Below, piece after piece: positions 1 through 64,000 of a DNA stretch of 64,000 nucleotides. The notes under the pieces are model-generated. The model searched no databases. It was not told where the DNA came from and was given only the letters and a program-made list of their open reading frames with translations. Location of the stretch: assembly GCA_031261985.1 (NCBI GenBank), contig JAISIR010000010.1, forward strand, positions 26,049 through 90,048, written 5' to 3'. The DNA is from Clostridiales bacterium. Lineage in GTDB: Bacteria > Bacillota > Clostridia > Monoglobales > WRBX01. The translations under genes and the position numbers were made by a program. Position 1 is the stretch's first letter, and each line of letters begins with the position of its first letter.

Positions 1-38
1 AGCAATTAGGGCAAAAGCATGGGGAAAAACTTCCGAAA

Positions 39-839
39 ATGGAATACGACGAAATTATTTTTGCTTTAAAAGATGTGTTCCAGATAGATATAGAAAATGA
101 ATTATTAAAGCATAAAGAGAGCGATTTGATTGCTTGCTCATATCTTACAAGCTTATATTGGGGAACTTTATCGTTATCGTTCGACCATGATTCTACCACT
201 ACCTTTTTGTTTCAAACTATCACTCAAAATATTGCAAATACAGTTTTAGCAATTACTAAATTGTCTTTATGCGGATTAAGTTTTCAAGCAGAAATCCTTA
301 TACGTAATCTTTTAGAAAACTGTTTTTTATTATTGAATGTTATGCTTGACCACCATAAACGCGAACGCTTCATAGACTCAGCGAAAAAGAAAAATACATA
401 TTCCGTTTGGAAGAAATATTTTACTTTTAAAAATATGTACGAAGCTATTGAGAATTATATGAGCAATTTAAAAGATGAAGCAAATGACGAGAATTTAAGT
501 GAAAATTTAAAAAAAATGTACCATGAATATTCTTCAGCTGTTCATAATGACTACTTCACACAAGTAATGCTACTAAGAAGCAAGCCGAAAAATCCAGATG
601 ACATTATGAAATTAAATCTTTGGGGCGAATACACAGATTATTTACCTGAATTACTTCATTCACTTTGTTTTATAAATCATTTTACAAAGATGCTTTTCAA
701 TTATATTCTCGCAGATAATAACATAGAATTTACGTTTGACGACCTTATTGAAAACAGAGCTGAAAGTGAAATATGGAAAGATGCTGTTTTTCTTCATCTA
801 TTTTTGACCGAGTATTATTTGTTAGCATGGAATTATTAA
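39..839 (+). CDS. hypothetical alpha-helical protein, possibly DUF5677/AbiV-like
   Basis: 266-aa ORF with no competing frame. It is helix-rich, and the motif AEILIRNLLENCFLLLNVMLD resembles (from memory) DUF5677/AbiV proteins. It ends 42 nt upstream of an HNH nuclease gene. Confidence 0.6.
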   Translation: MEYDEIIFALKDVFQIDIENELLKHKESDLIACSYLTSLYWGTLSLSFDHDSTTTFLFQTITQNIANTVLAITKLSLCGLSFQAEILIRNLLENCFLLLNVMLDHHKRERFIDSAKKKNTYSVWKKYFTFKNMYEAIENYMSNLKDEANDENLSENLKKMYHEYSSAVHNDYFTQVMLLRSKPKNPDDIMKLNLWGEYTDYLPELLHSLCFINHFTKMLFNYILADNNIEFTFDDLIENRAESEIWKDAVFLHLFLTEYYLLAWNY

Positions 840-881
840 TACATCTCTTCATAATTAGCCGATACCGAAAGGATAATTTTA

Positions 882-1493
882 ATGACTTGGAAAGAGGCTC
901 TTGTAAATGCTTTAGAAAACTTAAATGGTATTGCGCATTTAAAAGACATCGAAAACTATATAGTAGAAAATAACTTAAGGGAAAATTTACCTCAGAATCC
1001 AGATGCAGGTATTAGAGGAACTTTGGAAAGATATTCTTCGGATTCTGACCTTTTTCGTGGTGAAGACTTATTCTATTCTGTTTATGGTAAAGGCAAAGGT
1101 GTATGGGGGTTAAGAAGCTTTGTTCCAAGTAAGGAACATGTCGATTTAACCCAAGACGATTACTCTTGCCCTGAGGGTCGAAAATCATTGAAACTACATA
1201 TAATCAGGGAGAGAAATCCTAGTATTATACTTAAGGCGAAAACCAGGTTTATTGAGCAGCATGGCAAACTATATTGTGAGGCATGTGGTTTCGATTTCAA
1301 AGAAGTATATGGGGAGCTAGGGGAGAATTTTATTGAGGCTCATCATGCTAAACCAATTGCTGAGATGAATGATGGCGAACGAACAAATATTGACGATATT
1401 GTAATGCTTTGCTCTAACTGCCACAGTATGATACATAGAAAGAAACCGTGGCTAACTAAAGACGAGCTAAACGAACTAATTCAGGGGCGATAA
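882..1493 (+). CDS. HNH endonuclease with N-terminal winged-helix (Mrr_N/HARE-HTH-like) domain; COG3183-type predicted restriction endonuclease
   Basis: The C-terminus CEACGF..x..IEAHHAKPI..x..MLCSNCHSMIH is a classic HNH/Zn-finger motif. The N-terminal ~85 aa (WKEALVNALENLNGIAHLKDIENYI) looks like a Mrr_N-type wHTH. RBS GAAAGGA lies upstream. Confidence 0.85.
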   Translation: MTWKEALVNALENLNGIAHLKDIENYIVENNLRENLPQNPDAGIRGTLERYSSDSDLFRGEDLFYSVYGKGKGVWGLRSFVPSKEHVDLTQDDYSCPEGRKSLKLHIIRERNPSIILKAKTRFIEQHGKLYCEACGFDFKEVYGELGENFIEAHHAKPIAEMNDGERTNIDDIVMLCSNCHSMIHRKKPWLTKDELNELIQGR

Positions 1494-1494
1494 T

Positions 1495-1935
1495 ATGAAG
1501 AAAACAATAACGCAAGACGAAGCCAAAAATTTTGGAATTACCACCAATCACGAGCTTATGGATAATGGTGAAAAACGATTCCGCTTGCTTGCATCTGATG
1601 GCACCTCGTACATAAGAATTGAGGCGCCAGATATAGGCTGCTGGCAGAATAGTCATTATCATACTTCTCTTCAAGAAATGTGTATTGTGCAAAGCGGTTG
1701 GGTTGTTTTTGCTGAAGAGAGCGGCGATGAAATTCGATTCCGCAAATTTAATAAATGCGAATATTTTTTGACGCAGCCCAATGTTCCACATAATGTATAT
1801 ATGAGCGCGAATGCAATTACTTTAACGGTAAAGTTTGGACATATTGAAGAAAGCGATTGGATTGCCTATCATAAATTAGATGAAAAAACTAAACCGATTA
1901 GCGAAAGTGATTTAGAAGATTTAGTTGCGTGCTAA
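1495..1935 (+). CDS. cupin-fold protein
   Basis: The cupin motifs SHYHTSLQEMCIVQSG and PNVPHNVY are present. The start lies 1 nt after the HNH gene stop (TAATATG). Confidence 0.7.
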   Translation: MKKTITQDEAKNFGITTNHELMDNGEKRFRLLASDGTSYIRIEAPDIGCWQNSHYHTSLQEMCIVQSGWVVFAEESGDEIRFRKFNKCEYFLTQPNVPHNVYMSANAITLTVKFGHIEESDWIAYHKLDEKTKPISESDLEDLVAC

Positions 1936-2076
1936 CTTGATATCTTTTTTGGTAAAGCTTGACATTGTTATACTACGGAAAAACATTTCAAAAACGCCTG
2001 CAAAATTGAGAATTTTGAAAAAGAACATTATTGATAAAAGAATAAAAAATGTTAACATTAAGGATGATGAAAAATT

Positions 2077-2457
2077 ATGAAAAAGCTTTTTGTTATTATA
2101 CCAATTTTTATAATTATTATTGCGATTCCTGGATTTTTTGCTTATGATAGTTTTCAACCGATTCCCGATGATTACATCGCTGTTTTTCATGGCGGCTCTG
2201 GTGAGCAGACCTATTCTACTTATATTTATAAGATTGATAATGGGCGGGCAAATATGGGATTTAAATACATTAATACAACCAATACAATCGTTTCTGGGAG
2301 TGGCGAGCAAGAGACTAAAGTAACAAAAATAGGCGAATTCGATTGGACTGATGGCGCGTTTGTGGCGGCGGAAAAGAATGGCGCGTATGATTATGTCGAG
2401 AGTAATGGGAACAAATATACGATAGATGAATTTAAGGGCAAATTTATAATGAATTAA
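2077..2457 (+). CDS. hypothetical membrane-anchored/secreted small protein
   Basis: 126 aa with an N-terminal hydrophobic segment (LFVIIPIFIIIIAIPGFFA) and RBS AAGGATGA. No family was recognised. Confidence 0.6.
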   Translation: MKKLFVIIPIFIIIIAIPGFFAYDSFQPIPDDYIAVFHGGSGEQTYSTYIYKIDNGRANMGFKYINTTNTIVSGSGEQETKVTKIGEFDWTDGAFVAAEKNGAYDYVESNGNKYTIDEFKGKFIMN

Positions 2458-2467
2458 GGTGAAAACT

Positions 2468-3082
2468 ATGAAATCTACATGTGTATTTATATATGGCGCG
2501 CCGGCTGTCGGCAAAACTTCAATAGTTAATAAATTGCAAATGAACTCGTCGGAGTATGTCTCGGTTGCTGAAACAGATTTTACGCGTGATTTTCTTAGAG
2601 GTTTTGAAAATTTTCCACACGAACGAAATTTTTATGAATCCTTCTTTGACTTACCGCCTGAAGAATATCGCAAGCAAGCGGAATCTATGTCGAAAAACTC
2701 TGCAGGAACCGCTGTGATGCGCACGCAAAATGGCTTGAAAGATATTGTGTTTTTAGGTGCGCATTTAATTCCTTCGGTTATTCACCAAAATAAATTTGAT
2801 AATATAAATTTAAAAGAAATTCTTATGGTTGTAAGTGATGAGAACGAACATTTTAGAAGGCTTTCGACACGTAGCAACAATGCACATGATGGCGCAGATG
2901 CCTTTAATTTAACTAGAAACTGGCAGGATTTTTTGATATCAGAAGCTAAAAAATTTGACATACCAATTTTAGAGAGCGATGAGTTTTTATTTGATAATAT
3001 CAAGAAAGTGTTACCTGGAATGTTCGATGGTATCGAGCCAAAAGTAGATAAACCCATTCCTCCCATACAAAGAGGACGCTGA
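2468..3082 (+). CDS. P-loop NTPase/kinase-like protein (2-phosphoglycerate-kinase/AAA_33-like)
   Basis: Walker A motif YGAPAVGKTS near the N-terminus. The ATG at 2468 is preferred over the GTG at 2459 because of RBS AAGGTGA spacing. Confidence 0.7.
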   Translation: MKSTCVFIYGAPAVGKTSIVNKLQMNSSEYVSVAETDFTRDFLRGFENFPHERNFYESFFDLPPEEYRKQAESMSKNSAGTAVMRTQNGLKDIVFLGAHLIPSVIHQNKFDNINLKEILMVVSDENEHFRRLSTRSNNAHDGADAFNLTRNWQDFLISEAKKFDIPILESDEFLFDNIKKVLPGMFDGIEPKVDKPIPPIQRGR

Positions 3083-3179
3083 TGTTTTTTGAAGTGTAGT
3101 GGCTATACAAATAAGGTAACCCGCGCGAAAGCTTATATTTTTAAGCATTTAGTTGGGAAAATTGCAATGGAGAATGATT

Positions 3180-3737
3180 ATGATGCGTAAACTAAATTGG
3201 CGCAACAAATATGAAGATTACAACTGGATATATGAAAATGATGCTAGCAAAGATGAGCCAGGTAATTCTCGATTTATTCTTGGAACCGAGGGCGATAATC
3301 CCCTTATTTGTTTTGGTGTGAACCCTAGCACGGGATACCATAAAGAACCTGATGCGACCTTACAACGTCTAGAAGAATATGCCTGTAAACATGGATATGA
3401 TAGTTGGATTATGCTTAACCTTTATCCTCAAAGAGCCACAAACCCTAACGACCTGCATAAAAACTTCTGTCCAATGTTGCATTATAAAAACATTGAAGTA
3501 ATAAGCGAAACTCTAGAAAGAGTAAGAAAAAAGCAAAGTTATAAAAATCTATTACTTTGGGGTGCATGGGGAAAGTTGATTTACAAACGTGACTATCTTT
3601 CAACTTGCCTAGATGAAATTAAGGATAAAGCACAAGGTTTTGAATGGTACTCGCATTTAGGGAATGGCGCACATCTTCTATCTCCGCTACCTAAGGGTTC
3701 CAAGTTTTATAAAAAAGAACTTACACCATTGTTATAG
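3180..3737 (+). CDS. DUF1643-like protein
   Basis: LICFGVNPSTG...DATLQRLEEYA...WIMLNLYPQRATNP matches my memory of the DUF1643 signature. The start is uncertain: several in-frame start codons lie between 3153 and 3183 (a TTG at 3153, ATGs from 3174). Confidence 0.6.
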   Translation: MMRKLNWRNKYEDYNWIYENDASKDEPGNSRFILGTEGDNPLICFGVNPSTGYHKEPDATLQRLEEYACKHGYDSWIMLNLYPQRATNPNDLHKNFCPMLHYKNIEVISETLERVRKKQSYKNLLLWGAWGKLIYKRDYLSTCLDEIKDKAQGFEWYSHLGNGAHLLSPLPKGSKFYKKELTPLL

Positions 3738-3747
3738 GGGGATAACT

Positions 3748-4248
3748 ATGCACATTCGACGGTCTAACTCGGGTGATTTTGAAGATATTAAAGGAATATA
3801 TCGGCACGCGCGCGAATTTATGAGGCAAAAGGGTAATCCTACTCAATGGGGCGATACTTACCCGAATGATGAGATAATTAACAGGTGGATTGACAAGGAC
3901 GGTTACGTTGTAGTTGATTCCAATGGAAAGATTGTTGCTGTGTTTGGATTCGTCGAAAATACGACCGAGCCTGGTTATGATAGCATTGACGGTGCGTGGT
4001 TGAATGATGAACCATATTCTGTTGTGCATGCGTTGGCGGTGTCGCATACTAATATTAGAGCGGCAAAATTTATAGGCGATTGGGTGTTTAAAAGGTCTAA
4101 TAATTTACGAGTAGACACGCACAAGGATAATGTAATTATGCAGAATTTACTTTTAAAAACCGGATTTGTTTTATGTGGCGAAGTTGAGATTTTGACTACA
4201 AATGGAATTGGTAAAAGATTGGCGTATCAGAGATATGTAAACAATTAA
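3748..4248 (+). CDS. GNAT family N-acetyltransferase
   Basis: Size and pattern are typical of GNATs (VVDSNGKIVAVFGF ... HALAV ... beta-bulge). The internal ATG at 3748 follows RBS AGGGGGA; the longer ORF from 3664 overlaps the upstream gene. Confidence 0.75.
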   Translation: MHIRRSNSGDFEDIKGIYRHAREFMRQKGNPTQWGDTYPNDEIINRWIDKDGYVVVDSNGKIVAVFGFVENTTEPGYDSIDGAWLNDEPYSVVHALAVSHTNIRAAKFIGDWVFKRSNNLRVDTHKDNVIMQNLLLKTGFVLCGEVEILTTNGIGKRLAYQRYVNN

Positions 4249-4302
4249 AATAGCAGCTCACTTTTGACCAATGTGTTTGGAAAAGTGTAGCTGCTATTTT
4301 TG
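4249..4302. terminator. bidirectional intrinsic terminator between convergent genes
   Basis: AATAGCAGCT ... AGCTGCTATT forms a 10-bp stem, flanked by an A-run and a T-run. Confidence 0.7.
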
Positions 4303-4311
4303 TGTTTGAAA

Positions 4312-7300
4312 TTACTTAATATATAGCATGTTATAAATCATTTGAGCTGCCTCGGCACGTTTAGTCTTTTTAGTTGGGTTCATGTTACCCCAATCATCGC
4401 CATTTATTATGCCTGCTTTTTGCATAGCTTTAACGTAGCTAATAGACCAATCGGCTATTTGAGCTTGGTCGTTGAAAGTTTTCACCTCAAGCTCGGGCAA
4501 TTTTAACCCTTTGTGTAACGAATATTTAGTTAGTACTATCGCCATTTCTTGCCGTGTAATGTTTCTGCCAGGTCTAAACTCACTATCTTCGTAACCTATT
4601 ACAATGTCAAGCGAGCTTGCCCAAGCCACTGCCTGAGCATACCACGCCTCTGGCTCGTAATCTGGGAAGCGGTTATCTGCATAATTAATTAAAGATGAGG
4701 TAACCGTGCTTTGTTCGCCAGATAATTCAAACAGCATCTGAACAATTTCGGCGCGAGTGATAAACTTTTCGGGTTCAAACCTAAATGTACCGTCGCCCAT
4801 GTCGTAACCTTTTATAATGCCGCGCTTAATTAAGTCTATAACCACTTCTTCAGACCAATGGTCTTTTAAATCGACATAATCCTCTATTTTGGGGCTGGGG
4901 CTAGGATCGGGGATAGGGCTTGGCTCTGGGCTAGGACTAGGACTTGGTTTAACCCCGCCGCCTCCTCCTCCGCCACCACTGCCAGGCTTAGTTTTTCCTG
5001 GATGGTCATCTTTATCTAGAGGGTCGGTTCCTTTTTGAATCTCTACATTATCATCATATCCGTCTCCGTCGGTATCTTTTTTGGTTGGGTCGGTATGATG
5101 ATTATTTATCTCATCACCGTCAGTCAAACCGTCGCCGTCGGTGTCATCAGTAGGGTCGGGTTTGCTATCTGGGTCTAATGGGTCATAGCCATTTTCTACT
5201 TCCCAGCCGTCATTATAACCGTCGCCGTCAGTATCTTTATTAGTTGGGTCTGTATGATGATTATTCATCTCATCACCGTCAGTTAAACCATCGCCGTCGG
5301 TGTCATCAGTAGGGTCGGGCTTGCTATCTGGGTCTAATGGGTCGTAGCCATTTTCTACTTCCCAGCCGTCATTATAACCGTCGCCGTCGGTGTCTTTGTT
5401 GGTTGGGTCGGTATGATGATTATTTATCTCGTCACCATCAGTCAAACCGTCACCGTCAGTGTCGTTATTAGTTGGGTCTGTATGATGATTATTTATCTCG
5501 TCACCGTCAGTCACACCATCTCCATCAGTATCACCAGAAGGGTCGGGCTTACTATCGGGGTCTAGTGGGTCGTAACCGTTTTCTACTTCCCAACCGTCAC
5601 CATAACCGTCACCATCGGTATCTGTTTTGCTTGGGTCGGTATGATGGATATTTATCTCATCACCGTCAGTTAAGCCGTCGCCGTCGCTATCATTAGTAGG
5701 GTCGGGCTTGCTATCGGGGTCTAGTGGGTCGTAGCCATTATCTACTTCCCAACCGTCGCCATAGGTGTCTCCGTCGGTGTCATTATTAGTTGGGTCGGTA
5801 TGATGGATATTTATCTCATCACCGTCAGTCAATCCGTCGCCGTCGGTGTCGCCAGCAGGGTCGGGCTTACTATTTGGGTCCAATGGGTCGTAACCATTTT
5901 CCACTTCCCAACCGTCAAGATATACATCGTCATCGGTATCGGTATCTAGCGGGTCGCTGCCAATTGTATTTACTTCCTCGCCATCGGTCAAACCGTCGTC
6001 GTCGGTATCGGGGTCATATAAATCGGTGTTGAGCAATTTTTCATGACCGTCTATTAATCCATCGTCATCGATATCAGCGTCTAATGGGTCGGGGTCTTCT
6101 CCATCTAGTAAAAGGTCGTCGTCTGTGTCGGGGTCTAGAGGGTCGGTACCTAGTTCAAGTTCTTCGGGGTCAGTCAAGCCGTCATCATCGGTATCTGGTT
6201 TTAATGGGTCGGTACCCAACTCAAGTTCTTCGGGGTCAGTCAAGCCGTCATCGTCGGCATCAATCTTTAATGGGTCTGGGTCTACACCGTCCAAAAGAGT
6301 ATCTTTATCAGTGTCTGGGTCAAGCGGGTCGGTCGTTAGTTCTAGTTCCCTACCGTCGTTTAGTCCATCATCATCGGTATCACTATCTTTGGGGTTCGTA
6401 CCATGTATAATTTCGTCGCCGTCAGATATACCATCATCGTCATAATCGGGGTCAAGCGGGTCTAACCCTAGCTCTAGCTCGCGTTTATCGTCCAAACCGT
6501 CGGAATCGGTATCAGGGTTTTTAGGGTCGGTGCCTGTCCTATTTACTTCGTCACCATCAGTTAAACCGTCATCATCGGTGTCACTATCTTTTGGATTAGT
6601 CTCGTGAGTTTTAACTTCTGCGCCATCAGTTAATCCGTCGTCGTCGCTATCAGAATCTAGCGGGTCGGTATCGTATGTATGGATTTCCTCGCCATCTGTT
6701 AAACCGTCGCCATCGGTATCGGGAACAAAGACCTCGGTTCCTCTATCGAACTCATCGCTATCTTTTAATCCGTCTCCGTCGGTGTCTACATTAGGGTCCA
6801 AGGCTATTGGGTTGCTTCCAGCGTCATCGGGGTCGAAACCGTGTTCTTCCTCCCATTTGTTGGGGTATCTGTCACCGTCGCTATCTGCCGAGCCATCTTT
6901 TACCGTCACTTTAATGCTTAAATTTAGTGTCTTGTAATTTTTTGTATCGTTAGGAGTGAATTTTGCATTGAAATATTTTATTCCGATAGTACCAATCTCG
7001 GCATTGGGATTATCCCACGTGAAGCTGCCACTTGAACTTGTAGGAAGTGCAAGTGTGGATAGTTTTTCGCCTTGTGAATAATATGTTGTAAAATTGGGCT
7101 GAGTAATATTGGGGTTGGCTTGCTCTACAATAACAGTTACAGGTATATTAGTTACAGTTTCGTAATTTACAGGGTCTTGCGGGATAAATTTAACATAGTA
7201 AGTTTTTGTACCTACTTCGCCAATTACAATCTCGGGGTTTTGCCATACATATTGCCCATTGTTCGGCTGGACAATTACTAAATCACCCACTTTAGCATTT

Positions 7301-8346
7301 GGAGAGTATGCGCGACGCAAGGTAGCAATTAAATCGCCCGCGCCCATAGCTTCAGTTTGTAACTCGGGCAGAACGATTACGTCAGAGAGTGCTAGCGTGC
7401 TAAGCATTTGCGGCTGAGCTTTACCGATTTCAAATTCGTATGAAATATCTGGTGCGGCTAAAAATGTGCCATTGCCTGCTTGCGATGCTGTTATGGTGAC
7501 CTTGCCCGCTTTTTTAGCAGTTACTACGCCGTTGGCATTAACCGTTGCAACTGTAGAATTACTTGTTCTATATGTAGGAGTAAGCCCAGATGAAGCCGTT
7601 GCTCTATTTGTATAGCTTACAATTGGCGAGTATGTTGCGGTTTTTTTACTTTGCCCATATTCAAAGCTTAAAGCTTGAGGAAACGCATCAACAGGAATTG
7701 GGTCGTTTATAGAGCCTGGTCCTGAAGGTGGGACATCTAATCCGCCTGATGTAAAGGTAGCAAAATCGGCTGCTTCTAAGAAGCCTAAGCTTTTAACTAA
7801 GGCATTATTACTCATGTTGGTAGCCATTTGCGTTGCAGAGGTAGGTAGTATGTTGCCTTCAGAATCGGTAGTATATGATGCTGTGTGTGTGTAACAAATT
7901 TTTAAAACATTTTCATCGCTTATTTTTGTACCATTTACATATATACCAAAATTTGTTGTAATTTCTACGCAATAATGTCTATGATTTGTATTGCTGCACT
8001 TGCTTAAAACCGTTGTGATAGATATGGTGTTCTCTTCCCAGGATAAGGTTTTAGTAAGAGTGTGGTCGGGGTGGGCAACACCTGTCATCTTGTATAATTT
8101 GTTATGACAATCATAAGTACCACTTATATCTTCCTTATCCCTTAATGTTTGCTGTGTACTTTCTACTGGTCTAATTTCTTTAGTTTCTTCATTTACCAAG
8201 TAGATATCGCCAAAATGATCGGAACGAGGATTGTTAATTTTATAGTAACGCCACCAAAAAGGCGCAGCAAAAAACGTAGTTGGCATTAAGCTGACAACCA
8301 TGACTACAGTCAAAAATAGCGATATAATTTTTTTATAGTTCTTCAT
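4312..8346 (-). CDS. SLH-anchored surface protein with Big_2-like domain and a long array of thrombospondin type-3 (Ca-binding) repeats
   Basis: 1344 aa. It has a signal-like N-terminus, a Big_2-like segment (TVATVNANGVVTAKKAGKVTITA), and about 600 aa of DxDxDGxxDxxE repeats. These are followed by a G8 + PSPSP linker and three C-terminal SLH domains. Confidence 0.9.
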   Translation of the reverse strand: MKNYKKIISLFLTVVMVVSLMPTTFFAAPFWWRYYKINNPRSDHFGDIYLVNEETKEIRPVESTQQTLRDKEDISGTYDCHNKLYKMTGVAHPDHTLTKTLSWEENTISITTVLSKCSNTNHRHYCVEITTNFGIYVNGTKISDENVLKICYTHTASYTTDSEGNILPTSATQMATNMSNNALVKSLGFLEAADFATFTSGGLDVPPSGPGSINDPIPVDAFPQALSFEYGQSKKTATYSPIVSYTNRATASSGLTPTYRTSNSTVATVNANGVVTAKKAGKVTITASQAGNGTFLAAPDISYEFEIGKAQPQMLSTLALSDVIVLPELQTEAMGAGDLIATLRRAYSPNAKVGDLVIVQPNNGQYVWQNPEIVIGEVGTKTYYVKFIPQDPVNYETVTNIPVTVIVEQANPNITQPNFTTYYSQGEKLSTLALPTSSSGSFTWDNPNAEIGTIGIKYFNAKFTPNDTKNYKTLNLSIKVTVKDGSADSDGDRYPNKWEEEHGFDPDDAGSNPIALDPNVDTDGDGLKDSDEFDRGTEVFVPDTDGDGLTDGEEIHTYDTDPLDSDSDDDGLTDGAEVKTHETNPKDSDTDDDGLTDGDEVNRTGTDPKNPDTDSDGLDDKRELELGLDPLDPDYDDDGISDGDEIIHGTNPKDSDTDDDGLNDGRELELTTDPLDPDTDKDTLLDGVDPDPLKIDADDDGLTDPEELELGTDPLKPDTDDDGLTDPEELELGTDPLDPDTDDDLLLDGEDPDPLDADIDDDGLIDGHEKLLNTDLYDPDTDDDGLTDGEEVNTIGSDPLDTDTDDDVYLDGWEVENGYDPLDPNSKPDPAGDTDGDGLTDGDEINIHHTDPTNNDTDGDTYGDGWEVDNGYDPLDPDSKPDPTNDSDGDGLTDGDEINIHHTDPSKTDTDGDGYGDGWEVENGYDPLDPDSKPDPSGDTDGDGVTDGDEINNHHTDPTNNDTDGDGLTDGDEINNHHTDPTNKDTDGDGYNDGWEVENGYDPLDPDSKPDPTDDTDGDGLTDGDEMNNHHTDPTNKDTDGDGYNDGWEVENGYDPLDPDSKPDPTDDTDGDGLTDGDEINNHHTDPTKKDTDGDGYDDNVEIQKGTDPLDKDDHPGKTKPGSGGGGGGGGVKPSPSPSPEPSPIPDPSPSPKIEDYVDLKDHWSEEVVIDLIKRGIIKGYDMGDGTFRFEPEKFITRAEIVQMLFELSGEQSTVTSSLINYADNRFPDYEPEAWYAQAVAWASSLDIVIGYEDSEFRPGRNITRQEMAIVLTKYSLHKGLKLPELEVKTFNDQAQIADWSISYVKAMQKAGIINGDDWGNMNPTKKTKRAEAAQMIYNMLYIK
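4995..6890 (-). repeat. in-frame tandem repeat region encoding TSP3-type repeats, including about five near-identical 159-bp units (about 5045-5950) and 66-bp units near 6125-6260
   Basis: Direct reading: the block ...ccattttctacttcccagccgtc... recurs at about 5195, 5354, 5580, 5740 and 5897. Confidence 0.85.
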
Positions 8347-8530
8347 AAAGTATCCTCCTGCAAAATTAATATTATGTCGAGTAATATTATGTTAACCGTC
8401 TGCTTATCACAATTATAATATATACCTTAATAATAACATTAATTTCGACAGAATTCAACCGTTTTTACATTAAATTTTTGTTACAATTATATTACATTGG
8501 TGTGTCTAAGAATCACTTTACCCTTTATTA

Positions 8531-11500
8531 TTATAATTTATTAAAACGCGATATAATCGCCGCAACCTCTGCCCTTGTAGCTGGCTTTTTAGGGTTAAAG
8601 CTTTTATCTTCGTACCCCGTTATTACGCCTGCACTTTGCGCCCAAGCTATAGCATCACGCGCGTACGATGCAATTTCGCCACTATCGATAAATTCTGCAA
8701 CAATTGCCTTGGTGGCAGGACTATTTTTATATCTATATAATATTGTAGCTATTTCCTGTCGGCTTATGCTTCCATTAGGGTCAAAAGTGCCATCGTCGCG
8801 CCCACTGACTATTTTATTATTCGCCGCCCATTTAACCGCGTTAGTATACCAAACGTTCTGCTGGCAATCGTCAAAATAATCGTTGTATAATACATCTGGC
8901 TCGCCTGCTATGCGATAAAGCGTTGTAACGAACATTGCGCGGGTCATGTTATATTGCGGTACAAACATGCCATCTTCCATGCCCTGCATTATACCATTTT
9001 GATAAACATATCCAACCGAATCATAAAACCAATTACTCTTATTTACATCGGCAAAAGGCAAGGTCATATCTACAAGTTTAAATGTAGAAAAATGAGGCGT
9101 TCTAAAAACGAAGAACCCGCCTGGTGCTTTCTCGCCCGTGAAATACTCTTTGACACCACTATCGGAAGTGTACTCGACAGCAATTTCTTTCTCGGACATA
9201 TTAAATGGTATAGGCAACTTAACTTGTGCGTTGCCATTTAAATTATGCACAATAGTATCATCAAACTTTAATGTAATTTCAAAGGTGGTATCGTCTTTTT
9301 GTACAATAGACAATGTGACGTTTTTATTTTTAGCGGTTGTTAATACAGAATTATCTAGAATTACATCGCCATTTTCAAGCTTAACCTCAAATTTCTTGCC
9401 GCTTTCTGCTACCTTTTGCATAGTTGCCCCGCTAATTTCTACCTGGTTTATATTGGTCGCATCAGAAAAATCGAGTTCTATTACGTCATTTAAAGCTTTA
9501 GATATAATTTCGTCGGTCTTTTGATTATCGAGGTTAACTATAGCAACTTCCTCATTTTTTTGGTAAGGTATAGATACTTGGCCGTTGTTGGAAGTGGCTG
9601 TTTCTTGTTGATTATTTGTGTCGTTATTTGTATTTCCGCCGCCGCCACCGCCGCCACCGCCGCCAGTGTTTACGTTGTTGTTAGCGTTTGCGTTAGTGCC
9701 ATACTTTGTAATTAAATCGCGACGAGCCGCTTGAATCGTAGAGTATCCGCCATTGAATGAGCTTCCATTATAATAAGGCGTTAGGACGTTATCTAAATTA
9801 TCAGCAAAACCAGGGTCGGCAAAAGTAGCATTTTTGTCGGCTGTAACAGGTAGAATCATGTTATAGCTTGCTTTATTGGCGAACGGCTTACCACCATTGT
9901 AAAAATTATTTGCGTTAAACGTTAAGTTAGTAACCATTTCGGCAATGCCGCCAGATAGCAGCCCCATTGCGCCGCTATAATCTGCTAAACTATTACCTGT
10001 TATGGTAATGTTGTTTAAGCTAGGTATGGCACCCTCTTTAGAGAAGCGGATAAAGTAGCCAAAACTTTCTAGCCCTGCGTTGTGATTATCCCAACAATAC
10101 TGAACGTAACCATTAGAAACATTATTAGTAATTTGCACATTTTGTGTATTCTTTAAAGTTATATTCCCGCTCATTCTATTGTAATAATTACCGATATTGC
10201 TAATAGTTGAGCGTGTTTTGTTGTTTAAAAAGAAATTATTGGTAATTTCTACATCTTGAACCTCGTAGAAAGGCTTGTTATCCTCGCCTAGCAGGACATA
10301 GCTTTGGTCGGGCAGCCCCCACCAATTCATGAACACGTTGTTGCGTATTTTTGCATCATAACTAGGCTTAGCGCGGTCGTTGCTGTCTATATCCTCCGTC
10401 CAATTATTGCATATCCACACACCGTTTTCGTATCTGCCCTGGTTGTTAAATTGAGCGTCATCATAAACTTTATCGCCAGTGTAAGGACCAGACGATGACG
10501 ACTTAAACAGAATATATGGGCTGGTAGTATTTTGCTCGGCACGTTGGCTGGCTTTGTAATCGTTAAAGAAAATGCAGCCTTCTATTGTAGTATGATAAAC
10601 CGAGTTGGCGTCGATATGTTCGTCGCCGCCTGCGTTAGCGTTATAGAACACGCAATTGCGGATTATGGTATTAGACGATTTTTCGTTAAGCTTTAGGATA
10701 TCGTTGTTATAGCTATCGTGCAAAATGCAATTCTCTAGCGTTATATTTTTAGAAAGTTCTATTTGCGTTAAATAGCCTGTTTTCGTTACTCCTTTTGTGC
10801 CAGAGAACTCGATTCCGCTAATTATAATATTTTGCGACTTTGTAATGTACATTTGACGATTAGTAGATGTGTCTTGAACTTTTGCTTTATAAGGTTTTTC
10901 GGCAACTATTAATATAGGGTTTTGGAATCGCAAATTATTTATGTATCCAAAGGCGGGGTATGTTCCCTCTTTTAACACAACCTTAAAGCCACCCTCGGGG
11001 TTAGAAGCGTATAGCTCATTTAATTTATTAGATAAAACTTGCCCAGGCTCGATAGTAAATGTGTTGTTAGCTACAAAACTATCGGCTGCGTTGGCTATTT
11101 GCGAGTTAGTTAATTGCTTTGTAACAGGCGTTTTAGTTTTAGATGCAGGTGGCGTGTAATATCCATCGTTAGTAGTTGTGTCACTTGTATCGCTTGCATA
11201 AATTGCTTGGAATATTGTGTTGGCTGATATATTATCGGTAGAAACTAGCATATCGCTTCTGTCAATAGTTAAATTCTCTATATTAGGGTAATAGATTTTA
11301 TCCGTCCAGCCAATTATTTTATATTTGTCGGCATCGGCTTTAGACATAGGCCATGTGCCAAGTTTTTTACCAAGCGCAGCCGCAGAGGTTGCTGAAGAGC
11401 TTGCACCATTTGCCACTTTCTCTACTTTTATTAAACATCTATTATACGCCCTAAAAATTACGACGTGTTTGTTTATATCTTCGGCGCGTCTTGTTCCATA

Positions 11501-13090
11501 TTGCGATACATAGTTTTGACGCATATTCTGCAAATTAGACCATGCGCCTGCAGCGTTAGCAATTTGGGCAGGAGTGTCTACATCAGATAAATCGACTTGA
11601 AGCAGCGGGTCGTAAAACGTTGCGGTAGGCTCTATTTGAAACGGATAATCGCCTAAAGGATACGAAGAACCAAAATCGTTCACTTTTGCTCCGCCATTGT
11701 AATAATTGTTTTGGCTAACCGTCAAATTTGTTATGCCTGTTTTTGTTCCGCCTACAACCTGTCCCATTTGCATGGAGTAATCGCACAGCGAATTTTTGCG
11801 TATGGTAACGCCATCAATGCCATAGCCTTCGTCCGAAAGACGTGCAAAATAACCAAACCCTACGTTTGTATCGTTATATCCATGCCACGAATGCTGAATA
11901 AACCCGCTCTCGATATTTTTTTCGATTAAAGTATCTTGCGCACATTTTATAGTTATTGCGCCTGCTTGCCGATTAACGTAATTACCGTCACCTGCTTGAT
12001 ACTCGCGCGTTCTGTTATTTATAAATAGGTTGTTAGATATAGTGCTGTCGGTAACCTCGTAAAAAGGTTTATTATCCTCGCCTAACTGAATATAAGAGGC
12101 ATCGCTTCTACCCCAATAATTAAGGAATACATTCCTATCTATTGTAACATCATAGCTTGGTTTGGCGCGCGTTCCTAAGGTTAGGGTTGCGTTTATATCC
12201 TCCGTCCAGTTATCGCATGTCCATTTATCGCCTGTAAAATAGCCTTCCGCCTCTAGCTCCTCGGCTTTAATAGGCGACGAACTAGATGATTTAAATAGCA
12301 CATACGAAGATTGACTATTTTTCTCTTCCTGCCCAGATGCTACATAATCGTTAAAGAAAATGCAGCCTTCTATAGTTGTGTGATAGACGGAATTGGCGTC
12401 GATATGCTCATCGCCACCGTCGGGAGCGTTATAAAACACACAGTTGCGTATGGTGGTGTTTGCCGAACGCTCGTTAAGTTTTAAAATATCGTTGTTAAAA
12501 CTATCATGAAGTATGCAATTTTCTAAAGTTATATTATGAGATAACTCTATCTGCATTAAATAATCGCCACTTCTAACGCCTTTAGTGCCAGAGAACTCGA
12601 TACCATTAAACACCATATTTTTACACTTAGTTAAATACATTTGCCTATTGGTAGAGGTGTCTGCAACCCTAGCTTTATAAGGGTTCTCGGCAATTATCAA
12701 AACAGGGTTAGTAAATTGATAGTTAGGAATAAAGCCAAAAGATGGATATGTACCGTCTAGCAGCACAATTTTTACGTTGCCGCTAGTTGGGATTTTGGCT
12801 AAAGCACCGTTTATTCCGCCTGCGCTAACCAAGCTTTTCCATGGATTATCACGCGAGCCAGTATTATTGTTATCTCCATTAGGCGATAAATAGTAGGTGT
12901 TTACTGGATTAAAACTATCTGCAAAGTTAGGGATATCGTTATTAGGCAGCACGGTAGTAGCACCAACTGGTGCAGACTCGCCTACTTGCGCAATAGTATT
13001 TGGCACCGCATAACCGATATTAGGTGTAATTAAGGATATTAATAACATAATAGATATAACAGCGGATAGAAGCTTTTTCATAATAATCAC
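8531..13090 (-). CDS. SLH-anchored surface protein with two tandem right-handed beta-helix (pectate-lyase-fold) modules
   Basis: 1519 aa with a signal peptide. The block NRQMY.TK...GIEFSGTKGV....IELS.NITLENCILHDS.NNDILKLNE.S.NT.IRNCVFYNA..GGDEHIDANSVYHTTIEGCIFFNDY occurs twice. A poly-G linker and three SLH domains lie at the C-terminus. Confidence 0.9.
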   Translation of the reverse strand: MIIMKKLLSAVISIMLLISLITPNIGYAVPNTIAQVGESAPVGATTVLPNNDIPNFADSFNPVNTYYLSPNGDNNNTGSRDNPWKSLVSAGGINGALAKIPTSGNVKIVLLDGTYPSFGFIPNYQFTNPVLIIAENPYKARVADTSTNRQMYLTKCKNMVFNGIEFSGTKGVRSGDYLMQIELSHNITLENCILHDSFNNDILKLNERSANTTIRNCVFYNAPDGGDEHIDANSVYHTTIEGCIFFNDYVASGQEEKNSQSSYVLFKSSSSSPIKAEELEAEGYFTGDKWTCDNWTEDINATLTLGTRAKPSYDVTIDRNVFLNYWGRSDASYIQLGEDNKPFYEVTDSTISNNLFINNRTREYQAGDGNYVNRQAGAITIKCAQDTLIEKNIESGFIQHSWHGYNDTNVGFGYFARLSDEGYGIDGVTIRKNSLCDYSMQMGQVVGGTKTGITNLTVSQNNYYNGGAKVNDFGSSYPLGDYPFQIEPTATFYDPLLQVDLSDVDTPAQIANAAGAWSNLQNMRQNYVSQYGTRRAEDINKHVVIFRAYNRCLIKVEKVANGASSSATSAAALGKKLGTWPMSKADADKYKIIGWTDKIYYPNIENLTIDRSDMLVSTDNISANTIFQAIYASDTSDTTTNDGYYTPPASKTKTPVTKQLTNSQIANAADSFVANNTFTIEPGQVLSNKLNELYASNPEGGFKVVLKEGTYPAFGYINNLRFQNPILIVAEKPYKAKVQDTSTNRQMYITKSQNIIISGIEFSGTKGVTKTGYLTQIELSKNITLENCILHDSYNNDILKLNEKSSNTIIRNCVFYNANAGGDEHIDANSVYHTTIEGCIFFNDYKASQRAEQNTTSPYILFKSSSSGPYTGDKVYDDAQFNNQGRYENGVWICNNWTEDIDSNDRAKPSYDAKIRNNVFMNWWGLPDQSYVLLGEDNKPFYEVQDVEITNNFFLNNKTRSTISNIGNYYNRMSGNITLKNTQNVQITNNVSNGYVQYCWDNHNAGLESFGYFIRFSKEGAIPSLNNITITGNSLADYSGAMGLLSGGIAEMVTNLTFNANNFYNGGKPFANKASYNMILPVTADKNATFADPGFADNLDNVLTPYYNGSSFNGGYSTIQAARRDLITKYGTNANANNNVNTGGGGGGGGGGNTNNDTNNQQETATSNNGQVSIPYQKNEEVAIVNLDNQKTDEIISKALNDVIELDFSDATNINQVEISGATMQKVAESGKKFEVKLENGDVILDNSVLTTAKNKNVTLSIVQKDDTTFEITLKFDDTIVHNLNGNAQVKLPIPFNMSEKEIAVEYTSDSGVKEYFTGEKAPGGFFVFRTPHFSTFKLVDMTLPFADVNKSNWFYDSVGYVYQNGIMQGMEDGMFVPQYNMTRAMFVTTLYRIAGEPDVLYNDYFDDCQQNVWYTNAVKWAANNKIVSGRDDGTFDPNGSISRQEIATILYRYKNSPATKAIVAEFIDSGEIASYARDAIAWAQSAGVITGYEDKSFNPKKPATRAEVAAIISRFNKL

Positions 13091-13254
13091 CTCGTAGATT
13101 TGGCTTGTAATTTGCGTTGCTTGTAGATATATTCATTGTAGTATTTTTTAATGTAAAAGTCAATACCTTTACAGAATAATTTTTTGTTTGTAATAGTTAT
13201 CATGCGTGGTAAAAATTACCTTTAGTTGCAGCATAAATTTTTATCTAAAAACGA

Positions 13255-13283
13255 TTGACATTGGCTCTTAATTTTTGTATAAT
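13255..13283 (+). promoter_or_regulatory. sigma-A type promoter
   Basis: TTGACA (13255-13260), a 17-nt spacer, then TATAAT (13278-13283) preceded by TG. It lies 35 nt upstream of the 13318 start. Confidence 0.6.
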
Positions 13284-13317
13284 TAAAGTAATCGATTAAT
13301 TAAAAAGGAGTTAGATT

Positions 13318-16134
13318 ATGACTACAAACAAAAGAATAATATCGCTACTTATATGTTTGAGCATAATAACAAGTTTTGTACCCATGGCAAGGGCTGAGGC
13401 GGTTGAGGCTACTAATATTTACGTCGCAGCAGATGGGTCGGGCGATTTTACCACGGTAGAAGAGGCGATTGAGCATTTAAAACAGCTCGAGAGTAAGAAC
13501 GAAACTAAAAACTCACCAAAGAATATATATATTAAATCGGGTGATTATTTCCTTTCCGATAAAATTAGAGTCCCTGGTGGAAGTGGCGAGGGACAAGGAT
13601 TTACGTTTGAAGGCTATGGCAATGGCGAAGTTAATTTAATAGGTGGCGAAAAGCTAGATAAAGTCTTGGTTTCAAACGTTACAGATGGCTCTATATTAGA
13701 CAGAATTATCGATAGCAACGCACGCGATAAACTTTTGCAGATTGATGTTTCTAACTTAGGGATTGACTTTGGCGATTTAAAGAATGATGAATCGCAGCCT
13801 AAGCGCGAGATGCCGACTTTTTACATAGGCGAGACTCCGCTGTTGCCTGCAAGGTACCCTAACAAGATTGCGGGGAGCGAGTTTTTACACACCAAAGATG
13901 CCAAGGTTCTTGCTGACCCTGCAAAATCGAGTGCGCCTGGTTATTGGCCAGATTATATTGACCCTGTACAATTTTCGGTTAAAGAGGAATTAGAACGTTC
14001 TGACGAATGGACGGACGATACCTTTGAAAACGCTTACATTCAAGGTTTTTTCTGTGTCGATTACGAGTGCGAGATGATGAAGATTGCTGACTTTAACAAC
14101 GACACCAACACACTTACCACCACGGCGGGCTTTGAAAACCCAATTTACGATAACAAACGCTTTTACTTTTTAAATATGCTAGACGAGATAGATATGCCAG
14201 GCGAGAGCTATCTTGACGTCGATAGCCAAGTTTTGTATTTTATGCCGACAGATAATTTTAAGGCGGATGAAATTTATCTTTCTAACTTCAAGGGTGATAT
14301 GTTTACAATAGCCGACCAATCGTATGTAACAATTAGGAATATTAACTTTAAGTACTCGATAGGTAGAAGTCTTCAATTGCATAACGCGCATCATATAACT
14401 ATAGAAAATTGCACGTTTGCGCATACAGATTCTGACGCAATTGTTGTTAGTGCAAGGAATAGCGTTATACGCAATTGTGAAGTTTACGATACCAAAAGTG
14501 GCGGCATAGCTGTTTATGGGCATTATAATTTAATCGAGAATAATTTGATACACGATAACACCGCGCGAGGCACTAAAACTTATCAGAACTCGGTGTTATT
14601 AAACGGAAGCAATAATACGCTTAAAAACAATACTATCTACAACAACGCCCACCAAGTGATTGGCATTGGCGGAAGCAATATGGAAATTAGTTATAACGAA
14701 ATTTACAATGCCTGCCTAGAATCGGGCGACACGGGTGCGATTTATTATGGGCGCGACCCGTCTATCATGGGTATTAAGATTCACGATAATTACTTCCACG
14801 ATATTGGCAATGCCTACGTTACAAGCTATGGTCAGCAGTCGATTTTTTGCGATGATGGCTCGATTATGCCACATATTTACCATAATATTTTTGAAAACTC
14901 GGGCGGCGCGGCTATAAAGGCACATGGCGCGCAATTTGGATTAGTCGAGGACAATTTGTTTGTAAACGTTAACACCGCGGCGTATTTTCAATCGTGGGCG
15001 CAAAACAACAGCCAGCAGATTCAAAACCGTTGGTATGTTTGGGTGCATCAAAATTTGACGGATAATCAAAGTAGATATGATAAAGTTTTTGACCAGGCTG
15101 TTATGGAAGAGTACAAGGACTCTTATTTTAAAGCTTTTTGGGATTATGTTAAGGTTGAAGATTGGGATATGTTGACTGATGGCACGATAAACTCGGATGA
15201 AGATTTACAAAGGGTGGCTTTAGAGAAAGGTCCTGCGTACACCAATACTTTTAGGGATAACATTTTAGTCGACACTCGCTATGCTACGTCTGGCGGTAAT
15301 GGCACAGAAGAAAACACGATTGTTATGGATAAAAGCAAGATGAACGCGAACTTTAAGTTTAACAATGATGCTCTTTCAGAAATTCATGCGCAAAACCCAG
15401 ACTATACGAATTTCGATTTATCTAAAATTGGGTATATCGACCCGAACCCTCCTACTCCTCCGTCGTCTGGCGGTGGTGGTGGCGGTTCTCGTCCTGCGCC
15501 TATTTCCTCTCCTAGCCCTTCCCCTAGCCCAACGCCTGGTGCTAGCCCTGTTCCATCGCCCATACCCTTGCCCTCACCTCAGCCAAAGCCTATAACGTTT
15601 ACAGATACTTCTACCGATAATTGGTATTACAACGCGGTTAAATATGTTTTCGAGCGTAATCTAATGGTTGGCATGAGCGATACCGAGTTTGCACCCGATG
15701 TAAAGGTGACGCGCGGCATGATATCGACTATTCTTTGGCGGTTAGATGGTGAGCAACCCGTTTTGAACCAAGTGCCTTTTAAAGATGTAGCAAGCGATAA
15801 ATGGTACGCTAAAAGTATTACATGGATGAAGGATAACGCGATTTCGCTTGGGTATGAGGACGGCGAGTTTAGACCAGACAGGCAGATTACACGCGAGGAA
15901 ATGGCAACAATTATTGCAAGATATCTTGAGTTTAAAGGTGTTTTGGCGCAGGGCAACGCGGCGGGTTTTGCTGACGATTTCGATATATCTGCCTGGGCTA
16001 AAGATAGCACCGCACGACTTAAAACCCTTGGCATAATGGGTGGGCGCGGCGATAACGATTTTGACCCTAAGGCGCAAACATCGCGTGCCGAGACCGCGCA
16101 AATTTTGATGAATATTTTAGCAACCACTGACTAA
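13318..16134 (+). CDS. SLH-anchored right-handed beta-helix protein (probable polysaccharide-active enzyme)
   Basis: 938 aa with a signal peptide and beta-helix repeats (NCTFAH..., IRNCEVYD..., NNLIHDN...). It has a GGGGGG + PSPSPSP linker and three C-terminal SLH domains. It is a paralog of the 55255 gene (shared motif YFLN.LDEIDMPGESY). Confidence 0.9.
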   Translation: MTTNKRIISLLICLSIITSFVPMARAEAVEATNIYVAADGSGDFTTVEEAIEHLKQLESKNETKNSPKNIYIKSGDYFLSDKIRVPGGSGEGQGFTFEGYGNGEVNLIGGEKLDKVLVSNVTDGSILDRIIDSNARDKLLQIDVSNLGIDFGDLKNDESQPKREMPTFYIGETPLLPARYPNKIAGSEFLHTKDAKVLADPAKSSAPGYWPDYIDPVQFSVKEELERSDEWTDDTFENAYIQGFFCVDYECEMMKIADFNNDTNTLTTTAGFENPIYDNKRFYFLNMLDEIDMPGESYLDVDSQVLYFMPTDNFKADEIYLSNFKGDMFTIADQSYVTIRNINFKYSIGRSLQLHNAHHITIENCTFAHTDSDAIVVSARNSVIRNCEVYDTKSGGIAVYGHYNLIENNLIHDNTARGTKTYQNSVLLNGSNNTLKNNTIYNNAHQVIGIGGSNMEISYNEIYNACLESGDTGAIYYGRDPSIMGIKIHDNYFHDIGNAYVTSYGQQSIFCDDGSIMPHIYHNIFENSGGAAIKAHGAQFGLVEDNLFVNVNTAAYFQSWAQNNSQQIQNRWYVWVHQNLTDNQSRYDKVFDQAVMEEYKDSYFKAFWDYVKVEDWDMLTDGTINSDEDLQRVALEKGPAYTNTFRDNILVDTRYATSGGNGTEENTIVMDKSKMNANFKFNNDALSEIHAQNPDYTNFDLSKIGYIDPNPPTPPSSGGGGGGSRPAPISSPSPSPSPTPGASPVPSPIPLPSPQPKPITFTDTSTDNWYYNAVKYVFERNLMVGMSDTEFAPDVKVTRGMISTILWRLDGEQPVLNQVPFKDVASDKWYAKSITWMKDNAISLGYEDGEFRPDRQITREEMATIIARYLEFKGVLAQGNAAGFADDFDISAWAKDSTARLKTLGIMGGRGDNDFDPKAQTSRAETAQILMNILATTD

Positions 16135-16140
16135 CTATCA

Positions 16141-16270
16141 TTTGCTCTTTTTAGTTAAATTTCCCTTTTTGCTCATAACCTCACTGTGGCAGGCGTCAGC
16201 CTTGCCTTGCTCGGTTATTTCAAAAAGAAAAATTTATTCTAAAAATAGCTAAACGCTAGTTAATCAGTGG
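16141..16270. repeat. C-type intergenic repeat, copy 1
   Basis: About 130 bp similar to 27641-27770, sharing caggcg.cagccttgcctt.ctcg.tt ... ctaaacgc.agttaatcag. Confidence 0.7.
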
Positions 16271-16318
16271 TTACTATAGAACGTAGTTTAAAACGATGAG
16301 TAAATGAGGGAGCATACC

Positions 16319-16777
16319 ATGCAAAATTTTATGGATTTAGCAATAGAAAAAGCTGAAGAAAACGCAGCGGACGGGTTTAAAAAAGGCGGGCCGTTTGGCG
16401 TGGTTATCGTTAAAGATAACAAGGTAATTGCGGCGTGTCATAACTCGGTTATAAGTGATTGCGATGCGACGGCGCATGCAGAGATTAACGCGATTCGCGA
16501 GGCTGGCGCGGTTTTAGGTACGCATGATTTAACAGGCTGTGAGTTATGGACGTCGTGCATGCCATGCCCCATGTGCCTTTCTGCCATTATTTGGGCTAAT
16601 ATAAAAGTTGTGCATTATGCTAATACCTCGGAAGATGCTGATAAAATTGGATTCCGCGATAAAGCGATATATGAGTTTTTTGCAGGTAAATCTGCCCCGC
16701 TCGAGCTTATCCGCGAGGAAACGCCTGCTGCAATAAAAACTTTCGAGAAATTTATGGAGCATGGCGAGATTTATTAG
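16319..16777 (+). CDS. CMP/dCMP-type zinc deaminase (guanine deaminase / nucleoside deaminase-like)
   Basis: HAE ... PCPMC zinc-binding motifs. The ATG at 16319 follows RBS GAGGGA. Confidence 0.85.
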   Translation: MQNFMDLAIEKAEENAADGFKKGGPFGVVIVKDNKVIAACHNSVISDCDATAHAEINAIREAGAVLGTHDLTGCELWTSCMPCPMCLSAIIWANIKVVHYANTSEDADKIGFRDKAIYEFFAGKSAPLELIREETPAAIKTFEKFMEHGEIY

Positions 16778-16810
16778 AGCTCTATACGTTTTAGTTTTAT
16801 ATAATAATAA

Positions 16811-16842
16811 AAGGACGATTCTACTTGAATCGCCCTTTTTTT
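16811..16842. terminator. bidirectional intrinsic terminator
   Basis: AAAGGACGATTC-tact-TGAATCGCCCTTTTTTT lies between convergent genes. Confidence 0.65.
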
Positions 16843-16860
16843 AATGCGTTTTCACCCTTT

Positions 16861-17427
16861 TTATCTATGTCTAAAAAGAGATTTTTTCTTATTTATAATT
16901 TGCATAATTTTACGCTCGGCACGTTTATCGCTTTCGATTATTGACGCATTCCCGACTTTAGCATGTGATACTAAATAATCTTGAATCTCGCGTTGCATCA
17001 CAAAATGTTTGTGCAATGCCTTAGGATTATTCTCCCTCCAGCGATTAAAGTGTGTGTCTAAATCATCACATGTTAAAACAATTTTATGTAATTGCACATC
17101 TGGGAAATCGTTAGCATAAAACGCATTCGGCATAATATTGTTGCCCATAATAACGATATCTTGCGGTGCAAATTCTTCTATATATCTGTTAATCACATTT
17201 TTAAGCATGCCTTTCATTTTTTGTGATTCAGTTATAAAATTAGTTGAAGTGGTATCTTGAATAGAACCATCGAGATTTTTAAGTTGTGCCTTATCAAAAA
17301 TGACGGAATTTCTTGTCATAATATCCATGTCAATAGCCCTAGCAAAAGTTTTATGCGATTCGCAAATTTTTTCAGCGATTATTGTCTTTCCAACCCCAGA
17401 TGCTCCAGAGATTAATACTAATTTCAT
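16861..17427 (-). CDS. P-loop NTPase/kinase-like protein
   Basis: Walker A motif ISGASGVGKT at the N-terminus and RBS AGGTGG. It lies 42 nt downstream of the 702-aa gene and resembles the 2468 gene product in size and layout. Confidence 0.7.
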   Translation of the reverse strand: MKLVLISGASGVGKTIIAEKICESHKTFARAIDMDIMTRNSVIFDKAQLKNLDGSIQDTTSTNFITESQKMKGMLKNVINRYIEEFAPQDIVIMGNNIMPNAFYANDFPDVQLHKIVLTCDDLDTHFNRWRENNPKALHKHFVMQREIQDYLVSHAKVGNASIIESDKRAERKIMQIINKKKSLFRHR

Positions 17428-17469
17428 TAATTTTTTCCACCTATTCTATTCATTATAATTATATATTTT

Positions 17470-19578
17470 TCAAGTGATAACTGTAGAAGTAGCCACTGGC
17501 GATGTGTTTTGCGCCTTTGTATTTTGTGCGCGCTGCAAGGCTCTGGCTCTGCCATCTACCTCGGCAACAATTATGCATGTAGAATCGGGCAGGCGAGCAG
17601 GCTTTCCGTCGCCGTCGTAAAAGTTAATTAGCGGAAGCAGATTCTCTTCGTAACCGTCTTGAAGGAAGTGCTTACACTCGACTATATTAAACTTATCCTT
17701 AAAATTTTCTTTAAAAAAGTTGACATACTCAGTTGGTGTAAAGTATCCAAACTGCTCTTGAACCTCGTGCGCAAAGCTATTTTTACCCCAAGTGTATGTG
17801 TACAAAAACTCCATTGCGTCGTTCACTTTCATCTTAACTTTGTTATCGCCTAGGTTTTGATAGGTAATATCGCGCCCTTTAAAGTTCTTGCAATAGGCGT
17901 CTAAAAACTCCTTACCCTCTGGCGTTTTAAACTCTATAATCCTGTCTTGGTCGGCAGGCTCGGTCATAATCCCGTCGCGAATAACGATTCTTCCGTTATC
18001 TGGCAAAACATTATATGCAGAATCTATCGCTTGGCGGATAGTCTCGTGGTTAAACTTTTTGCCGTCGGTATCGATATACGAAAACAGCTCATGAATAATC
18101 GACGAGTAAACGATTGTATCGACCGCGCCTGGCTTAAAGTGGTCGTCAAGCTTTAACGCGTTCCCTTTTACCACGTTCCATTTTTTATGTTCTTTATCCT
18201 TTTTTGCGTTTAAGCTTTCTATTACATTTTGCGAGATATCTATACCATACACCTCGGCATCTGGCATTTGCTCTTGAATCAAATCCATTAGCGCGCCGCC
18301 GCCAGGGCCTATATCTAACACCTTATCGCCTGTTACGTAATCTAGCAATTTAGCCTTATTGGGCATAGACGAATTCATTCGGTTTAGATATTGCTTCTCG
18401 TTATAAAACCTATCATACGCATCGCGGCTGAAGCCAAAGAGCTTATATAACATAACCACCGCCTCACTATAGGTTTGGTCGTCTTCGTAGGCAACTTCGC
18501 AAAAATCAATCAGCTTTTGCGCAGGGGTCGAGAACTCAACCTCGAACTCAAAAGTATCGCCCTTTTGCATGCCGCTGCCTATGATATGCTTGCTTGACGG
18601 AACGCGTTTAGCGAGTAAATCATCTATTTTAAGGTCTTTTAAGTAGCTCTCTATAATACGTTTTTTAAATAAATCGGGAACCTTCTCTCCATTATAGTCG
18701 CGATAAATGTTCTTCATAAAGTTCTCAAAAGTTATATGTGTAACGCTGTTTAAATCGGTTTTAGCGGAGATTAGCAAGAATATTTTGCCCGTCTCTTCTG
18801 GTGTAAAATCATTTAAACCGCCATAAAAATACCATAGCTCGTTATTCTTAAATATATCGCCGATAGCCTTGCGAACATCGGGGTTATCTAGCATTTGTCG
18901 CAGCGGCTGATAATCGGCAGTCGGCGCATTTTGCCTAAGTTTTTTAAAGCGAGTGATGATATAGTTTTTATCGTAGAAGTTCTCTTCTGCAAAATCGCCC
19001 GCTATAATTTTATCTATATTACGATTAAGCTCTGATTTTTCGGAGTTAAACAGCCCCTTTTGCAGCCCGTCGAGAATGCAATAGTTAAGCAAAGTCAAAG
19101 CTTTTTTAAGGTCGGCGGCGGTAATCTTTCCGTCTTTTACTAAATCATACAACTCTTTATTCTTATCAAAATTAACCTCGCCAATATGATGCTGTCCAAG
19201 CAGACCATGAGTTTTGATTAAAGTATAAATTATCTCGTTAAAATCGGTTGTGTTTTCTTTATAGATATCTGCCGAGCCATAATTATGCGCATGTAGGTCG
19301 TACCCCTGAGCAATCCAGCGGTTGCGGTCGTCTTTACTCCCACATTTAGCAACCTCGCACCATTGAAGCGTTGTGCGAACCATGTCGATAACGTCGGATT
19401 TCTCGGTGGTTAAACTATCTAATACATCAAGCGTTTTAAAGGTATAATCGGCGACCATTTTAGGCGATAAATCCTTTAATGTGCGGATGTTTTTGTAGTT
19501 GATATTAGTTTCACTTGTATTGGTTAAAAACTTCTTCCAGTTATCGTTAGGATTATGCAATTCGCTCATGACTGACAT
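17470..19578 (-). CDS. fusion protein: about 400-aa unknown helical N-terminal domain + class I SAM-dependent methyltransferase
   Basis: 702 aa. SAM motif I (VLDIGPGGGALMD), then YGIDIS and VYSSIIHELF, lie in the C-terminal half. The N-terminal half matched no family I recognise. RBS AGGGGGG. Confidence 0.75.
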   Translation of the reverse strand: MSVMSELHNPNDNWKKFLTNTSETNINYKNIRTLKDLSPKMVADYTFKTLDVLDSLTTEKSDVIDMVRTTLQWCEVAKCGSKDDRNRWIAQGYDLHAHNYGSADIYKENTTDFNEIIYTLIKTHGLLGQHHIGEVNFDKNKELYDLVKDGKITAADLKKALTLLNYCILDGLQKGLFNSEKSELNRNIDKIIAGDFAEENFYDKNYIITRFKKLRQNAPTADYQPLRQMLDNPDVRKAIGDIFKNNELWYFYGGLNDFTPEETGKIFLLISAKTDLNSVTHITFENFMKNIYRDYNGEKVPDLFKKRIIESYLKDLKIDDLLAKRVPSSKHIIGSGMQKGDTFEFEVEFSTPAQKLIDFCEVAYEDDQTYSEAVVMLYKLFGFSRDAYDRFYNEKQYLNRMNSSMPNKAKLLDYVTGDKVLDIGPGGGALMDLIQEQMPDAEVYGIDISQNVIESLNAKKDKEHKKWNVVKGNALKLDDHFKPGAVDTIVYSSIIHELFSYIDTDGKKFNHETIRQAIDSAYNVLPDNGRIVIRDGIMTEPADQDRIIEFKTPEGKEFLDAYCKNFKGRDITYQNLGDNKVKMKVNDAMEFLYTYTWGKNSFAHEVQEQFGYFTPTEYVNFFKENFKDKFNIVECKHFLQDGYEENLLPLINFYDGDGKPARLPDSTCIIVAEVDGRARALQRAQNTKAQNTSPVATSTVIT

Positions 19579-19696
19579 TCTTTAGTCCCCCCTAAAAAGG
19601 CTCATATACTTATATTATATCATAAAAAATTATAGATTTCAATAGCTAATGCCTAATTTATTGTTAATTTTTTGTTAAATATTCCTTAAATTCACG

Positions 19697-19731
19697 CAAA
19701 AAACCTTGCGCTATTACACGCAAGGTTTTTG
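19697..19731 (-). terminator. intrinsic terminator of the S-layer-like gene
   Basis: AAAAACCTTGCG-ctattaca-CGCAAGGTTTTT gives an 11-12 bp stem with a U-run on the minus strand. Confidence 0.8.
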
Positions 19732-19763
19732 TATTATCGTGTTGCTAAATTACATTTAATTTA

Positions 19764-22700
19764 TTAGCCTACAGCGTTTGGGTCATTTGCTAAAACCCAA
19801 GCAGCAGGTGAAGTGTTGAAATCATCTGGGTTTGTAGACTCGTTGAACACATATTCTACATTAATTTCCATTTGTGCCCATTCGCCACCTTCTGCATCCC
19901 AATAAAGGAACGTAGCGATTTCTTTTGCAGTTGTCATCGTCGCGCCAGGGGCAACGACTAGATTATAACCGTCCCAAGCATATCCACCTTGCCCGTCGAC
20001 TTCAGGATAACCACCGACAATCTCGCCGAAGCTAACACTTGCTGCTGAGCCGATTTGTAGGTCGCCGCCTGTTCTTAGCACAGCAACACCAGCTTCTACA
20101 GTTGCAGTTCCGTTAACTATTACTACGCCAAGAACTTCTACTAAGCCTTCAACAGTTATTGTGGTTCCAGCTTTGATTACAAGCGTTTTACCTTCAGGAA
20201 TAACAAGTGTTTCAGCTCCTGCAACAGTTAAATCGCCACCTAAGATAACGTAATCAGATACATCAAACAGAGCATCAACTTCCTCAACAGTTGGAGTTTC
20301 ATCTGTTAGTTCACCCAATGCTATGCTTGCGCTTGCAAATCTCTCTGCTGGGTTTGACGATTTATACCTTACGTAAACAACAGCTTCTGCATCCATTGTT
20401 ACGTCCAAGGCTTCCCCATCAAAGCAATCATCCCATGTTGTACCAGCGTCGTTGCTATATTCCATTGTTTGCGTTGCGCCAACAAGTTCGTACCCAACGC
20501 GAGTTACATCATCAGGAGCAGCTGGACGTGCAGGGATAGCAATATTGTAATTATCAGATGCTATTTTTGCGCCATCTGCAGGAGTTACAAGATAAATTGT
20601 TTGACCCATATAATCGGTTAAAACTGGTGTAGCTGTATCGAAAATATCATCGCTAATTGGTGTGTCGTCCAATTCATAAGCTTTAGCTACACCAGCCGGT
20701 CCTGGATATTCGTCGCCTTTAACAAAAATGTATTCAGCAAAATAGTCGATTATAATACCAGGTTGCGCTTGTTTACCAATTGTAATTGTCATTTTGTTAT
20801 CTGGACGAGTTGTTTGATAAACAGTGATAACATCGCCTACGACAGCATTTCCTAAAGCTTCTTGCAATGTTTCTAAATCAGCTGTTGCAACATCATCATA
20901 TACGCTTTCGCTAAACTCAACGCTTGTATAGTCATCAAGGTCTTCGTTATTGAAAACAATTTTATTTGTTGCTTCGCCTAAATCTACAGTTACGTCTGCT
21001 GTAGCAATCGGCATTGTAGATACAGTTACAGTTGGTTCTGCAACTAAATTAGCTTTAGCGAATTTAATTTCTGTTGCTGTATTGTTAGCGTTATTTACTG
21101 TGAAATCGCCTTCTGTAAGAGGAGTTACTTCTTGTTTTTCTGTGTCGCCGTTAACGCCTATATAAATGAATTCGCTTGTACCAACTGTGATGATATCGCC
21201 AATTTTAATAGTATCTGGAACGACATAAACTGCAACTGTGTCAACTGTTTCGCCAGTTATATCTGTTGTTCCAGCTTCTACAATTGCTTCAGGAGTAGGT
21301 TCTACAGTTTCATCATTTATTGCAGGTTCAGGGTCAGGAATTGCAGGAGTTGAAGGTGAAAAACTGCCTCCGCCGCTGCCACCGCTTATTACAGGAGACT
21401 TGCTTGTTCCTGTGGTTGCGTTACCCTCGCTATCTGCTGGAACGGTTGTAACGTTCTCGGCTACCTCTACCTTAGCGGGTTGGTTACCGTCAATAACGAC
21501 ACCGTCAGCCTCTACCGTTAAATTAACGATTTCGCCGTCGTTTTGAATAGTTGTTGCTATCGGAGCATCTAAAGTTGTAACCGTTGCATCTTTGTTAATT
21601 GTGATAGTTGTGTCCTCGCCTGCAACTGTTAGTGTAGTAATTGTGCCAGATGCAACCGTTAGGTTAACACCATCGCCAACTTCTACAGTTACAGCATCGC
21701 CATATAGAACAACATCTGATGAGCCATCTTCTATAACGATAACCTCGGCTTTAGAATTGCCCTCTAGTTTAACGCTAACCGCGTTGCCCACTTTTTGAAC
21801 GACAATTTTGCCGCCGATTTCTGAACTAATAATGATTACAGAGTTAACGCCACCGCCGCGGACAATTAATTTGCCGCTAACTGTAGAGTTCTCTAGAACA
21901 GCCTCGCCCTCGGCAACGCCTTCGCCGATGATTAAGTCGCCCTCTAGTTCTACACCTGTTAAAACAACGCCGCTAGTGTTAACAATAAATACACCATTAG
22001 GGTTTTTATTGTATACTTGTTTAAAGCTGCCTTCAACGTCGTAAATTTCGTTAACAGAGTTATCTACAATTTGCATAACCTCTGCACGAGTGATGTTTGC
22101 GATAGGGTCGAACTTGTTATCTTCTTTGCCAGAGATAAACCCGCGAGCTGTTGCTGCTTTTACATATCCAGCTGCCCATTGCTCGATGATTGCATCGTCT
22201 GCAAAAGATTTGCCTGTGGTGCCTTCTTCAACGTCAAACGCGCGGCCGATAACCGTTACAGCCTCTTGACGTGTGATAGAGTCGTCTGGACGGAATTTAC
22301 CGTTGCCGTCGCCTTCAAAAATGCCTGCAGCAACAGCTTTAGAAACTGCTTGTGCATACCATTCGTCTGCTGGAACATCGGTAAATACTTCGCTTGAAGT
22401 TGTTTGATATTTCATCATGTTATCCATGATTTGAGCGAACTCGGCACGTGTTAAAGAATCTTCGGGATTAAACTTACCCTCATAGCCTTGAACTACGCCA
22501 TTTTTGCTCCATTTATTGATTGCTTCTGCGCCCCAAAAATCTGCTGGAACGTCGGTAAAAGTAGCGTCTTCGGGGTTAACCGTTGGCGTTTCTTCCGTTG
22601 TTTCAGGAGTTTCGGTTGTTACTTCTTCTTCAGTTGTTACTTCTTCTGCAACTGGAGCTTCTGTTGTGATTTCTTCTTCTGTTGTAACTGGTGCTTCAGT

Positions 22701-22850
22701 TGTTTCTGGTGTTTCTGGAGTTTCTGTTGTTAGTACCTGTTCGGTTGTAACAGGTGCCTCGGGTGTCACTTCTTCTGCCGCGAATACACCGTAGGGTAGA
22801 ATCGTGATAGTTAATGCAATTACTGTTAATAATGATGTAAATTTCTTCAC
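19764..22850 (-). CDS. S-layer-like surface protein with three N-terminal SLH domains
   Basis: 1028 aa with a signal peptide and a T/E/P-rich repeat (TTEAPVTTEEE...). Three SLH domains are present (FTDVPADFWGAEAINKW..., FTDVPADEWYAQAV..., FADDAIIEQWAAGYV...). The gene has a strong RBS, promoter and terminator. Confidence 0.9.
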   Translation of the reverse strand: MKKFTSLLTVIALTITILPYGVFAAEEVTPEAPVTTEQVLTTETPETPETTEAPVTTEEEITTEAPVAEEVTTEEEVTTETPETTEETPTVNPEDATFTDVPADFWGAEAINKWSKNGVVQGYEGKFNPEDSLTRAEFAQIMDNMMKYQTTSSEVFTDVPADEWYAQAVSKAVAAGIFEGDGNGKFRPDDSITRQEAVTVIGRAFDVEEGTTGKSFADDAIIEQWAAGYVKAATARGFISGKEDNKFDPIANITRAEVMQIVDNSVNEIYDVEGSFKQVYNKNPNGVFIVNTSGVVLTGVELEGDLIIGEGVAEGEAVLENSTVSGKLIVRGGGVNSVIIISSEIGGKIVVQKVGNAVSVKLEGNSKAEVIVIEDGSSDVVLYGDAVTVEVGDGVNLTVASGTITTLTVAGEDTTITINKDATVTTLDAPIATTIQNDGEIVNLTVEADGVVIDGNQPAKVEVAENVTTVPADSEGNATTGTSKSPVISGGSGGGSFSPSTPAIPDPEPAINDETVEPTPEAIVEAGTTDITGETVDTVAVYVVPDTIKIGDIITVGTSEFIYIGVNGDTEKQEVTPLTEGDFTVNNANNTATEIKFAKANLVAEPTVTVSTMPIATADVTVDLGEATNKIVFNNEDLDDYTSVEFSESVYDDVATADLETLQEALGNAVVGDVITVYQTTRPDNKMTITIGKQAQPGIIIDYFAEYIFVKGDEYPGPAGVAKAYELDDTPISDDIFDTATPVLTDYMGQTIYLVTPADGAKIASDNYNIAIPARPAAPDDVTRVGYELVGATQTMEYSNDAGTTWDDCFDGEALDVTMDAEAVVYVRYKSSNPAERFASASIALGELTDETPTVEEVDALFDVSDYVILGGDLTVAGAETLVIPEGKTLVIKAGTTITVEGLVEVLGVVIVNGTATVEAGVAVLRTGGDLQIGSAASVSFGEIVGGYPEVDGQGGYAWDGYNLVVAPGATMTTAKEIATFLYWDAEGGEWAQMEINVEYVFNESTNPDDFNTSPAAWVLANDPNAVG

Positions 22851-22960
22851 AAGATTACCTCCTATTAGTTTTAAAAAAATTTTACGAATTTAAACGAGGA
22901 GTGTATTACAAATTCGTTACGCTTTGGTTACAAAATTGTTACAACCGCTCTCGTGGAGTT

Positions 22961-22989
22961 ATTATATCACTATGTATTTAAAATGTCAA
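22961..22989 (-). promoter_or_regulatory. strong sigma-A promoter for the S-layer-like gene
   Basis: On the minus strand: TTGACA, a 17-nt spacer, then TGaTATAAT (extended -10). This implies a leader of about 100 nt. Confidence 0.7.
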
Positions 22990-23269
22990 GGATAATTTTA
23001 GAAATTTTTACCAGGATTTTCGACAAAAAAAGACCTGCTGTTTGCAGGGGTTAATGGTGGTATTAATTAGTGTGATAAAGGAATTTAGCTTGAGAGGATT
23101 AATGGGAAAGGAACAATGAAGTCGCTATCGATTTAGTGAAAGGTGAAAGGTGAAAAGTGAAGAATGAAAACTACAAAACTTTGCCCTTAATTGCTTTTCG
23201 CAAGAAAAGCTTCGTTTTCTTTTCGCTCTTCTCTTTTATCTCTTCTATCTTTGCCGTCAGGCAAAGTTT

Positions 23270-23345
23270 TGGTCGAAGTGACAAGACTTGAACTTGCGGC
23301 CTCTGCGTCCCGAACGCAGCGCTCTACCAACTGAGCTACACCTCG
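23270..23345 (-). tRNA. tRNA-Pro (anticodon CGG)
   Basis: A hand-folded cloverleaf: CGAGGTG acceptor stem, GCTC/GAGC D stem, CTGCG-TTCGGGA-CGCAG anticodon arm, TTCAAGT T-loop, encoded CCA; 76 nt. Confidence 0.9.
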
Positions 23346-23403
23346 GTACATTAACTTATTAATGTTATTTTTCCCTCTTTACCATATAATATCAAAAATA
23401 GGA

Positions 23404-23431
23404 GGCGGATTAATTGTTTTAAAAATCCGCC
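23404..23431 (-). terminator. intrinsic terminator downstream of purC
   Basis: GGCGGATT-loop-AATCCGCC gives an 8-bp stem followed on the minus strand by TCCTATTTTT. Confidence 0.55.
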
Positions 23432-23458
23432 ATTCTATATTATGTTTCTAATTTGATT

Positions 23459-24295
23459 CTAGTTTGTCAATAAATCTAGTGCCTCTTGATATTTTGCCTT
23501 AGTAGTATCGATTACATCTTGCGGTAAATTAGGCGCGGGTGGGTTTTTATCCCAACCAGAGGCAACCAACCAATCGCGCAGATATTGTTTATCGTAACTA
23601 TCTTGACCCTGGGCAACTTTATACTTAGATAAATCCCAAAATCGGCTGCTATCGGGCGTTAAAACCTCGTCGGCCAGCACTAGCGTTCCGTTCTCGTCTA
23701 GACCAAACTCGAACTTTGTATCGGCAATAATTATACCCTTATTCAACGCGTAATCGGCACATTTTTTATACACATCTAGCGATGCTTTTTTAACGCGCTC
23801 TGCCATATCGTTACCTATAAGCTGGCACATTTGGTCAAAAGTTATGTTCTCGTCGTGACCTTCCTCTGCCTTACTAGATGGCGTGAACAATGGCTCGGGA
23901 AGCTTTTGGCTCTCTTGCAATCCTTCGGGCAATTTTATACCGCAAACCATGCCAGTTTTTTTATAATCGCTCCAGCCCGAACCCGTGATATACCCGCGAA
24001 CAATGCACTCGACGGGCAACATTTTAAGCTTTTTAACTAGGCATGAGCGGCCTTTAAAGTAATCGGTCTGGAAGTCGCTTGGCATATCTTTGATATCGGT
24101 AGAAATTAGGTGATTGGGGATAATATCGCTTGTTAGGTCAAGCCAAAAGTTAGACATTTGCGTAAGAATAACGCCCTTGCCAGGTATTTCGTTTGGCATA
24201 ATGCTATCGTAAGCCGAAATCCTATCCGACACTACGATGACCAATTGCTCGCCTATATCGTATACATCGCGTACCTTACCACTTGTTTTTAGCAT
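23459..24295 (-). CDS. purC: phosphoribosylaminoimidazole-succinocarboxamide synthase (SAICAR synthetase)
   Basis: SGKVRDVYD...VVSDRISAYD and the overall length are typical of long-form PurC. Confidence 0.9.
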   Translation of the reverse strand: MLKTSGKVRDVYDIGEQLVIVVSDRISAYDSIMPNEIPGKGVILTQMSNFWLDLTSDIIPNHLISTDIKDMPSDFQTDYFKGRSCLVKKLKMLPVECIVRGYITGSGWSDYKKTGMVCGIKLPEGLQESQKLPEPLFTPSSKAEEGHDENITFDQMCQLIGNDMAERVKKASLDVYKKCADYALNKGIIIADTKFEFGLDENGTLVLADEVLTPDSSRFWDLSKYKVAQGQDSYDKQYLRDWLVASGWDKNPPAPNLPQDVIDTTKAKYQEALDLLTN

Positions 24296-24341
24296 AAATT
24301 TTTCTCCCTTGTTTATAGTTTCACGTGCTTTATAATTTATG

Positions 24342-25805
24342 TCAACCTTGCTTATGCGTTTTAAATTTATCTATCATACTTAGTGCCGCCTTACGTCCTG
24401 CGCCCATGGCTAAAATAATGGTTGCCGCTCCTGTAACGATATCGCCGCCTGCATATACATTATCAATCGAAGTTTCAAAATCATCCTCGTTTGCCACGAT
24501 GCAGCCTTTAGTGTTAAAGTTAAGCGGGATTTGCTCGTGGTCTGCCTGGCGACGGATTAAGGGGTTAGGAGTTTGACCAATTGCAACTACCACCGTTTGA
24601 ACATCTAACGAAAAATTGCTATTAGGTATAGGTTCGGGCGCGCGACGTCCAGAGGAATCGGGCTCGCCCAATTGCATTTTAAGCAGCTCGATAGATTTGA
24701 CAAAACCGTTATCGTCACCTATAATTTGCAACGGATTAACCAAAAGTTTAAACTCGATGCCTTCTTCTTTTGCATGTTCGATTTCCTCGGCGCGGGCAGG
24801 CATTTCCGCCTCGGTGCGTCGGTAAAGAATAGTAACATGCTTAGCACCCGAGCGGATAGCGCAACGAGCGGCGTCCATTGCAACATTGCCGCCGCCTATG
24901 ATTGCGACGTTGTCGCCGATTAAAACAGGAGTGTCAAAGGTTGGGAAGCGGTTGGCGTGCATAAGGTTGATTCGGGTTAAAAACTCGTTCGCCGAGTAAA
25001 CGCCGCTTAATTGCTCGCCAGGAATACCTTGAAAACGTGGCAGACCTGCGCCTGCGCCGATGAAAGTTGCATCGTAATCGGTATAGATTTTGCTAAGCTT
25101 AATAGTTTTGCCAACCACCACGTTATTGTACAAGCGAACGCCTTTAGATTTTAGATTATCAATGAAATTTGCGACAATATTTTTGGGCAGTCTAAAATTG
25201 GGAATGCCATAAAGAAGCACACCGCCAAAATCGTGAAGAGCCTCGTAAACATCTACCTTTATGCCTGCTTGCGCAAGGGTTGCGGCGCAAGATAGACCAG
25301 CCGGGCCGCTACCTACAATTGCAACTTTTTTAGTGTTAAGTTGGGGATTAGTTGCGTGCTCGCCTTTAGCATCAGGCTCAGGCGTAGTAAAATCGGCCGT
25401 GGAATCGGGCGCGGTAGAATTTGGGGCAGTAACATCAAACGCAAAACGCTCTAACCTGCCAATTGCTATGCTATCGCCCTTGATACCCCTAACGCACTTG
25501 GATTGGCATTGGCGTTCTTGAGGGCAAACGCGGCCGCAAATATCGCCCAATAGATTAGTTTGCTCTATAATTTCACGCGCTTTTTGGTTATCGTCGTTTT
25601 TAATCGCCTCGATAAATTCAGGGATTTTAACAGCAACAGGGCAACCCTGAACACATGGCGCATTCTTACAATTTAGGCAACGCATCGCCTCGGCTTTGGC
25701 TTGCTGAGGGGTGTAGCCAGTAGCCACCTCCGAGAAAGTTTGGACGCGAATATCGGGGGCAAGGTTATCCATATTAATTTGTTTGTTTGAATCGGTATTT
25801 ATCAA
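24342..25805 (-). CDS. nfnB: NADPH-dependent glutamate-synthase-small-subunit-like oxidoreductase (NfnB-type)
   Basis: An N-terminal Cys-rich Fe-S region (CLNCKNAPC...CP) precedes two GxGxxG dinucleotide folds (IVGSGPAG, IIGGGNVAMD). It is paired with an NfnA-like gene. Confidence 0.8.
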   Translation of the reverse strand: MINTDSNKQINMDNLAPDIRVQTFSEVATGYTPQQAKAEAMRCLNCKNAPCVQGCPVAVKIPEFIEAIKNDDNQKAREIIEQTNLLGDICGRVCPQERQCQSKCVRGIKGDSIAIGRLERFAFDVTAPNSTAPDSTADFTTPEPDAKGEHATNPQLNTKKVAIVGSGPAGLSCAATLAQAGIKVDVYEALHDFGGVLLYGIPNFRLPKNIVANFIDNLKSKGVRLYNNVVVGKTIKLSKIYTDYDATFIGAGAGLPRFQGIPGEQLSGVYSANEFLTRINLMHANRFPTFDTPVLIGDNVAIIGGGNVAMDAARCAIRSGAKHVTILYRRTEAEMPARAEEIEHAKEEGIEFKLLVNPLQIIGDDNGFVKSIELLKMQLGEPDSSGRRAPEPIPNSNFSLDVQTVVVAIGQTPNPLIRRQADHEQIPLNFNTKGCIVANEDDFETSIDNVYAGGDIVTGAATIILAMGAGRKAALSMIDKFKTHKQG

Positions 25806-25847
25806 TTTTAACTTCGCCTCGTTTTAAGTTTAAGGGTTAAGCACCCA

Positions 25848-26717
25848 CTAATTCACTTTATTACCTAGCTTGCATTCATGTTGCGTTGATTGGGTTTCGC
25901 GCCAAGTATCTAGAGCAATTTTCTCTTGCGGTCGGTAGGTTGCGCTGCGCCTTATGGCTTCGTCCCAATCGATAAGGTGTCCGTCAAAATCGGGACCGTC
26001 GACACATGCAAATTTAACTTTGCCGTCGACTGTAACCCTGCAACAACCACACATTCCTGTGCCGTCTACCATTGTGGCGTTCATGCTTACAATAGTTTTA
26101 ATGCCGTGCGTTTTGGTTAAATTGCACACCGCGCGCATCATGGGCATAGGGCCTATGGCAACAACGCAATCGTACTTTTTACCAAGTTCAATTTGCTGCT
26201 GCAAAATATCGGTTACAAAGCCTTTTACACCATTGCTTCCGTCATCGGTCGAGATATACACGTTTGCGCCAGAACTTTGCAGGTCGTCCTGTAAAATAAT
26301 TAAATCCTTATTACGAAAACCAAGGATAGCATCTACATTAACGTCGCGTTTTTTACTGAATGCAGCAACGATTGGGTAGGCAATTGCCACACCTAAGCCG
26401 CCGCCCAAAACTGCAATGTTGTGATATCCGTCTAAATTAGTTGGCTCGCCAAGCGGGCCTAAAAAATCGCTAAGGAAATCGCCAACTTGCATTTGAGCTA
26501 GATAATTAGTTGTTTTGCCAATTTTTTGGAAGATGATGCCCACCGTTCCAGCTAAAGGGTCGGAGCTTGCGATGGTTAGGGGGATACGCTCGCCATTTGC
26601 ATGGGTACGAAGGATAATAAACTGCCCAGGCTTGGCGTTTGCAGCCACTAGCGGGGCATCTATTAGCATACGAACTACATCGGTATTTAAGTTTTGTTTG
26701 TCTATAATTTTGAACAT
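25848..26717 (-). CDS. nfnA: ferredoxin-NADP+ reductase-like FAD/NAD-binding subunit with C-terminal 2Fe-2S motif (NfnA-type)
   Basis: The PyrK/sulfide-dehydrogenase-like pattern GERIPLTIAS and C-terminal CGCCRV...C are present, directly upstream of the nfnB-like gene. Confidence 0.8.
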   Translation of the reverse strand: MFKIIDKQNLNTDVVRMLIDAPLVAANAKPGQFIILRTHANGERIPLTIASSDPLAGTVGIIFQKIGKTTNYLAQMQVGDFLSDFLGPLGEPTNLDGYHNIAVLGGGLGVAIAYPIVAAFSKKRDVNVDAILGFRNKDLIILQDDLQSSGANVYISTDDGSNGVKGFVTDILQQQIELGKKYDCVVAIGPMPMMRAVCNLTKTHGIKTIVSMNATMVDGTGMCGCCRVTVDGKVKFACVDGPDFDGHLIDWDEAIRRSATYRPQEKIALDTWRETQSTQHECKLGNKVN

Positions 26718-26775
26718 TAATAGTGATTCCTTTATAAACTTTGTATATTACATCAGGGCTGGCATAAATTTAAAT

Positions 26776-27597
26776 CTACCAAATAATGGGGAAGTAGCTA
26801 GCGAACATGTACACGATAGGCGCAACGAATAGAACGCTGTCGACTCTATCGAGTATCCCGCCATGACCAGGGAGTAGCGTGCCAAAATCTTTAATCTGGC
26901 TCTCGCGCTTTATTTTTGATGCGCATAAATCGCCCAATTGGGCCATAGTAGTACACAAAATAGCAAGCACAACAACACTGATATAATTTACGTTAAGCCC
27001 GAACTTGTTTTGAAGTAACATGCCATATAGAACCAAGATAATGACCGTCCCGACAGCACCGCCGATAGACCCCTCGATTGTTTTTTTAGGGCTTACCTCT
27101 TCGTATAATTTATGCTTGCCGCCCCTGCCAAATAACATTCCGCTAAAATAAGCGCAGGCATCGGTTATCCACGCACCAAGTAGCAAAAATATTACTAGGT
27201 ATAAGCCATTGGGCATATCGCGCACTTGAATTATAAACGAAAGGAAGTAGCATATGTAAGTTAAGATGAAAAAGGCGGTTGAGATGCTTTTTAGTTTTAT
27301 CTTAGGGTGCAGGTACAGAATTAAATATAACATAGGAGCAAGCACCAATAGCACTGTAGAAGAGTTTAGTTTAAGCTGAGTGTATTGCTGCAGAATATCG
27401 ACTAACGCATACGCGATGGCGATAGTGTACGCGTACAAAATTAGTGCTTTATTAAATTTGAGTGCTTTGTGAATTTCGTGAATCGCAATTATCATGGCTG
27501 TATAAACTACCAAACGCAAAGCAATTGCTGGCAAGAAAATTAAAACGACAAGTAAAAGAATCGTTCCTGAAATACCTATGATGAGCCTATTTTTCAC
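26776..27597 (-). CDS. cdsA: phosphatidate cytidylyltransferase
   Basis: A polytopic membrane protein with the C-terminal signature SKIKRESQIKDFGTLLPGHGGILDRVDS. It sits in the conserved uppS-cdsA position. Confidence 0.9.
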   Translation of the reverse strand: MKNRLIIGISGTILLLVVLIFLPAIALRLVVYTAMIIAIHEIHKALKFNKALILYAYTIAIAYALVDILQQYTQLKLNSSTVLLVLAPMLYLILYLHPKIKLKSISTAFFILTYICYFLSFIIQVRDMPNGLYLVIFLLLGAWITDACAYFSGMLFGRGGKHKLYEEVSPKKTIEGSIGGAVGTVIILVLYGMLLQNKFGLNVNYISVVVLAILCTTMAQLGDLCASKIKRESQIKDFGTLLPGHGGILDRVDSVLFVAPIVYMFASYFPIIW

Positions 27598-27640
27598 GTG
27601 TACTTTCCTTTCGTTTTAAGTAACCGCTGAATAACTCCCG

Positions 27641-27770
27641 TTTGTGCTTTTTGCGTAAAATTCCGTTTTAGCGTGTCAGCCTCGAAAAGCAGGCGCCAGC
27701 CTTGCCTTTCTCGTTTCCTTCTAAAACAAAATTTTACCTCAAAAATCCCTAAACGCGAGTTAATCAGCGA
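27641..27770. repeat. C-type intergenic repeat, copy 2 (between uppS and cdsA)
   Basis: See 16141-16270: the same order of conserved blocks, in the same plus-strand orientation. Confidence 0.7.
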
Positions 27771-27807
27771 TTCCTTGAATTTTAGTTGGATTTTGAATTG
27801 GCAAGGT

Positions 27808-28506
27808 TTACACTCCACCCTTGCGAATATTGCGAGTGGTATACTCTTCAAAAGCATTTATAAGGCAAGTTTCGTCAAAATCGGGCCAAAGAGTATCGGT
27901 AAATACATACTCGCTATAAGCGCTCTGCCATAGCAAAAAGTTAGAAATCCGCTCTTCTCCGCTTGTCCTGATGATTAAATCGACATTAGGAATTTCGCTT
28001 GCGTATAGGTAATGGGCAAAATCATCTTCGGTTAATTGGTCAATTTTATCTAGATTGTTTAGCGCGCCATCATGCGACATTTTTTTAACCGCGTCTACAA
28101 TTTCACGGCGTCCGCCATAATTTAGGGCTATGTAAAGGGTCATAGGGTTATTTTTTGTGGCTTGCTCGGCTTTATCGATGGCTGCTATTAATTGAGGGCT
28201 TAAACCATCGCGCGTGCCGATAGTTTTAATGCGTACCTTCCTATCACCAAGCTCCTCTGCAAAATTGACGATATGTTTAGATAAAAGCTTCATTAAATGG
28301 TCTACTTCTAACTTAGGGCGGTTCCAATTCTCGGTAGAAAAAGCGTAGACTATTAGGTTTTTCACGCCGATATCGTAGCACTTTTTGGCTATGGTGCGCA
28401 AGGTTTCGACGCCTTTAGTATGCCCAGCGGTGCGCGAAAGTCCACGCATTTTAGCCCATCTTCCGTTGCCGTCCATTATTATTCCTACTGTTTCAGGAAT
28501 CTTCAC
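27808..28506 (-). CDS. uppS: isoprenyl transferase (undecaprenyl diphosphate synthase)
   Basis: IIMDGNGRWA ... LIIRTSGEERISNFLLWQSAYSE are canonical cis-prenyltransferase motifs. Confidence 0.95.
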   Translation of the reverse strand: MKIPETVGIIMDGNGRWAKMRGLSRTAGHTKGVETLRTIAKKCYDIGVKNLIVYAFSTENWNRPKLEVDHLMKLLSKHIVNFAEELGDRKVRIKTIGTRDGLSPQLIAAIDKAEQATKNNPMTLYIALNYGGRREIVDAVKKMSHDGALNNLDKIDQLTEDDFAHYLYASEIPNVDLIIRTSGEERISNFLLWQSAYSEYVFTDTLWPDFDETCLINAFEEYTTRNIRKGGV

Positions 28507-28582
28507 AATTATTACACTCCATAGTTTTGTATAAATGGATAAATAGATAATTCAAAAAAGAATTATCTATCATTATTTATTT

Positions 28583-29128
28583 CTAATTTTCCATAATCTC
28601 TTTTTCTTTTTTTGCAACGATATCGTCGACTTCTTTGATACGTTTATCGGTTACATTTTGGATATCTTTTTCTGAATCCTTTAACTCATCCTCGGTAATT
28701 TCCTTAGCTTTAAGTTGCTTTTTAAGCTCATCTATTGCCTCGCGCCTAACATTACGGATGCGAACTTTAGACTTCTCGCCCTCGGCACTTACCTGCTTTG
28801 CAACATCGCGGCGACGTTCTTCGGTTAAAGGAGGGAAATTAAGGCGGATTACCTTGCCATCGTTATTGGGCGACATTCCTAAATCACTTTTGGCAATCGC
28901 TTTCTCAATTTCGCCTAAAATTCCTGCATCATAAGGTTGAATCATTAGCGTTCTAGGTTCAGGGACAGAAACATTGCCTAGTTGCGTTATGGGTGTAGGA
29001 ACGCCATAGTAATCTACTTTAACGGGCTCGATAACGGCTGGGTTAGCCCTGCCTACCCTTAGCGCACCAAGTTCGTGGATAAGGTAATCAATAGCATCGG
29101 TCATCTTTTTTTCGATAGAACTATCCAT
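28583..29128 (-). CDS. frr: ribosome recycling factor
   Basis: 181 aa with typical RRF sequence (LGALRVGRANPAVIEPVKVDYYG; RNVRREAIDELKK). It sits in the conserved pyrH-frr position. Confidence 0.95.
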   Translation of the reverse strand: MDSSIEKKMTDAIDYLIHELGALRVGRANPAVIEPVKVDYYGVPTPITQLGNVSVPEPRTLMIQPYDAGILGEIEKAIAKSDLGMSPNNDGKVIRLNFPPLTEERRRDVAKQVSAEGEKSKVRIRNVRREAIDELKKQLKAKEITEDELKDSEKDIQNVTDKRIKEVDDIVAKKEKEIMEN

Positions 29129-29156
29129 ATAAAATCACCCTTTGATTATATAAAAT

Positions 29157-29276
29157 ACGCTTCGTCGGAGTAAATCCAACTTCGCTTCTAATTTATCATA
29201 AATAAGCTTCGTCGGAATAAATCCGACTTCGCTTCTAAAGTTATTATGATATTTTTGCGGACAAGCTCGCAAAAAT
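29157..29276 (-). repeat. A-type structured intergenic repeat (one extra hairpin-1 module plus a full unit), frr/pyrH gap
   Basis: acgcttcGTCGGAgtaaaTCCAACttcgcttc; then agcttcGTCGGAataaaTCCGACttcgcttctaaag...TTTTTGCGgacaagctCGCAAAAA. Confidence 0.8.
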
Positions 29277-29297
29277 TTATTAATCATTACACTAAAT

Positions 29298-30020
29298 TTA
29301 CTCACTATCGGGGCTGCTTACCATTGTTCCTACATCTTCGCCCATAACAGCTTTGTAGATATTCTCAGGATTATTTAAACCGAAAACAAGAATCGGCATT
29401 TTATTATCCATGCAAAGTGAGGTAGCAGTTGAGTCCATAACTCCTAACCCTTTATTAAGCACATCTAGGTAGTTAATGGCGTCAAACCTGACAGCATCGG
29501 AGTTAACATGAGGGTCAGAATCGTACACTCCGTCTACCTTTTTAGCAAGGAGTATAAGCTCGGCATCAATTTCGGCGGCACGTAAAGCTGCGGCTGTGTC
29601 GGTAGAGAAAAACGGGTTGCCGGTGCCACAAGCAAATATAACTGCGCGACCTTTTTTTAGGTGCCTAACCGCTTTGTTGCGGATATAAGGCTCGGCTATA
29701 GCACGCATTTCGATACCTGTTTGCACGCGAGTTTCGATACCCCGATGCTCAAGCGCATCTTGAAGTGCCAAAGAATTTATAACTGTAGCAAGCATTCCCA
29801 TGTGGTCGGCACGTGTTCTATCCATATGCACGCCGCTTCTGCCACGCCAAAAGTTGCCGCCGCCAACAACAATAGCAACGTTAACGCCAATATCTATGCA
29901 ACGTTTAATTTGGTCGGTAATTTTAGAGATAACTTCTTCGTCTAAGCCAAAGCCAGTTTTGCCAGCTAAAGCCTCGCCGCTAATTTTTAGCACAACGCGT
30001 TTGTATTTAGGGTTGCTCAT
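29298..30020 (-). CDS. pyrH: UMP kinase
   Basis: [12 protein letters not shown]...[10 protein letters not shown] is the canonical PyrH pattern. Confidence 0.95.
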
Positions 30021-30053
30021 ATAAATAATTCACTCCGAATTTAACTTTATAAA

Positions 30054-30239
30054 TACGCTGCGGCGCGAATGAATCGCACCTTCGCTCGTCGCAACTGCTT
30101 CACTTGGCTTGTTTATGCAAAAAATCACAAAAACGTCGCTTTTGTTCCGCGTTGCTCCTCTTATCCCACAAAACGGAAATCGCATTTTGTGGGAACCCTT
30201 TTGTTATTTGGATATTTTTGCGGACAAGCTCGCAAAAAT
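30054..30239 (-). repeat. composite A-type repeat with a B-type element inserted between its two hairpins (pyrH/tsf gap)
   Basis: A hairpin 1 (GGCGCGAatgaaTCGCACC), then a B block (cgtcgcaact...CCCACAAAAcggaaatcgcaTTTTGTGGG), then A hairpin 2 (TTTTTGCGgacaagctCGCAAAAA). Confidence 0.8.
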
Positions 30240-30270
30240 CTATTTCTTTATTAACTATTTTGCCGATGGA

Positions 30271-30912
30271 TTATAACATAGATGCAACTTCGTCAGCAAA
30301 ATTATCCTCGCGTTTTTCTAACCCTTCGCCACACTCAAACCTAACAAAACGACGAACGTTCATATTCTCGCCAACTTTTGCTATTTTTTCGGTAACTAAT
30401 TGCCCAACAGTGATATCTGGATTTTTAACAAAAGGTTGTTCTAGCAGGCAAATTTCTTTATAGAATTTGTCTATTCTGCCATTAACAATTTTCTCGGCGA
30501 TAGCCTCTGGCTTACCTTCGTTCATAGTTTGAGTTTTAAGAACTTCGCGCTCATGTTCTACTTCTTCTTCTGGGACTTCTTCACGACGGACATATTTAGG
30601 ATTAATTGCTGCAATGTGCATAGCAATATCGTGAGCAAGCTCTTGAACTTCAGCATTTTTAGCGGCAAAATCGGTCTCGGTATTAAACTCTAGCAAAACA
30701 CCAATTCGTGTTCCGTGGATATAAGACATAATTAAGCCTTCGCTTGCGATTCTGTCTGCCTTTTTAGCAGCTTTTGCAATGCCTTTTTCGCGCAGATAGT
30801 CGACGGCTTTATCCATATCTCCATTACTTTCGGTTAATGCTTTTTTACAATCCATCATTCCGCAACCTGTCATCTTGCGTAAATCGTTAACTAATGCAGC
30901 TGTAACTGCCAT
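30271..30912 (-). CDS. tsf: translation elongation factor Ts
   Basis: [26 protein letters not shown] is the canonical EF-Ts N-terminus. The ATG at 30912 follows RBS AGGAGAA; the longer ORF to 30996 runs into repeat DNA. Confidence 0.95.
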
Positions 30913-30988
30913 AGGTATTCTCCTTTTCTGGGTTAAATCGTTAAAACCTGCTAAACCGCTTTGCTTTTTTCCAATGTCGGCTCGGCAT

Positions 30989-31099
30989 CGTCGCAACTAA
31001 TTTCGCTATGCTTGTTTTGCTAAAGACGCAAAACTACGCCAACGCTCCATTTGTTGCTCCTTATTCCCACAAAACAAGAATCGTGTTTTGCGGGAGCCC
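30989..31099 (-). repeat. B-type intergenic repeat (tsf/rpsB gap)
   Basis: cgtcgcaact...gcttgtttt...ttgttgctccttattCCCACAAAAcaagaatcgtgTTTTGCGGGagccc parallels the insert in 30054-30239. Confidence 0.75.
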
Positions 31100-31188
31100 T
31101 CTATGCCCTTCGCCTCCATTGAAAAAATTTATCTAGCTTTTAACGCTTTAATAATTTATTTGTATTTTTATTTGTTTTATTTGTATAA

Positions 31189-32010
31189 TTACTCTACTAT
31201 TTGAGGTAAAATTTTCTCTTTTTTAGGAGCAGCTTTAGGTGCTTGCTCTTTAACCTCGGCAGGTGTCGCAACGTTATTGTTTGCGCTTGCTGCAGGTGTC
31301 GCTTTTGGTTCGGCTGGCATATCTATCATGCCCTCTTTAGCCTCTACAACTGCGTTGGCAACGGTATCTACAATTAGTTTAACCGCGCGGATAGCATCGT
31401 CATTTGCAGGGATAACATAATCTGCATCGTCTGGGTCGCAATTAGTATCTACAATTGCAACAACAGGGATATTTAGCTTGCGCGCCTCTTTAATTGCAAT
31501 ATGCTCTTTACGAGGGTCTACAACAAAAATTGCGCCAGGCAAATTCTTCATTTCTTTAATTCCGCCAAGGTACTTCTCTAGCTTAGCTTTTTCGTTTTTT
31601 AAATTAATTACTTCTTTTTTAGGAAGCAGATTAAATGTACCTTCTTCTTCCATTTTATCAAGCTGGAAAATTCTGTCGATACGTCTGCGAATTGTTTTAA
31701 AGTTAGTTAGCATTCCGCCTAACCAACGCGCATTAACATAAAACATGCTAGAACGCTCGGCTGCTGATTGAATAGCCTCTTGCGCTTGTTTTTTAGTGCC
31801 AACAAATAGAATGTTCTTGCCTTCTGCAACACAATCGCGGATAAAGCCATACGCTTCGTCAATTTTTTTAGAAGTTTTTTGTAGGTCGATGATATAAATA
31901 CCATTACGCTCGGTAAAAATATACTCGCTCATTTTAGGGTTCCACCTGCGCGTTTGATGCCCAAAGTGTACGCCTGCTTCTAGTAATTGCTTCATTTGAA
32001 CTACTGCCAT
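31189..32010 (-). CDS. rpsB: 30S ribosomal protein S2
   Basis: [27 protein letters not shown]. The ATG at 32010 follows RBS AGGAGGA. The C-terminal tail is A/P/K-rich. Confidence 0.95.
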
Positions 32011-32226
32011 AAATATTTTCCTCCTATTGTTTTTGCAAGTTGCGTTATTCACGAGTTGCACAAAATATTGTGCAATACCCTAGTTAAAACGCCCTCGCCA
32101 CTGACGAAATAGAAACTTAAAAATTTTTAAGCAACAAGAAATTTTTCGTCTGTTTAATTTAACCTATAATATTTTACCACAAGATTAGTATGAAGTCAAG
32201 CTTTTTTTGATTTGAATTACATTTAA

Positions 32227-32301
32227 TACGCTTCGGCGCGAATAAATCGCACCTTCGCTTCTAAAGTTATTTAGATGTTTTTGGCGACAAGCTGCCAAAA
32301 A
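32227..32301 (-). repeat. A-type structured intergenic repeat (ydcF-like/rpsB gap)
   Basis: acgcttcGGCGCGAataaaTCGCACCttcgcttctaaag...TTTTTGGCgacaagctGCCAAAAA. Confidence 0.8.
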
Positions 32302-32313
32302 CTTGTTTCCATA

Positions 32314-33057
32314 CTAAATCCCAACTATCCAAGTTTTGACCACTGCCACGCATTCGCGCAAATAGTTAAGCGGAGTAATATACCACTCGGTTTTAGCACC
32401 GATATATTTAGCATCTAGCCCTATTTTTTTAGCCAGAATCATGGCGCGGTACGCATGAAAATCGTTTGTAATTACTACTACTTTATAGTTATTTGCGCCA
32501 AAAACATTATCTAAAATTTGCTTGCTATAGTTTAAGTTTTCGTAAGTCGAGGTGGCTTTTTCTTCCAATATAATAGAATCTTCCGCTACTCCACGAGTCG
32601 TCAAATACTTTTGCATAGCGCGCGCCTCGGTTATATCCTCTTGCAAACCTTGAGCTCCCGAGACTACTATTTTTGCGTTTGGGTTATGTTTTGCATAATC
32701 TATAGCTTCATCTAGCCTGCGAGCCAAGGGAATAGTTACCTGCTCGCCCCTGATGCCCGCGCCTAACACAATAACCGCATCTTGGGTATAATCGGTTGTT
32801 TTTAAGTTACCATAAACCGCCAAAAATGTAGCAAGCGATGTAGCTGCTAGCATAATTATTATTAATGCAATTAAGATAGGCTTATGCGATATTACAAAAT
32901 GCAAGCAAATGCCTAAACATATTATGCCCAAACTTAAAATTGCACAGGCAATAATGCCAAAGTTAAAGTTAGTTATGGTTGCCATTAACATGGTATAACC
33001 AAGGAAAATTAAGCCGATGGCAATTATTATTAGTTTAACGGTTTTCATATAATTCAC
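32314..33057 (-). CDS. YdcF/ElyC (DUF218) family membrane protein
   Basis: N-terminal TM helices are followed by the DUF218 pattern AVIVLGAGIRG...VVSGAQG...EARAM..YL...ATSTYEN. Confidence 0.8.
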   Translation of the reverse strand: MNYMKTVKLIIIAIGLIFLGYTMLMATITNFNFGIIACAILSLGIICLGICLHFVISHKPILIALIIIMLAATSLATFLAVYGNLKTTDYTQDAVIVLGAGIRGEQVTIPLARRLDEAIDYAKHNPNAKIVVSGAQGLQEDITEARAMQKYLTTRGVAEDSIILEEKATSTYENLNYSKQILDNVFGANNYKVVVITNDFHAYRAMILAKKIGLDAKYIGAKTEWYITPLNYLRECVAVVKTWIVGI

Positions 33058-33077
33058 TCATTCTTTTAAGCGCGACA

Positions 33078-34031
33078 TTACAAAATGCGTTTATGGAAAG
33101 GTCTGCGCCAGGAATACCCAAGGCGTTTGAAATTAATTTTAAGACTATTAAAAAAACTTTTTTTAGGCTTAAAACGTTTGATAAGTTTTTTGCGAGTTTG
33201 AAGTCCTTCTTTTACTCCGCGAAAATATACATCATGCAGGCGATTTTTTCTATACCGTCGCAACATTTTTTCGCGTCCGCGATTGATAAAATACCCGTGC
33301 CAAAACCTGCTCCAGGCTGATAAATTTTTATAAATAGTCCATACGTTATTACGCGCTTCTAGGCGAACATAGGTATCATCTACCGCCTCGGCATTTGCAC
33401 CTAGGCGATACACAAGCGATTCGGGACATAGGATTGTTTTGTAGCCCGCACGCCAACCGCGCCACGAGATATCGATATCTTGCCAAACATTAAAGTAGTG
33501 CTCGTCATATCCGTTTAAGTTAAGGAATATTTTTTTGTTATATAGCGCGCCAGACATAGGTGCTGCAAACACGCGCTTAGGCTTTAATTTTGCTACCTTT
33601 TTACCGCCATACATGCCAAACGCCATGCCACCCAAGGTGTACCCATACCCCGCTTGCTTTGCAACGGCTAAGTTATGAGGATACACAAGCACAGGGCAAA
33701 CAGAAAAAATGGTAGGGTCGGCATCGGCTACTTTTAACATGCTCTCGAGCCAGGTTTTTTCTACAACTGTATCGGGCAGCACGATGCAAATATACTCGCA
33801 ATTTGTTTTAACGGCTACATTATTTACTACCACGCCGATGCCCTTATTCTCGGTATTGGTAATCACTTCTACCTTAGGGAATTTCTCGGTTACAAGGGCG
33901 ACACTATCGTCCATAGAAGCGTTATCTATAAAAGTAATTTTAAAATCTTTATACGTTTGGTTTTGAATAGAATCCAAGCATTTTTCTAAAGTTTTTTCGC
34001 CATTTGTATTTGGCAAAATTATATGAACCAT
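33078..34031 (-). CDS. family 2 glycosyltransferase
   Basis: The GT-A pattern ILPNTNGEKTLEKCLDSIQNQTY...FIDNASMDDS is present. The ATG at 34031 follows RBS AAAGGGG. Confidence 0.85.
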   Translation of the reverse strand: MVHIILPNTNGEKTLEKCLDSIQNQTYKDFKITFIDNASMDDSVALVTEKFPKVEVITNTENKGIGVVVNNVAVKTNCEYICIVLPDTVVEKTWLESMLKVADADPTIFSVCPVLVYPHNLAVAKQAGYGYTLGGMAFGMYGGKKVAKLKPKRVFAAPMSGALYNKKIFLNLNGYDEHYFNVWQDIDISWRGWRAGYKTILCPESLVYRLGANAEAVDDTYVRLEARNNVWTIYKNLSAWSRFWHGYFINRGREKMLRRYRKNRLHDVYFRGVKEGLQTRKKLIKRFKPKKSFFNSLKINFKRLGYSWRRPFHKRIL

Positions 34032-34062
34032 ATTTACGCCCCTTTTTCGATTTTTCATAAAA

Positions 34063-34138
34063 ACACGCTTCGGCGTGAATGAATCACGCCTGCGCTTCTA
34101 AAGATAATATGGTATTTTCGGCGACAAGCTGCCGAAAA
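34063..34138 (-). repeat. A-type structured intergenic repeat (UPF0104/GT2 gap)
   Basis: acgcttcGGCGTGAatgaaTCACGCCtgcgcttctaaag...TTTTCGGCgacaagctGCCGAAAA. Confidence 0.8.
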
Positions 34139-34150
34139 TCTGTTTTTATT

Positions 34151-35209
34151 TTAGTCTTGAAGCTTAGTTTTATCGTTAATGTTTATCCCCTCTTTTGCGA
34201 TAATAACAAACCCAGTTATAGTAATAGGGATATATTGTACCATGTGAAGCACTAGCGACATTGCCATTGCGTGGCTAGGCTCTGCTCCGAACATTATGAA
34301 TCCTTGTTGCGCCGCTGCTTCTAGCGTTCCAAAATTACCGGGCGCGGCAGGGATAATGATGACTAGATTTATTAACACAACAATTAGTAGTGACATTAAA
34401 AGTTGGTATTGCATGCCAAAAGCGTAGCTTATAATTAGCACAGTTAAAAACTCGATAAACCATATGCAAAAGGAATATCCTATAACTTTTGCTAGTTGAG
34501 GCATCGATTTTATGCAATTAAAACCATCTACAATATTATCTATAAAGTTTCGTGCAAATTTAGGGACGATTTTTTCGATTAGTTTTTTATTTTTGGCAAT
34601 TAGAACTAGAACTATTAAGCCGACAACCAAGCAGGCTGCAAGGATAGAGGTGTACGCCCAAGATAGCACTTGATGGAAAATCATAACCAGACAAAGCAGC
34701 ACAAAAAGGGTGACGACATCTATAACTCGCTCGATTATAACGGTGCTAAAAAGCATGGCTTTGCTTGCGTTTAGTCGCACGCCGGCGAATGCGCCACGAA
34801 GGATATCGCCGATTCTGAGCGGAAGGATGTTATTAGTTGCGTAGCCCATTGCAAGTGGCGCGAAAACATTGTACATGGTTGCTTTTTTACGCGTGGTTAT
34901 ATTTGAAGTTGCGTTTGAGGATGCGTTTAAATTTTCATCGTTGGAGGTTGCGTTTTGCGATAAATCGTTAGGCACAGATTCTTTCGATTCATCGCTAACA
35001 TTTAAGTTTGGGAGCATAAGCTCGCGCCAACGCAAAGTTCTAAAATAGAAGCCAGAGAAATGAACAAGCATTCCAAGAACTACAATTAAATACTGGGCTT
35101 GCGATAGTGCATTTTTAAACTCTACCCAATTTATATTTTTAAATAGCCAAAACAGTAGCAGAATGCTGATTATAATGCCAAGTATACTTACCAGAGTTTT
35201 TTTATTCAT
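34151..35209 (-). CDS. flippase-like / lysylphosphatidylglycerol-synthase TM-region (UPF0104) membrane protein
   Basis: A polytopic membrane protein with a conserved RWR.L motif after TM2 and the PAAPGNFGTLEAA motif. It carries an N/S-rich low-complexity loop insertion. Confidence 0.75.
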   Translation of the reverse strand: MNKKTLVSILGIIISILLLFWLFKNINWVEFKNALSQAQYLIVVLGMLVHFSGFYFRTLRWRELMLPNLNVSDESKESVPNDLSQNATSNDENLNASSNATSNITTRKKATMYNVFAPLAMGYATNNILPLRIGDILRGAFAGVRLNASKAMLFSTVIIERVIDVVTLFVLLCLVMIFHQVLSWAYTSILAACLVVGLIVLVLIAKNKKLIEKIVPKFARNFIDNIVDGFNCIKSMPQLAKVIGYSFCIWFIEFLTVLIISYAFGMQYQLLMSLLIVVLINLVIIIPAAPGNFGTLEAAAQQGFIMFGAEPSHAMAMSLVLHMVQYIPITITGFVIIAKEGININDKTKLQD

Positions 35210-35255
35210 ACGTAACCTCTTTATTTTCTTTAGTTGAAATCATTTGGATATCCAC

Positions 35256-35705
35256 TTAAATTTCTATATTAGCAAAAGCATTTTCGACATCTTCCTGCTC
35301 ATTTGCATCAAATAATAGCTCAATTTTATCGTCGGAGGTTGTGATTAGTTTTGGATATATATTGCTATTTTTTAGGGCTTTGTAAATTTTAGCCGCCACG
35401 CCAGAAGTCGTCATAAACTTAGAGCTTTGCAAGACAAATTTGGTGTTATCGGCGTTAATTTCTACCAATAAATTAGGGTGTTTGCTTTTAAGCTCGCCTA
35501 TTGTGGCAACAACCTTTGGCACTTCGTCGTTGTTCGTGGTAAAGATTACCGCAATTTTATCTTTATATGGCAAAGTTTGGCTTATCATATCAACAACTAT
35601 TTTATTATCACCAATTGCGCTCCAAACTTCGCTGACGGCAACAATATCGTTGGGGATATTATCTAAAATTATTAAAGTTTCATCTTTTATAGTAGTAATA
35701 TTCAT
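35256..35705 (-). CDS. ACT-domain protein (aspartokinase regulatory-domain-like)
   Basis: 149 aa with a two-ACT-like layout (VSEVWSAIGDNKIVVDMISQT ... GVAAKIYKALKNSNI). It lies next to the dapB-dapA-asd genes. Confidence 0.6.
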   Translation of the reverse strand: MNITTIKDETLIILDNIPNDIVAVSEVWSAIGDNKIVVDMISQTLPYKDKIAVIFTTNNDEVPKVVATIGELKSKHPNLLVEINADNTKFVLQSSKFMTTSGVAAKIYKALKNSNIYPKLITTSDDKIELLFDANEQEDVENAFANIEI

Positions 35706-35734
35706 GGTATCGCCTCGTTTTTTCTCTTAAAAAT

Positions 35735-36505
35735 CTAGCAAGTGCCGCTAACTAAATCGCTCATTGCATAAATGCCCGTTGGTTTACCCGCAATAAATTC
35801 ACCTGCACGCAAGGCTCCGTTAGCAAAAACTTCGCGGCTGTTTGCGCTGTGGGTAAGTTCGATATTCTCGTTGTTCCCTGCAAATAAAATAGTATGCTCG
35901 CCCACTATAGTCCCACCACGGATGGAAGACATGCCGATTTCTGAGGTATCACGTTTTGCGCGGCGCGAATGACGGTCGAACACCAAGTGCGAGTCAATCT
36001 CATTGTTTCGCACGCTCATAATTTCGTCGGCAAGCAAGACAGCGGTGCCAGATGGCGCATCGAGTTTTTGGTTGTGGTGCCTCTCGATAATTTCGATATC
36101 GTAATCTAGCCCTAGAACCTTAGTCGCCTGTTTGGCTAGGTTGGCAAGAAGGCTTATACCTAGCGACATATTAAATGAAAAGAAAATAGTGGCGTTTTGG
36201 CTAGCTTCTTTAATCTGCTCGACCTGTTCGGCGGTGTAGCCCGTTGTAGCAAGCACAAGGGGGATTGAATTTTTAGTAGAGAACTCCAGCAATCCGTTTA
36301 GTGAGCTAGGGTTAGAAAAATCGATAATACAATCGGCATCGTTCGGAGCGTCAGAAATATGTTGCACAATTTTAAAGGCAGAGTCGTTGACGCAAAATTG
36401 ATGGTCGACGCCGCAAACAATGTTATATTTAGGACTTTCGCTAGCTAGGCGCGTTATTGTTTTGCCCATGCGCCCACAGCAACCAGATAGAATTATGTTG
36501 GTCAT
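35735..36505 (-). CDS. dapB: 4-hydroxy-tetrahydrodipicolinate reductase
   Basis: GCCGRMG (NAD fold) and ERHHNQKLDAPSGTA are DapB signatures. The ATG at 36505 was chosen; the longer ORF runs into repeat DNA. Confidence 0.92.
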   Translation of the reverse strand: MTNIILSGCCGRMGKTITRLASESPKYNIVCGVDHQFCVNDSAFKIVQHISDAPNDADCIIDFSNPSSLNGLLEFSTKNSIPLVLATTGYTAEQVEQIKEASQNATIFFSFNMSLGISLLANLAKQATKVLGLDYDIEIIERHHNQKLDAPSGTAVLLADEIMSVRNNEIDSHLVFDRHSRRAKRDTSEIGMSSIRGGTIVGEHTILFAGNNENIELTHSANSREVFANGALRAGEFIAGKPTGIYAMSDLVSGTC

Positions 36506-36538
36506 GTTATTTTTTCCTTTTGTTCTATTGTATAAAAG

Positions 36539-36611
36539 CACGCTTCGGCGGAATGAATCCGCCTACGCTTCTAAAGCTAATATGATATTTTCGGCGACAA
36601 GCTGCCGAAAA
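36539..36611 (-). repeat. A-type structured intergenic repeat (dapB/dapA gap)
   Basis: acgcttcGGCGGAatgaaTCCGCCtacgcttctaaag...TTTTCGGCgacaagctGCCGAAAA. Confidence 0.8.
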
Positions 36612-36629
36612 TTTATTCACATCAAATTA

Positions 36630-37517
36630 CTATATTAATTCAATGGCAGTCATTTCGGCAATTAATCGCTCTTTTGCAGCAGCTGACATTTCGCACAATG
36701 GCATTCTTAACTCGCCAACATCGTAGCCCATTAGGTTTAAAGCTGTTTTAACCGGGATAGGGTTGACCTCACAAAACAACGCTCCGATTAGCGGGATAAG
36801 GTTTAACTGAAGCTTGATTGAGCCTGCAACATCGCCATTTAAAAATTTTTGTACAATATCGTGAGTTTCTTTTGGCATAATGTTTCCAATGGTAGAAATT
36901 ACGCCCGCGCCGCCTAGTGCCATAACAGGTGATATTTGGTCATCGTTGCCGCTATAGATATCGATATTGTCGCCGCAAAGGTTGGCTAGCTCAGCAATTT
37001 GGGATATATCCCCGCTCGCCTCTTTTACAGCCACGATATTTTTATGCTTACTAAGCTCGGCAATAATTTTAGGCGGAATATTTGCGCCTGTTCGCGATGG
37101 AACATTGTAAACAACTATAGGAATATCCACGCTATCGGCAATGGCAATATAGTGTTTAATAAGCCCGCTGGTCGAAGTTTTATTGTAGTATGGGTTAACG
37201 ATTAGCAATCCATCGGCGCCTAATTTTTGCGATTCTTTAGAAAGCTCGATTGCGTGCATGGTATCGTTGCTTCCAGTGCCTGCAATTACAGGAACGCGCT
37301 TATTTGCTTGCTTTATAGTAGTTTCGACGACGCTTAAATGCTCGGCATCTGTCATAGTAGATGCTTCGCCTGTGGTGCCACAACTTATAATAGCGTCTGT
37401 TTTATTATTTATTTGAAAATCGACAAGTTCCTTAATTTTATCGTGATTCGGCTTATTGTCTGATGTGAAAGGTGTGACTAATGCAACGCCGCTGCCGGTA
37501 AATATTGTGTTTTTCAT
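36630..37517 (-). CDS. dapA: 4-hydroxy-tetrahydrodipicolinate synthase
   Basis: GSGVALVTPF...CGTTGE...YNVPSRTG...AVKEASGD are DapA signatures. Confidence 0.95.
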   Translation of the reverse strand: MKNTIFTGSGVALVTPFTSDNKPNHDKIKELVDFQINNKTDAIISCGTTGEASTMTDAEHLSVVETTIKQANKRVPVIAGTGSNDTMHAIELSKESQKLGADGLLIVNPYYNKTSTSGLIKHYIAIADSVDIPIVVYNVPSRTGANIPPKIIAELSKHKNIVAVKEASGDISQIAELANLCGDNIDIYSGNDDQISPVMALGGAGVISTIGNIMPKETHDIVQKFLNGDVAGSIKLQLNLIPLIGALFCEVNPIPVKTALNLMGYDVGELRMPLCEMSAAAKERLIAEMTAIELI

Positions 37518-37552
37518 AATAATATCCTCCTTTTAAGATTGAGCCAAATTCT

Positions 37553-38557
37553 TTACTCGTTCTCCCACATCTCGATTAATTTTTGAGCAATTTGCACAGC
37601 ATTAGTAGCCGCGCCCTTGCGGATATTATCGGCAACCACCCACATGTTCAAGCCGTTCTCGATGGTATCGTCTATTCGCAAACGCCCTACAAATGTATCG
37701 TTGCTTCCGTTAGCTATAGTTGCAAGCGGATATATATTGTTCGCCACATCATCGTACAAAACAACGCCAGGGGCATTTTTTAAAATATCGAACACTTGAG
37801 GTAAGGTAAATGGTTTTTCAAACTCTACATTAATGCTCTCGCTATGGCTATTTTTAACTGGAACGCGCACGGTTGTAGCCGTCACTTTCATATCCCAATC
37901 ACCAAGGATTTTTTTAGTTTCGTTTATCATTTTAGTTTCTTCTTTTGTATATCCATTCTCCTCAAAGACATCGATATGAGGCAAGCAATTGTTAGCAATA
38001 GGGTAAGGGAATTTTTGAGGCTGCTCGCCTTTTAAGGTAGCTTCTAAATCGGTAACTCCAGAAACACCTGCGCCGCTAACCGCCTGATATGTAGAGTACA
38101 CCACACGTTTGATTCCAAAAGCTTTATGCAATGGTGCAAGCGCAACAACTGCCTGGATAGTAGAGCAATTTGGGTTGGCGATTATGCCTTTATTCCACGC
38201 GATATCTTGAGGGTTAACCTCGGGAACAACGAGCGGGACTTCTTTATCCATACGCCATGCGCTGCTATTATCTATTACCACGCAACCTTTAGATGCCGCG
38301 ATAGGGGCATATTCCTTAGACACGCCACCGCCTGCCGAAAACAAGGCGATATCGAAGCCTTGGTCGAAGCTATTTGGAGTAAGCTCTTGGACGATATACT
38401 CCTTACCGTTAAAGTTTAGCTTGTTGCCAGCTGAGCGCGCAGACGAGAACAAAACATACTCGCTTGCTGGGAAATTTTCTTCTTCTAACACCTTTAAAAA
38501 CGTGCGCCCTACCATGCCGGTGGCACCTACAACCGCTACTTTGTATTGCTTGCTCAT
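37553..38557 (-). CDS. asd: aspartate-semialdehyde dehydrogenase
   Basis: VAVVGATGMVG, IIANPNCSTI (active-site Cys) and YQAVSGAG are present. Confidence 0.95.
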   Translation of the reverse strand: MSKQYKVAVVGATGMVGRTFLKVLEEENFPASEYVLFSSARSAGNKLNFNGKEYIVQELTPNSFDQGFDIALFSAGGGVSKEYAPIAASKGCVVIDNSSAWRMDKEVPLVVPEVNPQDIAWNKGIIANPNCSTIQAVVALAPLHKAFGIKRVVYSTYQAVSGAGVSGVTDLEATLKGEQPQKFPYPIANNCLPHIDVFEENGYTKEETKMINETKKILGDWDMKVTATTVRVPVKNSHSESINVEFEKPFTLPQVFDILKNAPGVVLYDDVANNIYPLATIANGSNDTFVGRLRIDDTIENGLNMWVVADNIRKGAATNAVQIAQKLIEMWENE

Positions 38558-38629
38558 TAATATCAAACCTTTGCTATTTATTTACTTTTACTAATACCAT
38601 TTTATTTTAAAACTTTAAACATTACCACA

Positions 38630-38658
38630 ATAATATCATTTTTTAATTACATTGTCAA
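38630..38658 (-). promoter_or_regulatory. sigma-A promoter for asd-dapA-dapB
   Basis: On the minus strand: TTGACA, a 17-nt spacer, then TATTAT. Confidence 0.5.
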
Positions 38659-38669
38659 GCGATATCCGC

Positions 38670-39587
38670 CTATATTGTAAATATTTTACCTTCAAGATAT
38701 TTTAGCCCAGGTAAATCGTTTAAAAACTCTAGCTTTTTGGCAATTAGTGTTTGAGTTTTTTTATTGAATTCTTTATTTATTTTGTTGCTTCCATATTTCC
38801 CATCGCCAATTAAAGGGTGCCCGATAAACGCCATATGTGCGCGGATTTGATGGGTTCTGCCTGTGATTAATTCGACTTCTAACTCGGCAAAATTAGGGTG
38901 CTGTTTTAAAACTTTATACTTTGTAATAATTTCTTTTGCACCTTGTGTTGCTTGCGCAAAAACTTTAACGGTAGACACGCCATCTTTTTTAAGCAAGTAG
39001 GCGTGAAGCGTTTCTTCATTAATATTAAAAACGCCATAAGCCATGCAATAATAATACTTTTTGACTAAGCGATTTTTAATAATCTCGTTCATAATCCTTA
39101 AGGCATCGCCATTTTTAGCTATTATTACCAAGCCAGAAGTGTTTCGGTCGATTCGGTGGCACAAAGTAGGCGGAAAGGTTGATTCATCGGGCACATACTC
39201 ACCATTTTTGATTAAATATGCCATTGCGCGATTGATTAAATTATCGAATCTATTTACCTCATCGGCGTGAACGCTTAAACCTGCGGGCTTATTTGCTATT
39301 AGGATATTCTCGTCTTGATACACAATTTCGATATCATCGCTTACCCTAGAATAATCCACGGTTTCCGTCGCGTTTTTATCGAAAAATTCGTCATTAATGT
39401 AAACATCTACCTTTTGCCCATTACATAGCGTAAAGTCTGGCTTTTTGATAGTTTTACCGTCCACCCTTACCTTACCCTTGCGGATAAACTTGTACATAAG
39501 CGATGTGGGTAAGCCAAAGGTGGTCTTCTCTAGTAATTTAGAGAGCCTTATGTTATCAAAATTTTTATCTATTATAAAACTCTTCAT
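38670..39587 (-). CDS. RluA-family 23S rRNA pseudouridine synthase with N-terminal S4-like domain
   Basis: HRIDRNTSGLV is the catalytic motif, and RTHQIRAHMA is also present. Confidence 0.9.
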   Translation of the reverse strand: MKSFIIDKNFDNIRLSKLLEKTTFGLPTSLMYKFIRKGKVRVDGKTIKKPDFTLCNGQKVDVYINDEFFDKNATETVDYSRVSDDIEIVYQDENILIANKPAGLSVHADEVNRFDNLINRAMAYLIKNGEYVPDESTFPPTLCHRIDRNTSGLVIIAKNGDALRIMNEIIKNRLVKKYYYCMAYGVFNINEETLHAYLLKKDGVSTVKVFAQATQGAKEIITKYKVLKQHPNFAELEVELITGRTHQIRAHMAFIGHPLIGDGKYGSNKINKEFNKKTQTLIAKKLEFLNDLPGLKYLEGKIFTI

Positions 39588-40009
39588 TGGTCTAGCTTGT
39601 TTAATCGGGCTTGATGACGTTCTTCAAAAGTAGCATTTAAAAACGCGTCCAAACAATATAGGGCAAGTTGCTCGCCTATTACGCGCTCGCCAAAACAAAT
39701 GATATTTGCGTTATTGTGCTGTTTTGCCATAGTGGCAGAGAAAGCATCAGAAATTAGAGCGGCGCGGATACCCTTGAATTTGTTAGCAGCCATCGACATC
39801 CCTATACCTGTCCCGCAAACCAGAATGCCAAGCGCGTTGCTATTATTTTGCACATTGTCGGCTACTTTTTTAGCTATATCGGGGTAGTCGACACTATTGG
39901 TATCGTAGCAGCCAAGGTCGGTGAATTCAAGGTTTATTGCCGTTAAGTGGTCGATAATTTTAGTCTTTAAATTAAACCCGCCATGGTCGCTTCCTATGTA
40001 AATTTGCAT
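39584..40009 (-). CDS. rpiB: ribose-5-phosphate isomerase B
   Basis: IGSDHGGF.LK...CGTGIGMSMAANK is the RpiB/LacAB pattern. Confidence 0.92.
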   Translation of the reverse strand: MQIYIGSDHGGFNLKTKIIDHLTAINLEFTDLGCYDTNSVDYPDIAKKVADNVQNNSNALGILVCGTGIGMSMAANKFKGIRAALISDAFSATMAKQHNNANIICFGERVIGEQLALYCLDAFLNATFEERHQARLNKLDQ

Positions 40010-40055
40010 CGTGCATAACCTCTCTTTTGTAGTTTATTGTAGATTTTCCTCTGAA

Positions 40056-40694
40056 TTATCCCCATTGTTTGCCTGCGTAAATTATTTGCGTGTCGGTTAA
40101 ATCGTTTTTATTTAAATAATTCCACTTTGTATTAATAAACTTGCTATAATCAGCAAAATAGGCGTTAGGGTGCGCGTTTTTTAGTTCTTCAAAATCTATC
40201 CGAATAGCAGGCGATGATGTAAAATCTATCTTATCGCTGAGATTTGAGTTCGGCGCAACAGTGCAAACGCTTGCAAAAACCGCGCCATTTCGTGCATCTA
40301 TATATGGAATGATTTCTGTATTTTTAGCACCAAGCCACTTTTGGGGGGATTCTGCAACACACCTCGCAAGCAAGGTAAGCGAGGACACTCCATGGATGTT
40401 GGGCTGAGTTACGCTATTGCAGGCGGCGGATTTTATGCCACGAGCCAACCCCTGAGCCGTTGCCATGCCTATTCTTAATCCCGTGTAACTGCCTGGGCCA
40501 ATAGTGACGATAATCAAGGTAACATCTGCAATTTTAAGGTTATTATTAGCTAGCATCTCATCAATTTTAGGCATTAAAACCTCGCTATGAGTCTTGCCAT
40601 AATCGGCGGTAAGGCTATCAATAACGCTTCCTTCAATCTCGTCTTTTATAGCAATATCCAAGATATTTGTAGATGTATCGATACATAAAACCAT
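40056..40694 (-). CDS. tsaB: tRNA threonylcarbamoyladenosine biosynthesis protein TsaB
   Basis: LCIDTST...GPGSYTGLRIGMATAQGLA is the YeaZ/TsaB signature. Confidence 0.88.
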   Translation of the reverse strand: MVLCIDTSTNILDIAIKDEIEGSVIDSLTADYGKTHSEVLMPKIDEMLANNNLKIADVTLIIVTIGPGSYTGLRIGMATAQGLARGIKSAACNSVTQPNIHGVSSLTLLARCVAESPQKWLGAKNTEIIPYIDARNGAVFASVCTVAPNSNLSDKIDFTSSPAIRIDFEELKNAHPNAYFADYSKFINTKWNYLNKNDLTDTQIIYAGKQWG

Positions 40695-40707
40695 TTTGTT
40701 GCCCCTT

Positions 40708-42399
40708 TTACTTTAAGCTCTTTTCTATTTCAATTAAGCTAGCATTCGCCAAAGTTTTATCGCTATTAACGGCAGAAATGTAATACTTAATTTTAGGCTC
40801 GGTGCCGCTAGGGCGCACGGTTATGCTACAATTTTCTTCCAGTTCAAATGCAATTACATTGCTGGTTTGGTTCATGTTTATATCTGCCATCTCGTTTTTT
40901 AAGTAATCGCTGCGTTTTAAAGTAGAATAATCGCGCATTGCAACAACTTTTTTACCACCGATTGCCTTTGGTGGTTTAGCGCGATACCCTGCCATGATTT
41001 CGGAAATTATCTTGGTGCCTTCTAAGCCTTCGTGCGTTACATGGATAGTTTTTTCGCAATAGTATCCATATTTTTTATAGATACCGTCTAAATAATCTAG
41101 CAAATTACTACCATTATCCTTACAAAACTGCGCCATCTCGGCTACCATAATAGATGCAACAACCGCATCTTTATCACGCGCATAATCGCCGATTAAGTAG
41201 CCAATACTTTCCTCCCAACCTATTGCAAATTCCTCGTTTGGTTTAAGGGTTAATATCTTCTCTCCGATAAATTTAAAGCCCGTGTAAACGTCAAAATATT
41301 CGGCATTATTATCTTCGCAAATTTTTTGAGTAAGCCTAGATGATACAATAGTGGAAATTACAACGGGAGTTTTAGCATTGTTTATTGTATTTTGTTTATT
41401 ATAACGTTGAGTTAAAATATATTCCGTCAGCATAATTCCAACTTGGTTGCCGGTAAAGTGTTCATACTCGCCATCGTCGCGGCGGGCGCAAACTCCTGTT
41501 CGGTCGCTATCTGGGTCGGTCGCTATGATAATATCTGCATTTACCTGCTTTGCTTTATTAATCGAAAGCTCTAATGCCTCAATAAACTCGGGGTTTGGGT
41601 AGCTACAAGTAGGGAAATTGCCATCGGGCTGGCATTGACTCTCGACAAGTGTAACATTATCGAACCCTGCTTCGGCTAGTGCGCGTGTGACAGGCACAAA
41701 TCCTGCACCGTGCAAGGGCGAGTATACAATCGAAACATTTCCACCCTTATTAATTTTTTGTTGCAGAACAATGTTTATATATGCGTCGTCAATTTTTTCG
41801 TCTAAAACTTGGATATTCTTGCTTATCCGCGCCTCATCAAAGGTGATATTGAACTCATCGGCAGCGTCTATCTCGGGTAAAATTTTATCACAAACAAGGG
41901 GCGGAAGCTGACCGCCATCTTCCCAATAAACCTTGTAACCGTTATATTCCTTAGGGTTGTGGCTAGCGGTTACCATTATCCCTGCTATAGCGTGCAAGTG
42001 GCGCACGCTGAACGAAAGCTGAGGGGTAGGGCGCAAAGAATCGTAAATATACACCTTAATATCGTTGCTTGCTAGCACTTTGGCTGCTTCAAAAGCAAAA
42101 TCGCGGCTATTATTACGCGAATCGTACGAAATTACCACACCGCGCGATTTAGATTCTGGCGAATGCTGTGCGATATAATTAGCCAACCCGCTGGTTGCCT
42201 TGCGGATAGTGTACACATTAAGCCTGTTTATGCCTGCTTCCATTTTACCACGAAGCCCAGCGGTGCCAAACTCTAGGTGATGGCAAAACCTTTCGTTAAT
42301 TTCACTTTCGGTTAAATTTAGCAATTCAGCTTTAGTTTTTGAATCAAGAGCGGGACTGTTTAGCCAACGCATATACTCGGATTTTGGGTTAATATTCAT
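40708..42399 (-). CDS. phosphoglucomutase/phosphomannomutase family (alpha-D-phosphohexomutase)
   Basis: TASHNPKEYNGYK contains the active-site Ser. DPDSDR and RPSGTEPK loops are also present. Confidence 0.92.
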   Translation of the reverse strand: MNINPKSEYMRWLNSPALDSKTKAELLNLTESEINERFCHHLEFGTAGLRGKMEAGINRLNVYTIRKATSGLANYIAQHSPESKSRGVVISYDSRNNSRDFAFEAAKVLASNDIKVYIYDSLRPTPQLSFSVRHLHAIAGIMVTASHNPKEYNGYKVYWEDGGQLPPLVCDKILPEIDAADEFNITFDEARISKNIQVLDEKIDDAYINIVLQQKINKGGNVSIVYSPLHGAGFVPVTRALAEAGFDNVTLVESQCQPDGNFPTCSYPNPEFIEALELSINKAKQVNADIIIATDPDSDRTGVCARRDDGEYEHFTGNQVGIMLTEYILTQRYNKQNTINNAKTPVVISTIVSSRLTQKICEDNNAEYFDVYTGFKFIGEKILTLKPNEEFAIGWEESIGYLIGDYARDKDAVVASIMVAEMAQFCKDNGSNLLDYLDGIYKKYGYYCEKTIHVTHEGLEGTKIISEIMAGYRAKPPKAIGGKKVVAMRDYSTLKRSDYLKNEMADINMNQTSNVIAFELEENCSITVRPSGTEPKIKYYISAVNSDKTLANASLIEIEKSLK

Positions 42400-42540
42400 A
42401 AAGTTATCACCTAAATTGTTATTTTTTATAATTTATTCTAACCTATGATACCACAAAAAAAATAATTTGTAAAGTAGTAATTTAAATTTTTTTGCGCAAA
42501 CTAATTTATAGAACAACTTACGATAGAGGAGTAATGATAT

Positions 42541-42870
42541 ATGAAGGATAATTTTAATAGTAATAGTTTATCACATAATAATGAAAAAACTAAGGATTTA
42601 AATGTAGAAAGCTTTGATAATCTGCCAAATTATGGTGATTTTGGGGACGGTATGCCTTTTGGGAACAAGGACTCGTCTAGCGATAAAAAGTATGGTTCGC
42701 GCCCATTTGATGAGTATGCTGACGATGTGAAAAACCGTGGTGAGTTTGTGTCTACCTTCCATTATTGGCTATCACCTCAGCAACAAGAAGATAAAGCAAA
42801 AGAGTTGGCAGAAGCAGGGAAAACTTCTGATAATTTTAAAGTTGATGGCAATAATGGTATGAAAAATTAG
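42541..42870 (+). CDS. hypothetical small acidic/low-complexity protein
   Basis: 109-aa ORF with RBS AGAGGAG; no family was recognised. Confidence 0.55.
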   Translation: MKDNFNSNSLSHNNEKTKDLNVESFDNLPNYGDFGDGMPFGNKDSSSDKKYGSRPFDEYADDVKNRGEFVSTFHYWLSPQQQEDKAKELAEAGKTSDNFKVDGNNGMKN

Positions 42871-42955
42871 TTCTAAATGTATAATTTATTATTTTATGGT
42901 AAAACTAACTTGTAGATAAATTTTTATATTCCATATTTTTTAAGGAGAGTTTAAA

Positions 42956-43177
42956 ATGGATACAGTTGCATTAATTTTAGCAATTTTAGGTGCGCTTAAT
43001 TGGGGCTCTATTGGTCTATTTGGTGTCGATTTTATTAGCAGCATGTTTGGCGGAGCAGAGACAGCAATAGCACGAATCATCTACTCTTTAGTAGGTTTAG
43101 CAGGGCTTTGGTGCATAACATTACTATTCCGCGAGAACGAGCAAGAGAATGAAAATCGTGTGCGTAGCGAAAAATAG
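42956..43177 (+). CDS. DUF378 family small membrane protein
   Basis: ALILAILGALNWGSIGLFGVDFI...IIYSLVGLAGL matches DUF378. RBS AAGGAGA. Confidence 0.8.
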   Translation: MDTVALILAILGALNWGSIGLFGVDFISSMFGGAETAIARIIYSLVGLAGLWCITLLFRENEQENENRVRSEK

Positions 43178-43198
43178 TTTTAGTCTTTAATATCAAAA

Positions 43199-43234
43199 GC
43201 ATTCCCTTTGTAATTTGCAGCGGGAATGTTTTTT
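43199..43234 (+). terminator. intrinsic terminator
   Basis: GCATTCCC-loop-GGGAATGTTTTTT. Confidence 0.7.
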
Positions 43235-43308
43235 ATGTGCATTTATAGTCCATTTTTGTAAAGCTTTAAAATATTTTCAATAAATATCACTTTTTTTAGT
43301 AAAAACTA

Positions 43309-43338
43309 TTGACAAACTATATATAAATGTGATATAAT
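43309..43338 (+). promoter_or_regulatory. sigma-A promoter for rpmG-secE-nusG
   Basis: TTGACA (43309-14), an 18-nt spacer, then TGaTATAAT (43330-38). Confidence 0.65.
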
Positions 43339-43457
43339 CACAAAGTAACCTTGTGAGGGGTTATTTTTTTGGAGTGCTAATTTTTATTTTTTTGATTAGT
43401 TTCTAAAAATATATGGTTAAGTTACTTCAAAAAATTTTATTTTAAGGAGTTATAAAA

Positions 43458-43610
43458 ATGGCTGATGCTATAAAGTTACAGTGTACAAACGAAGGTTGCG
43501 CACACTTTAAGTACACGTTTAAAAACAAAAAAAATACACCGGATAGAATGGAACTTAAAATATTCTGCCCTAATTGTAATGCCCATACTTTGCATAAAGA
43601 AACTAAATAG
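43458..43610 (+). CDS. rpmG: 50S ribosomal protein L33 (Zn-ribbon form)
   Basis: This gene is not in the ORF track (50 aa): [59 protein letters not shown]; conserved position before secE. Confidence 0.9.
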
Positions 43611-43724
43611 TTTAATCGCTTAATATGTAAAAAATGGAGTTTCTACCGATGTTTACTTAATGAATAAATGGTTTTTGTTAATCGTTTATCATTCTTTAAA
43701 CATTACGAAAGGATTGTCTTTATC

Positions 43725-44183
43725 ATGGCAATGAGTGGCAAAAAAACTACAAAAAAAGATTCTAAACCTAATTATTTTAAGCAGGTAGCTAGCGAGCTAA
43801 AAAAAGTTAACTACCCTGGGGCTAAACGAACCACTAATAATACTATTGTTGTTTTAGTCGTGGTTATTGTGTTTGCGGTTTTTATTTGTGCGTTAGATTT
43901 TGGCTTAAGTTTTGGGCGTAAAGGTTTGCTTGACCTTAAAACTAAATACGAAACTTATGTTAACTCTACGCAAATTACCGATGGCACTACTACCGATGGT
44001 TCAACTGATACAATTGAATCCGAGGGTGTTACAATTCCTACTGAACCTACCGAAGTTACTCCTACAGAAGGTGTGCCAGCAGAAACCGCTCCAGCAAGTG
44101 AGGCAACAACGCCTGAAACCCCTGCTGAGTCTACAACTGAAGGTGCTGCAACCCCTATTACCAATGAAGGGGGTAATCAATAG
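43725..44183 (+). CDS. secE: preprotein translocase subunit SecE with long T/E/P-rich C-terminal extension
   Basis: FKQVASELKKVNYPGAKRTTNNTIVVLVVVIVFAVFICALD is the typical SecE core. It lies between rpmG and nusG. The ATG at 43725 follows GAAAGGA. Confidence 0.85.
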   Translation: MAMSGKKTTKKDSKPNYFKQVASELKKVNYPGAKRTTNNTIVVLVVVIVFAVFICALDFGLSFGRKGLLDLKTKYETYVNSTQITDGTTTDGSTDTIESEGVTIPTEPTEVTPTEGVPAETAPASEATTPETPAESTTEGAATPITNEGGNQ

Positions 44184-44704
44184 TGGCATTAGATACCCCA
44201 AAATGGTATGTTGCTCACACCTATTCTGGTTACGAAAACAAAGTTAAAGCCAATATCGAAAAATTAGTCGAAAACAGGGATATGCAAGAGGCTATTGTAG
44301 ACATCAAGATTCCTATGGAAGAAGTTGTAGAGGTTAAAGACGGCGTGAAAAAGAATGTTTTGCGCAAAAAATACCCTGGCTATGTTTTTGTTAAAATGAT
44401 AATGAACGACGAAACTTGGTATATAATACGTAATACTCGTGGAGTTACCGGGTTTGTCGGCCCTGGTTCTAAGCCCGTCGCGTTAACCGAGCAAGAGATT
44501 GACGATATGGGTGTAGAGAAGAAGATTATCACTTTAAACTTTGGTGTTGGCGATGTTGTGCTTATAAAGCAAGGTCCGCTGGCCAATTTTACCGGTGCGG
44601 TTACTTCTATAGACCTAGATAAAAAGCTGGTTACCGTTAATGTTAGCATGTTCGGGCGCGAGACGCCTGTTGATTTAGACATCGAACAAGTAGAATTAAC
44701 ATAG
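44183..44704 (+). CDS. nusG: transcription termination/antitermination factor NusG
   Basis: KWYVAHTYSGYENKV...PGYVFVKM... followed by a KOW motif. The GTG start overlaps the secE stop (TAGTG). Confidence 0.95.
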   Translation: MALDTPKWYVAHTYSGYENKVKANIEKLVENRDMQEAIVDIKIPMEEVVEVKDGVKKNVLRKKYPGYVFVKMIMNDETWYIIRNTRGVTGFVGPGSKPVALTEQEIDDMGVEKKIITLNFGVGDVVLIKQGPLANFTGAVTSIDLDKKLVTVNVSMFGRETPVDLDIEQVELT

Positions 44705-44777
44705 TTGAAGTTTATCAATTAGTATATTTATAATTGTTTTATTTACTTAAAAAAATTAATGTAAGGGGAAAATAATA

Positions 44778-45203
44778 ATGGCTGGAAAAGTCGTTGGTTT
44801 AATAAAATTGCAAATTCCTGCAGGTAAGGCTACTCCTGCACCGCCAGTTGGTCCTGCTTTGGGTCAGCATGGTGTTAACATTGTGTCGTTTACAACACAA
44901 TTTAACGAGGCTACAAAAAATGATGCAGGGCTAATTATCCCTGTTGTCATCACTGTTTACGAGGATAGAAGTTTTACTTTCATCACAAAAACTCCGCCTG
45001 CAGCTGTGCTAATTAAAAAGGCTATCGGGCTAGAAAAAGGCAGCGGCGTGCCTAATAAAACTAAGGTCGCAAGCATATCTAAAGATAAAATTCGCGAGAT
45101 TGCTGAAGTTAAAATGAAGGACCTTAACGCTGCTAATATCGAGTCTGCAATGTCTATGATAGCAGGCACCGCACGCAGCATGGGCGTAACGGTTGAAGAG
45201 TAA
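44778..45203 (+). CDS. rplK: 50S ribosomal protein L11
   Basis: [26 protein letters not shown] is the canonical L11 sequence. Confidence 0.97.
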
Positions 45204-45330
45204 AAACTTGTTTTAATTCGTCAAAATTATCTTTGGGAGAATGCCTGTTTTGTTTGTGTGGGTATGATTTTACCTGTTACATTCTAGGAACTTTTGGCAT
45301 TCGATACCACCAATAAGGAGAATATAAATT

Positions 45331-46029
45331 ATGAAACTAACTAAAAAGCAAAAAACTTATGCAGAAGTGTATGACCAAAAACAGACGTTTGACCCTGCAG
45401 AAGCTTTGGATTATGCTACAAAAACAGCTAAAGCAAAATTTGACGAGACAATTGAAATCCATATTAAATTAGGCGTCGATTCTCGTCATGCCGACCAACA
45501 AGTTCGTGGTGCTGTTGTGCTTCCAAACGGGACGGGTAAAGTGCAAAAAATTCTTGTATTTGCTAAGGGTGAAAAAGCTGACGCTGCCACAGCTGCTGGT
45601 GCAGATTTTGTTGGTGCAGAAGAGCTTGTGCCTAAAATTCAGAATGATGGTTGGTTTGATTTCGATATCGTTGTTGCTACCCCAGATATGATGGGCGTGG
45701 TTGGACGTTTAGGTAAAGTTTTAGGTCCAAAAGGCTTGATGCCTAACCCAAAAAGTGGTACTGTAACACCTGATGTAGCCAAAGCTATCGAAGAGATAAA
45801 GCTTGGTAAAATCGAGTATCGTCTTGATAAGAACAACATTATCCACTGCCCTATCGGCAAAGCATCATTTGGTAAAGAGAAATTATTGGATAACTTTAAT
45901 ACTTTAATGAACGCTATCGTGCGTGCGAAGCCTGCTTCTAGCAAGGGAACTTACCTAAAAAGCGTAACCTTATGTGCTACGATGGGTCCTGGTGTTAAGG
46001 TTAATCCTTCTAAAATCGACGTTGCGTAA
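45331..46029 (+). CDS. rplA: 50S ribosomal protein L1
   Basis: [34 protein letters not shown] is the canonical L1 sequence. Confidence 0.97.
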
Positions 46030-46219
46030 ATTGATATTGAGCAAAAAGTAATTGTCGGCATTTGCCTAAATTGCATACAATATAATGGGTAAATTTTGGT
46101 ATGAAAGATTGTTATTTTAGTTGCTATTTATAAAAGATTGATTATGTAAAGTTGTTTTGGTATTTTGCATCTTTGGTTTTAAAGTGCATACTCTTCAATT
46201 CAACTTTACATTTCTTTCT

Positions 46220-46265
46220 GCATTTGCTGCCTTAGCTCAGTCGGTAGAGCACTTCCTTGGTAAGG
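46220..46265 (+). pseudogene. orphan 5'-half copy of tRNA-Thr(GGU), with 6 nt of upstream flank
   Basis: 46 nt (gcatttGCTGCCTTAGCTCAGTCGGTAGAGCACTTCCTTGGTAAGG) are identical to 46365-46410. The match ends in the 3' side of the anticodon stem. Confidence 0.85.
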
Positions 46266-46370
46266 CTTCAAATTCTCCTCGAATTTGACGACAGTTTTGC
46301 AAGTTTTGACGACAGTTTGTGTAAATCGTCCTTGCATTGATACACTAAAAACCGCATATTTCCAGCATTT

Positions 46371-46446
<76 letters not shown>

Positions 46447-46634
46447 CTTAAAACCGCTATATTACCGGCTAAAATTTTACTTGTTTTTAATTTATTCCGC
46501 CACAATTAAATTTCACCTGTGAAGGTTTTGTTGTTTTTTTACATTCTTGCCAATTATTTGTCATTTAGTAAGCATATAAATCCAAATTTTCATAATTATC
46601 GTTTAATATTTTCCAAAATGCAGCTGCAATGCTT

Positions 46635-48092
46635 CTAACTCTCTTTCGACTCATTTAATATTTTTTCTATATCGGATTTTACTCCACCAGATAAATCTCT
46701 TGAATCACCAATTTTGTGACATTTAAAACCATTAAGGTCAAAAGGAGGTTTATCGTTTTCTTCTTTAGGTTGGTAATAAAACACCATTTTCCCTAAACCC
46801 ACATTTTTTAATGCGTAGCCGACCTCAACCATAACATTATGACGAGCTCCAGTTAAATCTGCAACAAAAATGTCGCAATCTGATATTTCTCTATACATAA
46901 CACTTCTAATATCAAATGTTCCGCCTTCTTCCGTTCCCATATCTATGGGGACTAGGTTTAATTCGTTCGCTATTTCTTTCATTTGGTTTATTCTGTGATT
47001 TGCTTGTGATAATTCTGGTTCGCTTGTAGGATACCAACGGGCAATGAACATTTTCTTAGGGGCGTTTTCATAAATCTTATCATATATACTAATGATATCA
47101 TCAGTCTTTAGATTCGTTGCCTCCGAAATATGATTTTTTGCTATCCATTTAATAAAGTGTGAATATTTTTCCCAATTCACAATTTTATAATAAACCAATG
47201 ACTCAATTATGTAAACATTATTACTCTTAGCTACTATTCCGTTTTCACGAATTACATTTTCGATATCAACCAGTGTTTCTTTTATAGTTTGAACGGCGTT
47301 CTCTGGGGCAAGTTTCTCTATATCTAATAAGCGTCTAAATAAATTTAGGAAGAAAGAATACCTTTTTTCATAAATGAATTCTTTAATTTTAGGGAATACA
47401 TCAAAATTCACCTTTCTATCCCCTATTAGAATATCACGAGTGAATTTATAGCACAATCCAAAAGAAGGGTCTTCAAGAAGATTATCATCGGAAAAGGTGT
47501 TAAACCCTTCTATAATTGTTTTAATATTAAGTTCTAATTCAAGTGGAATTTGTTTAGAATTAATATTATGGAATATAGCTCTTGAATGTCTTTCAAGTTC
47601 AGTATTTGTAGGAAACAATATAATACAAAACGGTATGAGCATATCTGGGTTTGCATAATCGGCTGCACTTAATCTATGATTTCCATCTATTCGTAAGATT
47701 TTTACTTTATCTTCTTCGAAATCAAGTTGTGCAATTTTTAACGGTTTGTTATCGCCGACTAATTTGTTATTTTGTTTATTAAAATTTACCGTTATGTCTC
47801 CAATATTAGTTGCCCTTGACCCTTTTTCGCGAGAATTAACAGCTTCCAAAAGCATTTCGAAAGGTTGAATATTTTCGTCTAAGTTAAAAGACATTGATAA
47901 AACCACTTCGGGGAAATACTTATAATCACCTTTTGTTAAAAAGTTGATCATTTCATTCGCATGTTCTCCCAATAAATCACGTTGAATATCGGGATTCACT
48001 TCAGATATTTCTGCCAATTCTTTAATGGTTGCTAAACCACGAAGGCAAAGATAATTATCCATAATTGTTGATAAAATGCCATTCATTTTCAT
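46635..48092 (-). CDS. fusion protein: N-terminal DGQHR/ParB-like (DndB-family-like) domain + C-terminal nucleoside 2-deoxyribosyltransferase-like (NDT/DNPH1/TIR-like) domain
   Basis: 485 aa. The N-terminal motifs are NPDIQRDL...YFPEVVLSM...LRIDGNHRLSA. The C-terminal motif is CDIFVADLTGARHNVMVEVGYAL..GLGKMVF. RBS AGGAGG; the start lies 15 nt after the hsdR stop. Family assignments are from memory. Confidence 0.6.
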   Translation of the reverse strand: MKMNGILSTIMDNYLCLRGLATIKELAEISEVNPDIQRDLLGEHANEMINFLTKGDYKYFPEVVLSMSFNLDENIQPFEMLLEAVNSREKGSRATNIGDITVNFNKQNNKLVGDNKPLKIAQLDFEEDKVKILRIDGNHRLSAADYANPDMLIPFCIILFPTNTELERHSRAIFHNINSKQIPLELELNIKTIIEGFNTFSDDNLLEDPSFGLCYKFTRDILIGDRKVNFDVFPKIKEFIYEKRYSFFLNLFRRLLDIEKLAPENAVQTIKETLVDIENVIRENGIVAKSNNVYIIESLVYYKIVNWEKYSHFIKWIAKNHISEATNLKTDDIISIYDKIYENAPKKMFIARWYPTSEPELSQANHRINQMKEIANELNLVPIDMGTEEGGTFDIRSVMYREISDCDIFVADLTGARHNVMVEVGYALKNVGLGKMVFYYQPKEENDKPPFDLNGFKCHKIGDSRDLSGGVKSDIEKILNESKES

Positions 48093-48107
48093 CTGTTATT
48101 CCTCCTT

Positions 48108-51100
48108 CTACACCAGCCCGAAGAACTTCTCAAAGAATATCGTTAGTTTTTCAATAACTGTTGTTTTCTTAACAGTTCTGTTATTCTCGCCAAATAGCGA
48201 TGTAGGCGGAAGGATTTTATCAATGCCTGTGCCTGTTGTTTTAAGCTCGCCTGCGCGGAATGAATTATCAATAAACTTGTGTGTTTCTTCTTTTTTTAGA
48301 TTTTCGAATTCAATAATTGCTCCTAAATCCTGTTCCTTTTGCTCTTTTACAAATTCCACCCATTCTGCCTCAACTTTTGTATTAATATTCATACGCTCAA
48401 TGAAATTTGTAATAAGCTCTTTTTTGCTACGAAGCTCTAAGCTTGAGCCGATAGCCTTGTCGATCGTTTCTAAAATTTCTTTATCCGTGCAATGACTATC
48501 GTGATATTTAGTAACAAGCATTAGAATATAGTCAATGTTTATATTAACCTGCTTGATAAGCTCCATTTCAAAGACAATATCGTCGTTTATTATCTCTTTT
48601 TTGGCATCAATATTCTTTCTGTATTTCTGATAAAGGTCGATGTATTTACCGTGATAATCTTGGAATTCACGTTCAGTTAAAATTTCATTGTCCTTGTAAT
48701 CATCGAACGACACGAGAATATTTCTAAGACGCAAAATAGCAGAATATAGCTCGATAAATTCTTTTTCACTTTCCTCGCCTATAATCTCGCCAAAATTTTT
48801 AAGGTCTTCTATAAGCTCCGAATATTTATCATAATAATGCTTAAAAGGTTTTAAAAGCACAATTCCTGCCGCATCTTTATCGCCAAATAGACTAATCGCC
48901 TCATTGGTTTCTTGTTCTAAATTACGAAAGCATACGATATTACCAAAGCGTTTGACGCTATTTAATATTCTATTGGTTCGTGAAAACGCTTGAAGTAGTT
49001 TGTGATATTTTAAGTTTTTATCAACCCAAATGGTGTTTAGCGTCGTTGCATCAAATCCCGTCAAAAACATATCTACAACAATCAAAAGGTCAATCTGACG
49101 GTTTTTCACTCGCATAGACAAATCTTTATAATAGTTTTGGAATTTATCGCTTGAAGTGTCGTAATTTGTATTGAACATTGCGTTATAATCAGCTATTGCA
49201 CCTTCTAGAAAATCACGGCTAACTTTGTCTAAACCTTCGGTCGTAAATTCTTCATCTGGCTCTTCTTCGTTGGCTGAGTAGCTAAATATTGTCGCAATTT
49301 TTAGGTTATGCTCGTGGTTTTTGAACTCGTTATAATACCTTTTCGCCATATCAATCGAACTTACAGCAAAGATAGAGTTAAATCCGTTGACGGTCTTTTC
49401 CTCTTTAATCTCATCAACTTCTTTTTTCTTATCTTCTGCCAGTTTCTCAATATTTGTTATAACTCTGTGTTGGAAATGCGAAAGATTTTGGTTGCGATAA
49501 GTTTTATCGTTGAAATTTTTTATAATGTACTCCACGGTATTGCTTATAAGCTGGTTATCGCTTAATACCGCTGCGGTGTCTATCGCACTCACTTTTTTAT
49601 CAATAATTCCGTCTTTTATTCTAAATCGCTCTATGTAATCAACTTTAAAGGGCAGAACATTGCCGTCGTTTATTGCGTTTACGATTGTGTAGGTGTGCAG
49701 CTTATCTCCGAAGGCTTGCTCGGTTGTTCTAAGCATTGGGTTGCCTGATGTGCTGCTATTGGGTGCAAAAATAGGAGTGCCTGTAAAACCGAATATGTGA
49801 TAATTCTTAAAATTCTTTGTTATTCTAAGGTGCATATCGCCAAATTGCGAGCGATGGCATTCATCGAATATCAAAACAATATGCTTCTTAAAAACCTCAT
49901 GTCCTTTGTTTCGTCCAATAAAAACATCAAGCTTTTGAATGGTTGTAACTATAATTCTGGTATCATCTGATAATTGTTTTTCAAGAACTTTTGTAGAAGT
50001 GTTGCCATTGGCTGCTCCTTTGCAAAAACGGTCGTATTCTTTCATTGTTTGGTAATCAAGGTCTTTTCTATCAACGACAAATAGCACCTTATCAATATAA
50101 TCAAGCCCTGTTGCAAGTTGAGCCGTCTTGAATGATGTCAGAGTTTTGCCCGAGCCTGTTGTATGCCAAATATAACCGCCAGCTTCGATGCCGCCCATTT
50201 TTTTATAATTGTTAGAACACTCAATGCGGTTTATAATCTTCTCAGTTGCGGCGATTTGATACGGACGCATAACCAAAAGTAGCTGCTCGCTTGTGAAAAC
50301 GCAATACTTCGTTAAAATATTTAGTATTGTGTGTTTAGCGAAAAAAGTTTTGGTAAAATCGACTAAATCGGTTATTAGTTTATTCTCGCCATCTGCCCAA
50401 TAGCTTGTGAATTCAAACGAATTGCTTGTTTTCTTGGAGCGTGACGCTCCACCCGTTTTGACTTCATAAACATGAGAAAATCTTGTTGTGTTGCTATAAT
50501 ATTTCGTGTGAGTTCCGTTGGATATAACGAAAATCTGAGCATACTCATACAGACCACAACCTGCCCAAAAGCTATCGCGCTGGTATCTATCAATTTGATT
50601 AAATGCTTCTTGAAGCGGCACGCCACGCTTTTTCAACTCAATATGCACAAGCGGCAAACCGTTGACGAGTATTGTTACATCATAACGATTATCATAAGTT
50701 CCAGAGTTTTCGTATTGGTTGATAATCTGCAAGTGGTTGTTATGTATGTTTTTCTTGTCTATTATAGAAATGTTTTTTGTTATTCCATTATCAAGGCGAA
50801 AAGCATATCTATAATCTTCTTGGACTTTGCGTGTTTTCTCAACAATTCCCTCATTTTTATTGATAAGGTATTCATTGCAAAAACGCTGCCACTCTCTATC
50901 ATAGAAAGTATAATCGTTTAACCGTTCAATTTGCTTCCGCAAGTTTGCAAGCAAATCAGCCTCGGAGGAAAGAGCAACAAAATCATAGCCTTGTATTCTA
51001 AGACGCTCAATAAAATCTTTTTCCAGCTCCGCCTCGCTTTGATAAGCCCCCGATTGCTTTTCAGTCGGGACATATTTTGCAACGACGGTGGACTCGTTTT

Positions 51101-51128
51101 GCTCGGCTATCATTTTGTAATCTTTCAC
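48108..51128 (-). CDS. hsdR: type I restriction enzyme R subunit, EcoR124I-like (type IC)
   Basis: 1006 aa. NRYDVTILVNGLPLVHIELKKRGV (nuclease/HSDR_N region), GSGKT, FDECHRSQ (DEAH box) and FSRTNR are present. The N-terminal region closely resembles my recollection of EcoR124I HsdR. The GTG start overlaps the hsdS stop; the exact start is uncertain. Confidence 0.92.
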   Translation of the reverse strand: MKDYKMIAEQNESTVVAKYVPTEKQSGAYQSEAELEKDFIERLRIQGYDFVALSSEADLLANLRKQIERLNDYTFYDREWQRFCNEYLINKNEGIVEKTRKVQEDYRYAFRLDNGITKNISIIDKKNIHNNHLQIINQYENSGTYDNRYDVTILVNGLPLVHIELKKRGVPLQEAFNQIDRYQRDSFWAGCGLYEYAQIFVISNGTHTKYYSNTTRFSHVYEVKTGGASRSKKTSNSFEFTSYWADGENKLITDLVDFTKTFFAKHTILNILTKYCVFTSEQLLLVMRPYQIAATEKIINRIECSNNYKKMGGIEAGGYIWHTTGSGKTLTSFKTAQLATGLDYIDKVLFVVDRKDLDYQTMKEYDRFCKGAANGNTSTKVLEKQLSDDTRIIVTTIQKLDVFIGRNKGHEVFKKHIVLIFDECHRSQFGDMHLRITKNFKNYHIFGFTGTPIFAPNSSTSGNPMLRTTEQAFGDKLHTYTIVNAINDGNVLPFKVDYIERFRIKDGIIDKKVSAIDTAAVLSDNQLISNTVEYIIKNFNDKTYRNQNLSHFQHRVITNIEKLAEDKKKEVDEIKEEKTVNGFNSIFAVSSIDMAKRYYNEFKNHEHNLKIATIFSYSANEEEPDEEFTTEGLDKVSRDFLEGAIADYNAMFNTNYDTSSDKFQNYYKDLSMRVKNRQIDLLIVVDMFLTGFDATTLNTIWVDKNLKYHKLLQAFSRTNRILNSVKRFGNIVCFRNLEQETNEAISLFGDKDAAGIVLLKPFKHYYDKYSELIEDLKNFGEIIGEESEKEFIELYSAILRLRNILVSFDDYKDNEILTEREFQDYHGKYIDLYQKYRKNIDAKKEIINDDIVFEMELIKQVNINIDYILMLVTKYHDSHCTDKEILETIDKAIGSSLELRSKKELITNFIERMNINTKVEAEWVEFVKEQKEQDLGAIIEFENLKKEETHKFIDNSFRAGELKTTGTGIDKILPPTSLFGENNRTVKKTTVIEKLTIFFEKFFGLV

Positions 51129-51726
51129 GCTGTTTTCAGCTCCTTAAAATCTAATAATTTGTTCCGATAGTATTCATATTGTTTTCGTCTTGCCTCAATT
51201 TCAGCAGGAAGCCCTTGGGTTATGTCAGTTGTCAGTGCGTCGAATTTATCGAGAATTTCGACAATACGCTCTTGGGTTGCAAGAGGAGGGATGGGTATTT
51301 GAAGTTCTCTAATAAACGACAAATTGGCTATAGCTAGTTTTCCGCCGCTTGTTAGTGCAATAAATTGAGGGAATAGAATTTGACAAGCATAAAACAAATA
51401 ATACTTATCCAATACTTTTTCGTTTTTCGGATATAATGCGGCGACATTTTGATTTGTTGCTGCTTCAAAGTTTAAAAAAGCTATTTTCCCAATTGTTGCT
51501 CCTACCATTGCTATTAGTGTTGTACCGATAGGAAGTATTTTCGCCGATGAATTACTTAGACCGCTTTCAGTAATATATTCAGTGACTTCATCTACATACT
51601 TTTGATTCTTGCAGACGGTTGAACCAAGCCATTTCACAGTGCCATTCTCCCAATATTCTGATACACCTCGTTTAGGAGTACCTCCAGCGCTTACGCAACA
51701 TACTTCCCCGAGGCTACTCCATAATA

Positions 51727-51734
51727 CCCCCCCC
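51727..51734 (-). repeat. G8 homopolymer (C8 on the plus strand) at the hsdS frameshift point
   Basis: Read directly: ataataCCCCCCCCgttttc. Confidence 0.95.
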
Positions 51735-51795
51735 GTTTTCCAGTTTTTGGAAATTCAAGAGAGAATTACGATAGTATTCATATTGTTTTTTCCGC

Positions 51796-51831
51796 GCTGT
51801 AAGCTCTGCTGTAAGCTCTGCTGTAAGCTCT
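51796..51831 (-). repeat. 3 perfect tandem copies of a 12-bp unit in the hsdS central conserved region (encodes TAEL repeats)
   Basis: gctgtaagctct x3 on the plus strand; it translates to [14 protein letters not shown]. Confidence 0.95.
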
Positions 51832-52374
51832 GTAAAATTGTCAAGTATCTTGACAATTTCTCTCTGAACGGCAAGGGGAGGCAGGGGGATTTTGATGTTT
51901 TCCCATTTTCCTTTACTTAACCCAAATCTAGTTAGACCTGTTGCGTTCATAAGAATTTGTTTTTGAAGCACATTGCTTTCAAACAAATAAGATAAGTAGA
52001 ATGGTGATAATTGTTCCTTGTTTTTAATTCTAACTCTCATTATATGATAACTATAAACTGCATTATCTATTGTTTGAGTAGCAACGGCAGAATGCCCAAT
52101 ATCGTCGATAGTTTCGGAAGTTGGTGTAATAAATACATCACCCTCTTCAATTGAGCAATTCTCAATTTTATTATCGCTCGCTGAAACCTCCATCGCAAGC
52201 GTTTCTGGCGTAATGTACATATTGCGATATACATCCATATAATTGAGAAGTTTAACCATTTTTTGGTCGGGAACTATCTTTTTGTCAACACCTGTATTTG
52301 CAATTTCGCAAACATCCACCAACTTAACATACTCCACCCCATTCGGGCAAAGATTCTGTATTAGCTCCGTTAGT

Positions 52375-53403
52375 TTATTCATCGTTCTCACCACCGTTCT
52401 TGCTTTTCAGTTGTTTAATAACCTTATCAAAGTCAGAAGTGATTTTCTGTGTCCTATTATATTCGGCATATTCCAAAAAAGCTTTTTCATCGGCTTGCTT
52501 TCTACTTATACGCCCATTGTCTTTGAGTATTTTATATTTGCGGAACTCTAAAAACTCGTTTATGCTAGTAGCGAACTCATCCATAGTGAAGGTATTTTCT
52601 CGTTCTATCAAATCTTCAATATAATCAAAATACCCAGAAACTGCACGTTCTAACTGACGGATTTGTTTTTCTTCCAAGTAGTTTTTGGCGATTTTTACAT
52701 CTTGTTTTAATATTCTGCCCTTCGGAGAATTTTCCCAAGTCTTAAGCCCCATATGCTCTTTATTTCTATCTGCATTCGCATATACAATTTCAGCACCCGT
52801 TTGCCCTGTTATAGCAAAATGGAATTTATTTTGAACGGTTGCATAAAACTTATCTGTAACCTCTGCATTTCTGTCATAGTCAATCGAACATTCTGCGAAT
52901 ATATCGGTTATTTGTTGCCATATACGCCGTTCACTTGCACGGATAGAGCGGACACGCTCTAAAAGCTCACGGAAGTAGTCTTTGCCGAAAAGCGTCTTGC
53001 CTTGTTTTAGCCTCTCGTCATCCATAGCAAAGCCTTTGGTCATATATTCTTTCAAAATGCCAGTTGCCCAAATTCTAAAATTTGTCGCACGCCGTGAATT
53101 GACACGATAGCCAACGGAAATAATAGCATCGAGATTGTAAAATTTAGTTCCGTGCGTCTGAGTCTTACCTACGATTGCACCGTGTTGAGTGGTTGTTTCC
53201 AAAATGGAAATAACCACTTTTTCTTGCAATTCGCCTTCCTCGAAAATGTTTTTTAAATGCTTGCTTATAGCAGGCGTTTGCACATCGAAAAGTTCAGCCA
53301 TTGCTCCTTGTGTGAGCCAAACGGTTTCATCTTTTACAACGGCGTTGATTGATACATCGCCCTCAGCTGAATTGTAAATTATAAATTGAAAATTATTTTC
53401 CAT
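52375..53403 (-). CDS. rhuM: RhuM-family protein embedded in the R-M operon
   Basis: The N-terminus [53 protein letters not shown] is typical of RhuM-family proteins (from memory). It overlaps the hsdS start. Confidence 0.8.
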
Positions 53404-53448
53404 ATTGCTCTCCTTTGCTATTAGGTCGAAACCCCCGAATTAAGTTTA

Positions 53449-55008
53449 TCACTCTATTTCCGCAATAATCTTGTCAATTTCAGCCCTCAAAACTTCCTCG
53501 CGAGCAACGATTTCGGCTATCTCTTTGTTAAGTTCTACAATATCTATAACTTCCCGAGTGTCCTTTTTTTCAACATAGCTTGACACGCTTAGCTTATAAT
53601 CTTTTTTGGCAATATCTTCGTTTTTAACGAGTTTTGCTATATATTCTACATCTTCACGGTTAGAAAAATAATTCACGATGTCGTTTATATCTTCTGGTCT
53701 AAGTTGATTAGAATTAGCAACTTTTTTACGCTTGTTGCTTGCGTCAATAAATAGCGTGCTGTTGTCTTTTTTATTCTTTTTCATAACCATAATACAAGTT
53801 TCTATACCTGTGCCGTAGAAAAGATTGTCAGGAAGCTGAATAACGCAATCAACATAGTTATTATCAATTAGATACTTACGGATTTTCTGCTCAGCTCCGC
53901 CACGGTAGAATATACCTGGGAAGCAAACAATTGCAGCAGTTCCGCTCGTTGCAAGCCAAGAAAGAGAGTGCATAATAAACGCCATATCAGCTTTTGATTT
54001 TGGTGCTAGTATTCCAGCAGGTGAAAAACGCTTGTCGTTTATCAAAATAGGGTTGCCGTCGCCCGCCCATTTGATAGAGTATGGAGGATTAGAAACAATC
54101 GCCTCGAAAGGCTCGTCATCCCAATGCTTAGGGTCGGTTAGAGTATCGCCGTGAGCAATGCTAAATTTATCATAATCAATATCGTGCAAGAACATATTAA
54201 TGCGACATAGGTTATAAGTTGTTATGTTTATCTCTTGCCCATAAAACCCTTGATGCACATTGTCTTTGCCTAAAATTTTAGCGAATTTAAGGAGTAGCGA
54301 ACCCGAACCACAAGCAGGGTCGTAGACTTTATTAACTTCCGTCTTGCCAACTAATGTAAGTTTCGTTAAAAGCTCGCTAACCTCTTGCGGAGTAAAGAAC
54401 TCGCCGCCACTTTTGCCAGCGTTAGAAGCATACATACTCATAAGATACTCATACGCATCGCCGAAAGCGTCAATTGTATTATCTTGAAAATCTCTTAGCC
54501 TTATGTTACCGATGCCGTCTAAAAGTTTAACAAGTCTTGCATTTCTTTGACTAACCGTTCCGCCAAGTTTGTTGGAGTTAGTGTCGACATCGTCAAACAA
54601 GCCTTTTAAGTTTAATTCGCTTTCGTTGCCTTGTGCTGAGCTTTCAATATTCTTAAAAATTTTTTCAAGAGTTTCGTTAAGGTTATCGTCGTTTTTAGCA
54701 ACTTTTAAGATGTTCTCAAAAAGCTCGCTAGGAAGGATGAAATACCCTTTTGTTTTAACTATTTCTTTTCGTGCAAATTTTGCTTGAGTATCAGGCATTT
54801 TAGCGTAATCAAAAGAGGTATTGCCAGTGGCGTGTTCGCCTTTATTTATGTATGAGGTTAGGTTTTCAGAGATATATCTATAAAATAATATACCAAGCAC
54901 ATATTGCTTAAAATCCCAACCGTCAACGCTGCCACGCAAATCGTCAGCTATCGCCCAAATCGCACGATGAAGTTCTTGCCTTTCTTGCACTTTCTTATTA
55001 TCTATCAT
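53449..55008 (-). CDS. hsdM: type I restriction-modification system methyltransferase subunit (N6-adenine)
   Basis: The HsdM N-terminal domain ([36 protein letters not shown]), SAM motif [12 protein letters not shown] and catalytic NPPY (SNPPYS) are present. The ATG at 55008 sits 6 nt after AAGGAGG. Confidence 0.95.
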
Positions 55009-55060
55009 TGCCATCCTCCTTGAAAATCCAGCAATATTCCTCATTGTTTCAACTATGAAC

Positions 55061-55089
55061 ATTGTATCACAAGATTATTATTTAGTCAA
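55061..55089 (-). promoter_or_regulatory. sigma-A promoter for the hsdM-rhuM-hsdS-hsdR-(DGQHR fusion) operon
   Basis: On the minus strand: TTGACT, a 17-nt spacer, then TGaTACAAT (extended -10). Confidence 0.6.
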
Positions 55090-55199
55090 TAAGGAAGTTA
55101 AAGTCAAGCTGAAACTTTTATTTTGAAATTTCGGCGATTTTTTTATGCCTTTAAATCTTTAGTAAATACATTTTCTACACTAAAACTATGTAAAAAGTA

Positions 55200-55228
55200 T
55201 TGACTTCCTTCGACATTTTATATATACT
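55200..55228 (+). promoter_or_regulatory. sigma-A promoter
   Basis: TTGACT, a 17-nt spacer, then TATACT, about 27 nt upstream of the 55255 start. Confidence 0.5.
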
Positions 55229-55254
55229 AGAATTATTGAATGGAGGAATTATTA

Positions 55255-58200
55255 ATGGTAAAAAAGGTAATAAGTCTTATTTTAACTGGAATAGTATTAT
55301 TTTCATCTATACCAGTTTCACCTGTCTTGGCAAATGCAAATGAAACGGACCCAATTATTCTTTATGTAGCAAATGATGGGACAGAAGAGTTTAGAACTTT
55401 TCAAGAAGTTGTAGCAAAAGTAAAAGAAATTAATACAACAAACAAGACAAGACCTATTATCGTAAATTTTAGAGCAGGTGAATATTTTTTAGATGATACC
55501 ATAAAAATGGATGCTAGTCATTCGGGCTACGAGAATGCACCTGTTACTTATCAAGCGTATAATAACGAAAAAGTAACTTTTGTGGGCGGTAAGGTAATAA
55601 GTAAAAACAACATCACTAAAGTTACAAATGAAAATGTTTTAAACAGAATTATAGACCAGAATGCTCGTACAAAAATAATGGTTATTGATTATTCTGATTT
55701 TGACGTGGAATTTCAGCCACTTATGGATAATCTAAAAAAGTCACGAGGTGCACCTGCTGTGTACATCGGGGAAACCGCCCTATCTCCTGCGAGGTATCCA
55801 AATAAAACTAGCGATAATCCTTATGTTAAGACATTAAGTGATGATTACACTGGCTATGAATATGAAGGGGATTTAGTAAAGAGCAAGATTACTTTTGTAG
55901 ACCGCGAAAACAGGGCCGACCTATGGAGCGATGGGGCACTCGACAACGCATACGTTCATGGATTCCTTCATTATTCTTGGATGGACGATATGGCTAGCGT
56001 TAAAAGTTTTGATAAAGAAACAAAAGAGTTTGATATTGGCTGGAACGAGTTTGGAGCATATAGTGACAATAACTTTTACTTCCTAAATATTTTAGATGAA
56101 ATAGATATGCCAGGCGAGAGCTATAACGACCTAGACAACAAAAAGATTTATTTTTATCCGACCGATGATTATCAGGCTTCTGATGTTTATGTATCGACTT
56201 TAGAAAAGACCATGGTTGATGCGAGTAATTTAAACTATGTTACCTTTAAAGGTTTAGACTTTAAGTATACCCGTGGCATGTTTTTTAGCTTGGGTGGCAA
56301 CAATTTAACCATAGATAATTGCGAGGTAGCGCATAATTCTACCGGTGCAATAAGTATTAGTGGCACAAACAATACAGTTAAAAATTCTCATGTTTACGAT
56401 AATGCTAACGGCGGAATTAGTATGTATGGCGGGGATAGAAATAGCTCATGGGACGCGAATAATTTAATAGAAAATAACAAAATCCACGACAACGCAAATA
56501 GGCAAAGCATGGCATATGTTGCTGCCGTCGGGGCGTATAGCATGGGGCTAGTTATACGAAACAACGAGATTTATAACAGCCCTCATCTGTTGATTAGCAT
56601 AGGCTCTGTTAACGATATCACGATAGAAAACAACGAAATTCACCACGGAGTTTCGGATGGCTCTGATATGGGTGCAATTTATTACGAAGGTGACCTTGCA
56701 ATTTTGGGGCTTGAAATTCGTTATAATTATTTTCATCATAATGGTAATAATTATGGCGGTGATTATGGTCAGCAGGCGATATTTGCAGACAATGGAACTA
56801 TCACACCGCATGTGCATCATAATATCTTTTATAATGGCCTTGATAATGGAAACACCGCAATCAAGGCTAATGGTGCACAGTTTGGGCTTGTAGAAAACAA
56901 TATATTCGCTGGGTATAAATGGCCTACGTATTTTCAAAGTTGGGGCAACAGCCAATATGTTCAAACTAATTGGTTCCTGCCACTCCATTCCGTGCCTACA
57001 TACAACGGCATTGGCACATACAATAAATTAACAACAGGAAGAGATAATCTCTTTAGAGAAGAATTTTTATCACGATATTCAGTTGATTCTTTTTACGCAA
57101 ACGCATTTTATGATTATTTTAACGCAGGACATCGTGAGGCAATGTTAGAAATAGAGTCTAATAGTATAGAGGAATGGTGGAAGGAATCGGAACTTGCCGC
57201 CGACCTTCTTGTGGTTGTCGACCAAGTGCTTACGCCAGAAGAAGCAGCTAGAGTTCGCACTATTCACCCAAAACAAGTAGACCAGGCAAACATGACAAAA
57301 CTCGGTATGGCAATGCTAACCAAGTATGGAGCAGAAAACGCGCAAAAGTTGTACGAAGATGCTGTTAAGGAATTGGAAGCAAGCGTATCAGCAAACCTTA
57401 AGGTATACGCTGAGGAACACGCCCCACAACGCTCGAATATATTCAAAGGCAATGTGTTAGTAGGCGCAAACATTCATTCTAATGGCGCAGCTGTTAATGA
57501 TAATGGAACAGAAACATACACATATCATGACAAAACTGGAATTTTAGATTCGGGCAACTCGATTTTTATTGAGTATGCAAATGACTTTACTTTGACCGAT
57601 GAAGGTTTAGAAGAAGTGCGAAAAACGAATCCAGCGTTTGAAAATATATTAATGGAGAATATAGGATATAAAGAACCTAAAACTGAAGAACCATCATCGC
57701 CGAGTCAAGGTGGCGGTGGCGGCGGCGGTGGTGGCAGCAAGCCAATTACCCCAAGCCCAAGCCCTGTGCCATCTCCAATACCCTCACCATTACCAAGCCC
57801 TAAGCCTCCTAAACCATTAATGTTTACTGATATTTCTGCTAATCAATGGTTCTTTAATAGTGTAAATTACGTATATCAAAACGGATTAATGGTGGGCATG
57901 ACCGATACTGAATTTGAGCCTAATAGGAAAGCCACGCGTGCCATGATTGCTAATATACTTTGGCGATTAGAGAGTGATGACGATGTTGCGTTAGATAGCC
58001 TATTTAAAGATGTAGATAAAAATGCTTGGCATGCCAAAGGTATTGCTTGGGCTAAAAATAGTGGTTTAATTACTGGCTATGAAGATGGCGAGTTCCGCCC
58101 GAATGGAGAGATTACTCGTCAAGAGTTAGCGACAATTATTGCTAGATACTTAAAATTCAAGGGCGAACAAAATAATATAAACGGTGCAGCTGAGTTCTTG

Positions 58201-58368
58201 GATATTGATGGAATAGCACCCTGGGCTAAAGAGAGTTGCTTGTTCTTGAAAAGTAATGGGGTTATGCAGGGGCGTGAAGGGAATATCTTCGACCCAAAAG
58301 CCCAAACAACTCGCGCTGAAACCGCACAATTGCTAACAAATTTGAATAAACTTTTGCCGCGCAATTAG
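55255..58368 (+). CDS. SLH-anchored right-handed beta-helix protein, paralog of 13318-16134
   Basis: The signal peptide starts at MVKKVISL (ATG 55255 after GGAGGA). It shares ARYPNK, YFLNILDEIDMPGESY and HHNIF..G..AIKA.GAQFGLVE.N blocks with the 13318 gene product. A G9 + PSPSP linker and three SLH domains follow. Confidence 0.9.
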   Translation: MVKKVISLILTGIVLFSSIPVSPVLANANETDPIILYVANDGTEEFRTFQEVVAKVKEINTTNKTRPIIVNFRAGEYFLDDTIKMDASHSGYENAPVTYQAYNNEKVTFVGGKVISKNNITKVTNENVLNRIIDQNARTKIMVIDYSDFDVEFQPLMDNLKKSRGAPAVYIGETALSPARYPNKTSDNPYVKTLSDDYTGYEYEGDLVKSKITFVDRENRADLWSDGALDNAYVHGFLHYSWMDDMASVKSFDKETKEFDIGWNEFGAYSDNNFYFLNILDEIDMPGESYNDLDNKKIYFYPTDDYQASDVYVSTLEKTMVDASNLNYVTFKGLDFKYTRGMFFSLGGNNLTIDNCEVAHNSTGAISISGTNNTVKNSHVYDNANGGISMYGGDRNSSWDANNLIENNKIHDNANRQSMAYVAAVGAYSMGLVIRNNEIYNSPHLLISIGSVNDITIENNEIHHGVSDGSDMGAIYYEGDLAILGLEIRYNYFHHNGNNYGGDYGQQAIFADNGTITPHVHHNIFYNGLDNGNTAIKANGAQFGLVENNIFAGYKWPTYFQSWGNSQYVQTNWFLPLHSVPTYNGIGTYNKLTTGRDNLFREEFLSRYSVDSFYANAFYDYFNAGHREAMLEIESNSIEEWWKESELAADLLVVVDQVLTPEEAARVRTIHPKQVDQANMTKLGMAMLTKYGAENAQKLYEDAVKELEASVSANLKVYAEEHAPQRSNIFKGNVLVGANIHSNGAAVNDNGTETYTYHDKTGILDSGNSIFIEYANDFTLTDEGLEEVRKTNPAFENILMENIGYKEPKTEEPSSPSQGGGGGGGGGSKPITPSPSPVPSPIPSPLPSPKPPKPLMFTDISANQWFFNSVNYVYQNGLMVGMTDTEFEPNRKATRAMIANILWRLESDDDVALDSLFKDVDKNAWHAKGIAWAKNSGLITGYEDGEFRPNGEITRQELATIIARYLKFKGEQNNINGAAEFLDIDGIAPWAKESCLFLKSNGVMQGREGNIFDPKAQTTRAETAQLLTNLNKLLPRN

Positions 58369-58522
58369 CGTGGCATATAAGGAAATTTGTATTTGAAATT
58401 CGCTGTTTATAGAAGTGTTTCAATAGCAAATTTCTTCAATAAATATGATAAAAAATGTGCTAAAAAAATGATGTTTATCCCAAAAACAACGAACATGTGT
58501 GCCTCCTGGTTCGGCGCAAAGC

Positions 58523-58551
58523 TTGACAATACCTCCATATTATGTTACAAT
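58523..58551 (+). promoter_or_regulatory. sigma-A promoter
   Basis: TTGACA, a 17-nt spacer, then TGtTACAAT. This supports the ATG at 58574 as the start. Confidence 0.6.
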
Positions 58552-58573
58552 TAATGTAATTGGGGGCAATATT

Positions 58574-60091
58574 ATGGAAATTATAAACAATGTTTTAAAA
58601 TCCGTAGCAAAAGATGACCTGCAGGACGGAGTGCTTTTTATTCCAGATTCTGTAACCGTTATCGCTTCTGATTGTTGCAAAGGGCTTCCCGAGTTGCATT
58701 CGATTGAAGGTGGCAAAAATGTCAAACTAATAAGTGCTTTTGCTTTTGCAGAAAGTGGCTTGAGCGAAATCCCTGATTGTGCTAAAAAACTACCTATTTT
58801 TAAGCGGAAAAAACTTGACAAAGACACGCAAGCTCTTATGTCAGTGTTTAACAAAATGAGTTCTGTTGAAGAGTTTAGCGATATTGGTGTTGACGAATTT
58901 GCGTTTTGCAATTGTTTTGATATGATAATGAATAGAGATAAAATCAATATTAAAAACACTCCTTTTGCAAAATTGCCGATGATTTTCTACTACGATGGTT
59001 CAAATAATGGGCATGGGTTTACTTGCCATAATTATTCGGATAATATTGAAGTTCAAAAGAATAGTTGCGGATATCTTTTTAAATTTAATGATTCAGGCAA
59101 AATCTACAGAGAGAATCTTTTTGTGTTTGACGAGGACCATTCTAAATGGGTGCAATTCGATACAAAAGGCGATATTTTGTTTATGTCAAAAGACGATGAA
59201 AGATTTAAGCCGATTATTAGTTCAATTCAAAACATACTTGCGGAAAATAATATACCATTAGACAAAGAATTATCGGACAAAATTAATTCTGCCAAAGCTA
59301 TTGTATGTAACGAAAATTTTAGCAGTGGGCTTCAAGATTGGAACGGGTTTAATGTATTGAAGGTTGAAACGAAAGGCGAAAATTATGGGCGTGAACTTGT
59401 AGGGGCACTTTTATCTGCTGTTACATTTGAATCTGGCACAACCGATGGGGTCTTTAATCGCTTTGGATATACCACATTTTTGCAAACTCTTATAAGAGTT
59501 AAACTTCCATATGGGTTCCCTAAAGACCATGATGAGTTAGCTCTATTCGCCCCTGGTGGTGGGTTTACCGAGTCGGCAATTCTTTATTTATCCGAAAAAA
59601 TTCTTGGATTGCCACACGAAAAATTAGCATTAAAAGAAAATGAAACGCTATCTTTTAGCGAGGTATCCTCTTATAGCGATGAGTGCACATATAGAATTGT
59701 AGAGGCATTAGCACATAAGCTTGGCGATGTGGCAATATTGCGTGGATTGGTTTGCGGTGCAGAATCTTTAGCAAAAGATTGCAAAGATTTAGGGGTAAAG
59801 TTTAATAAGCCCGCTAACTCCACTTTATCCGAAGAATTTAAGGTTCCTTCTAATTTATTGACATCTAACCCTGATATAAACCAAATTTTAATTGCATCCT
59901 GCCTTATATCAGAGATGACTTGTGCAGGAGCCGGGAGTTATGTGGAAAGAAATAGCAGGGCGATAATTGCCGAAATGGAAAAAATGACTCAAGAAGTTAT
60001 AGATAGAATTGGGGCAAAAGAGCGAAGTGGCTTGATTGGGTTGAACGACAATTCTAAATCTTTGCAACAATTAAATAGTCCACTGAGATAA
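58574..60091 (+). CDS. hypothetical protein with N-terminal BspA-type leucine-rich repeats
   Basis: FIPDSVTVIASDCCKGLPELHSIEGGKNVKLISAFAFAESGLSEIPD resembles LRR_5/BspA repeats. No signal peptide was seen, and the remaining ~400 aa match nothing I recognise. Confidence 0.6.
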   Translation: MEIINNVLKSVAKDDLQDGVLFIPDSVTVIASDCCKGLPELHSIEGGKNVKLISAFAFAESGLSEIPDCAKKLPIFKRKKLDKDTQALMSVFNKMSSVEEFSDIGVDEFAFCNCFDMIMNRDKINIKNTPFAKLPMIFYYDGSNNGHGFTCHNYSDNIEVQKNSCGYLFKFNDSGKIYRENLFVFDEDHSKWVQFDTKGDILFMSKDDERFKPIISSIQNILAENNIPLDKELSDKINSAKAIVCNENFSSGLQDWNGFNVLKVETKGENYGRELVGALLSAVTFESGTTDGVFNRFGYTTFLQTLIRVKLPYGFPKDHDELALFAPGGGFTESAILYLSEKILGLPHEKLALKENETLSFSEVSSYSDECTYRIVEALAHKLGDVAILRGLVCGAESLAKDCKDLGVKFNKPANSTLSEEFKVPSNLLTSNPDINQILIASCLISEMTCAGAGSYVERNSRAIIAEMEKMTQEVIDRIGAKERSGLIGLNDNSKSLQQLNSPLR

Positions 60092-60107
60092 TCCTCGGTG
60101 GTTTTTT
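60080..60107 (+). terminator. intrinsic terminator
   Basis: CCACTGAG-ataat-(c)CTCGGTGG followed by TTTTTT. The stop codon lies in the loop. Confidence 0.55.
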
Positions 60108-60161
60108 AATACTATGGTGGCTTTTTAATACTATGTCGAAGTTTTGAGAAAGGGCAATATA

Positions 60162-60608
60162 ATGGCTAATAAAAAACGATTAAATGATAAAGCTATCCAT
60201 CCCACGCAAGAATTTGTTCGTGATTTTATGGGCGATAACGCTTGGCAACGTCTTATGCGTTTTGAAGATATGTTAAGGCAGCGATATAACTTGGGCGTTG
60301 AGATGAAATTCCCTTTTGGTAATGAATATGGCTGGGGTTTTAGGTATTCACACAATAAGTCGTTATTGCTTCATACTTTCTTTGAGCAAGATGGATTTTG
60401 CGCCACAATTTCTATCAATGATAGGGGTGCAGATAAGGTTGCAGGCATGCTTAGCGATTCGCTTCCTAAAACGCAAGAGCTTTGGAAAAATCGCTACCCT
60501 TGTGGCAAAAACGGAGGGTGGATACATTATTCGGTCGAAAGTGATGAGGAATTGCTTGATGTTGTTCGATTGGTGAGTGTTAAAGTTAAACCACTAAAGA
60601 TAGTCTGA
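60162..60608 (+). CDS. DUF3788-like protein
   Basis: 148-aa ORF. The family name is recalled from similar small Firmicutes proteins and is uncertain. Confidence 0.55.
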   Translation: MANKKRLNDKAIHPTQEFVRDFMGDNAWQRLMRFEDMLRQRYNLGVEMKFPFGNEYGWGFRYSHNKSLLLHTFFEQDGFCATISINDRGADKVAGMLSDSLPKTQELWKNRYPCGKNGGWIHYSVESDEELLDVVRLVSVKVKPLKIV

Positions 60609-60626
60609 TGAAAAGAGTGTGATAAA

Positions 60627-60875
60627 ATGGCGAACGATAGTGAGCTGCTCAACAACCTAAATAAAATCCATACTACTACTCTTGGAATTGAGCGGATTAG
60701 AAGAAACTTAGAACTCGATACGACCGATGTTGTCGCTTGGTGCGTGAATAGAATTAAAGACGAAAATTGCAAAATCACACGCAATGGGAAAAATTGGTAT
60801 GCTGAAATTGATAATTGCATAATCACGATAAATGCACATAGTTACACGATTATAACAGCACACAAGAAAGGATGA
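60627..60875 (+). CDS. DUF3781 family protein
   Basis: IHTTTLGIERIRRNL...RNGKNWY...ITINAHSYTIITAHK matches the DUF3781 pattern. Confidence 0.75.
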   Translation: MANDSELLNNLNKIHTTTLGIERIRRNLELDTTDVVAWCVNRIKDENCKITRNGKNWYAEIDNCIITINAHSYTIITAHKKG

Positions 60876-60879
60876 TAAA

Positions 60880-61521
60880 ATGAGCGAAATTATAGATTTT
60901 AAGAAAATGCAAAAAGAATTATATCAGCCAAAACTTGTGCCAAGCGTGGTGGAAGTTCCGCCTATGAAATTCTTTATGATAGACGGCGTGGGTAACCCGA
61001 ATACAAGCGCGGCTTATCAGTCAGCCATTGCCACGCTTTATGGGCTTTCGTACGCTATCAAAATGAGCAAAAAGGGCGATTGTGTCCCGAAAGGATATTT
61101 CGATTATGTCGTGCCTCCGCTTGAAAGTTTGTGGCATAGCGTTAGTGGTGGTTTAATTGAAGATTTAGCTGATAAAGACAATTTTGCGTGGACAGCTATG
61201 CTCCGTCAGCCCGATTTTGTAAATGAAAGTGTTTTTGAATGGGCAAAAGAGATAATACATAAGAAAAAATCAGAGCTTGATTTATCAAAAGTCTGTTTTG
61301 AAACACTTGATGAGGGATTATGTTTGCAAATTTTACATATCGGCTCGTATGATAACGAACCCGAAGCGACGGCTAAAATGGACGAGTTTTTAGCAAACTC
61401 TGAATATCAAGCCGACTTCTCGCAAAATCGCAGACATCACGAAATATACCTTAGCGACCCGCGAAAAACAGCTCCCGAAAAGCTTAAAACTGTGATAAGA
61501 ATACCTATAAAGAAAGCGTGA
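60880..61521 (+). CDS. GyrI-like small-molecule-binding domain protein
   Basis: KELYQPK..P..VEVPPMKFFMIDGVGNPNTS..Y..AI..LY...Y....PPLE.LW is the GyrI-like pattern. Confidence 0.75.
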   Translation: MSEIIDFKKMQKELYQPKLVPSVVEVPPMKFFMIDGVGNPNTSAAYQSAIATLYGLSYAIKMSKKGDCVPKGYFDYVVPPLESLWHSVSGGLIEDLADKDNFAWTAMLRQPDFVNESVFEWAKEIIHKKKSELDLSKVCFETLDEGLCLQILHIGSYDNEPEATAKMDEFLANSEYQADFSQNRRHHEIYLSDPRKTAPEKLKTVIRIPIKKA

Positions 61522-61525
61522 TTAA

Positions 61526-62110
61526 ATGGCAGAGATAATGTTTGGAAGCCGTGCTGAATTCAGAAAATGGCTTACTGAGAATGCGTTTTCTGACGAAGGA
61601 GTATGGCTTGTTTTTAACAAACGAACGACATCGGATTGCATAAAGCCGAATGAAGCACTTGAAGAAGCGTTATGTTTTGGTTGGATTGATGGGCAGATGA
61701 AAAGCCTAGATGAAAGCTCGTATATTAAATATTTTAAGCAGCGCAGAAAGGGTAGTAATTGGTCTGAAAAGAACAAAAGGATTGCGGAATTGCTTGAAAC
61801 TAATGGGCTTATGACAGATTTTGGGCGCGCCAAAATTGAGGAAGCAAAGAAAAATGGAAGTTGGGATTTATCAGGAACTAAGCCAATGCTAACGGATGAG
61901 CAAATGAGCGAGTTTGAAGATATGGTAGAGCCTTTTGAAATCGCGTATGCTAACTTTCAAAAGATGACGCCTTCGGTTCGCAAAGCGTATGCGAGTTCCT
62001 ACTTTTTTGGTGCGAAAACCGATGCAGGTAAAGCAAAAAGATTTAACACAATAATAGAGCGATTAAATCTTAATTTAAACCCGATGGAAAGCATGAAAAA
62101 GAAAGCGTGA
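61526..62110 (+). CDS. YdeI/OmpD-associated family protein
   Basis: FRKWLTEN...EALEEALCFGWIDGQ...SNWSEKNK is the typical YdeI pattern. Confidence 0.75.
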   Translation: MAEIMFGSRAEFRKWLTENAFSDEGVWLVFNKRTTSDCIKPNEALEEALCFGWIDGQMKSLDESSYIKYFKQRRKGSNWSEKNKRIAELLETNGLMTDFGRAKIEEAKKNGSWDLSGTKPMLTDEQMSEFEDMVEPFEIAYANFQKMTPSVRKAYASSYFFGAKTDAGKAKRFNTIIERLNLNLNPMESMKKKA

Positions 62111-62114
62111 TTAA

Positions 62115-62435
62115 ATGGCAACATCAAAGGAATTTATAGAGTTTGTGTGTGAGCAAATTGCAGGAGTCGGAGAGGTTCGCTACCGAAAAATGTTCGGCGA
62201 GTATATGGTATATGTGAACGATAAGCCTGTTTTGCTTGTGTGCGATGACACCGTTTTTGTTAAAATGTTAGATGAGATTAATGTTATTATGGCAGATAGC
62301 GAGGTTGGCACTCCATATAACGGAGCAAAACCGCATTTTATCTTGGATATTGACAACGCCGAATTCGCTCAGCAAGTCGTGCAAATTTTAGAGCCGATTA
62401 CGCCCTTGCCGAAGAAAAAGAAACCGAAAAAATAG
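62115..62435 (+). CDS. TfoX N-terminal domain protein
   Basis: EFIEFVCEQIAGVGEVRYRKMFGEYMVYVNDKPV is the TfoX_N pattern. Confidence 0.75.
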   Translation: MATSKEFIEFVCEQIAGVGEVRYRKMFGEYMVYVNDKPVLLVCDDTVFVKMLDEINVIMADSEVGTPYNGAKPHFILDIDNAEFAQQVVQILEPITPLPKKKKPKK

Positions 62436-62437
62436 AT

Positions 62438-62473
62438 GCAAATTGCCGGGGCTTGACCGGCAATTTGTTTTTT
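62438..62473. terminator. bidirectional intrinsic terminator
   Basis: GCAAATTGCCGG-ggcttga-CCGGCAATTTGTTTTTT lies between convergent genes. Confidence 0.8.
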
Positions 62474-62482
62474 ATATCTTCA

Positions 62483-63244
62483 TTACATCAAACTTCCGCA
62501 ATAGGCAAAAGTTGTAAATGGGAACAAAATTTGGTCATTATTTTCGTATTCGTCAAACAAATTCTCAAGCTCGCCCACAAATGCGTTATAATTCTCGTCG
62601 CCCTCGTTTGGAGTGTACGAAAAAGTTAAAAACATATTAACAAAGTAATCTTTATTCATTGGGTAATCATATTTAAACTCACAATATTCGCAATTCTTTC
62701 CGAATATATCTTCAAAGATTTCTGGCGTGTTATAAGTAATATCGCCAAACATGCCTTTGTAAGTGGGGCAATATTTCCTGCAAATTGCAGAAGATTTTTT
62801 ATATATCTCAGAGTCGTAACTACGATTATTCCATATCAAACAAACTTTTCCGTCAGGGTGCAAAATCCGCTTGCATTCCTTGGCAAAAGCAAGCCTATCA
62901 AAAAAGTGAAACGCAAGCCCTGCAACCACAAAATCCACGCTGTTTTGAGGCAAAGTTGTATCTTTATCAAAGCCTTTTACAGATGTAAAATTGTTGAAAT
63001 TAGCTAGATTTTCCTCAGCAACCGCACGCATTTCATCATTCGGCTCGACACCATAAACGCTTGCACCTGTTTCAAGGAATCGCTCGGTAAGCATACCCGT
63101 CCCCGAGCCAACATCGGCAATTATGCTTTTATTAGTAACGCTTAATTTATCGCACAATAACGCTATAAACTCTTTTGGATATGGCGGACGATATGCGTTA
63201 TAAATCTTTGCTTTGTTAACGTTAAACAACTTTTCGTCTGGCAT
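62483..63244 (-). CDS. class I SAM-dependent methyltransferase
   Basis: Motif I ADVGSGTGMLTERF and post-I VYGVEPNDEM are present. The ATG at 63244 overlaps the upstream stop (TAATG). Confidence 0.85.
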   Translation of the reverse strand: MPDEKLFNVNKAKIYNAYRPPYPKEFIALLCDKLSVTNKSIIADVGSGTGMLTERFLETGASVYGVEPNDEMRAVAEENLANFNNFTSVKGFDKDTTLPQNSVDFVVAGLAFHFFDRLAFAKECKRILHPDGKVCLIWNNRSYDSEIYKKSSAICRKYCPTYKGMFGDITYNTPEIFEDIFGKNCEYCEFKYDYPMNKDYFVNMFLTFSYTPNEGDENYNAFVGELENLFDEYENNDQILFPFTTFAYCGSLM

Positions 63245-63498
63245 TATTTTATCCCTCGCTCCCATATCTTTCTAACAATCGGCAGGCTTGCGGTGGATAG
63301 TGCAAAGCCGATTACAGGAACAGCGGAAGATAGCAGGATATTTGCACCGATATTTACAAAATAGCTAAACGCAAGGATAAATAGATATGTCAGCGCGCAA
63401 ATAGTAATTCGCCTTGTTAGGCTGACTTCCCACGATTTATCTAGCTCGACTTTTTTGTTGCGTTCTTGAATTTTTGTGATTTCTTGTTCTATGTTCAT
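63244..63498 (-). CDS. small two-TM membrane protein
   Basis: 84 aa with two hydrophobic helices. The ATG at 63498 follows RBS AAAGGGGA. It is translationally coupled to the methyltransferase gene. Confidence 0.55.
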   Translation of the reverse strand: MNIEQEITKIQERNKKVELDKSWEVSLTRRITICALTYLFILAFSYFVNIGANILLSSAVPVIGFALSTASLPIVRKIWERGIK

Positions 63499-63500
63499 AA

Positions 63501-64000
63501 TCACATTCCCCTTTGAAGCGATATTTTTCTTTTAGGCAAATCAAACACTTTACCTTCGGTTGCACAAATTACATTGGCAAATTCTTTTTCTGCCTCGGCC
63601 TTATAATTTTCTAAACTTTCGTTATGCCAAAAATGCGTGAGTAATAGCGTGTTGGCGCCTGCCATATTGGCTAATTGCCCTGCCTGCTTGGCAGTTAGAT
63701 GCGACGAAATTGCTGGCGAATTATACTCTTCTAAAAGACTAGATTCGCAAATTAAAATATCAGCATTTTTAGCAAACCCCGCTAATTTTTCACCTGAAGC
63801 AAAATTTGTATCGGCTGTGTAAACAATGGTTTTATCTCCGTCTGATACTTTCATTGCATAGGTTTCAACAGGGTGGGTGGTTTTGCAGAAAGAAACGGTC
63901 ATATCACCAATTTTGTATGTTTTATCTTCGCCAATACTATTATAATTTGTAAATTGTAAATTATCGTGATTCATTATAAAATCGGCATCTTTTGCAGGGC
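63501..64000 (-). CDS. MBL-fold metallo-hydrolase, C-terminal part (5' end beyond the window)
   Basis: TIVYTADTNF...ADILICESS...SHLTAKQAG...LLLTHF is typical of the distal half of RNase Z/MBL-fold proteins. The frame stays open upstream of the tracked Met to the window edge, and the HxHxDH motif is not within the window. Confidence 0.7.
   Translation of the reverse strand, partial: PAKDADFIMNHDNLQFTNYNSIGEDKTYKIGDMTVSFCKTTHPVETYAMKVSDGDKTIVYTADTNFASGEKLAGFAKNADILICESSLLEEYNSPAISSHLTAKQAGQLANMAGANTLLLTHFWHNESLENYKAEAEKEFANVICATEGKVFDLPKRKISLQRGM

Follow-up and report, generated by a model that had tools for sequence, protein, structure and literature searches.

A two-hairpin intergenic repeat family in housekeeping gene strings of an uncultured member of the Clostridia

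A previously uncatalogued family of two-hairpin intergenic repeats, with a unit of ~75–90 bases, is present in the window, that is, the whole 64-kb stretch of one genome that was analysed. Five intergenic gaps between positions 29157 and 36612 hold the element, and the pyrH/frr gap holds an extra hairpin-1 module as well (Table 1); the preliminary description had counted six gaps. The polarity is identical in all copies, and every copy lies between minus-strand genes. The element resembles the small hairpin repeats common in many bacteria, rather than a new kind of RNA regulator. We give about an even chance to the proposal that it is a lineage-specific, modular, locally amplified small interspersed hairpin repeat, co-transcribed with the operons and of the general kind of REP/BIME, BOX and the unnamed “stem-loop sequence families”.

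Copies, modules and relatives

A covariance-model scan had been suggested in the preliminary description. A model, R1, was built from four copies and used to scan both strands of the 64 kb with filters off. It finds all the known copies, the remaining ones included (E values of 1e-21 to 7e-3), with the four full copies scoring 99–107 bits (E ~1e-20) and the solo module 1a reaching E 1e-4; there is no further credible match on either strand of the 64 kb. Self-BLAST of the window recovers the same family, and the core motifs CGCTTCTAAAG (four occurrences) and GACAAGCT (five occurrences) are confined to these copies within the 64 kb. The element probably includes a few A/T-rich bases beyond its stated limits.

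Table 1. Coordinates of the repeat copies, their parts and the adjoining promoter. H1, hairpin 1; H2, hairpin 2; score, R1 covariance model.
Feature	Position	Strand	Stems and loops	Score (bits)	Remarks
Copy 1, whole	29157–29276	plus-strand coordinates			Extra H1 module 1a, then full unit 1b
Copy 1a, solo extra H1 module	29157–29191	−	Stem 29164–29169/29175–29180; sense loop UUUAC	30.7	
Copy 1b, full unit	29204–29276	−	H1 stem 29211–29216/29222–29227	103.3	
Copy 1b, hairpin 2		−	H2 stem 29251–29259/29268–29276; H2 loop 29260–29267		
Copy 2, whole	30055–30239				H1 and H2 halves parted by ~116-nt foreign insert
Copy 2, H1 half	30055–30086	−	Stem 30062–30068/30074–30080	22.7	
Foreign insert, copy of repeat family B	30087–30202	−			Nested between H1 and H2 of copy 2
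Copy 2, linker remnant and H2	30203–30239	−	Stem 30214–30222/30231–30239	42.8	
rpsB promoter, consensus-like	32171–32199	−			TTGACT-17-TGnTAAAAT; 10/12 matches plus TG extension
Copy 3, full unit	32228–32302	−		99.1	
Copy 4, full unit	34065–34139	−		99	Flippase-like/GT2 gap
Copy 5, full unit	36540–36612	−		106.6	dapA/dapB gap

The family is modular. The extra hairpin-1 module 1a, in tandem with 1b, matches it at 42 of 46 positions. Copy 2, in the tsf/pyrH gap, had been listed with the others; it does contain both hairpins, but it is interrupted by repeat B (30086–30199 versus 30988–31100, 72% identity by self-BLAST), which has removed the invariant linker core TCTAAA. A third repeat, a 160-nt palindrome in the uppS/cdsA gap (z −6.5), lies nearby. 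The nested insert in one copy, the duplicated module and the nearby third repeat family give the element a resemblance to small parasitic or neutral repeats. The similarity among copies follows a stepping-stone pattern, neighbours being most alike, as follows. Copies 4 and 5 match at 44/47 and 39/46 positions (93% identity by self-BLAST), copies 1 and 2 at 41/44 positions of hairpin 2 (the copy 2 half being 93% identical to copy 1), and copies 2 and 3 at 36/41 positions of hairpin 1 (94% identity by self-BLAST).

Rfam contains no match to the element, and no copy is found in 185,579 GTDB genomes, JGI metagenomes, IMG/VR, plasmids or phages. Only distant relatives are available for comparison (PyrH 83%, DapB 58% for the closest), and the nearest relative recovered has a pyrH-frr gap of just 42 nt from which the element is absent. 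No orthologous conservation is demonstrable in the collections scanned; the copies are paralogues of one another, and a single 7.5-kb stretch of one genome holds them all.

Architecture and pairing of the hairpins

In the direction of the mRNA, on the minus strand, the unit consists of hairpin 2, a linker, hairpin 1 and a second GAAGCG. Hairpin 2 has a 9-bp stem and an invariant 8-nt loop, AGCUUGUC. The linker, of 23 nt, is A/U-rich with an invariant CUUUAGAAGCG at its end, and hairpin 1 has a 6–7-bp stem and the loop UUYAU. The stems quoted in the preliminary description are correct and the sequences are present as it gave them, although the hairpin 2 stem really has nine pairs; the loop of module 1a needs correction to GTAAA. 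The predicted free energies are −5 to −11 kcal/mol per hairpin and −24 to −30 kcal/mol per unit. Folding gives z-scores of −3.3 to −5.2 for the sense strand and −2.9 to −4.2 for the antisense strand, and the sense-strand form of hairpin 1 is predicted to be the stabler in every copy, by 0.9–4.4 kcal/mol.

On the minus strand, the seven pairs of hairpin 1 are 100% paired in the six modules, with two pairs altered on both sides, one pair co-deleted in three modules and three U·G cells. The nine pairs of hairpin 2 are also 100% paired, with four altered on both sides, and the observed values were reached in 0 of 500 shuffles. The two stems together display ~6–7 compensated events on the gene-sense strand (co-deleted pair included), the three U·G cells and zero broken pairs. 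These U·G cells match the earlier statement that C-A mismatches on the plus strand become G-U pairs on the minus, sense strand; all are in a single column and amount to roughly two events. The stem columns are variable at 13 of 32 and the loops and linker core are invariant, the excess of stem variation over unpaired columns being not significant (p = 0.08). The linker has a predicted unpaired probability of 0.31–0.52, versus an average of 0.45–0.49. It is not predicted to be especially single-stranded, and a cleavage site between the two hairpins is therefore without computational support.

The preliminary description took the single orientation within housekeeping gene strings, the compensated stems and the invariant loops as signs of a selected RNA structure. 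These features are all seen in the alignment and in the R1 scan, and the hairpins are non-terminating in the sense direction. Selection on RNA is not established, however, because the copies are paralogues lacking orthologous conservation, because the G·U argument comes down to three cells, and because the copies show nested insertion, module duplication and a third repeat family close by. Moreover, covariation here is unable to separate RNA selection from DNA-hairpin maintenance, since compensated stems are equally expected from DNA-hairpin-dependent repeats and from template-switch correction of palindromes.

Gene context and strand asymmetry

The identities of the genes in question were confirmed as frr, pyrH, tsf, rpsB, SanA/ElyC-like, GT2, flippase-like, ACT, dapB and dapA. 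Hairpin 2 starts 11–31 nt past the upstream stop codon, and the distance to the next start codon is 28–34 nt in four of the five copies. Module 1a lies 28 nt upstream of the frr ATG, and hairpin 2 of copy 1b starts 21 nt after the pyrH stop codon on the sense strand. The hairpin-1 half of copy 2 ends 34 nt upstream of the pyrH ATG, and its hairpin 2 starts 31 nt past the tsf stop codon. Copy 3 follows the stop codon of the SanA/ElyC-like gene by 11 nt and, in the sense direction, precedes the promoter of rpsB. Copy 4 is 11 nt past a stop codon and ~33 nt ahead of an ATG, and copy 5 is 17 nt past a stop codon and 34 nt ahead of the dapB ATG at 36505. The rpsB promoter, downstream of copy 3, belongs to the context and is outside the repeat. 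The flanks of copy 4 form a perfect 9-nt inverted repeat (34057–34065/34141–34149).

All five copies fall in six consecutive gaps among the 28 gaps of at least 60 nt (combinatorial estimate, P ~0.001). Because all of them are in one gene string, little weight attaches to their common polarity (chance expectation, 1 in 16). GC skew in the window simply tracks gene strand, so that the direction of replication is not readable from it.

In the sense direction, hairpin 2 is not a terminator (2–4 U in the following 10 nt); it follows that the element would be transcribed within mRNAs. On the plus strand, hairpin 2 is terminator-like in four of the five copies, with a 10-bp stem and 5–7 U in the next 10 nt, and a YATAAA-like box occurs 2–4 nt left of ACGCTTC in five of six modules. 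A plus-strand (antisense) function might be built on these two features: hairpin 2, followed by T-rich sequence, would act as an intrinsic terminator against antisense or convergent transcription entering the operons, or the element would be a ~75-nt small antisense RNA gene starting after the YATAAA box. We consider this highly improbable. The C·A mismatches weaken hairpin 1 on that strand (−2.7 and −6.5 versus −5.2 and −10.9 kcal/mol), the base of the stem is rich in U-A pairs, the U-tracts are broken by other bases, a conserved −35 box is absent, most copies of the putative −10 box lack its final T, and no plus-strand gene in the region needs termination here.

Origin and possible roles

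The element might instead be a dedicated cis-acting RNA motif for “operon punctuation”, in which the two constant loops (AGCUUGUC, UUYAU), together with CUUUAGAAGCG in the linker, are recognised by a specific protein or RNase. Processing or stabilisation of the polycistronic mRNA at particular sites between cistrons would govern the stoichiometry of the translation and envelope genes, and the stems would be constrained in shape only. Both the motif and the processing scheme seem unlikely to us. They agree with the complete sense-strand pairing, in which changes are compensated and the exceptions are only U·G, with the stabler sense-strand hairpin 1, with loops and linker core that stay constant while the stems vary, with the missing sense terminator and with the regular placement, and there is a precedent in the stem-loop-governed processing of Clostridium operons (PMC4423207). 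Nevertheless, the regular spacing would follow trivially from the insertion of ~90 nt into ~40-nt spacers, copy 2 has lost its linker core, and copy 3 is upstream of an independent promoter rather than ahead of a cistron. The non-significant excess of stem variation, the ~2 G·U events and the failure to find the element in Rfam, in the public collections scanned or at orthologous positions also count against a dedicated motif.

Strict polarity would likewise be expected if the element were non-autonomous and derived from a single-strand-DNA (Y1/HUH) transposon. It would then be either a PATE-like remnant of the ends of IS200/IS605 or, in the manner of REPs, a substrate for a RAYT whose gene lies elsewhere in the genome. 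Recognition of the hairpins would take place in the single-stranded lagging-strand template; this would fix the orientation with respect to replication, and hence to co-oriented genes, and explain why no target-site duplication is visible at the copies. Both the derivation and this mode of recognition are, in our judgement, decidedly unlikely. In its favour, both hairpins are subterminal and share a strand, their loops are conserved while their stems keep only their shape, and inverted repeats at the ends are not significant, the flanks being complementary at 5–8 of 10 positions, as in the A/T-rich background. Each of the five copies has a weakly conserved A-A-W-Y-A-R directly 5′ of its hairpin 2, a candidate target or cleavage motif. 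The wobble-tolerant strand is the coding strand, which in replication-co-oriented genes is the lagging-strand template, the strand used by these transposases (IS608/ISDra2 biology). However, the direction of replication is not readable here, the two hairpins are dissimilar whereas the left and right end hairpins of IS200/IS605 are normally alike, and the ~50 ORFs of the window include no transposase, RAYT or TnpB and no Y1 transposase. The GTAG/CTAC-type REP head is absent, and the tight clustering is atypical of REPs. The fallback of the preliminary description, a REP/MITE-like mobile hairpin, is closer to the reading favoured here, but a REP or MITE proper is excluded by the lack of a GTAG head, of significant terminal inverted repeats and of a target-site duplication.

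If the element is a locally amplified hairpin repeat, as we prefer, its copies may have arisen by short-range copy-and-insert or duplication, each seeded from its neighbour. Inside essential operons, the tolerated polarity would be only that whose hairpins spare sense transcription; with the U-rich tail of hairpin 2 on the antisense strand only, it is the non-terminating orientation that would be tolerated. The stems would be kept paired because the element persists only if it can fold into hairpins, whether in mRNA, in single-stranded DNA while it is copied, or in both. The transcribed hairpins most likely behave like the non-terminator intercistronic stem-loops of Clostridium operons, and may act as 3′-exonuclease barriers just past the upstream stop codon and as 5′ structure before the next cistron. 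A modest tuning of segmental mRNA stability would be a side effect, and not the work of a dedicated regulator; the element is probably at most a non-terminating mRNA stem-loop pair. Against the local-repeat reading, the invariant loops and linker could be a sign of a factor that binds them specifically, in favour of the regulatory alternative, and the 64 kb of one genome that form the evidence base show no mobility machinery, no significant terminal inverted repeats and no visible target-site duplication.

Known repeats share some of these properties. The REP/BIME (PU) sequences of enterobacteria are extragenic imperfect palindromes, transcribed in operons near upstream stop codons, with pairing kept between copies. 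REPs act as 3′-exonuclease barriers that stabilise upstream mRNA. In contrast to them, the element has no conserved GTAG head and no RAYT in the window, its hairpins are dissimilar and in tandem rather than inverted REPIN doublets, and its host is of a Clostridia lineage, not a proteobacterium. MITEs and IS200/IS605-derived PATEs are also short, A/T-rich, highly structured, non-coding and multi-copy, and PATEs have hairpins close to both ends, on one strand, with no target-site duplication; the element differs in terminal inverted repeats at background level, in the lack of a target-site duplication and of a cognate transposase in the window, and in its dissimilar end hairpins. The BOX elements of Streptococcus pneumoniae (boxA-boxB(n)-boxC) are small, modular intergenic repeats of Firmicutes in which an extra tandem module is possible (here hairpin 1), and are predicted to form stem-loops upon co-transcription with flanking genes. 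Pneumococcal repeats cluster with other families and insert into one another (PMC3049150), as seen here. Unlike BOX, with which it has no sequence similarity, the element lacks boxA/boxC-type closing terminal pairing and a known related IS, and has five copies within 7.5 kb versus >100 dispersed ones. In Clostridium cellulolyticum operons, non-terminator stem-loops of selective RNA processing and stabilisation (SRPS) at gene 3′ ends set transcript ratios, with free energies of −6.6 to −31.8 kcal/mol (PMC4423207). They are like the element in energy range, in lacking U-tracts and in standing just after ORFs of Clostridia operons, but each of them is a structure particular to its locus, with processing sites that have been mapped, whereas here one sequence family occupies five gaps. 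In 40 surveyed genomes, C. perfringens and C. tetani among them, 92 families of stem-loop repeats were found, of which 67 had not been described before (PMC2267715).

Copies, anatomy and pairing of the element

Direct reading of positions 28800-37000 located five copies of the two-hairpin intergenic element, and NCBIfam supplied the identities of the flanking genes, all of which are read from the minus strand. The preliminary description had counted six gaps; there are five gaps plus a half unit, an extra hairpin 1 (H1) module, 1a, next to the full unit, 1b, in copy 1. The repeated unit itself is confirmed, and the consensus and stems quoted for it are right apart from the gap count and the splitting of copy 2. 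The latter had been taken for an uninterrupted copy, but its H1 and hairpin 2 (H2) halves are kept apart by about 116 nt of unrelated sequence, an insert that had been overlooked. All of the loci are extragenic, and the five seen lie inside 7.5 kb of the 64-kb window, where they fill five of six consecutive large gaps. The window has 28 gaps of 60 nt or more, and our own combinatorial estimate for such clustering by chance is P ~0.001.

Coordinates of the element copies and of two further repeat families, B and C, in the window
Feature	Positions	Location	Arrangement
Copy 1	29157-29276	pyrH/frr gap	extra H1 module 1a 29157-29191, then full unit 1b 29204-29276
Copy 2	30055-30239	tsf/pyrH gap	split: H1 half 30055-30086, H2 half 30203-30239
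Copy 3	32228-32302	SanA/ElyC-like/rpsB gap, minus-strand gene string	
Copy 4	34065-34139	flippase-like/GT2 gap, minus-strand gene string	
Copy 5	36540-36612	dapA/dapB gap, minus-strand gene string	
Family B	30087-30202	within copy 2	nested
Family B	~30985-31100	rpsB/tsf gap	enclosed by longer inverted repeat
Family C	16118-16276	after SLH/beta-helix protein gene	
Family C	27615-27775	uppS/cdsA gap, same housekeeping gene string	

The copies are 77-94% identical to each other in a self-BLAST of the window, and a word search of the 64 kb found the core words of the element confined to them. The preliminary description had proposed a genome-wide covariance-model scan; ours covered both strands of the 64-kb window, run without filters with a model built on the four intact units, and it recovers all of the copies. 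The intact units score 99-107 bits, and the partial copies score 42.8 bits (H2 half of copy 2), 30.7 bits (1a) and 22.7 bits (H1 half of copy 2). No further credible match is found on either strand of the window: next in rank is the palindromic H2 on the opposite strand, and what comes after it is noise (E>0.1).

On the sense strand, that is, the mRNA strand of the flanking genes, the order of the unit is 5'-AAAYAR, H2, linker, 2 nt, H1, GAAGCGU, RYUUUUAUR-3'. H2 has a 9-bp stem and the loop AGCUUGUC, and H1 has a 6-7-bp stem and the loop UUYAU; the A/U-rich linker of 23 nt ends 3' in CUUUAGAAGCG. The folding energy of a unit is -24 to -30 kcal/mol in the sense direction (z -3.3 to -5.2) and -21 to -29 kcal/mol in the antisense direction (z -2.9 to -4.2). 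Partition-function folding does not support the idea that the linker is exposed and prone to cleavage, as it gives the linker an unpaired probability of 0.31-0.52 against an average of 0.45-0.49. Rejected was a likeness of the H2 segment AATTTTC...GAAAAT to a CodY box, the half-sites being 14 nt apart and altered in three copies.

Stem pairing is clearly maintained among the copies. On the sense strand, pairing is 100% both in the six H1 modules and in the five H2 copies. In H1, two pairs are altered on both sides, three modules lack both partners of one pair, and U.G occurs in three modules at a single column; in H2, four of the nine pairs are altered on both sides. None of 500 column shuffles of H2 matched the observed values, and pairing falls to 14-58% in slid-partner controls. 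By our count, compensated changes arose independently some 6-7 times and wobbles 2 times, and no pair is disrupted. The C.A mismatches reported earlier for the plus strand are indeed the three U.G cells of the sense strand, and because of this change the sense H1 is more stable than the antisense H1 in every copy, by 0.9-4.4 kcal/mol, although the three cells amount to about two events in a single column. The idea that the stems evolve faster than the loops was set aside, since the distribution of variable columns (13 of 32 in stems, 10 of 46 unpaired) is a trend only (p = 0.08).

H2 starts 11-31 nt past the stop codons of dapA, the flippase-like gene, the SanA-like gene, tsf and pyrH. On the sense strand, 2-4 U are found within 10 nt after H2, and GAAGCGU sits between H1 and any U run. 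Since no U-tract directly follows the stems, a sense-strand intrinsic terminator or attenuator is rejected. On the antisense strand, H2 fits the terminator pattern, a G+C-rich stem with a U-tract directly after it, in four of the five copies. Copy 4, and no other, can form an alternative hairpin, CACGC-CGAA-GCGUG followed by U5. A sense-strand promoter within the element is likewise rejected: a 10/12 match is present in 1a only, while elsewhere the candidate -10 boxes are missing their last T and the spacings are inconsistent. A near-consensus rpsB promoter lies at 32199-32171, with copy 3 upstream of it. The GC skew of the window follows the gene strand and is, for that reason, uninformative about the direction of replication.

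In the public call for DapB (244 aa), the start is placed 12 codons too far downstream if an in-frame ATG at 36505 is used instead (region 36469-36505). A good ribosome-binding site precedes this ATG, and starting there brings back the N-terminal dinucleotide-binding motif G-x-x-G-x-x-G; the longer start is probably the correct one. It would leave 34 nt from copy 5 to the start codon.

Comparison with known element classes

The element works like REP, BOX and SRPS stem-loops, yet it belongs to none of REP, MITE, BOX, attC or any Rfam family. The option of a REP- or MITE-like mobile hairpin, raised in the preliminary description, is nearer to the reading favoured here, but the element has no REP head, no terminal inverted repeats above background and no visible target-site duplication. 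In REP/BIME repeats, GT(A/G)G heads a palindrome of 20-40 nt, whereas the hairpins here have no preceding GTAG or GTGG on either strand and are flanked by ACGCTTC/CGCTTC and A/T runs; lacking the GTAG head, the element is ruled out as a classical REP. REP/BIME copies are many and dispersed in extragenic DNA; the loci seen here in 64 kb are extragenic, five in number and confined to 7.5 kb. No RAYT (Y1 transposase), other transposase, TnpB, integrase or IS was found among the approximately 50 ORFs of the window.

A classical MITE is rejected on its ends. Complementarity between the flanks is 5-8 of 10, as in random A/T-rich intergenic 15-mers, and no direct repeat flanks any copy, the exact ends not being fixed by an empty site. 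Only at copy 4 are the flanks perfectly inverted over 9 nt, at 34057-34065 / 34141-34149 (ATAAAAACA / TGTTTTTAT), abutting the 75-nt core. In BOX elements, the copy number of an internal module varies; here, one locus has two H1 modules and each of the other four has one. In contrast to BOX, whose terminal modules pair together, the hairpins of the element fold independently with no conserved closing helix, and no similarity to boxA, boxB or boxC was found in any collection searched. IS200/IS605-derived PATEs carry subterminal hairpins near both ends of one strand, which resemble each other and those of a TnpA-bearing IS, and they have a conserved target of 4-5 nt 5' of the left end and lack target-site duplications. 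The element has its two hairpins on a single strand, no target-site duplication, and A-A-W-Y-A-R 5' of H2 in all five copies, but the hairpins are unlike each other and the window encodes no TnpA. With its place just behind ORFs within operons and its lack of a U-tract, H2 has the position and form of a non-terminating stem-loop of the SRPS stabiliser type. An integron attC is rejected, as there are no RYYYAAC...GTTRRRY core sites, the flanking genes are core housekeeping genes and the window has no integrase.

The search of Rfam suggested earlier returned no family for the element: at gathering thresholds, only two tRNAs pass in the window, and at E<=5 nothing in 27500-37000 matches the element. 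Homologues were also sought with a 19-base core pattern, which gave 9 matches in GTDB representative genomes and 14 in JGI metagenomes, all of them chance matches with no hairpins, and none in IMG/VR. Blastn against PLSDB plasmids and INPHARED phages found none. The best relatives among 5.8 billion proteins are distant (83% identity for PyrH, 56-58% for DapB), and the covariance model finds no match in their loci; in the closest relative with a recovered locus, the pyrH-frr spacer is 42 nt, compared to 169 nt here. The host is an isolated, poorly sampled lineage of Clostridia, its nearest DapB being 58% identical. That public collections lack the element is due in part to this sampling gap and is not in itself proof of a recent origin.

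Proposed local amplification and possible roles

Two other repeat families occur in the window. The two copies of family B, about 115 nt long and 72-80% identical, have an internal hairpin in the sense direction, CCCACAAAA...UUUUGUGGG, and no Rfam match. One is nested in copy 2 of the element, where it displaces the otherwise invariant linker UUUAGA, and the inverted repeat enclosing the other is TTTTTTCAATGGAGGCGAAGGGCAT / ATGCCGAGCCGACATTGGAAAAAA. Family C is an imperfect long palindrome of about 160 nt with a MITE-like shape, 73% identity between its copies and a folding z of about -6.2 to -6.5; its sole Rfam match is a plant miRNA precursor at 25.7 bits, far under the gathering score of 245.

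Together with these two families, several traits of the element speak for a repeat and against a dedicated regulator. The H1 module is duplicated in tandem in copy 1, with 1a and 1b identical at 42 of 46 positions; the tandem-repeat finder did not report this duplication, which rests on direct comparison of the modules. The closest pairs are copies 4 and 5, copies 1 and 2 (H2), copies 2 and 3 (H1), and 1a and 1b. That is, similarity tracks genomic distance, a stepping-stone pattern that short-range copying or conversion between neighbours would give. The pneumococcal BOX, RUP and SPRITE repeats show modular boxB arrays, clustering and mutual insertion (PMC3049150), and bacterial genomes, clostridia included, contain many uncatalogued families of intergenic stem-loop repeats (PMC2267715). 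The nesting, duplication and clustering of the element agree with both descriptions.

On balance, the evidence speaks for a hairpin repeat that is small, modular and amplified locally. We propose that the family spread locally, by copy-and-insert or by duplication, and that between essential genes the sole polarity to survive would have been the non-terminating one. Survival of that polarity alone would account for the strict orientation with no need for an RNA function. The stems may have been kept paired because propagation needs the hairpin, possibly as a DNA hairpin on the coding strand; for genes that are co-oriented with replication, the coding strand is the lagging-strand template, which is the strand that IS200/IS605 transposases use. 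Alternatively, the kept pairing might come from template-switch correction, which can restore pairing in quasi-palindromes, or from a requirement in the mRNA. The preliminary description had leaned towards a selected RNA structure within polycistronic mRNAs, and the structure, polarity and maintained pairing on which it drew are real. A selected RNA is not thereby demonstrated, as the copies are paralogues, and compensated stems among paralogous copies alone do not prove a functional RNA. In Clostridium cellulolyticum operons, non-terminator intercistronic stem-loops protect upstream segments from 3' exonucleases (PMC4423207), and, by analogy, the hairpins of the element might behave in the same way in the transcript.

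A more elaborate possibility is a purpose-built system of RNA punctuation, built around a sequence-specific factor that would recognise the invariant loops and the CUUUAGAAGCG linker and would cut and cap the long asd-dapAB-envelope-rpsB-tsf-pyrH-frr transcript or transcripts at defined intercistronic points. We regard this as improbable. If true, a deep-branching uncultured lineage of Clostridia would possess a bacterial counterpart to the intercistronic processing sites of organelles, and a recognised processing signal of this kind could be used in Clostridia as a compact, portable module placed between cistrons to tune the stoichiometry of operons. If the repeat is instead simply a passenger of the REP/BOX kind, another uncatalogued stem-loop family is added from a poorly sampled lineage of Clostridia. 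As a marker, the element is of mild use, and its copies constitute a natural experiment in the tolerance of hairpin cassettes of about 90 nt between essential genes (rpsB, tsf, pyrH and frr).

Other features of the window

Two very large minus-strand ORFs, 4312-8346 (1344 aa) and 8531-13090 (1519 aa), are made up of 69/159-nt periodic repeats that are rich in D-x-D-G-D-type motifs. This region contains an internal 1788-nt duplication (10557-10980 versus 12345-12768). To judge from their sequences, the two products resemble surface or calcium-binding proteins of the large, repetitive kind.

An exact 46-nt duplicate (46220-46265 and 46365-46410) comprises 6 nt of upstream flank and the 5' ~40 nt of tRNA-Thr(GGU). 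The intact gene is at 46371-46446, with the duplicate 145 nt upstream, and beyond the tRNA-Thr region comes a type I restriction-modification locus (46635-55062), which includes a RhuM-family gene. The partial duplicate may have been left behind by an integrative element or by a rearrangement.

Lastly, the divergent region of 1.27 kb at 42400-43667, between a pgm-like gene (minus strand) and secE-nusG-rplK-rplA (plus strand), has small ORFs only. They include a 73-aa hydrophobic ORF and a 50-aa ORF with four cysteines (43458-43610), the latter of which, by position and motif, looks like ribosomal protein L33.

Follow-up and report, generated by a model that had tools for sequence, protein, structure and literature searches.

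The locus raises the question of what is done by a protein that is encoded immediately behind the genes of a type IC restriction-modification (R-M) system and that resembles ParB-like proteins of DNA-modification systems at one end and nucleoside 2-deoxyribosyltransferases (NDT) at the other. The gene, designated X, lies in a window of 64,000 nucleotides of contig JAISIR010000010.1 from a Clostridiales bacterium. An earlier note on this DNA had read X as the last gene of an hsdM-rhuM-hsdS-hsdR operon, encoding a DGQHR (ParB-like) head fused to an NDT-like effector that would act as a back-up when restriction is blocked. The features of the locus are collected in Table 1.

Gene X and its host operon

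The 485-residue reading frame was located as the earlier note had claimed, a short distance past the hsdR stop codon and with its own ribosome-binding site in the spacer. A homology search returned more than 1000 protein clusters homologous to X, mostly full length, indicating that X is a real gene. Its assignment as the last gene of the operon is borne out by the narrow gap, the ribosome-binding site and the recurrence of the junction in 13 other independent type IC loci. The claim that no terminator precedes X also held: the minus strand from hsdM through X contained no terminator-like site. Of the promoter-like sites in the region, the best, TTGACT-17-TACAAT with a TG (10/12), is located just upstream of hsdM; it is only suggestive as the operon promoter because promoter-like matches overall were no more frequent than in shuffles.

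Pfam matches in the window comprised an HsdR with the EcoR124_C C-terminal domain, HsdM and HsdS, the set expected of a type IC system. The gene identities proposed for hsdM, rhuM, hsdS and hsdR were thus recovered, with the reservation that hsdS is not intact. Since hsdS is frameshifted at a run of eight G residues, the R-M partner of X in the window may be off. The true start of hsdM is probably ∼50 nt downstream of position 55062, based on the finding that homologues align only from residue ∼15-19. The rhuM gene was also present in one other locus (L040) and missing from most other type IC loci that carry X. An integrative element bounded by att repeats was considered for the island and rejected, a tRNA-Thr and its partial copy both lying on one side and the island showing neither a flanking repeat nor an integrase.

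Table 1. Features of gene X and of the host operon, with positions in the window.
Feature	Position	Strand	Basis or remark
Gene X	46635-48092	minus	485 aa, ATG start; DGQHR/ParB-like head, helical middle, NDT/TIR-like tail
X stop codon	46635-46637	minus
X residues 346-485, NDT/DNPH1/TIR-like Rossmannoid domain	46638-47057	minus	profiles, Foldseek, conservation
Candidate catalytic Glu423	46824-46826	minus	within ADLTGxRxNVMVEVGYA
X residues 186-345, all-helical middle domain, linker or regulatory	47058-47537	minus	AF2 models, invariant columns
X residues 1-185, DGQHR (DndB/GmrS-type, probable ParB/Srx-fold) domain	47538-48092	minus	TIGR03187, motifs, BFVD Foldseek
FHNIN motif (FxxxN)	47559-47573	minus
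DGNHR motif	47673-47687	minus
X residues 69-131, beta-rich insert within ParB-like core	47700-47888	minus	identity profile, secondary structure
QR motif	47979-47984	minus
X start codon	48090-48092	minus
hsdR-X spacer, 15 nt	48093-48107	minus	ribosome-binding site AAGGAGGA at 48100-48107
hsdR stop codon	48108-48110	minus	TAG
hsdR, type IC	48108-51128	minus	Pfam HSDR_N, SWI2_SNF2, T1R_D3-like, EcoR124_C
hsdS	51125-52394	minus	two Methylase_S halves (Pfam); split reading frames 51714-52394 and 51125-51637
G8 run with frameshift in hsdS	51727-51734	minus
12-bp repeat in hsdS, 3.1 copies	51796-51832		TAEL x3
rhuM-family gene	52375-53403	minus	Pfam RhuM; embedded between hsdM and hsdS
hsdM	53449-55062	minus	Pfam HsdM_N and N6_Mtase
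Candidate operon promoter, sigma-70-like	55061-55089	minus	consensus match only

Domain architecture of the X protein

The motifs quoted in the earlier note were found in both the head (IQRDL, residues 36-40; YFPEVVLSM, 59-67; LRIDGNHRLSA, 133-143) and the tail (CDIFVADLTG, 406-415; NVMVEVGYAL, 419-428; GLGKMVF, 432-438). Matches of the two parts to Pfam and NCBIfam profiles were all sub-threshold relative to the curated families. For the head, TIGR03187 was matched by all 45 family members (best E 1e-12), each under the curated cut-off (29.3 bits for the window protein against 58.85), TIGR04172 by 5 of the 45 and Pfam DndB by one member, while Pfam gave no DUF262/GmrSD_N match for X. The DGQHR domain is defined by a QR pair, the DGQHR pentapeptide and FxxxN (PMC4619093). 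The corresponding Q37-R38, D136-G-N-H-R140 and F174-H-N-I-N178 were invariant across the 45 homologues, the Q of the pentapeptide being an invariant N in the X family (DGNHR), and all three motifs persisted in variants 22-30% identical. A Foldseek search of BFVD with an AF2 model of the N-terminal part listed mostly DndB-like, DUF262/GmrS_N, ParB/Srx and AIPR models, all viral, with E values of 9e-6 to 1e-2 but low TM scores of 0.2-0.37. The same model gave no significant match in the PDB, and the structural evidence for the ParB fold is therefore that of the BFVD matches. These results are consistent with the DGQHR/ParB-like head that had been recognised from the sequence. The beta-rich insert within the core had a mean pairwise identity of 25% compared to 55-59% in the flanking core, and of 11% between divergent X variants; this hypervariable part of the family is a candidate specificity or sensor surface.

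A HEPN domain, as in DndB, was considered for the middle domain and rejected, R219 being its only invariant basic residue and the Rx4-6H motif being absent. The C-terminus of DndB is of the HEPN type (PMC3632139), whereas that of X is NDT/TIR-like. The arrangement of the domains relative to one another is uncertain, at an AF2 pTM of 0.56.

The tail matched Pfam Nuc_deoxyrib_tr (PF05014) in 32 of 45 members, all below threshold (22.6 bits for the window protein against 28.8), and CAP12-PCTIR_TIR (PF10137) in 9 (16.4 against 24.7 bits). The PADLOC TIR effector model PDLC00733 aligned with residues 333-464 at 5e-8 and the top Foldseek match was the TIR-STING structure 9lmq at 3.6e-4, making these the nearest characterised relatives. 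Further Foldseek matches were 2a0k, 8qc0, DNPH1, BlsM and BcmB (probability 1.0, E 4e-4 to 7e-3), with TM scores of 0.5-0.69 on the NDT, DNPH1, BlsM and BcmB targets. A sequence profile searched against PDB chains matched only trypanosomatid NDTs, weakly, and E423 aligned with the catalytic Glu of FEVGCA in the T. brucei enzyme. The tail motif ADLxGxRxNVxxExGYA falls between classical NDT and CAP12/PCTIR-type TIR. The NDT-like tail of the earlier note is thus recovered by profile and by structure comparison; as modelled, it has an NDT/DNPH1-type flavodoxin-like fold with a Glu after the central strand and, by analogy, would act as an N-glycosidase.

Across 45 sequences from both types of operon described below, the invariant residues were Q37, R38, P61, E62, R134, G137, N138, H139, R140, F174 and N178 in the head and A411, D412, N419, E423 and G425 in the tail, and the core signatures were kept in variants just 22-30% identical.

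Genomic linkage and spread of the family

The supposed association with R-M loci was confirmed in ∼50 loci, in all of which X follows an S-subunit-dependent R-M system. Among loci with readable upstream sequence, all but one have X behind recognisable R-M genes, the exception (L059) being a remote homologue, P0224, whose neighbours have no recognisable R-M domains. In 14 distinct type IC loci, the window included, the gap between hsdR and X is 12-19 nt. Type IC is nevertheless the minority host, since most relatives (∼36 loci) lie behind a BcgI/BsaXI-like nuclease-methylase fusion and an S subunit in the order [HSDR_N_2+N6_Mtase]-[Methylase_S]-X. The gap before X in these loci, where measurable, is mostly −4 to +17 nt and in a few 34-70 nt. 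The fusion-type loci include the remote family representatives P0150, P0184 and P0253.

In a sample of 37 loci picked solely by the R-M fusion gene, X was present in 16 of the 18 belonging to the clade of ≥75%-identical R-M genes and in only 1 of 19 more distant relatives. In one locus (L091) the slot of X was occupied by an AbiJ_NTD3+Abi_C abortive-infection protein, and other Abi-type genes (HEPN_LA2681, Ymh, Mrr_cat, T5orf172 and DUF4238) cluster beside X. Moreover, R-M fusion genes 98-99% identical accompany X variants only 25% identical. X is therefore accessory to the R-M system; the possibility that it is a core subunit of the BcgI-like enzyme was rejected on the basis of its absence from 18 of 19 distant relatives and its replacement by AbiJ. 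The divergence appears cassette-like and rapid, and may be the signature of an arms race.

The family comprised 242 50%-identity clusters at E≤1e-30, mostly from Clostridia and also from Gastranaerophilales, Bacteroidaceae and Proteobacteria. Neither a Pfam model nor a given name was found for it, and in agreement with the earlier note no system of this architecture is described in PADLOC, Pfam, NCBIfam, PHROGs or the literature searched. A phage origin of X was rejected after a tblastn search of 50,697 phage records found nothing; PHROGs gave only a weak match, to a family of unknown function. A clean division into two clades by type of host R-M was rejected, UPGMA having left the type IC-linked sequences unseparated; these look like one subgroup inside a more diverse family linked to type IIB-like systems. 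A Leisingera plasmid reading frame in which half of an N6-methylase domain runs into residues ∼109-478 of X was considered as a Rosetta-stone fusion and rejected; because both partners are truncated it was read as what a deletion has left of a methylase-(S)-X operon and not as a functional fusion.

Function of X

The explanation that we favour, tentatively and at somewhat under an even chance, is that X serves as a back-up effector coupled to restriction and cleaves NAD+ or the glycosidic bonds of nucleotides. Since X sits at the tail of restriction systems, a second-line anti-phage effector is its most likely role. X would be co-transcribed with the S-subunit-dependent R-M genes and its translation, in many loci, probably coupled to theirs. 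The head, helical domain and hypervariable insert would constitute a regulatory or sensing module, the head acting, in analogy to DUF262 of GmrSD, BrxU and SspE, as a switch that binds NTP, DNA or both. The tail would be the executioner, with Glu423 hydrolysing the N-glycosidic bond of NAD+ or a (deoxy)nucleotide, and replication would collapse in cells where restriction had failed or been inhibited, a logic like that of PrrC and Ronin. The identities of the domains, the conserved catalytic-type residues, the strict linkage of X to R-M operons, its dispensability for R-M and its cassette-like rapid divergence are shown by the sequences; that X binds NTP, what it cleaves, what triggers it and that infection ends abortively are inferred.

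Effectors comparable to the tail are known. The NDT-like effector of Retron-Eco1 (Ec86), TIR-STING/Cap12 of CBASS, PycTIR of Pycsar and DUF4062 are likewise Rossmannoid domains whose catalytic Glu sits on the helix following the central strand, and they are executioners in anti-phage systems, the TIR and TIR-like ones as NADases. Their sensors are unlike that of X (msDNA/RT, or STING or SAVED for cyclic nucleotides), and none of these effectors is fused to ParB/DGQHR or coupled to R-M operons. Depletion of NAD+ or adenine nucleotides by NDT-like and TIR-like defence effectors is documented, as in the Ec86 retron (10.1101/2023.08.16.553469) and for DUF4062 (10.64898/2026.05.01.722283), and NDT was earlier predicted as an Abi toxin domain (PMC3710099).

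As regards coupling to restriction, Ronin (RonA) and the anticodon nucleases PrrC and RloC resemble X in being accessory and in their genetic linkage to hsd genes. Their role is back-up immunity in cells whose restriction is blocked, which PrrC exerts through an NTPase regulatory head and a toxic catalytic tail. They are unrelated to X in sequence and fold, PrrC joining an ABC-ATPase head to an RNase tail and RonA being a 61-aa membrane peptide; these genes lie between hsd genes, whereas X is placed after hsdR or after S. No ATPase or PrrC-type match for X was found in Pfam, NCBIfam, PADLOC or PHROGs, and what X has in common with PrrC/RloC is confined to its genomic linkage to the hsd genes. 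In the case of PrrC and RonA, the effector is held by components of a type I R-M system (10.1101/2023.04.06.535777). The swapping of very divergent X behind near-identical R-M genes argues against a tightly co-adapted physical complex of X with the R-M enzyme and, judged from these sequences, against a strict PrrC-like guard model, which predicts such a complex. A PrrC-like back-up role, as proposed by the earlier note, may apply to X and is strengthened by the genomic context data.

An unlikely alternative on present evidence is that X is a type IV-like modification-sensing enzyme, an analogue of GmrSD, BrxU and SspE with the HNH nuclease replaced by a DNA N-glycosidase, in which the head recognises modified or foreign DNA in an NTP-dependent manner and the tail excises bases, leaving abasic sites in phage DNA that escapes methylation-sensitive R-M. 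The layout of X indeed resembles that of GmrSD, BrxU, SspE and TgvAB, which have an N-terminal ParB/Srx-fold domain carrying QR, DGQ(Q/H)R and FxxxN, a helical linker and a C-terminal effector or catalytic domain, and GmrSD N-terminal/DUF262 and DndB-like models were among the BFVD matches. GmrSD-like proteins also accompany other defence loci or lie within them (BREX, Ssp, type I R-M), TgvAB being an experimentally known GmrSD-like type IV system inside a type I R-M locus (PMC11411939), and fast diversification is typical of type IV enzymes pressed by phage inhibitors. For NDT domains found in Abi contexts, an attack on the glycosidic bonds of DNA was proposed by Anantharaman et al. (PMC3710099). 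Conversely, X differs from the GmrSD-like proteins in its NDT/TIR-like N-glycosidase-fold effector, its DGNHR motif and its scores on TIGR03187, and gave no DUF1524/HNH match in Pfam, NCBIfam or PADLOC. The characterised NDT, DNPH1, BlsM and TIR relatives use free nucleosides, nucleotides or NAD+ and not polymeric DNA, the tail has no established DNA-binding feature in the present analysis, and GmrSD-like systems commonly occur away from R-M loci, while hardly any X was seen in the absence of R-M.

DndB and DpdB, the DGQHR proteins of DNA phosphorothioation and 7-deazaguanine systems, belong to the same domain family by HMM (TIGR03187) and are likewise tied to DNA-modification operons. Among the ∼50 loci with identified neighbours, no dndACDE or dpdA/queC-type genes were present, the partners of X being N6-methyltransferase (m6A), S subunit and HsdR. 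Two further explanations draw on analogies with DndB and DpdB. That X is a base-exchange (transglycosylation) or hypermodification enzyme seems very improbable. Here the DGQHR head would drive a deoxyribosyltransferase-type base swap in DNA that places a second self-mark alongside m6A, by analogy with DpdA/DpdB, whose DndB-like ParB ATPase powers the exchange of bases in DNA. DGQHR proteins do accompany DNA-modification systems, as in DndB and the TIGR04172 matches, and NDT chemistry is base exchange via a covalent intermediate on the Glu with which E423 aligns. However, no conserved genes for unusual-base synthesis lie beside X in any locus examined. The neighbouring slots are taken by Abi-type toxins instead, X is dispensable for the R-M clade, and the swapping of 25%-identical cassettes is unlike a modification enzyme obliged to fit its cognate restriction partner. 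The least probable explanation is that X is a regulator or housekeeping accessory, a DndB-like controller of transcription or activity serving, for example, restriction alleviation or establishment, with a tail that binds a ligand and is not catalytic. DndB binds DNA and regulates its own operon negatively (PMC4507180), and X is always the last gene of, or closely coupled to, the R-M genes. Against this, the Glu, Asp and Asn of the tail do not vary even among sequences 22-30% identical, and the slot is interchangeable with AbiJ. A regulator should, moreover, occur throughout the relatives of the R-M clade, yet 18 of the 19 distant ones lack X.

Returning to the back-up effector, a further proposal, possible but doubtful, is that X represents a new class of restriction-coupled immunity. 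A rapidly diversifying ParB/DGQHR NTP switch would sense the methylase-S complex, its DNA mark or phage anti-restriction factors and unleash the NDT/TIR-like N-glycosidase on NAD+, nucleotides or DNA bases, providing a modular anti-anti-restriction or base-excision arm for type I and type IIB-like R-M in gut and environmental Bacillota.

R-M is the commonest bacterial defence and phages routinely disarm it. To our knowledge, PrrC, Ronin and TgvAB are the few back-up effectors linked to such operons that are understood. Both kinds of domain combined in X, the ParB-fold NTP switch and the NDT/TIR N-glycosidase, have a record in immunity, and their combination is not known to have been described. 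The X family is large, unnamed and outside Pfam and PADLOC, and in the present sample is attached to two mechanistically different types of S-subunit-dependent R-M. If active, X would bring a new effector chemistry into restriction-linked defence and would offer a tractable single-gene model for the control of toxic domains by ParB-fold sensors.

The terminal gene of the type IC operon and its family

The gene for X, the protein encoded at the tail of the type IC R-M operon, begins with an ATG separated from the stop codon of hsdR by a spacer of 15 nt containing AAGGAGGA. The ORF and its spacing were borne out as the earlier note had described them, and all of the peptide motifs it quoted were found in the translation. 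The domains identified in HsdR with Pfam (HSDR_N, SWI2_SNF2, T1R_D3-like and EcoR124_C) are those of type IC, and the other upstream genes encode two Methylase_S halves, a RhuM-family protein and HsdM. No minus-strand terminator-like site occurs within the operon, and the top promoter-like match of the region is immediately upstream of hsdM; these are consensus matches only, in the same number as expected from shuffled sequence. X is the final gene, followed by tRNA-Thr and convergent ribosomal-protein genes, and has the lowest GC content of the region (0.31 versus ∼0.40). A 51-nt copy (96% identical) of the tRNA-Thr leader and 5' half lies 145 bp upstream of tRNA-Thr, the two being located on one side of the R-M island; no integrase was found nearby.

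The window hsdS is split by a frameshift, and a single HsdS of 422/423 aa is restored by deleting one G or inserting two at the homopolymer. The frameshift could mean that the specificity gene is phase-variable, or else reflect an assembly error at the homopolymer; even by itself, the upstream half (TRD1 and central region) could still form a symmetric half-S dimer. In EcoR124I/II, the copy number of a repeat such as that in hsdS sets the length of the recognition-site spacer. The rhuM-family gene is a second, independent embedded cargo of the window operon; the insert is also present in one other type IC locus with X (L040), while most are without it. The longest hsdM ORF overlaps the -10 element of the best promoter-like site, and the real start is probably the methionine of MAMIDNKK.

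Positions of features in the window and, where an L-number is given, in homologous loci
Feature	Positions	Strand	Remarks
X	46635-48092	minus	485-aa ORF
hsdR	48108-51128	minus	adjoins X upstream; TAG stop; type IC by Pfam
hsdS	51125-52394	minus	two ORFs; frameshift at G8 homopolymer 51727-51734
Perfect 12-bp tandem repeat (x3.1)	51796-51832		TAEL x3 in HsdS central conserved region
rhuM-family gene	52375-53403		between hsdM and hsdS
hsdM longest ORF	53449-55062		homologues align from ∼15-19 codons downstream of start
Segments with tRNA-Thr(GGT) and its partial copy	46215-46265 and 46360-46446		tRNA 188 nt past X stop
Abi-type genes of BcgI-like operons	L015 11446-12984; L017 9237-9983; L026 11451-12434; L019 9216-9995, 11449-12108		
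rhuM-family insert	L040 4811-5833		between hsdM and hsdS
AbiJ_NTD3+Abi_C gene	L091 6753-7850		slot after S
747-aa ORF	L061 7927-10170		annotated 'N-6 DNA methylase'

Against 5.8 billion protein clusters, X had more than 1000 matches, the best 120 of which were nearly all full length (∼480-500 aa) with 43-56% identity, every one 'hypothetical' and none with a precomputed Pfam domain. The window protein is identical to one Clostridiales MAG protein. When 1.84 billion representatives at 50% identity were searched exhaustively with the family profile, 1588 matched at E≤1e-3, of which 474 reached ≤1e-10 and 242 reached ≤1e-30; most spanned the whole protein. X is a real, conserved and unnamed family.

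Head and tail domains

The invariant columns in an alignment of 45 homologues are concentrated in the head (Q37, R38; F60, P61, E62; R134, D136, G137, N138, H139, R140; F174, N178, Q181) and the tail (R352, W353, Y354, P355; D407, A411, D412, G415, R417, N419, V420, M421, E423, G425; P450, F451, D452). Three motifs define the DGQHR domain (PMC4619093): a QR pair, the DGQHR pentapeptide and FxxxN. Each is present and invariant in X, with N replacing Q (DGNHR). The NCBIfam model of this domain, TIGR03187, matched residues 35-183 with an E-value of 6.6e-7, under the curated cut-off, and was matched by 45/45 homologues (best 1e-12); the dnd-associated DGQHR model was matched by 5/45 and Pfam DndB by 1/45. 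Residues 1-342, modelled with AF2 (pLDDT 80), had no significant match in a PDB structure search. Among predicted viral structures the matches, whose TM scores were low and E-values 9e-6 to 1e-2, were mainly to 'DNA-sulfur modification-associated protein', DUF262/GmrSD N-terminal, ParB-like nuclease, ParB/Sulfiredoxin and AIPR. Based on the TIGR03187 matches, the invariant motifs and these structures, the head is taken to be a divergent, probable ParB-fold domain of the DndB/GmrS type. After it comes an all-helical domain (residues 186-345) in which the HEPN Rx4-6H motif is absent.

The tail had sub-threshold matches to Pfam Nuc_deoxyrib_tr (E 1.2e-4; 32/45 homologues) and CAP12-PCTIR_TIR (0.009; 9/45), and the PADLOC TIR-effector model matched X at 5e-8. 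The full-length AF2 model (pLDDT 83) matched TIR-STING, several nucleoside 2-deoxyribosyltransferases, DNPH1, BlsM, BcmB and MyD88 TIR over ∼150 columns (probability 1.0, E 4e-4 to 7e-3). The family profile pairs 'ADLTGAR-HN----VMVEVGYA' of X with 'ADLSPFRGHEPDCGTAFEVGCA' of T. brucei NDT, placing E423 on the NDT nucleophile Glu (single sequence E 0.006). Together these results place the tail in the NDT/DNPH1/TIR Rossmannoid assemblage, with a motif intermediate between classical NDT and bacterial TIR-like NADases. X is below every curated threshold of the DGQHR, NDT and TIR-like families; the defining motifs and predicted folds are nonetheless present, and both the DGQHR/ParB-like head and the NDT/DNPH1/TIR-like tail with its candidate Glu, as read in the earlier note, are supported.

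Genomic context and divergence

Genomic context is the strongest result. Loci were gathered by exact-protein look-ups, a scan in which each GTDB species was represented by a single genome (46 loci) and tblastn/Pfam annotation of neighbours. Two contexts cover essentially all of them, in agreement with the suggested association with hsdR and R-M loci. The first, hsdM-hsdS-hsdR-X with a gap of 12-19 nt before X, occurs at 14 distinct type IC loci including the window, the X proteins having 48-56% identity to that of the window. The second, at ∼36 loci, is a BcgI/BsaXI-like operon with the type IIB-like 'RM + S' layout, in which a 600-750-aa HSDR_N_2 nuclease and N6_Mtase fusion is followed by a two-TRD Methylase_S and X; the gap to X, where measurable, is mostly -4 to +17 nt and in a few cases 34-70 nt. 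Of the remote 50%-cluster representatives, the three whose neighbours could be identified (P0150, P0184, P0253) also have the second context, the neighbours of the remote homologue P0224 being without recognisable domains. Five short contigs (L024, L030, L048, L050, L051) carry insufficient upstream sequence to judge. In the ORF of the Leisingera thetidis plasmid NZ_CP109788.1 (L061), an N6_Mtase domain cut down to its first half runs on into a region resembling X (residues ∼109-478 of X; 24% identity, E 5e-26); the ORF looks like the product of a deletion fusing a methylase-(S)-X operon into one.

Eighty metagenomic loci, picked by similarity of the nuclease-methylase fusion only, were then searched with the X profile. 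At least 3.5 kb of downstream sequence was available for 37, of which 17 contained X: 16/18 where the fusion was at least 75% identical to the reference and 1/19 where it was 50-75% identical. Two distant loci with annotated downstream genes (L125, L140) have unrelated genes after RM and S, and at L091 a close fusion is accompanied by an Abi protein in place of X. X is accessory, dispensable for the R-M system and no core subunit, and is interchangeable with Abi genes. Its Abi-type neighbours include HEPN_LA2681+TPR (overlapping the X stop), Ymh-type HEPN, Mrr_cat, T5orf172/GIY-YIG and DUF4238. From one BcgI-like operon to the next, different genes of this kind occupy the positions around X, much as R-M, BREX and Hma systems have been described to carry variable 'embedded' defence genes (10.1101/2024.01.29.577857; PMC3710099; PMC3632139).

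X evolves much faster than its R-M partner. The fusions of L026/L065 and L067 are 98-99% identical and the downstream X only 25%; clade-wide the ranges are 74-99% and 22% to 100%, respectively. Near-identical fusions with 25%-identical X also occur at L081, L087 and L090. Variants at 22-30% identity retain QR, PE, R(I/V)DGNHR, FH(N/K)IN, IADL(T/S) and N(V/I)xxExG(Y/F). The ParB core around DGNHR-FHNIN is most conserved, and a beta-rich insert (69-131) least, with a mean identity of 25% and 11% between divergent variants. The results point to cassette exchange at the operon 3' end, akin to TRD shuffling in S subunits. Conserved catalytic-type residues, a hypervariable surface element and the cassette-like swapping of entire variants make up the pattern expected of an arms-race sensor-effector, and not of a housekeeping or regulatory subunit.

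Proposed function

X combines a DGQHR head of probable ParB fold with an NDT/TIR-like tail, each under purifying selection, and shows an obligate-looking linkage to S-subunit-dependent R-M operons and rapid diversification. In GmrSD, BrxU and SspE, the DUF262/DGQQR head binds and hydrolyses NTP and acts as the gate of a C-terminal effector (PMC4619093; PMC13251355; 10.1101/2024.01.29.577857), defence NDT-like and TIR-like domains destroy NAD+ or adenine nucleotides via a catalytic Glu (10.1101/2023.08.16.553469; 10.64898/2026.05.01.722283), and PrrC and RonA are toxic effectors restrained by type I R-M components and freed by phage anti-restriction factors (10.1101/2023.04.06.535777). By analogy, the best explanation, favoured tentatively and at a little under even confidence, is that X may be a restriction-coupled back-up effector. 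The head would impose NTP-dependent gating on the tail, the catalytic Glu would cleave the glycosidic bond of NAD+ or a nucleotide, and X would act as a back-up to restriction in the manner of PrrC and RonA released by anti-restriction factors. A strict PrrC-type guard model is weakened by the very different X variants behind near-identical R-M genes: either conserved surfaces mediate whatever contact there is with the R-M complex, or there may be none.

The main rival is a GmrSD-like modification-sensing enzyme, the tail of which would strip bases from DNA. The enzyme would complement a methylation-sensitive R-M system in the way described for TgvAB and the type I system of V. cholerae (PMC11411939); we consider this rival unlikely. 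The context data fit poorly with a base-exchange role like that of DpdAB, which is very improbable, and with a purely regulatory role, the least probable of these readings.

It is already known that toxic domains can be fused to ParB-like heads and placed in R-M loci (PMC3632139, PMC3710099), and NDT/TIR effectors are known as a kind. The DGQHR-NDT/TIR fusion, its family size and its fidelity to two R-M classes were absent from the libraries and literature searched, PADLOC 2023, Pfam, NCBIfam and PHROGs giving weak matches only, in keeping with the earlier note, which knew of no described defence system with this architecture.

Follow-up and report, generated by a model that had tools for sequence, protein, structure and literature searches.

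Why is the specificity gene of an otherwise intact type I restriction-modification system divided into two open reading frames (ORFs) exactly at a run of eight guanines? The question is raised by a locus of an uncultured Clostridiales bacterium, in which two ORFs are both annotated as 'restriction endonuclease subunit S'. The answer could be a gene that was broken recently and for good, an error of assembly, an allele that yields both halves of the subunit as separate products, or a switch of DNA specificity that is driven by slippage of the homopolymer. We analyzed a window of 64 kb (64,000 nucleotides; all coordinates refer to it) from a 165,185-bp contig of a metagenome-assembled genome (MAG), with the proteins of the locus deposited as MDR0930792-97; the sequence is a consensus.

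The hsdS gene lies on the minus strand, and accordingly, the plus strand reads C8 at 51727-51734 where the gene itself carries G8. The original prediction had placed a G8 tract at 51727-51734; the position and the length hold, whereas the strand has to be corrected, the G8 being on the minus strand. The 5' part of the gene, in frame A (51714..52382, minus strand), comprises, upon translation, the N-terminal helix, the first target-recognition domain (TRD1), the complete central conserved helix and an 11-residue tail. It runs from an ATG at 52382 through the tract to a TAG at 51716-51714, 11 nt past the tract, and in the G8 state encodes 222 amino acids (Pfam Methylase_S, 1.4e-18). The 3' part, in frame B (51125..51754, minus strand), is preceded by a stop at 51757-51755, is open from 51754 to 51128, where the product ends in ...KELKTA, and is closed by a stop at 51127-51125. 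Its 209 open codons encode TRD2 and the distal conserved helix (Methylase_S, 6.9e-26), and the listed 170-aa ORF, with a GTG at 51637, covers just the last part of it. The homopolymer (51727..51734, minus strand) specifies three glycines of the linker that joins the central helix to TRD2, and it is the point at which the frame shifts.

The tract unit of 1 nt is not a multiple of 3, and it is located inside hsdS between the portion that encodes TRD1 with the central region and the portion that encodes TRD2. The consequences of a change in tract length were followed in an explicit series. With G7 or G10, the two frames fuse into a full HsdS with two TRDs, of 418 or 419 aa, respectively; G5, G8 and G11 yield a truncated HsdS with the tail ..IME*, and G6, G9 and G12 a truncated HsdS with a different tail. 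A change of a single unit in the tract interconverts the full-length and the truncated ORFs, and there is no further lesion in the gene. Translation of both frames together with this series bears out what had been read from the letters originally, namely, that hsdS is split exactly at the G8 tract, that frame B is open from 51754 and leads through TRD2 into the 170-aa ORF, and that G7 or G10 would fuse the frames.

The split gene belongs to a minus-strand operon, hsdM-rhuM-hsdS-hsdR, that is located between 48108 and 55062 and consists of overlapping or closely spaced ORFs (Pfam and PADLOC). The type I N6-adenine methyltransferase subunit is encoded by hsdM (53449..55062, minus strand), a 537-aa ORF (519 aa in the NCBI version) with the Pfam domains N_6 Mtase (9.8e-116) and HsdM_N. 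The restriction and translocase subunit, of 1006 aa, is encoded by hsdR (48108..51128, minus strand; Pfam HSDR_N, SWI2_SNF2/ResIII, T1R_D3-like and EcoR124_C), the GTG start of which overlaps the TGA stop of hsdS (GTGA), with AAGGAG 11 nt upstream. Between hsdM and hsdS, there is a rhuM-family gene (52375..53403, minus strand; Pfam Virulence_RhuM, 2.2e-101) that overlaps the start of hsdS by 8 nt and corresponds to the PADLOC candidate defence family PDC-S05 (3.6e-157).

Among solved structures, the EcoR124 proteins are the closest relatives of all three subunits. HsdM matches EcoR124II M over its full length (E=3.6e-194), compared to only 3e-16 for EcoKI M; HsdR matches EcoR124 HsdR (about 7e-244; Pfam EcoR124_C, 1.3e-60); and residues 166-416 of the fused HsdS match EcoR124II HsdS (E=3.5e-55). 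Furthermore, in HsdS the central conserved region contains a 12-bp tandem repeat that encodes TAEL (51796..51832, minus strand; 3.1 copies, period 12 and 100% matches in Tandem Repeats Finder), which has the same length as the repeat of EcoR124II and aligns with it without gaps. Such tetra-amino-acid repeats (TAEL, LEAT, SEAL, TSEL) are typical of type IC HsdS and set the spacer length of the target (PMC10030836, PMC6789123). On the strength of HsdM, HsdR and the TAEL repeat, the system is, at the sequence level, an EcoR124-like member of type IC, in line with the family assignment that was originally proposed. The number of TAEL copies varies among relatives, with 4 copies in one locus (L083) and 3 in two others (L086 and L088), and the repeat is a second, in-frame and potentially unstable element within hsdS.

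The G7-fused HsdS aligns over 99% of its length to homologues of 400-430 aa, the best of which shows 59% identity. In an alignment of 15 sequences, the glycines encoded by the tract map to a short linker, variable in length and bounded by the conserved end of the central region (...KQYEYYRxxLLxF) and the W/LxxLG start of TRD2, and the translation of frame B retains 23 of the 23 invariant columns of the second HsdS half. When the 222-aa product is modelled with AlphaFold (mean pLDDT 89.1), a globular TRD is followed by a single long helix (residues 170-211) and by disorder at 213-222; a Foldseek search with this model retrieves HsdS subunits and the half-size Esub1 structure. In the model, G8 begins at codon 217, 5 residues past the predicted end of the central helix, and glycines 217-219 are in the disordered tail. 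Because the predicted helix ends at residue 211, ahead of the glycines of the tail, the G8 product is, as modelled, a neat half of HsdS that retains the whole coiled-coil helix.

A frame that is intact in this manner might also be used without any change in tract length. Under this alternative, one allele would supply both products, through transcriptional slippage, +1 ribosomal frameshifting or separate translation of a TRD2 half that pairs with the TRD1 half. The NCBI annotation includes a 209-aa TRD2 protein (MDR0930793.1) that starts at the ATT codon at 51754, and MacWilliams and Bickle, in 1996, reportedly found that co-expressed halves of a type IC HsdS can reconstitute the wild-type specificity. 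However, frame B contains no ATG, GTG or TTG ahead of the GTG at 51637, and a start at that codon would delete about 40 residues of TRD2; there is no Shine-Dalgarno-like sequence upstream of the ATT at 51754, and NCBI's start has no visible ribosome-binding site; and no frameshift-stimulating element was identified. Given that frame B has no canonical start before 51637, separate synthesis of the TRD2 half is very unlikely, and an independent start of this half was rejected; the one-allele explanation as a whole we regard as highly improbable.

The switch that the frame arithmetic suggests has a direct precedent, established by experiment, in the NgoAV system of Neisseria gonorrhoeae. There, the removal of a single G joins hsdS1 to hsdS2, and the recognised sequence becomes GCAN7STCA instead of GCAN8TGC (PMC9577141). 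The NgoAV tract is G7, and sequenced gonococcal strains carry 6 to 9 G (PMC9577141). The likeness between the two loci extends to several features. In both, the G homopolymer is located at the 3' end of the part that encodes TRD1 and the central region, the natural truncation is about half of the full size (208 of 410 aa in NgoAV, 222 of 418 here), the loss of one G fuses both ORFs, and the downstream ORF has no independent function. Both systems also belong to type IC and have a tetra-amino-acid repeat upstream of the tract (LEAT in NgoAV, TAEL here). In contrast, the host of NgoAV is a proteobacterial pathogen and the present host an uncultured Clostridiales bacterium; the tract is G7 there and G8 here; rhuM is inserted between hsdM and hsdS only here; and the TRDs in the window are unrelated to any characterised specificity.

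In a broader context, a survey of REBASE (Atack et al. 2019) counted repeat tracts in 7.9% of hsdS genes; examples include Salmonella G[12] and Pseudomonas aeruginosa GCAA[n]. The position of these tracts is 'invariably' between the two TRDs, and the general outcome that the survey proposed is a switch between full-length HsdS and dimerising halves (PMC7383803). The present hsdS resembles these genes in the location of the tract between the TRDs and in the predicted toggle between a full-length and a dimerising truncated HsdS; it differs in that its tract is below the 9-nt cut-off that the survey applied to mononucleotide runs and in that it is annotated as two ORFs. Because the survey covered full-length annotated genes only, and by its own caveat is an underestimate (PMC7383803), it could miss an hsdS that is annotated as two ORFs; the word 'Clostrid' is absent from its main text (PMC7383803). 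The length of the tract, G8, is below the 9-nt criterion of this survey and above both the functional G7 of NgoAV and a G7 example cited there. As of the 2019 survey, NgoAV was the sole hsdS with experimentally shown repeat-tract switching (PMC7383803), and the original prediction, according to which slippage in hsdS is established in several pathogens, overstated the case in this respect.

The expectation that truncated HsdS of the IC family recognise symmetric targets, also part of the original prediction, is in line with the literature: EcoR124I and EcoDXXI HsdS that are truncated after the central region recognise palindromic sequences (cited in PMC10030836), and the unfused NgoAV recognises GCAN8TGC (PMC9577141). 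The EcoR124I and EcoDXXI truncations differ from the present one in being laboratory-made, by deletion or transposon insertion, with no natural reversible tract. A type IC-like truncated HsdS of Staphylococcus xylosus is inactive when expressed alone (PMC10030836), so a half-subunit is not necessarily active. Clonal populations in which type I methyltransferase specificity is switched, as proposed here, also arise from inverton or shufflon hsdS loci such as SpnD39III of Streptococcus pneumoniae, which, however, rely on recombinase-driven inversion between several hsdS copies instead of a homopolymer. Inversion of this type was rejected for the present locus, where we found no second hsdS copy and no significant inverted repeat, and where a scan of nearby ORFs revealed no recombinase.

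A homopolymer at the junction of two frames could still be a random run. In the window, however, G8 is the sole G/C homopolymer of at least 7 nt; one G6 and one C6 come next. With bases drawn independently at 39% G+C, about 0.23 G/C runs of at least 8 nt would be expected in 64 kb. Furthermore, in the 17 long ORFs of the window, GGG is the rarest glycine codon (11.5%), and GGG-GGG is used at 0 of 89 Gly-Gly pairs. The hsdS linkers of relatives point in the same direction. An in-frame 8-nt G/C run is present in the same HsdS linker of three distant, unrelated relatives, namely, two Prevotellaceae MAGs, in which C8 encodes TPP (L037, 4569-4576; L079, 4674-4681), and a Campylobacter upsaliensis genome (L082), in which AAC-G8-T encodes NGGG. 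In both Prevotellaceae loci, a simulated change of one base truncates HsdS directly after the central region. Across the linkers of the 80 fetched loci, 2 such runs were seen, compared to about 0.065 expected from the background density of 9 runs in 663 kb over the same loci (Poisson P of about 0.002).

The tract of C. upsaliensis has the same immediate context, AAC-G8-T, as that in the window, and we considered a shared, horizontally moving 'tract module', which was rejected given that the flanks are only 52% identical. At this level of identity in the DNA around the tract, the two tracts appear to have arisen separately. Together, the outlier status of the tract in the window, its use of a rare codon, the intact state of the system and the recurrence in the linker argue against a random run.

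Closer relatives give a different picture. A query with TRD2 only recovered six relatives at 76-78% identity from metagenome contigs, and 0 of these 6 closest TRD2 relatives have a tract in the linker; their TAEL repeats do differ in copy number (4 versus 3). A search of 5.8 billion proteins returned nothing above 59% identity to the fused HsdS, so no fused allele of this hsdS is on record there. When GTDB species genomes were scanned with the fused HsdS as protein query, the best identity among the matches listed was 49%. A search of JGI metagenome contigs for the exact DNA pattern across the tract, with a gap of 4-14 nt, gave 0 matches, and this holds for the source contig as well. The literature that was searched makes no mention of the run and protein accessions. 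Across all of these searches, the allele turned up a second time only in one contig of a Logan assembly, described below.

In the course of these comparisons, we made two additional observations on hsdS relatives. Some distant ones have in-frame C8 runs inside the conserved regions (L033, 3632-3639 and 4205-4212; L042, 4501-4508), where an IPIPPL motif is encoded as ATC CCC ATC CCC CCC CTT, a potential slippage site. In addition, many of the best HsdS matches (P0002, P0003, P0005, P0009, P0010 and others) are 590-640 aa long, not about 410 aa, which is consistent with the 'extended three-TRD' HsdS of the REBASE survey.

The allele state itself has to be considered with the origin of the data in mind. 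The only state seen is G8, and it is seen in both available assemblies: the Logan assembly of run SRR14710920 includes a 2210-bp contig that is 100% identical to the window, G8 included, although this contig and the MAG may derive from the same reads. If the homopolymer had been miscounted, the true gene could have G7, or the population could be mixed, and the locus would then be a plain intact hsdS. G/C homopolymers are classic sites of indel errors, the source is the consensus of a MAG, and both assemblies may rest on one set of reads. Nevertheless, G8 is obtained with two different assemblers, whose sequences are 100% identical over 2.2 kb; the ORFs in the window reach 1519 aa, at a coding density of 89.5% and in the presence of 39 A/T runs of at least 7 nt; and there is no other obvious split gene in the window, the single adjacent pair that was checked with Pfam being secE and nusG. 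Because the window bears no systematic signs of indels, a systematic homopolymer error is unlikely, and a mixed population behind the consensus is possible. Overall, we consider an artefact of assembly or sequencing to be distinctly unlikely as the source of the split.

The same uniformity of the observed state bears on a more serious alternative, under which a single slippage event left a young pseudogene or a stable half-HsdS system, with no biologically meaningful rate of switching. Several observations are in accord with such a fixed frameshift. G8 alone is seen in both assemblies, its length is below the survey threshold for high-rate variation (PMC7383803), the close TRD2 relatives lack the tract, and, among gonococci, 47% of the NgoAV-like loci are predicted to be inactive (PMC9577141). 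However, hsdM, hsdR and the downstream frame with its 209 codons have remained intact; the disfavoured codon pair would not be expected without selection for the tract; and equivalent tracts recur in the same linker of unrelated lineages. Because frame B retains all invariant residues over its 209 codons and both HsdM and HsdR are complete, the coding sequences argue for a shift that is recent or reversible, as opposed to old decay. A fixed frameshift thus appears rather unlikely to us, and it retains more credence than either the miscounted homopolymer or the supply of both products by one allele.

On balance, we consider it somewhat probable that the G8 tract is a functional specificity switch of the NgoAV type. 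Under this model, translation in the G8 state would stop 11 nt past the tract and yield a 222-aa product that consists of TRD1 and the complete central helix. Reasoning from NgoAV and from the truncated EcoR124I and EcoDXXI, we expect these halves to pair through their helices and, with HsdM2, to recognise a symmetric bipartite target. Replication slippage that removes one G (G7) or adds two (G10) would restore the 418/419-aa HsdS, with an asymmetric bipartite target, and G9 would specify a second truncated form with a different tail. We infer, by extension from the anatomy and the precedents, a fluctuating tract length in the population, activity of both forms and the targets described above. 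Inasmuch as the switching itself is reached in this way, the interpretation is partly supported, yet it is the best one available and is strongly backed by the anatomy of the locus, the recurrence of the tract and the precedent.

A more elaborate version of the model, which we find unlikely in its entirety, is a controller with multiple states. G7 and G10 would specify the asymmetric target, and G8 and G9 half-HsdS with different tails and a palindromic target. Ribosomes in the truncated states would terminate about 590 nt before they reach the GTGA overlap between hsdS and hsdR, such that restriction would be dampened while the methylation pattern is being rewritten, and the adjacent TAEL repeat would add variants of the spacer length. 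The state of the tract might affect the translation of HsdR through this overlap; a search for terminator-like sites between the stop of frame A and hsdR gave none on the minus strand. If this controller exists, it would be a self-protecting, combinatorial epigenetic switch that is driven by a simple sequence repeat in a non-pathogenic anaerobic Firmicute.

The simpler, NgoAV-type switch would already have consequences for the host. If the tract varies, one locus would endow a Clostridiales population with two alternative genome-wide methylation patterns and with two alternative barriers to phages and plasmids. Switching of this type would then reach beyond host-adapted proteobacterial pathogens to an uncultured Firmicute, and surveys of annotated full-length hsdS would miss alleles that happen to be in their truncated form. 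The pair of ORFs annotated as 'restriction endonuclease subunit S' is best treated as one gene with a predicted hypermutable tract. Because the mechanism of the switch is already well described, the gain is incremental; NgoAV-type switching is not prominently documented in this lineage, and the locus is probably a fresh example of a known switch.

The operon is part of a small defence island that is flanked by rplA (45331-46029) on one side and by a gene for an S-layer-homology protein (55240-58368) on the other side. Directly downstream of hsdR, there is a 485-aa ORF (46635-48092, minus strand) with a TIR-like C-terminal part, which matches a PADLOC TIR effector (5e-8) and, below the cut-off, Pfam Nuc_deoxyrib_tr (1.2e-4); this ORF may represent a further defence gene of the island. 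A tRNA-Thr(GGT) gene (46371-46446, plus strand) has a partial second copy at 46215-46265 on the same strand, in which its leader and 5' half are repeated over 51 nt at 96% identity, 145 bp upstream of the gene. This truncated tRNA duplicate could be the scar of an integration event where the island ends.
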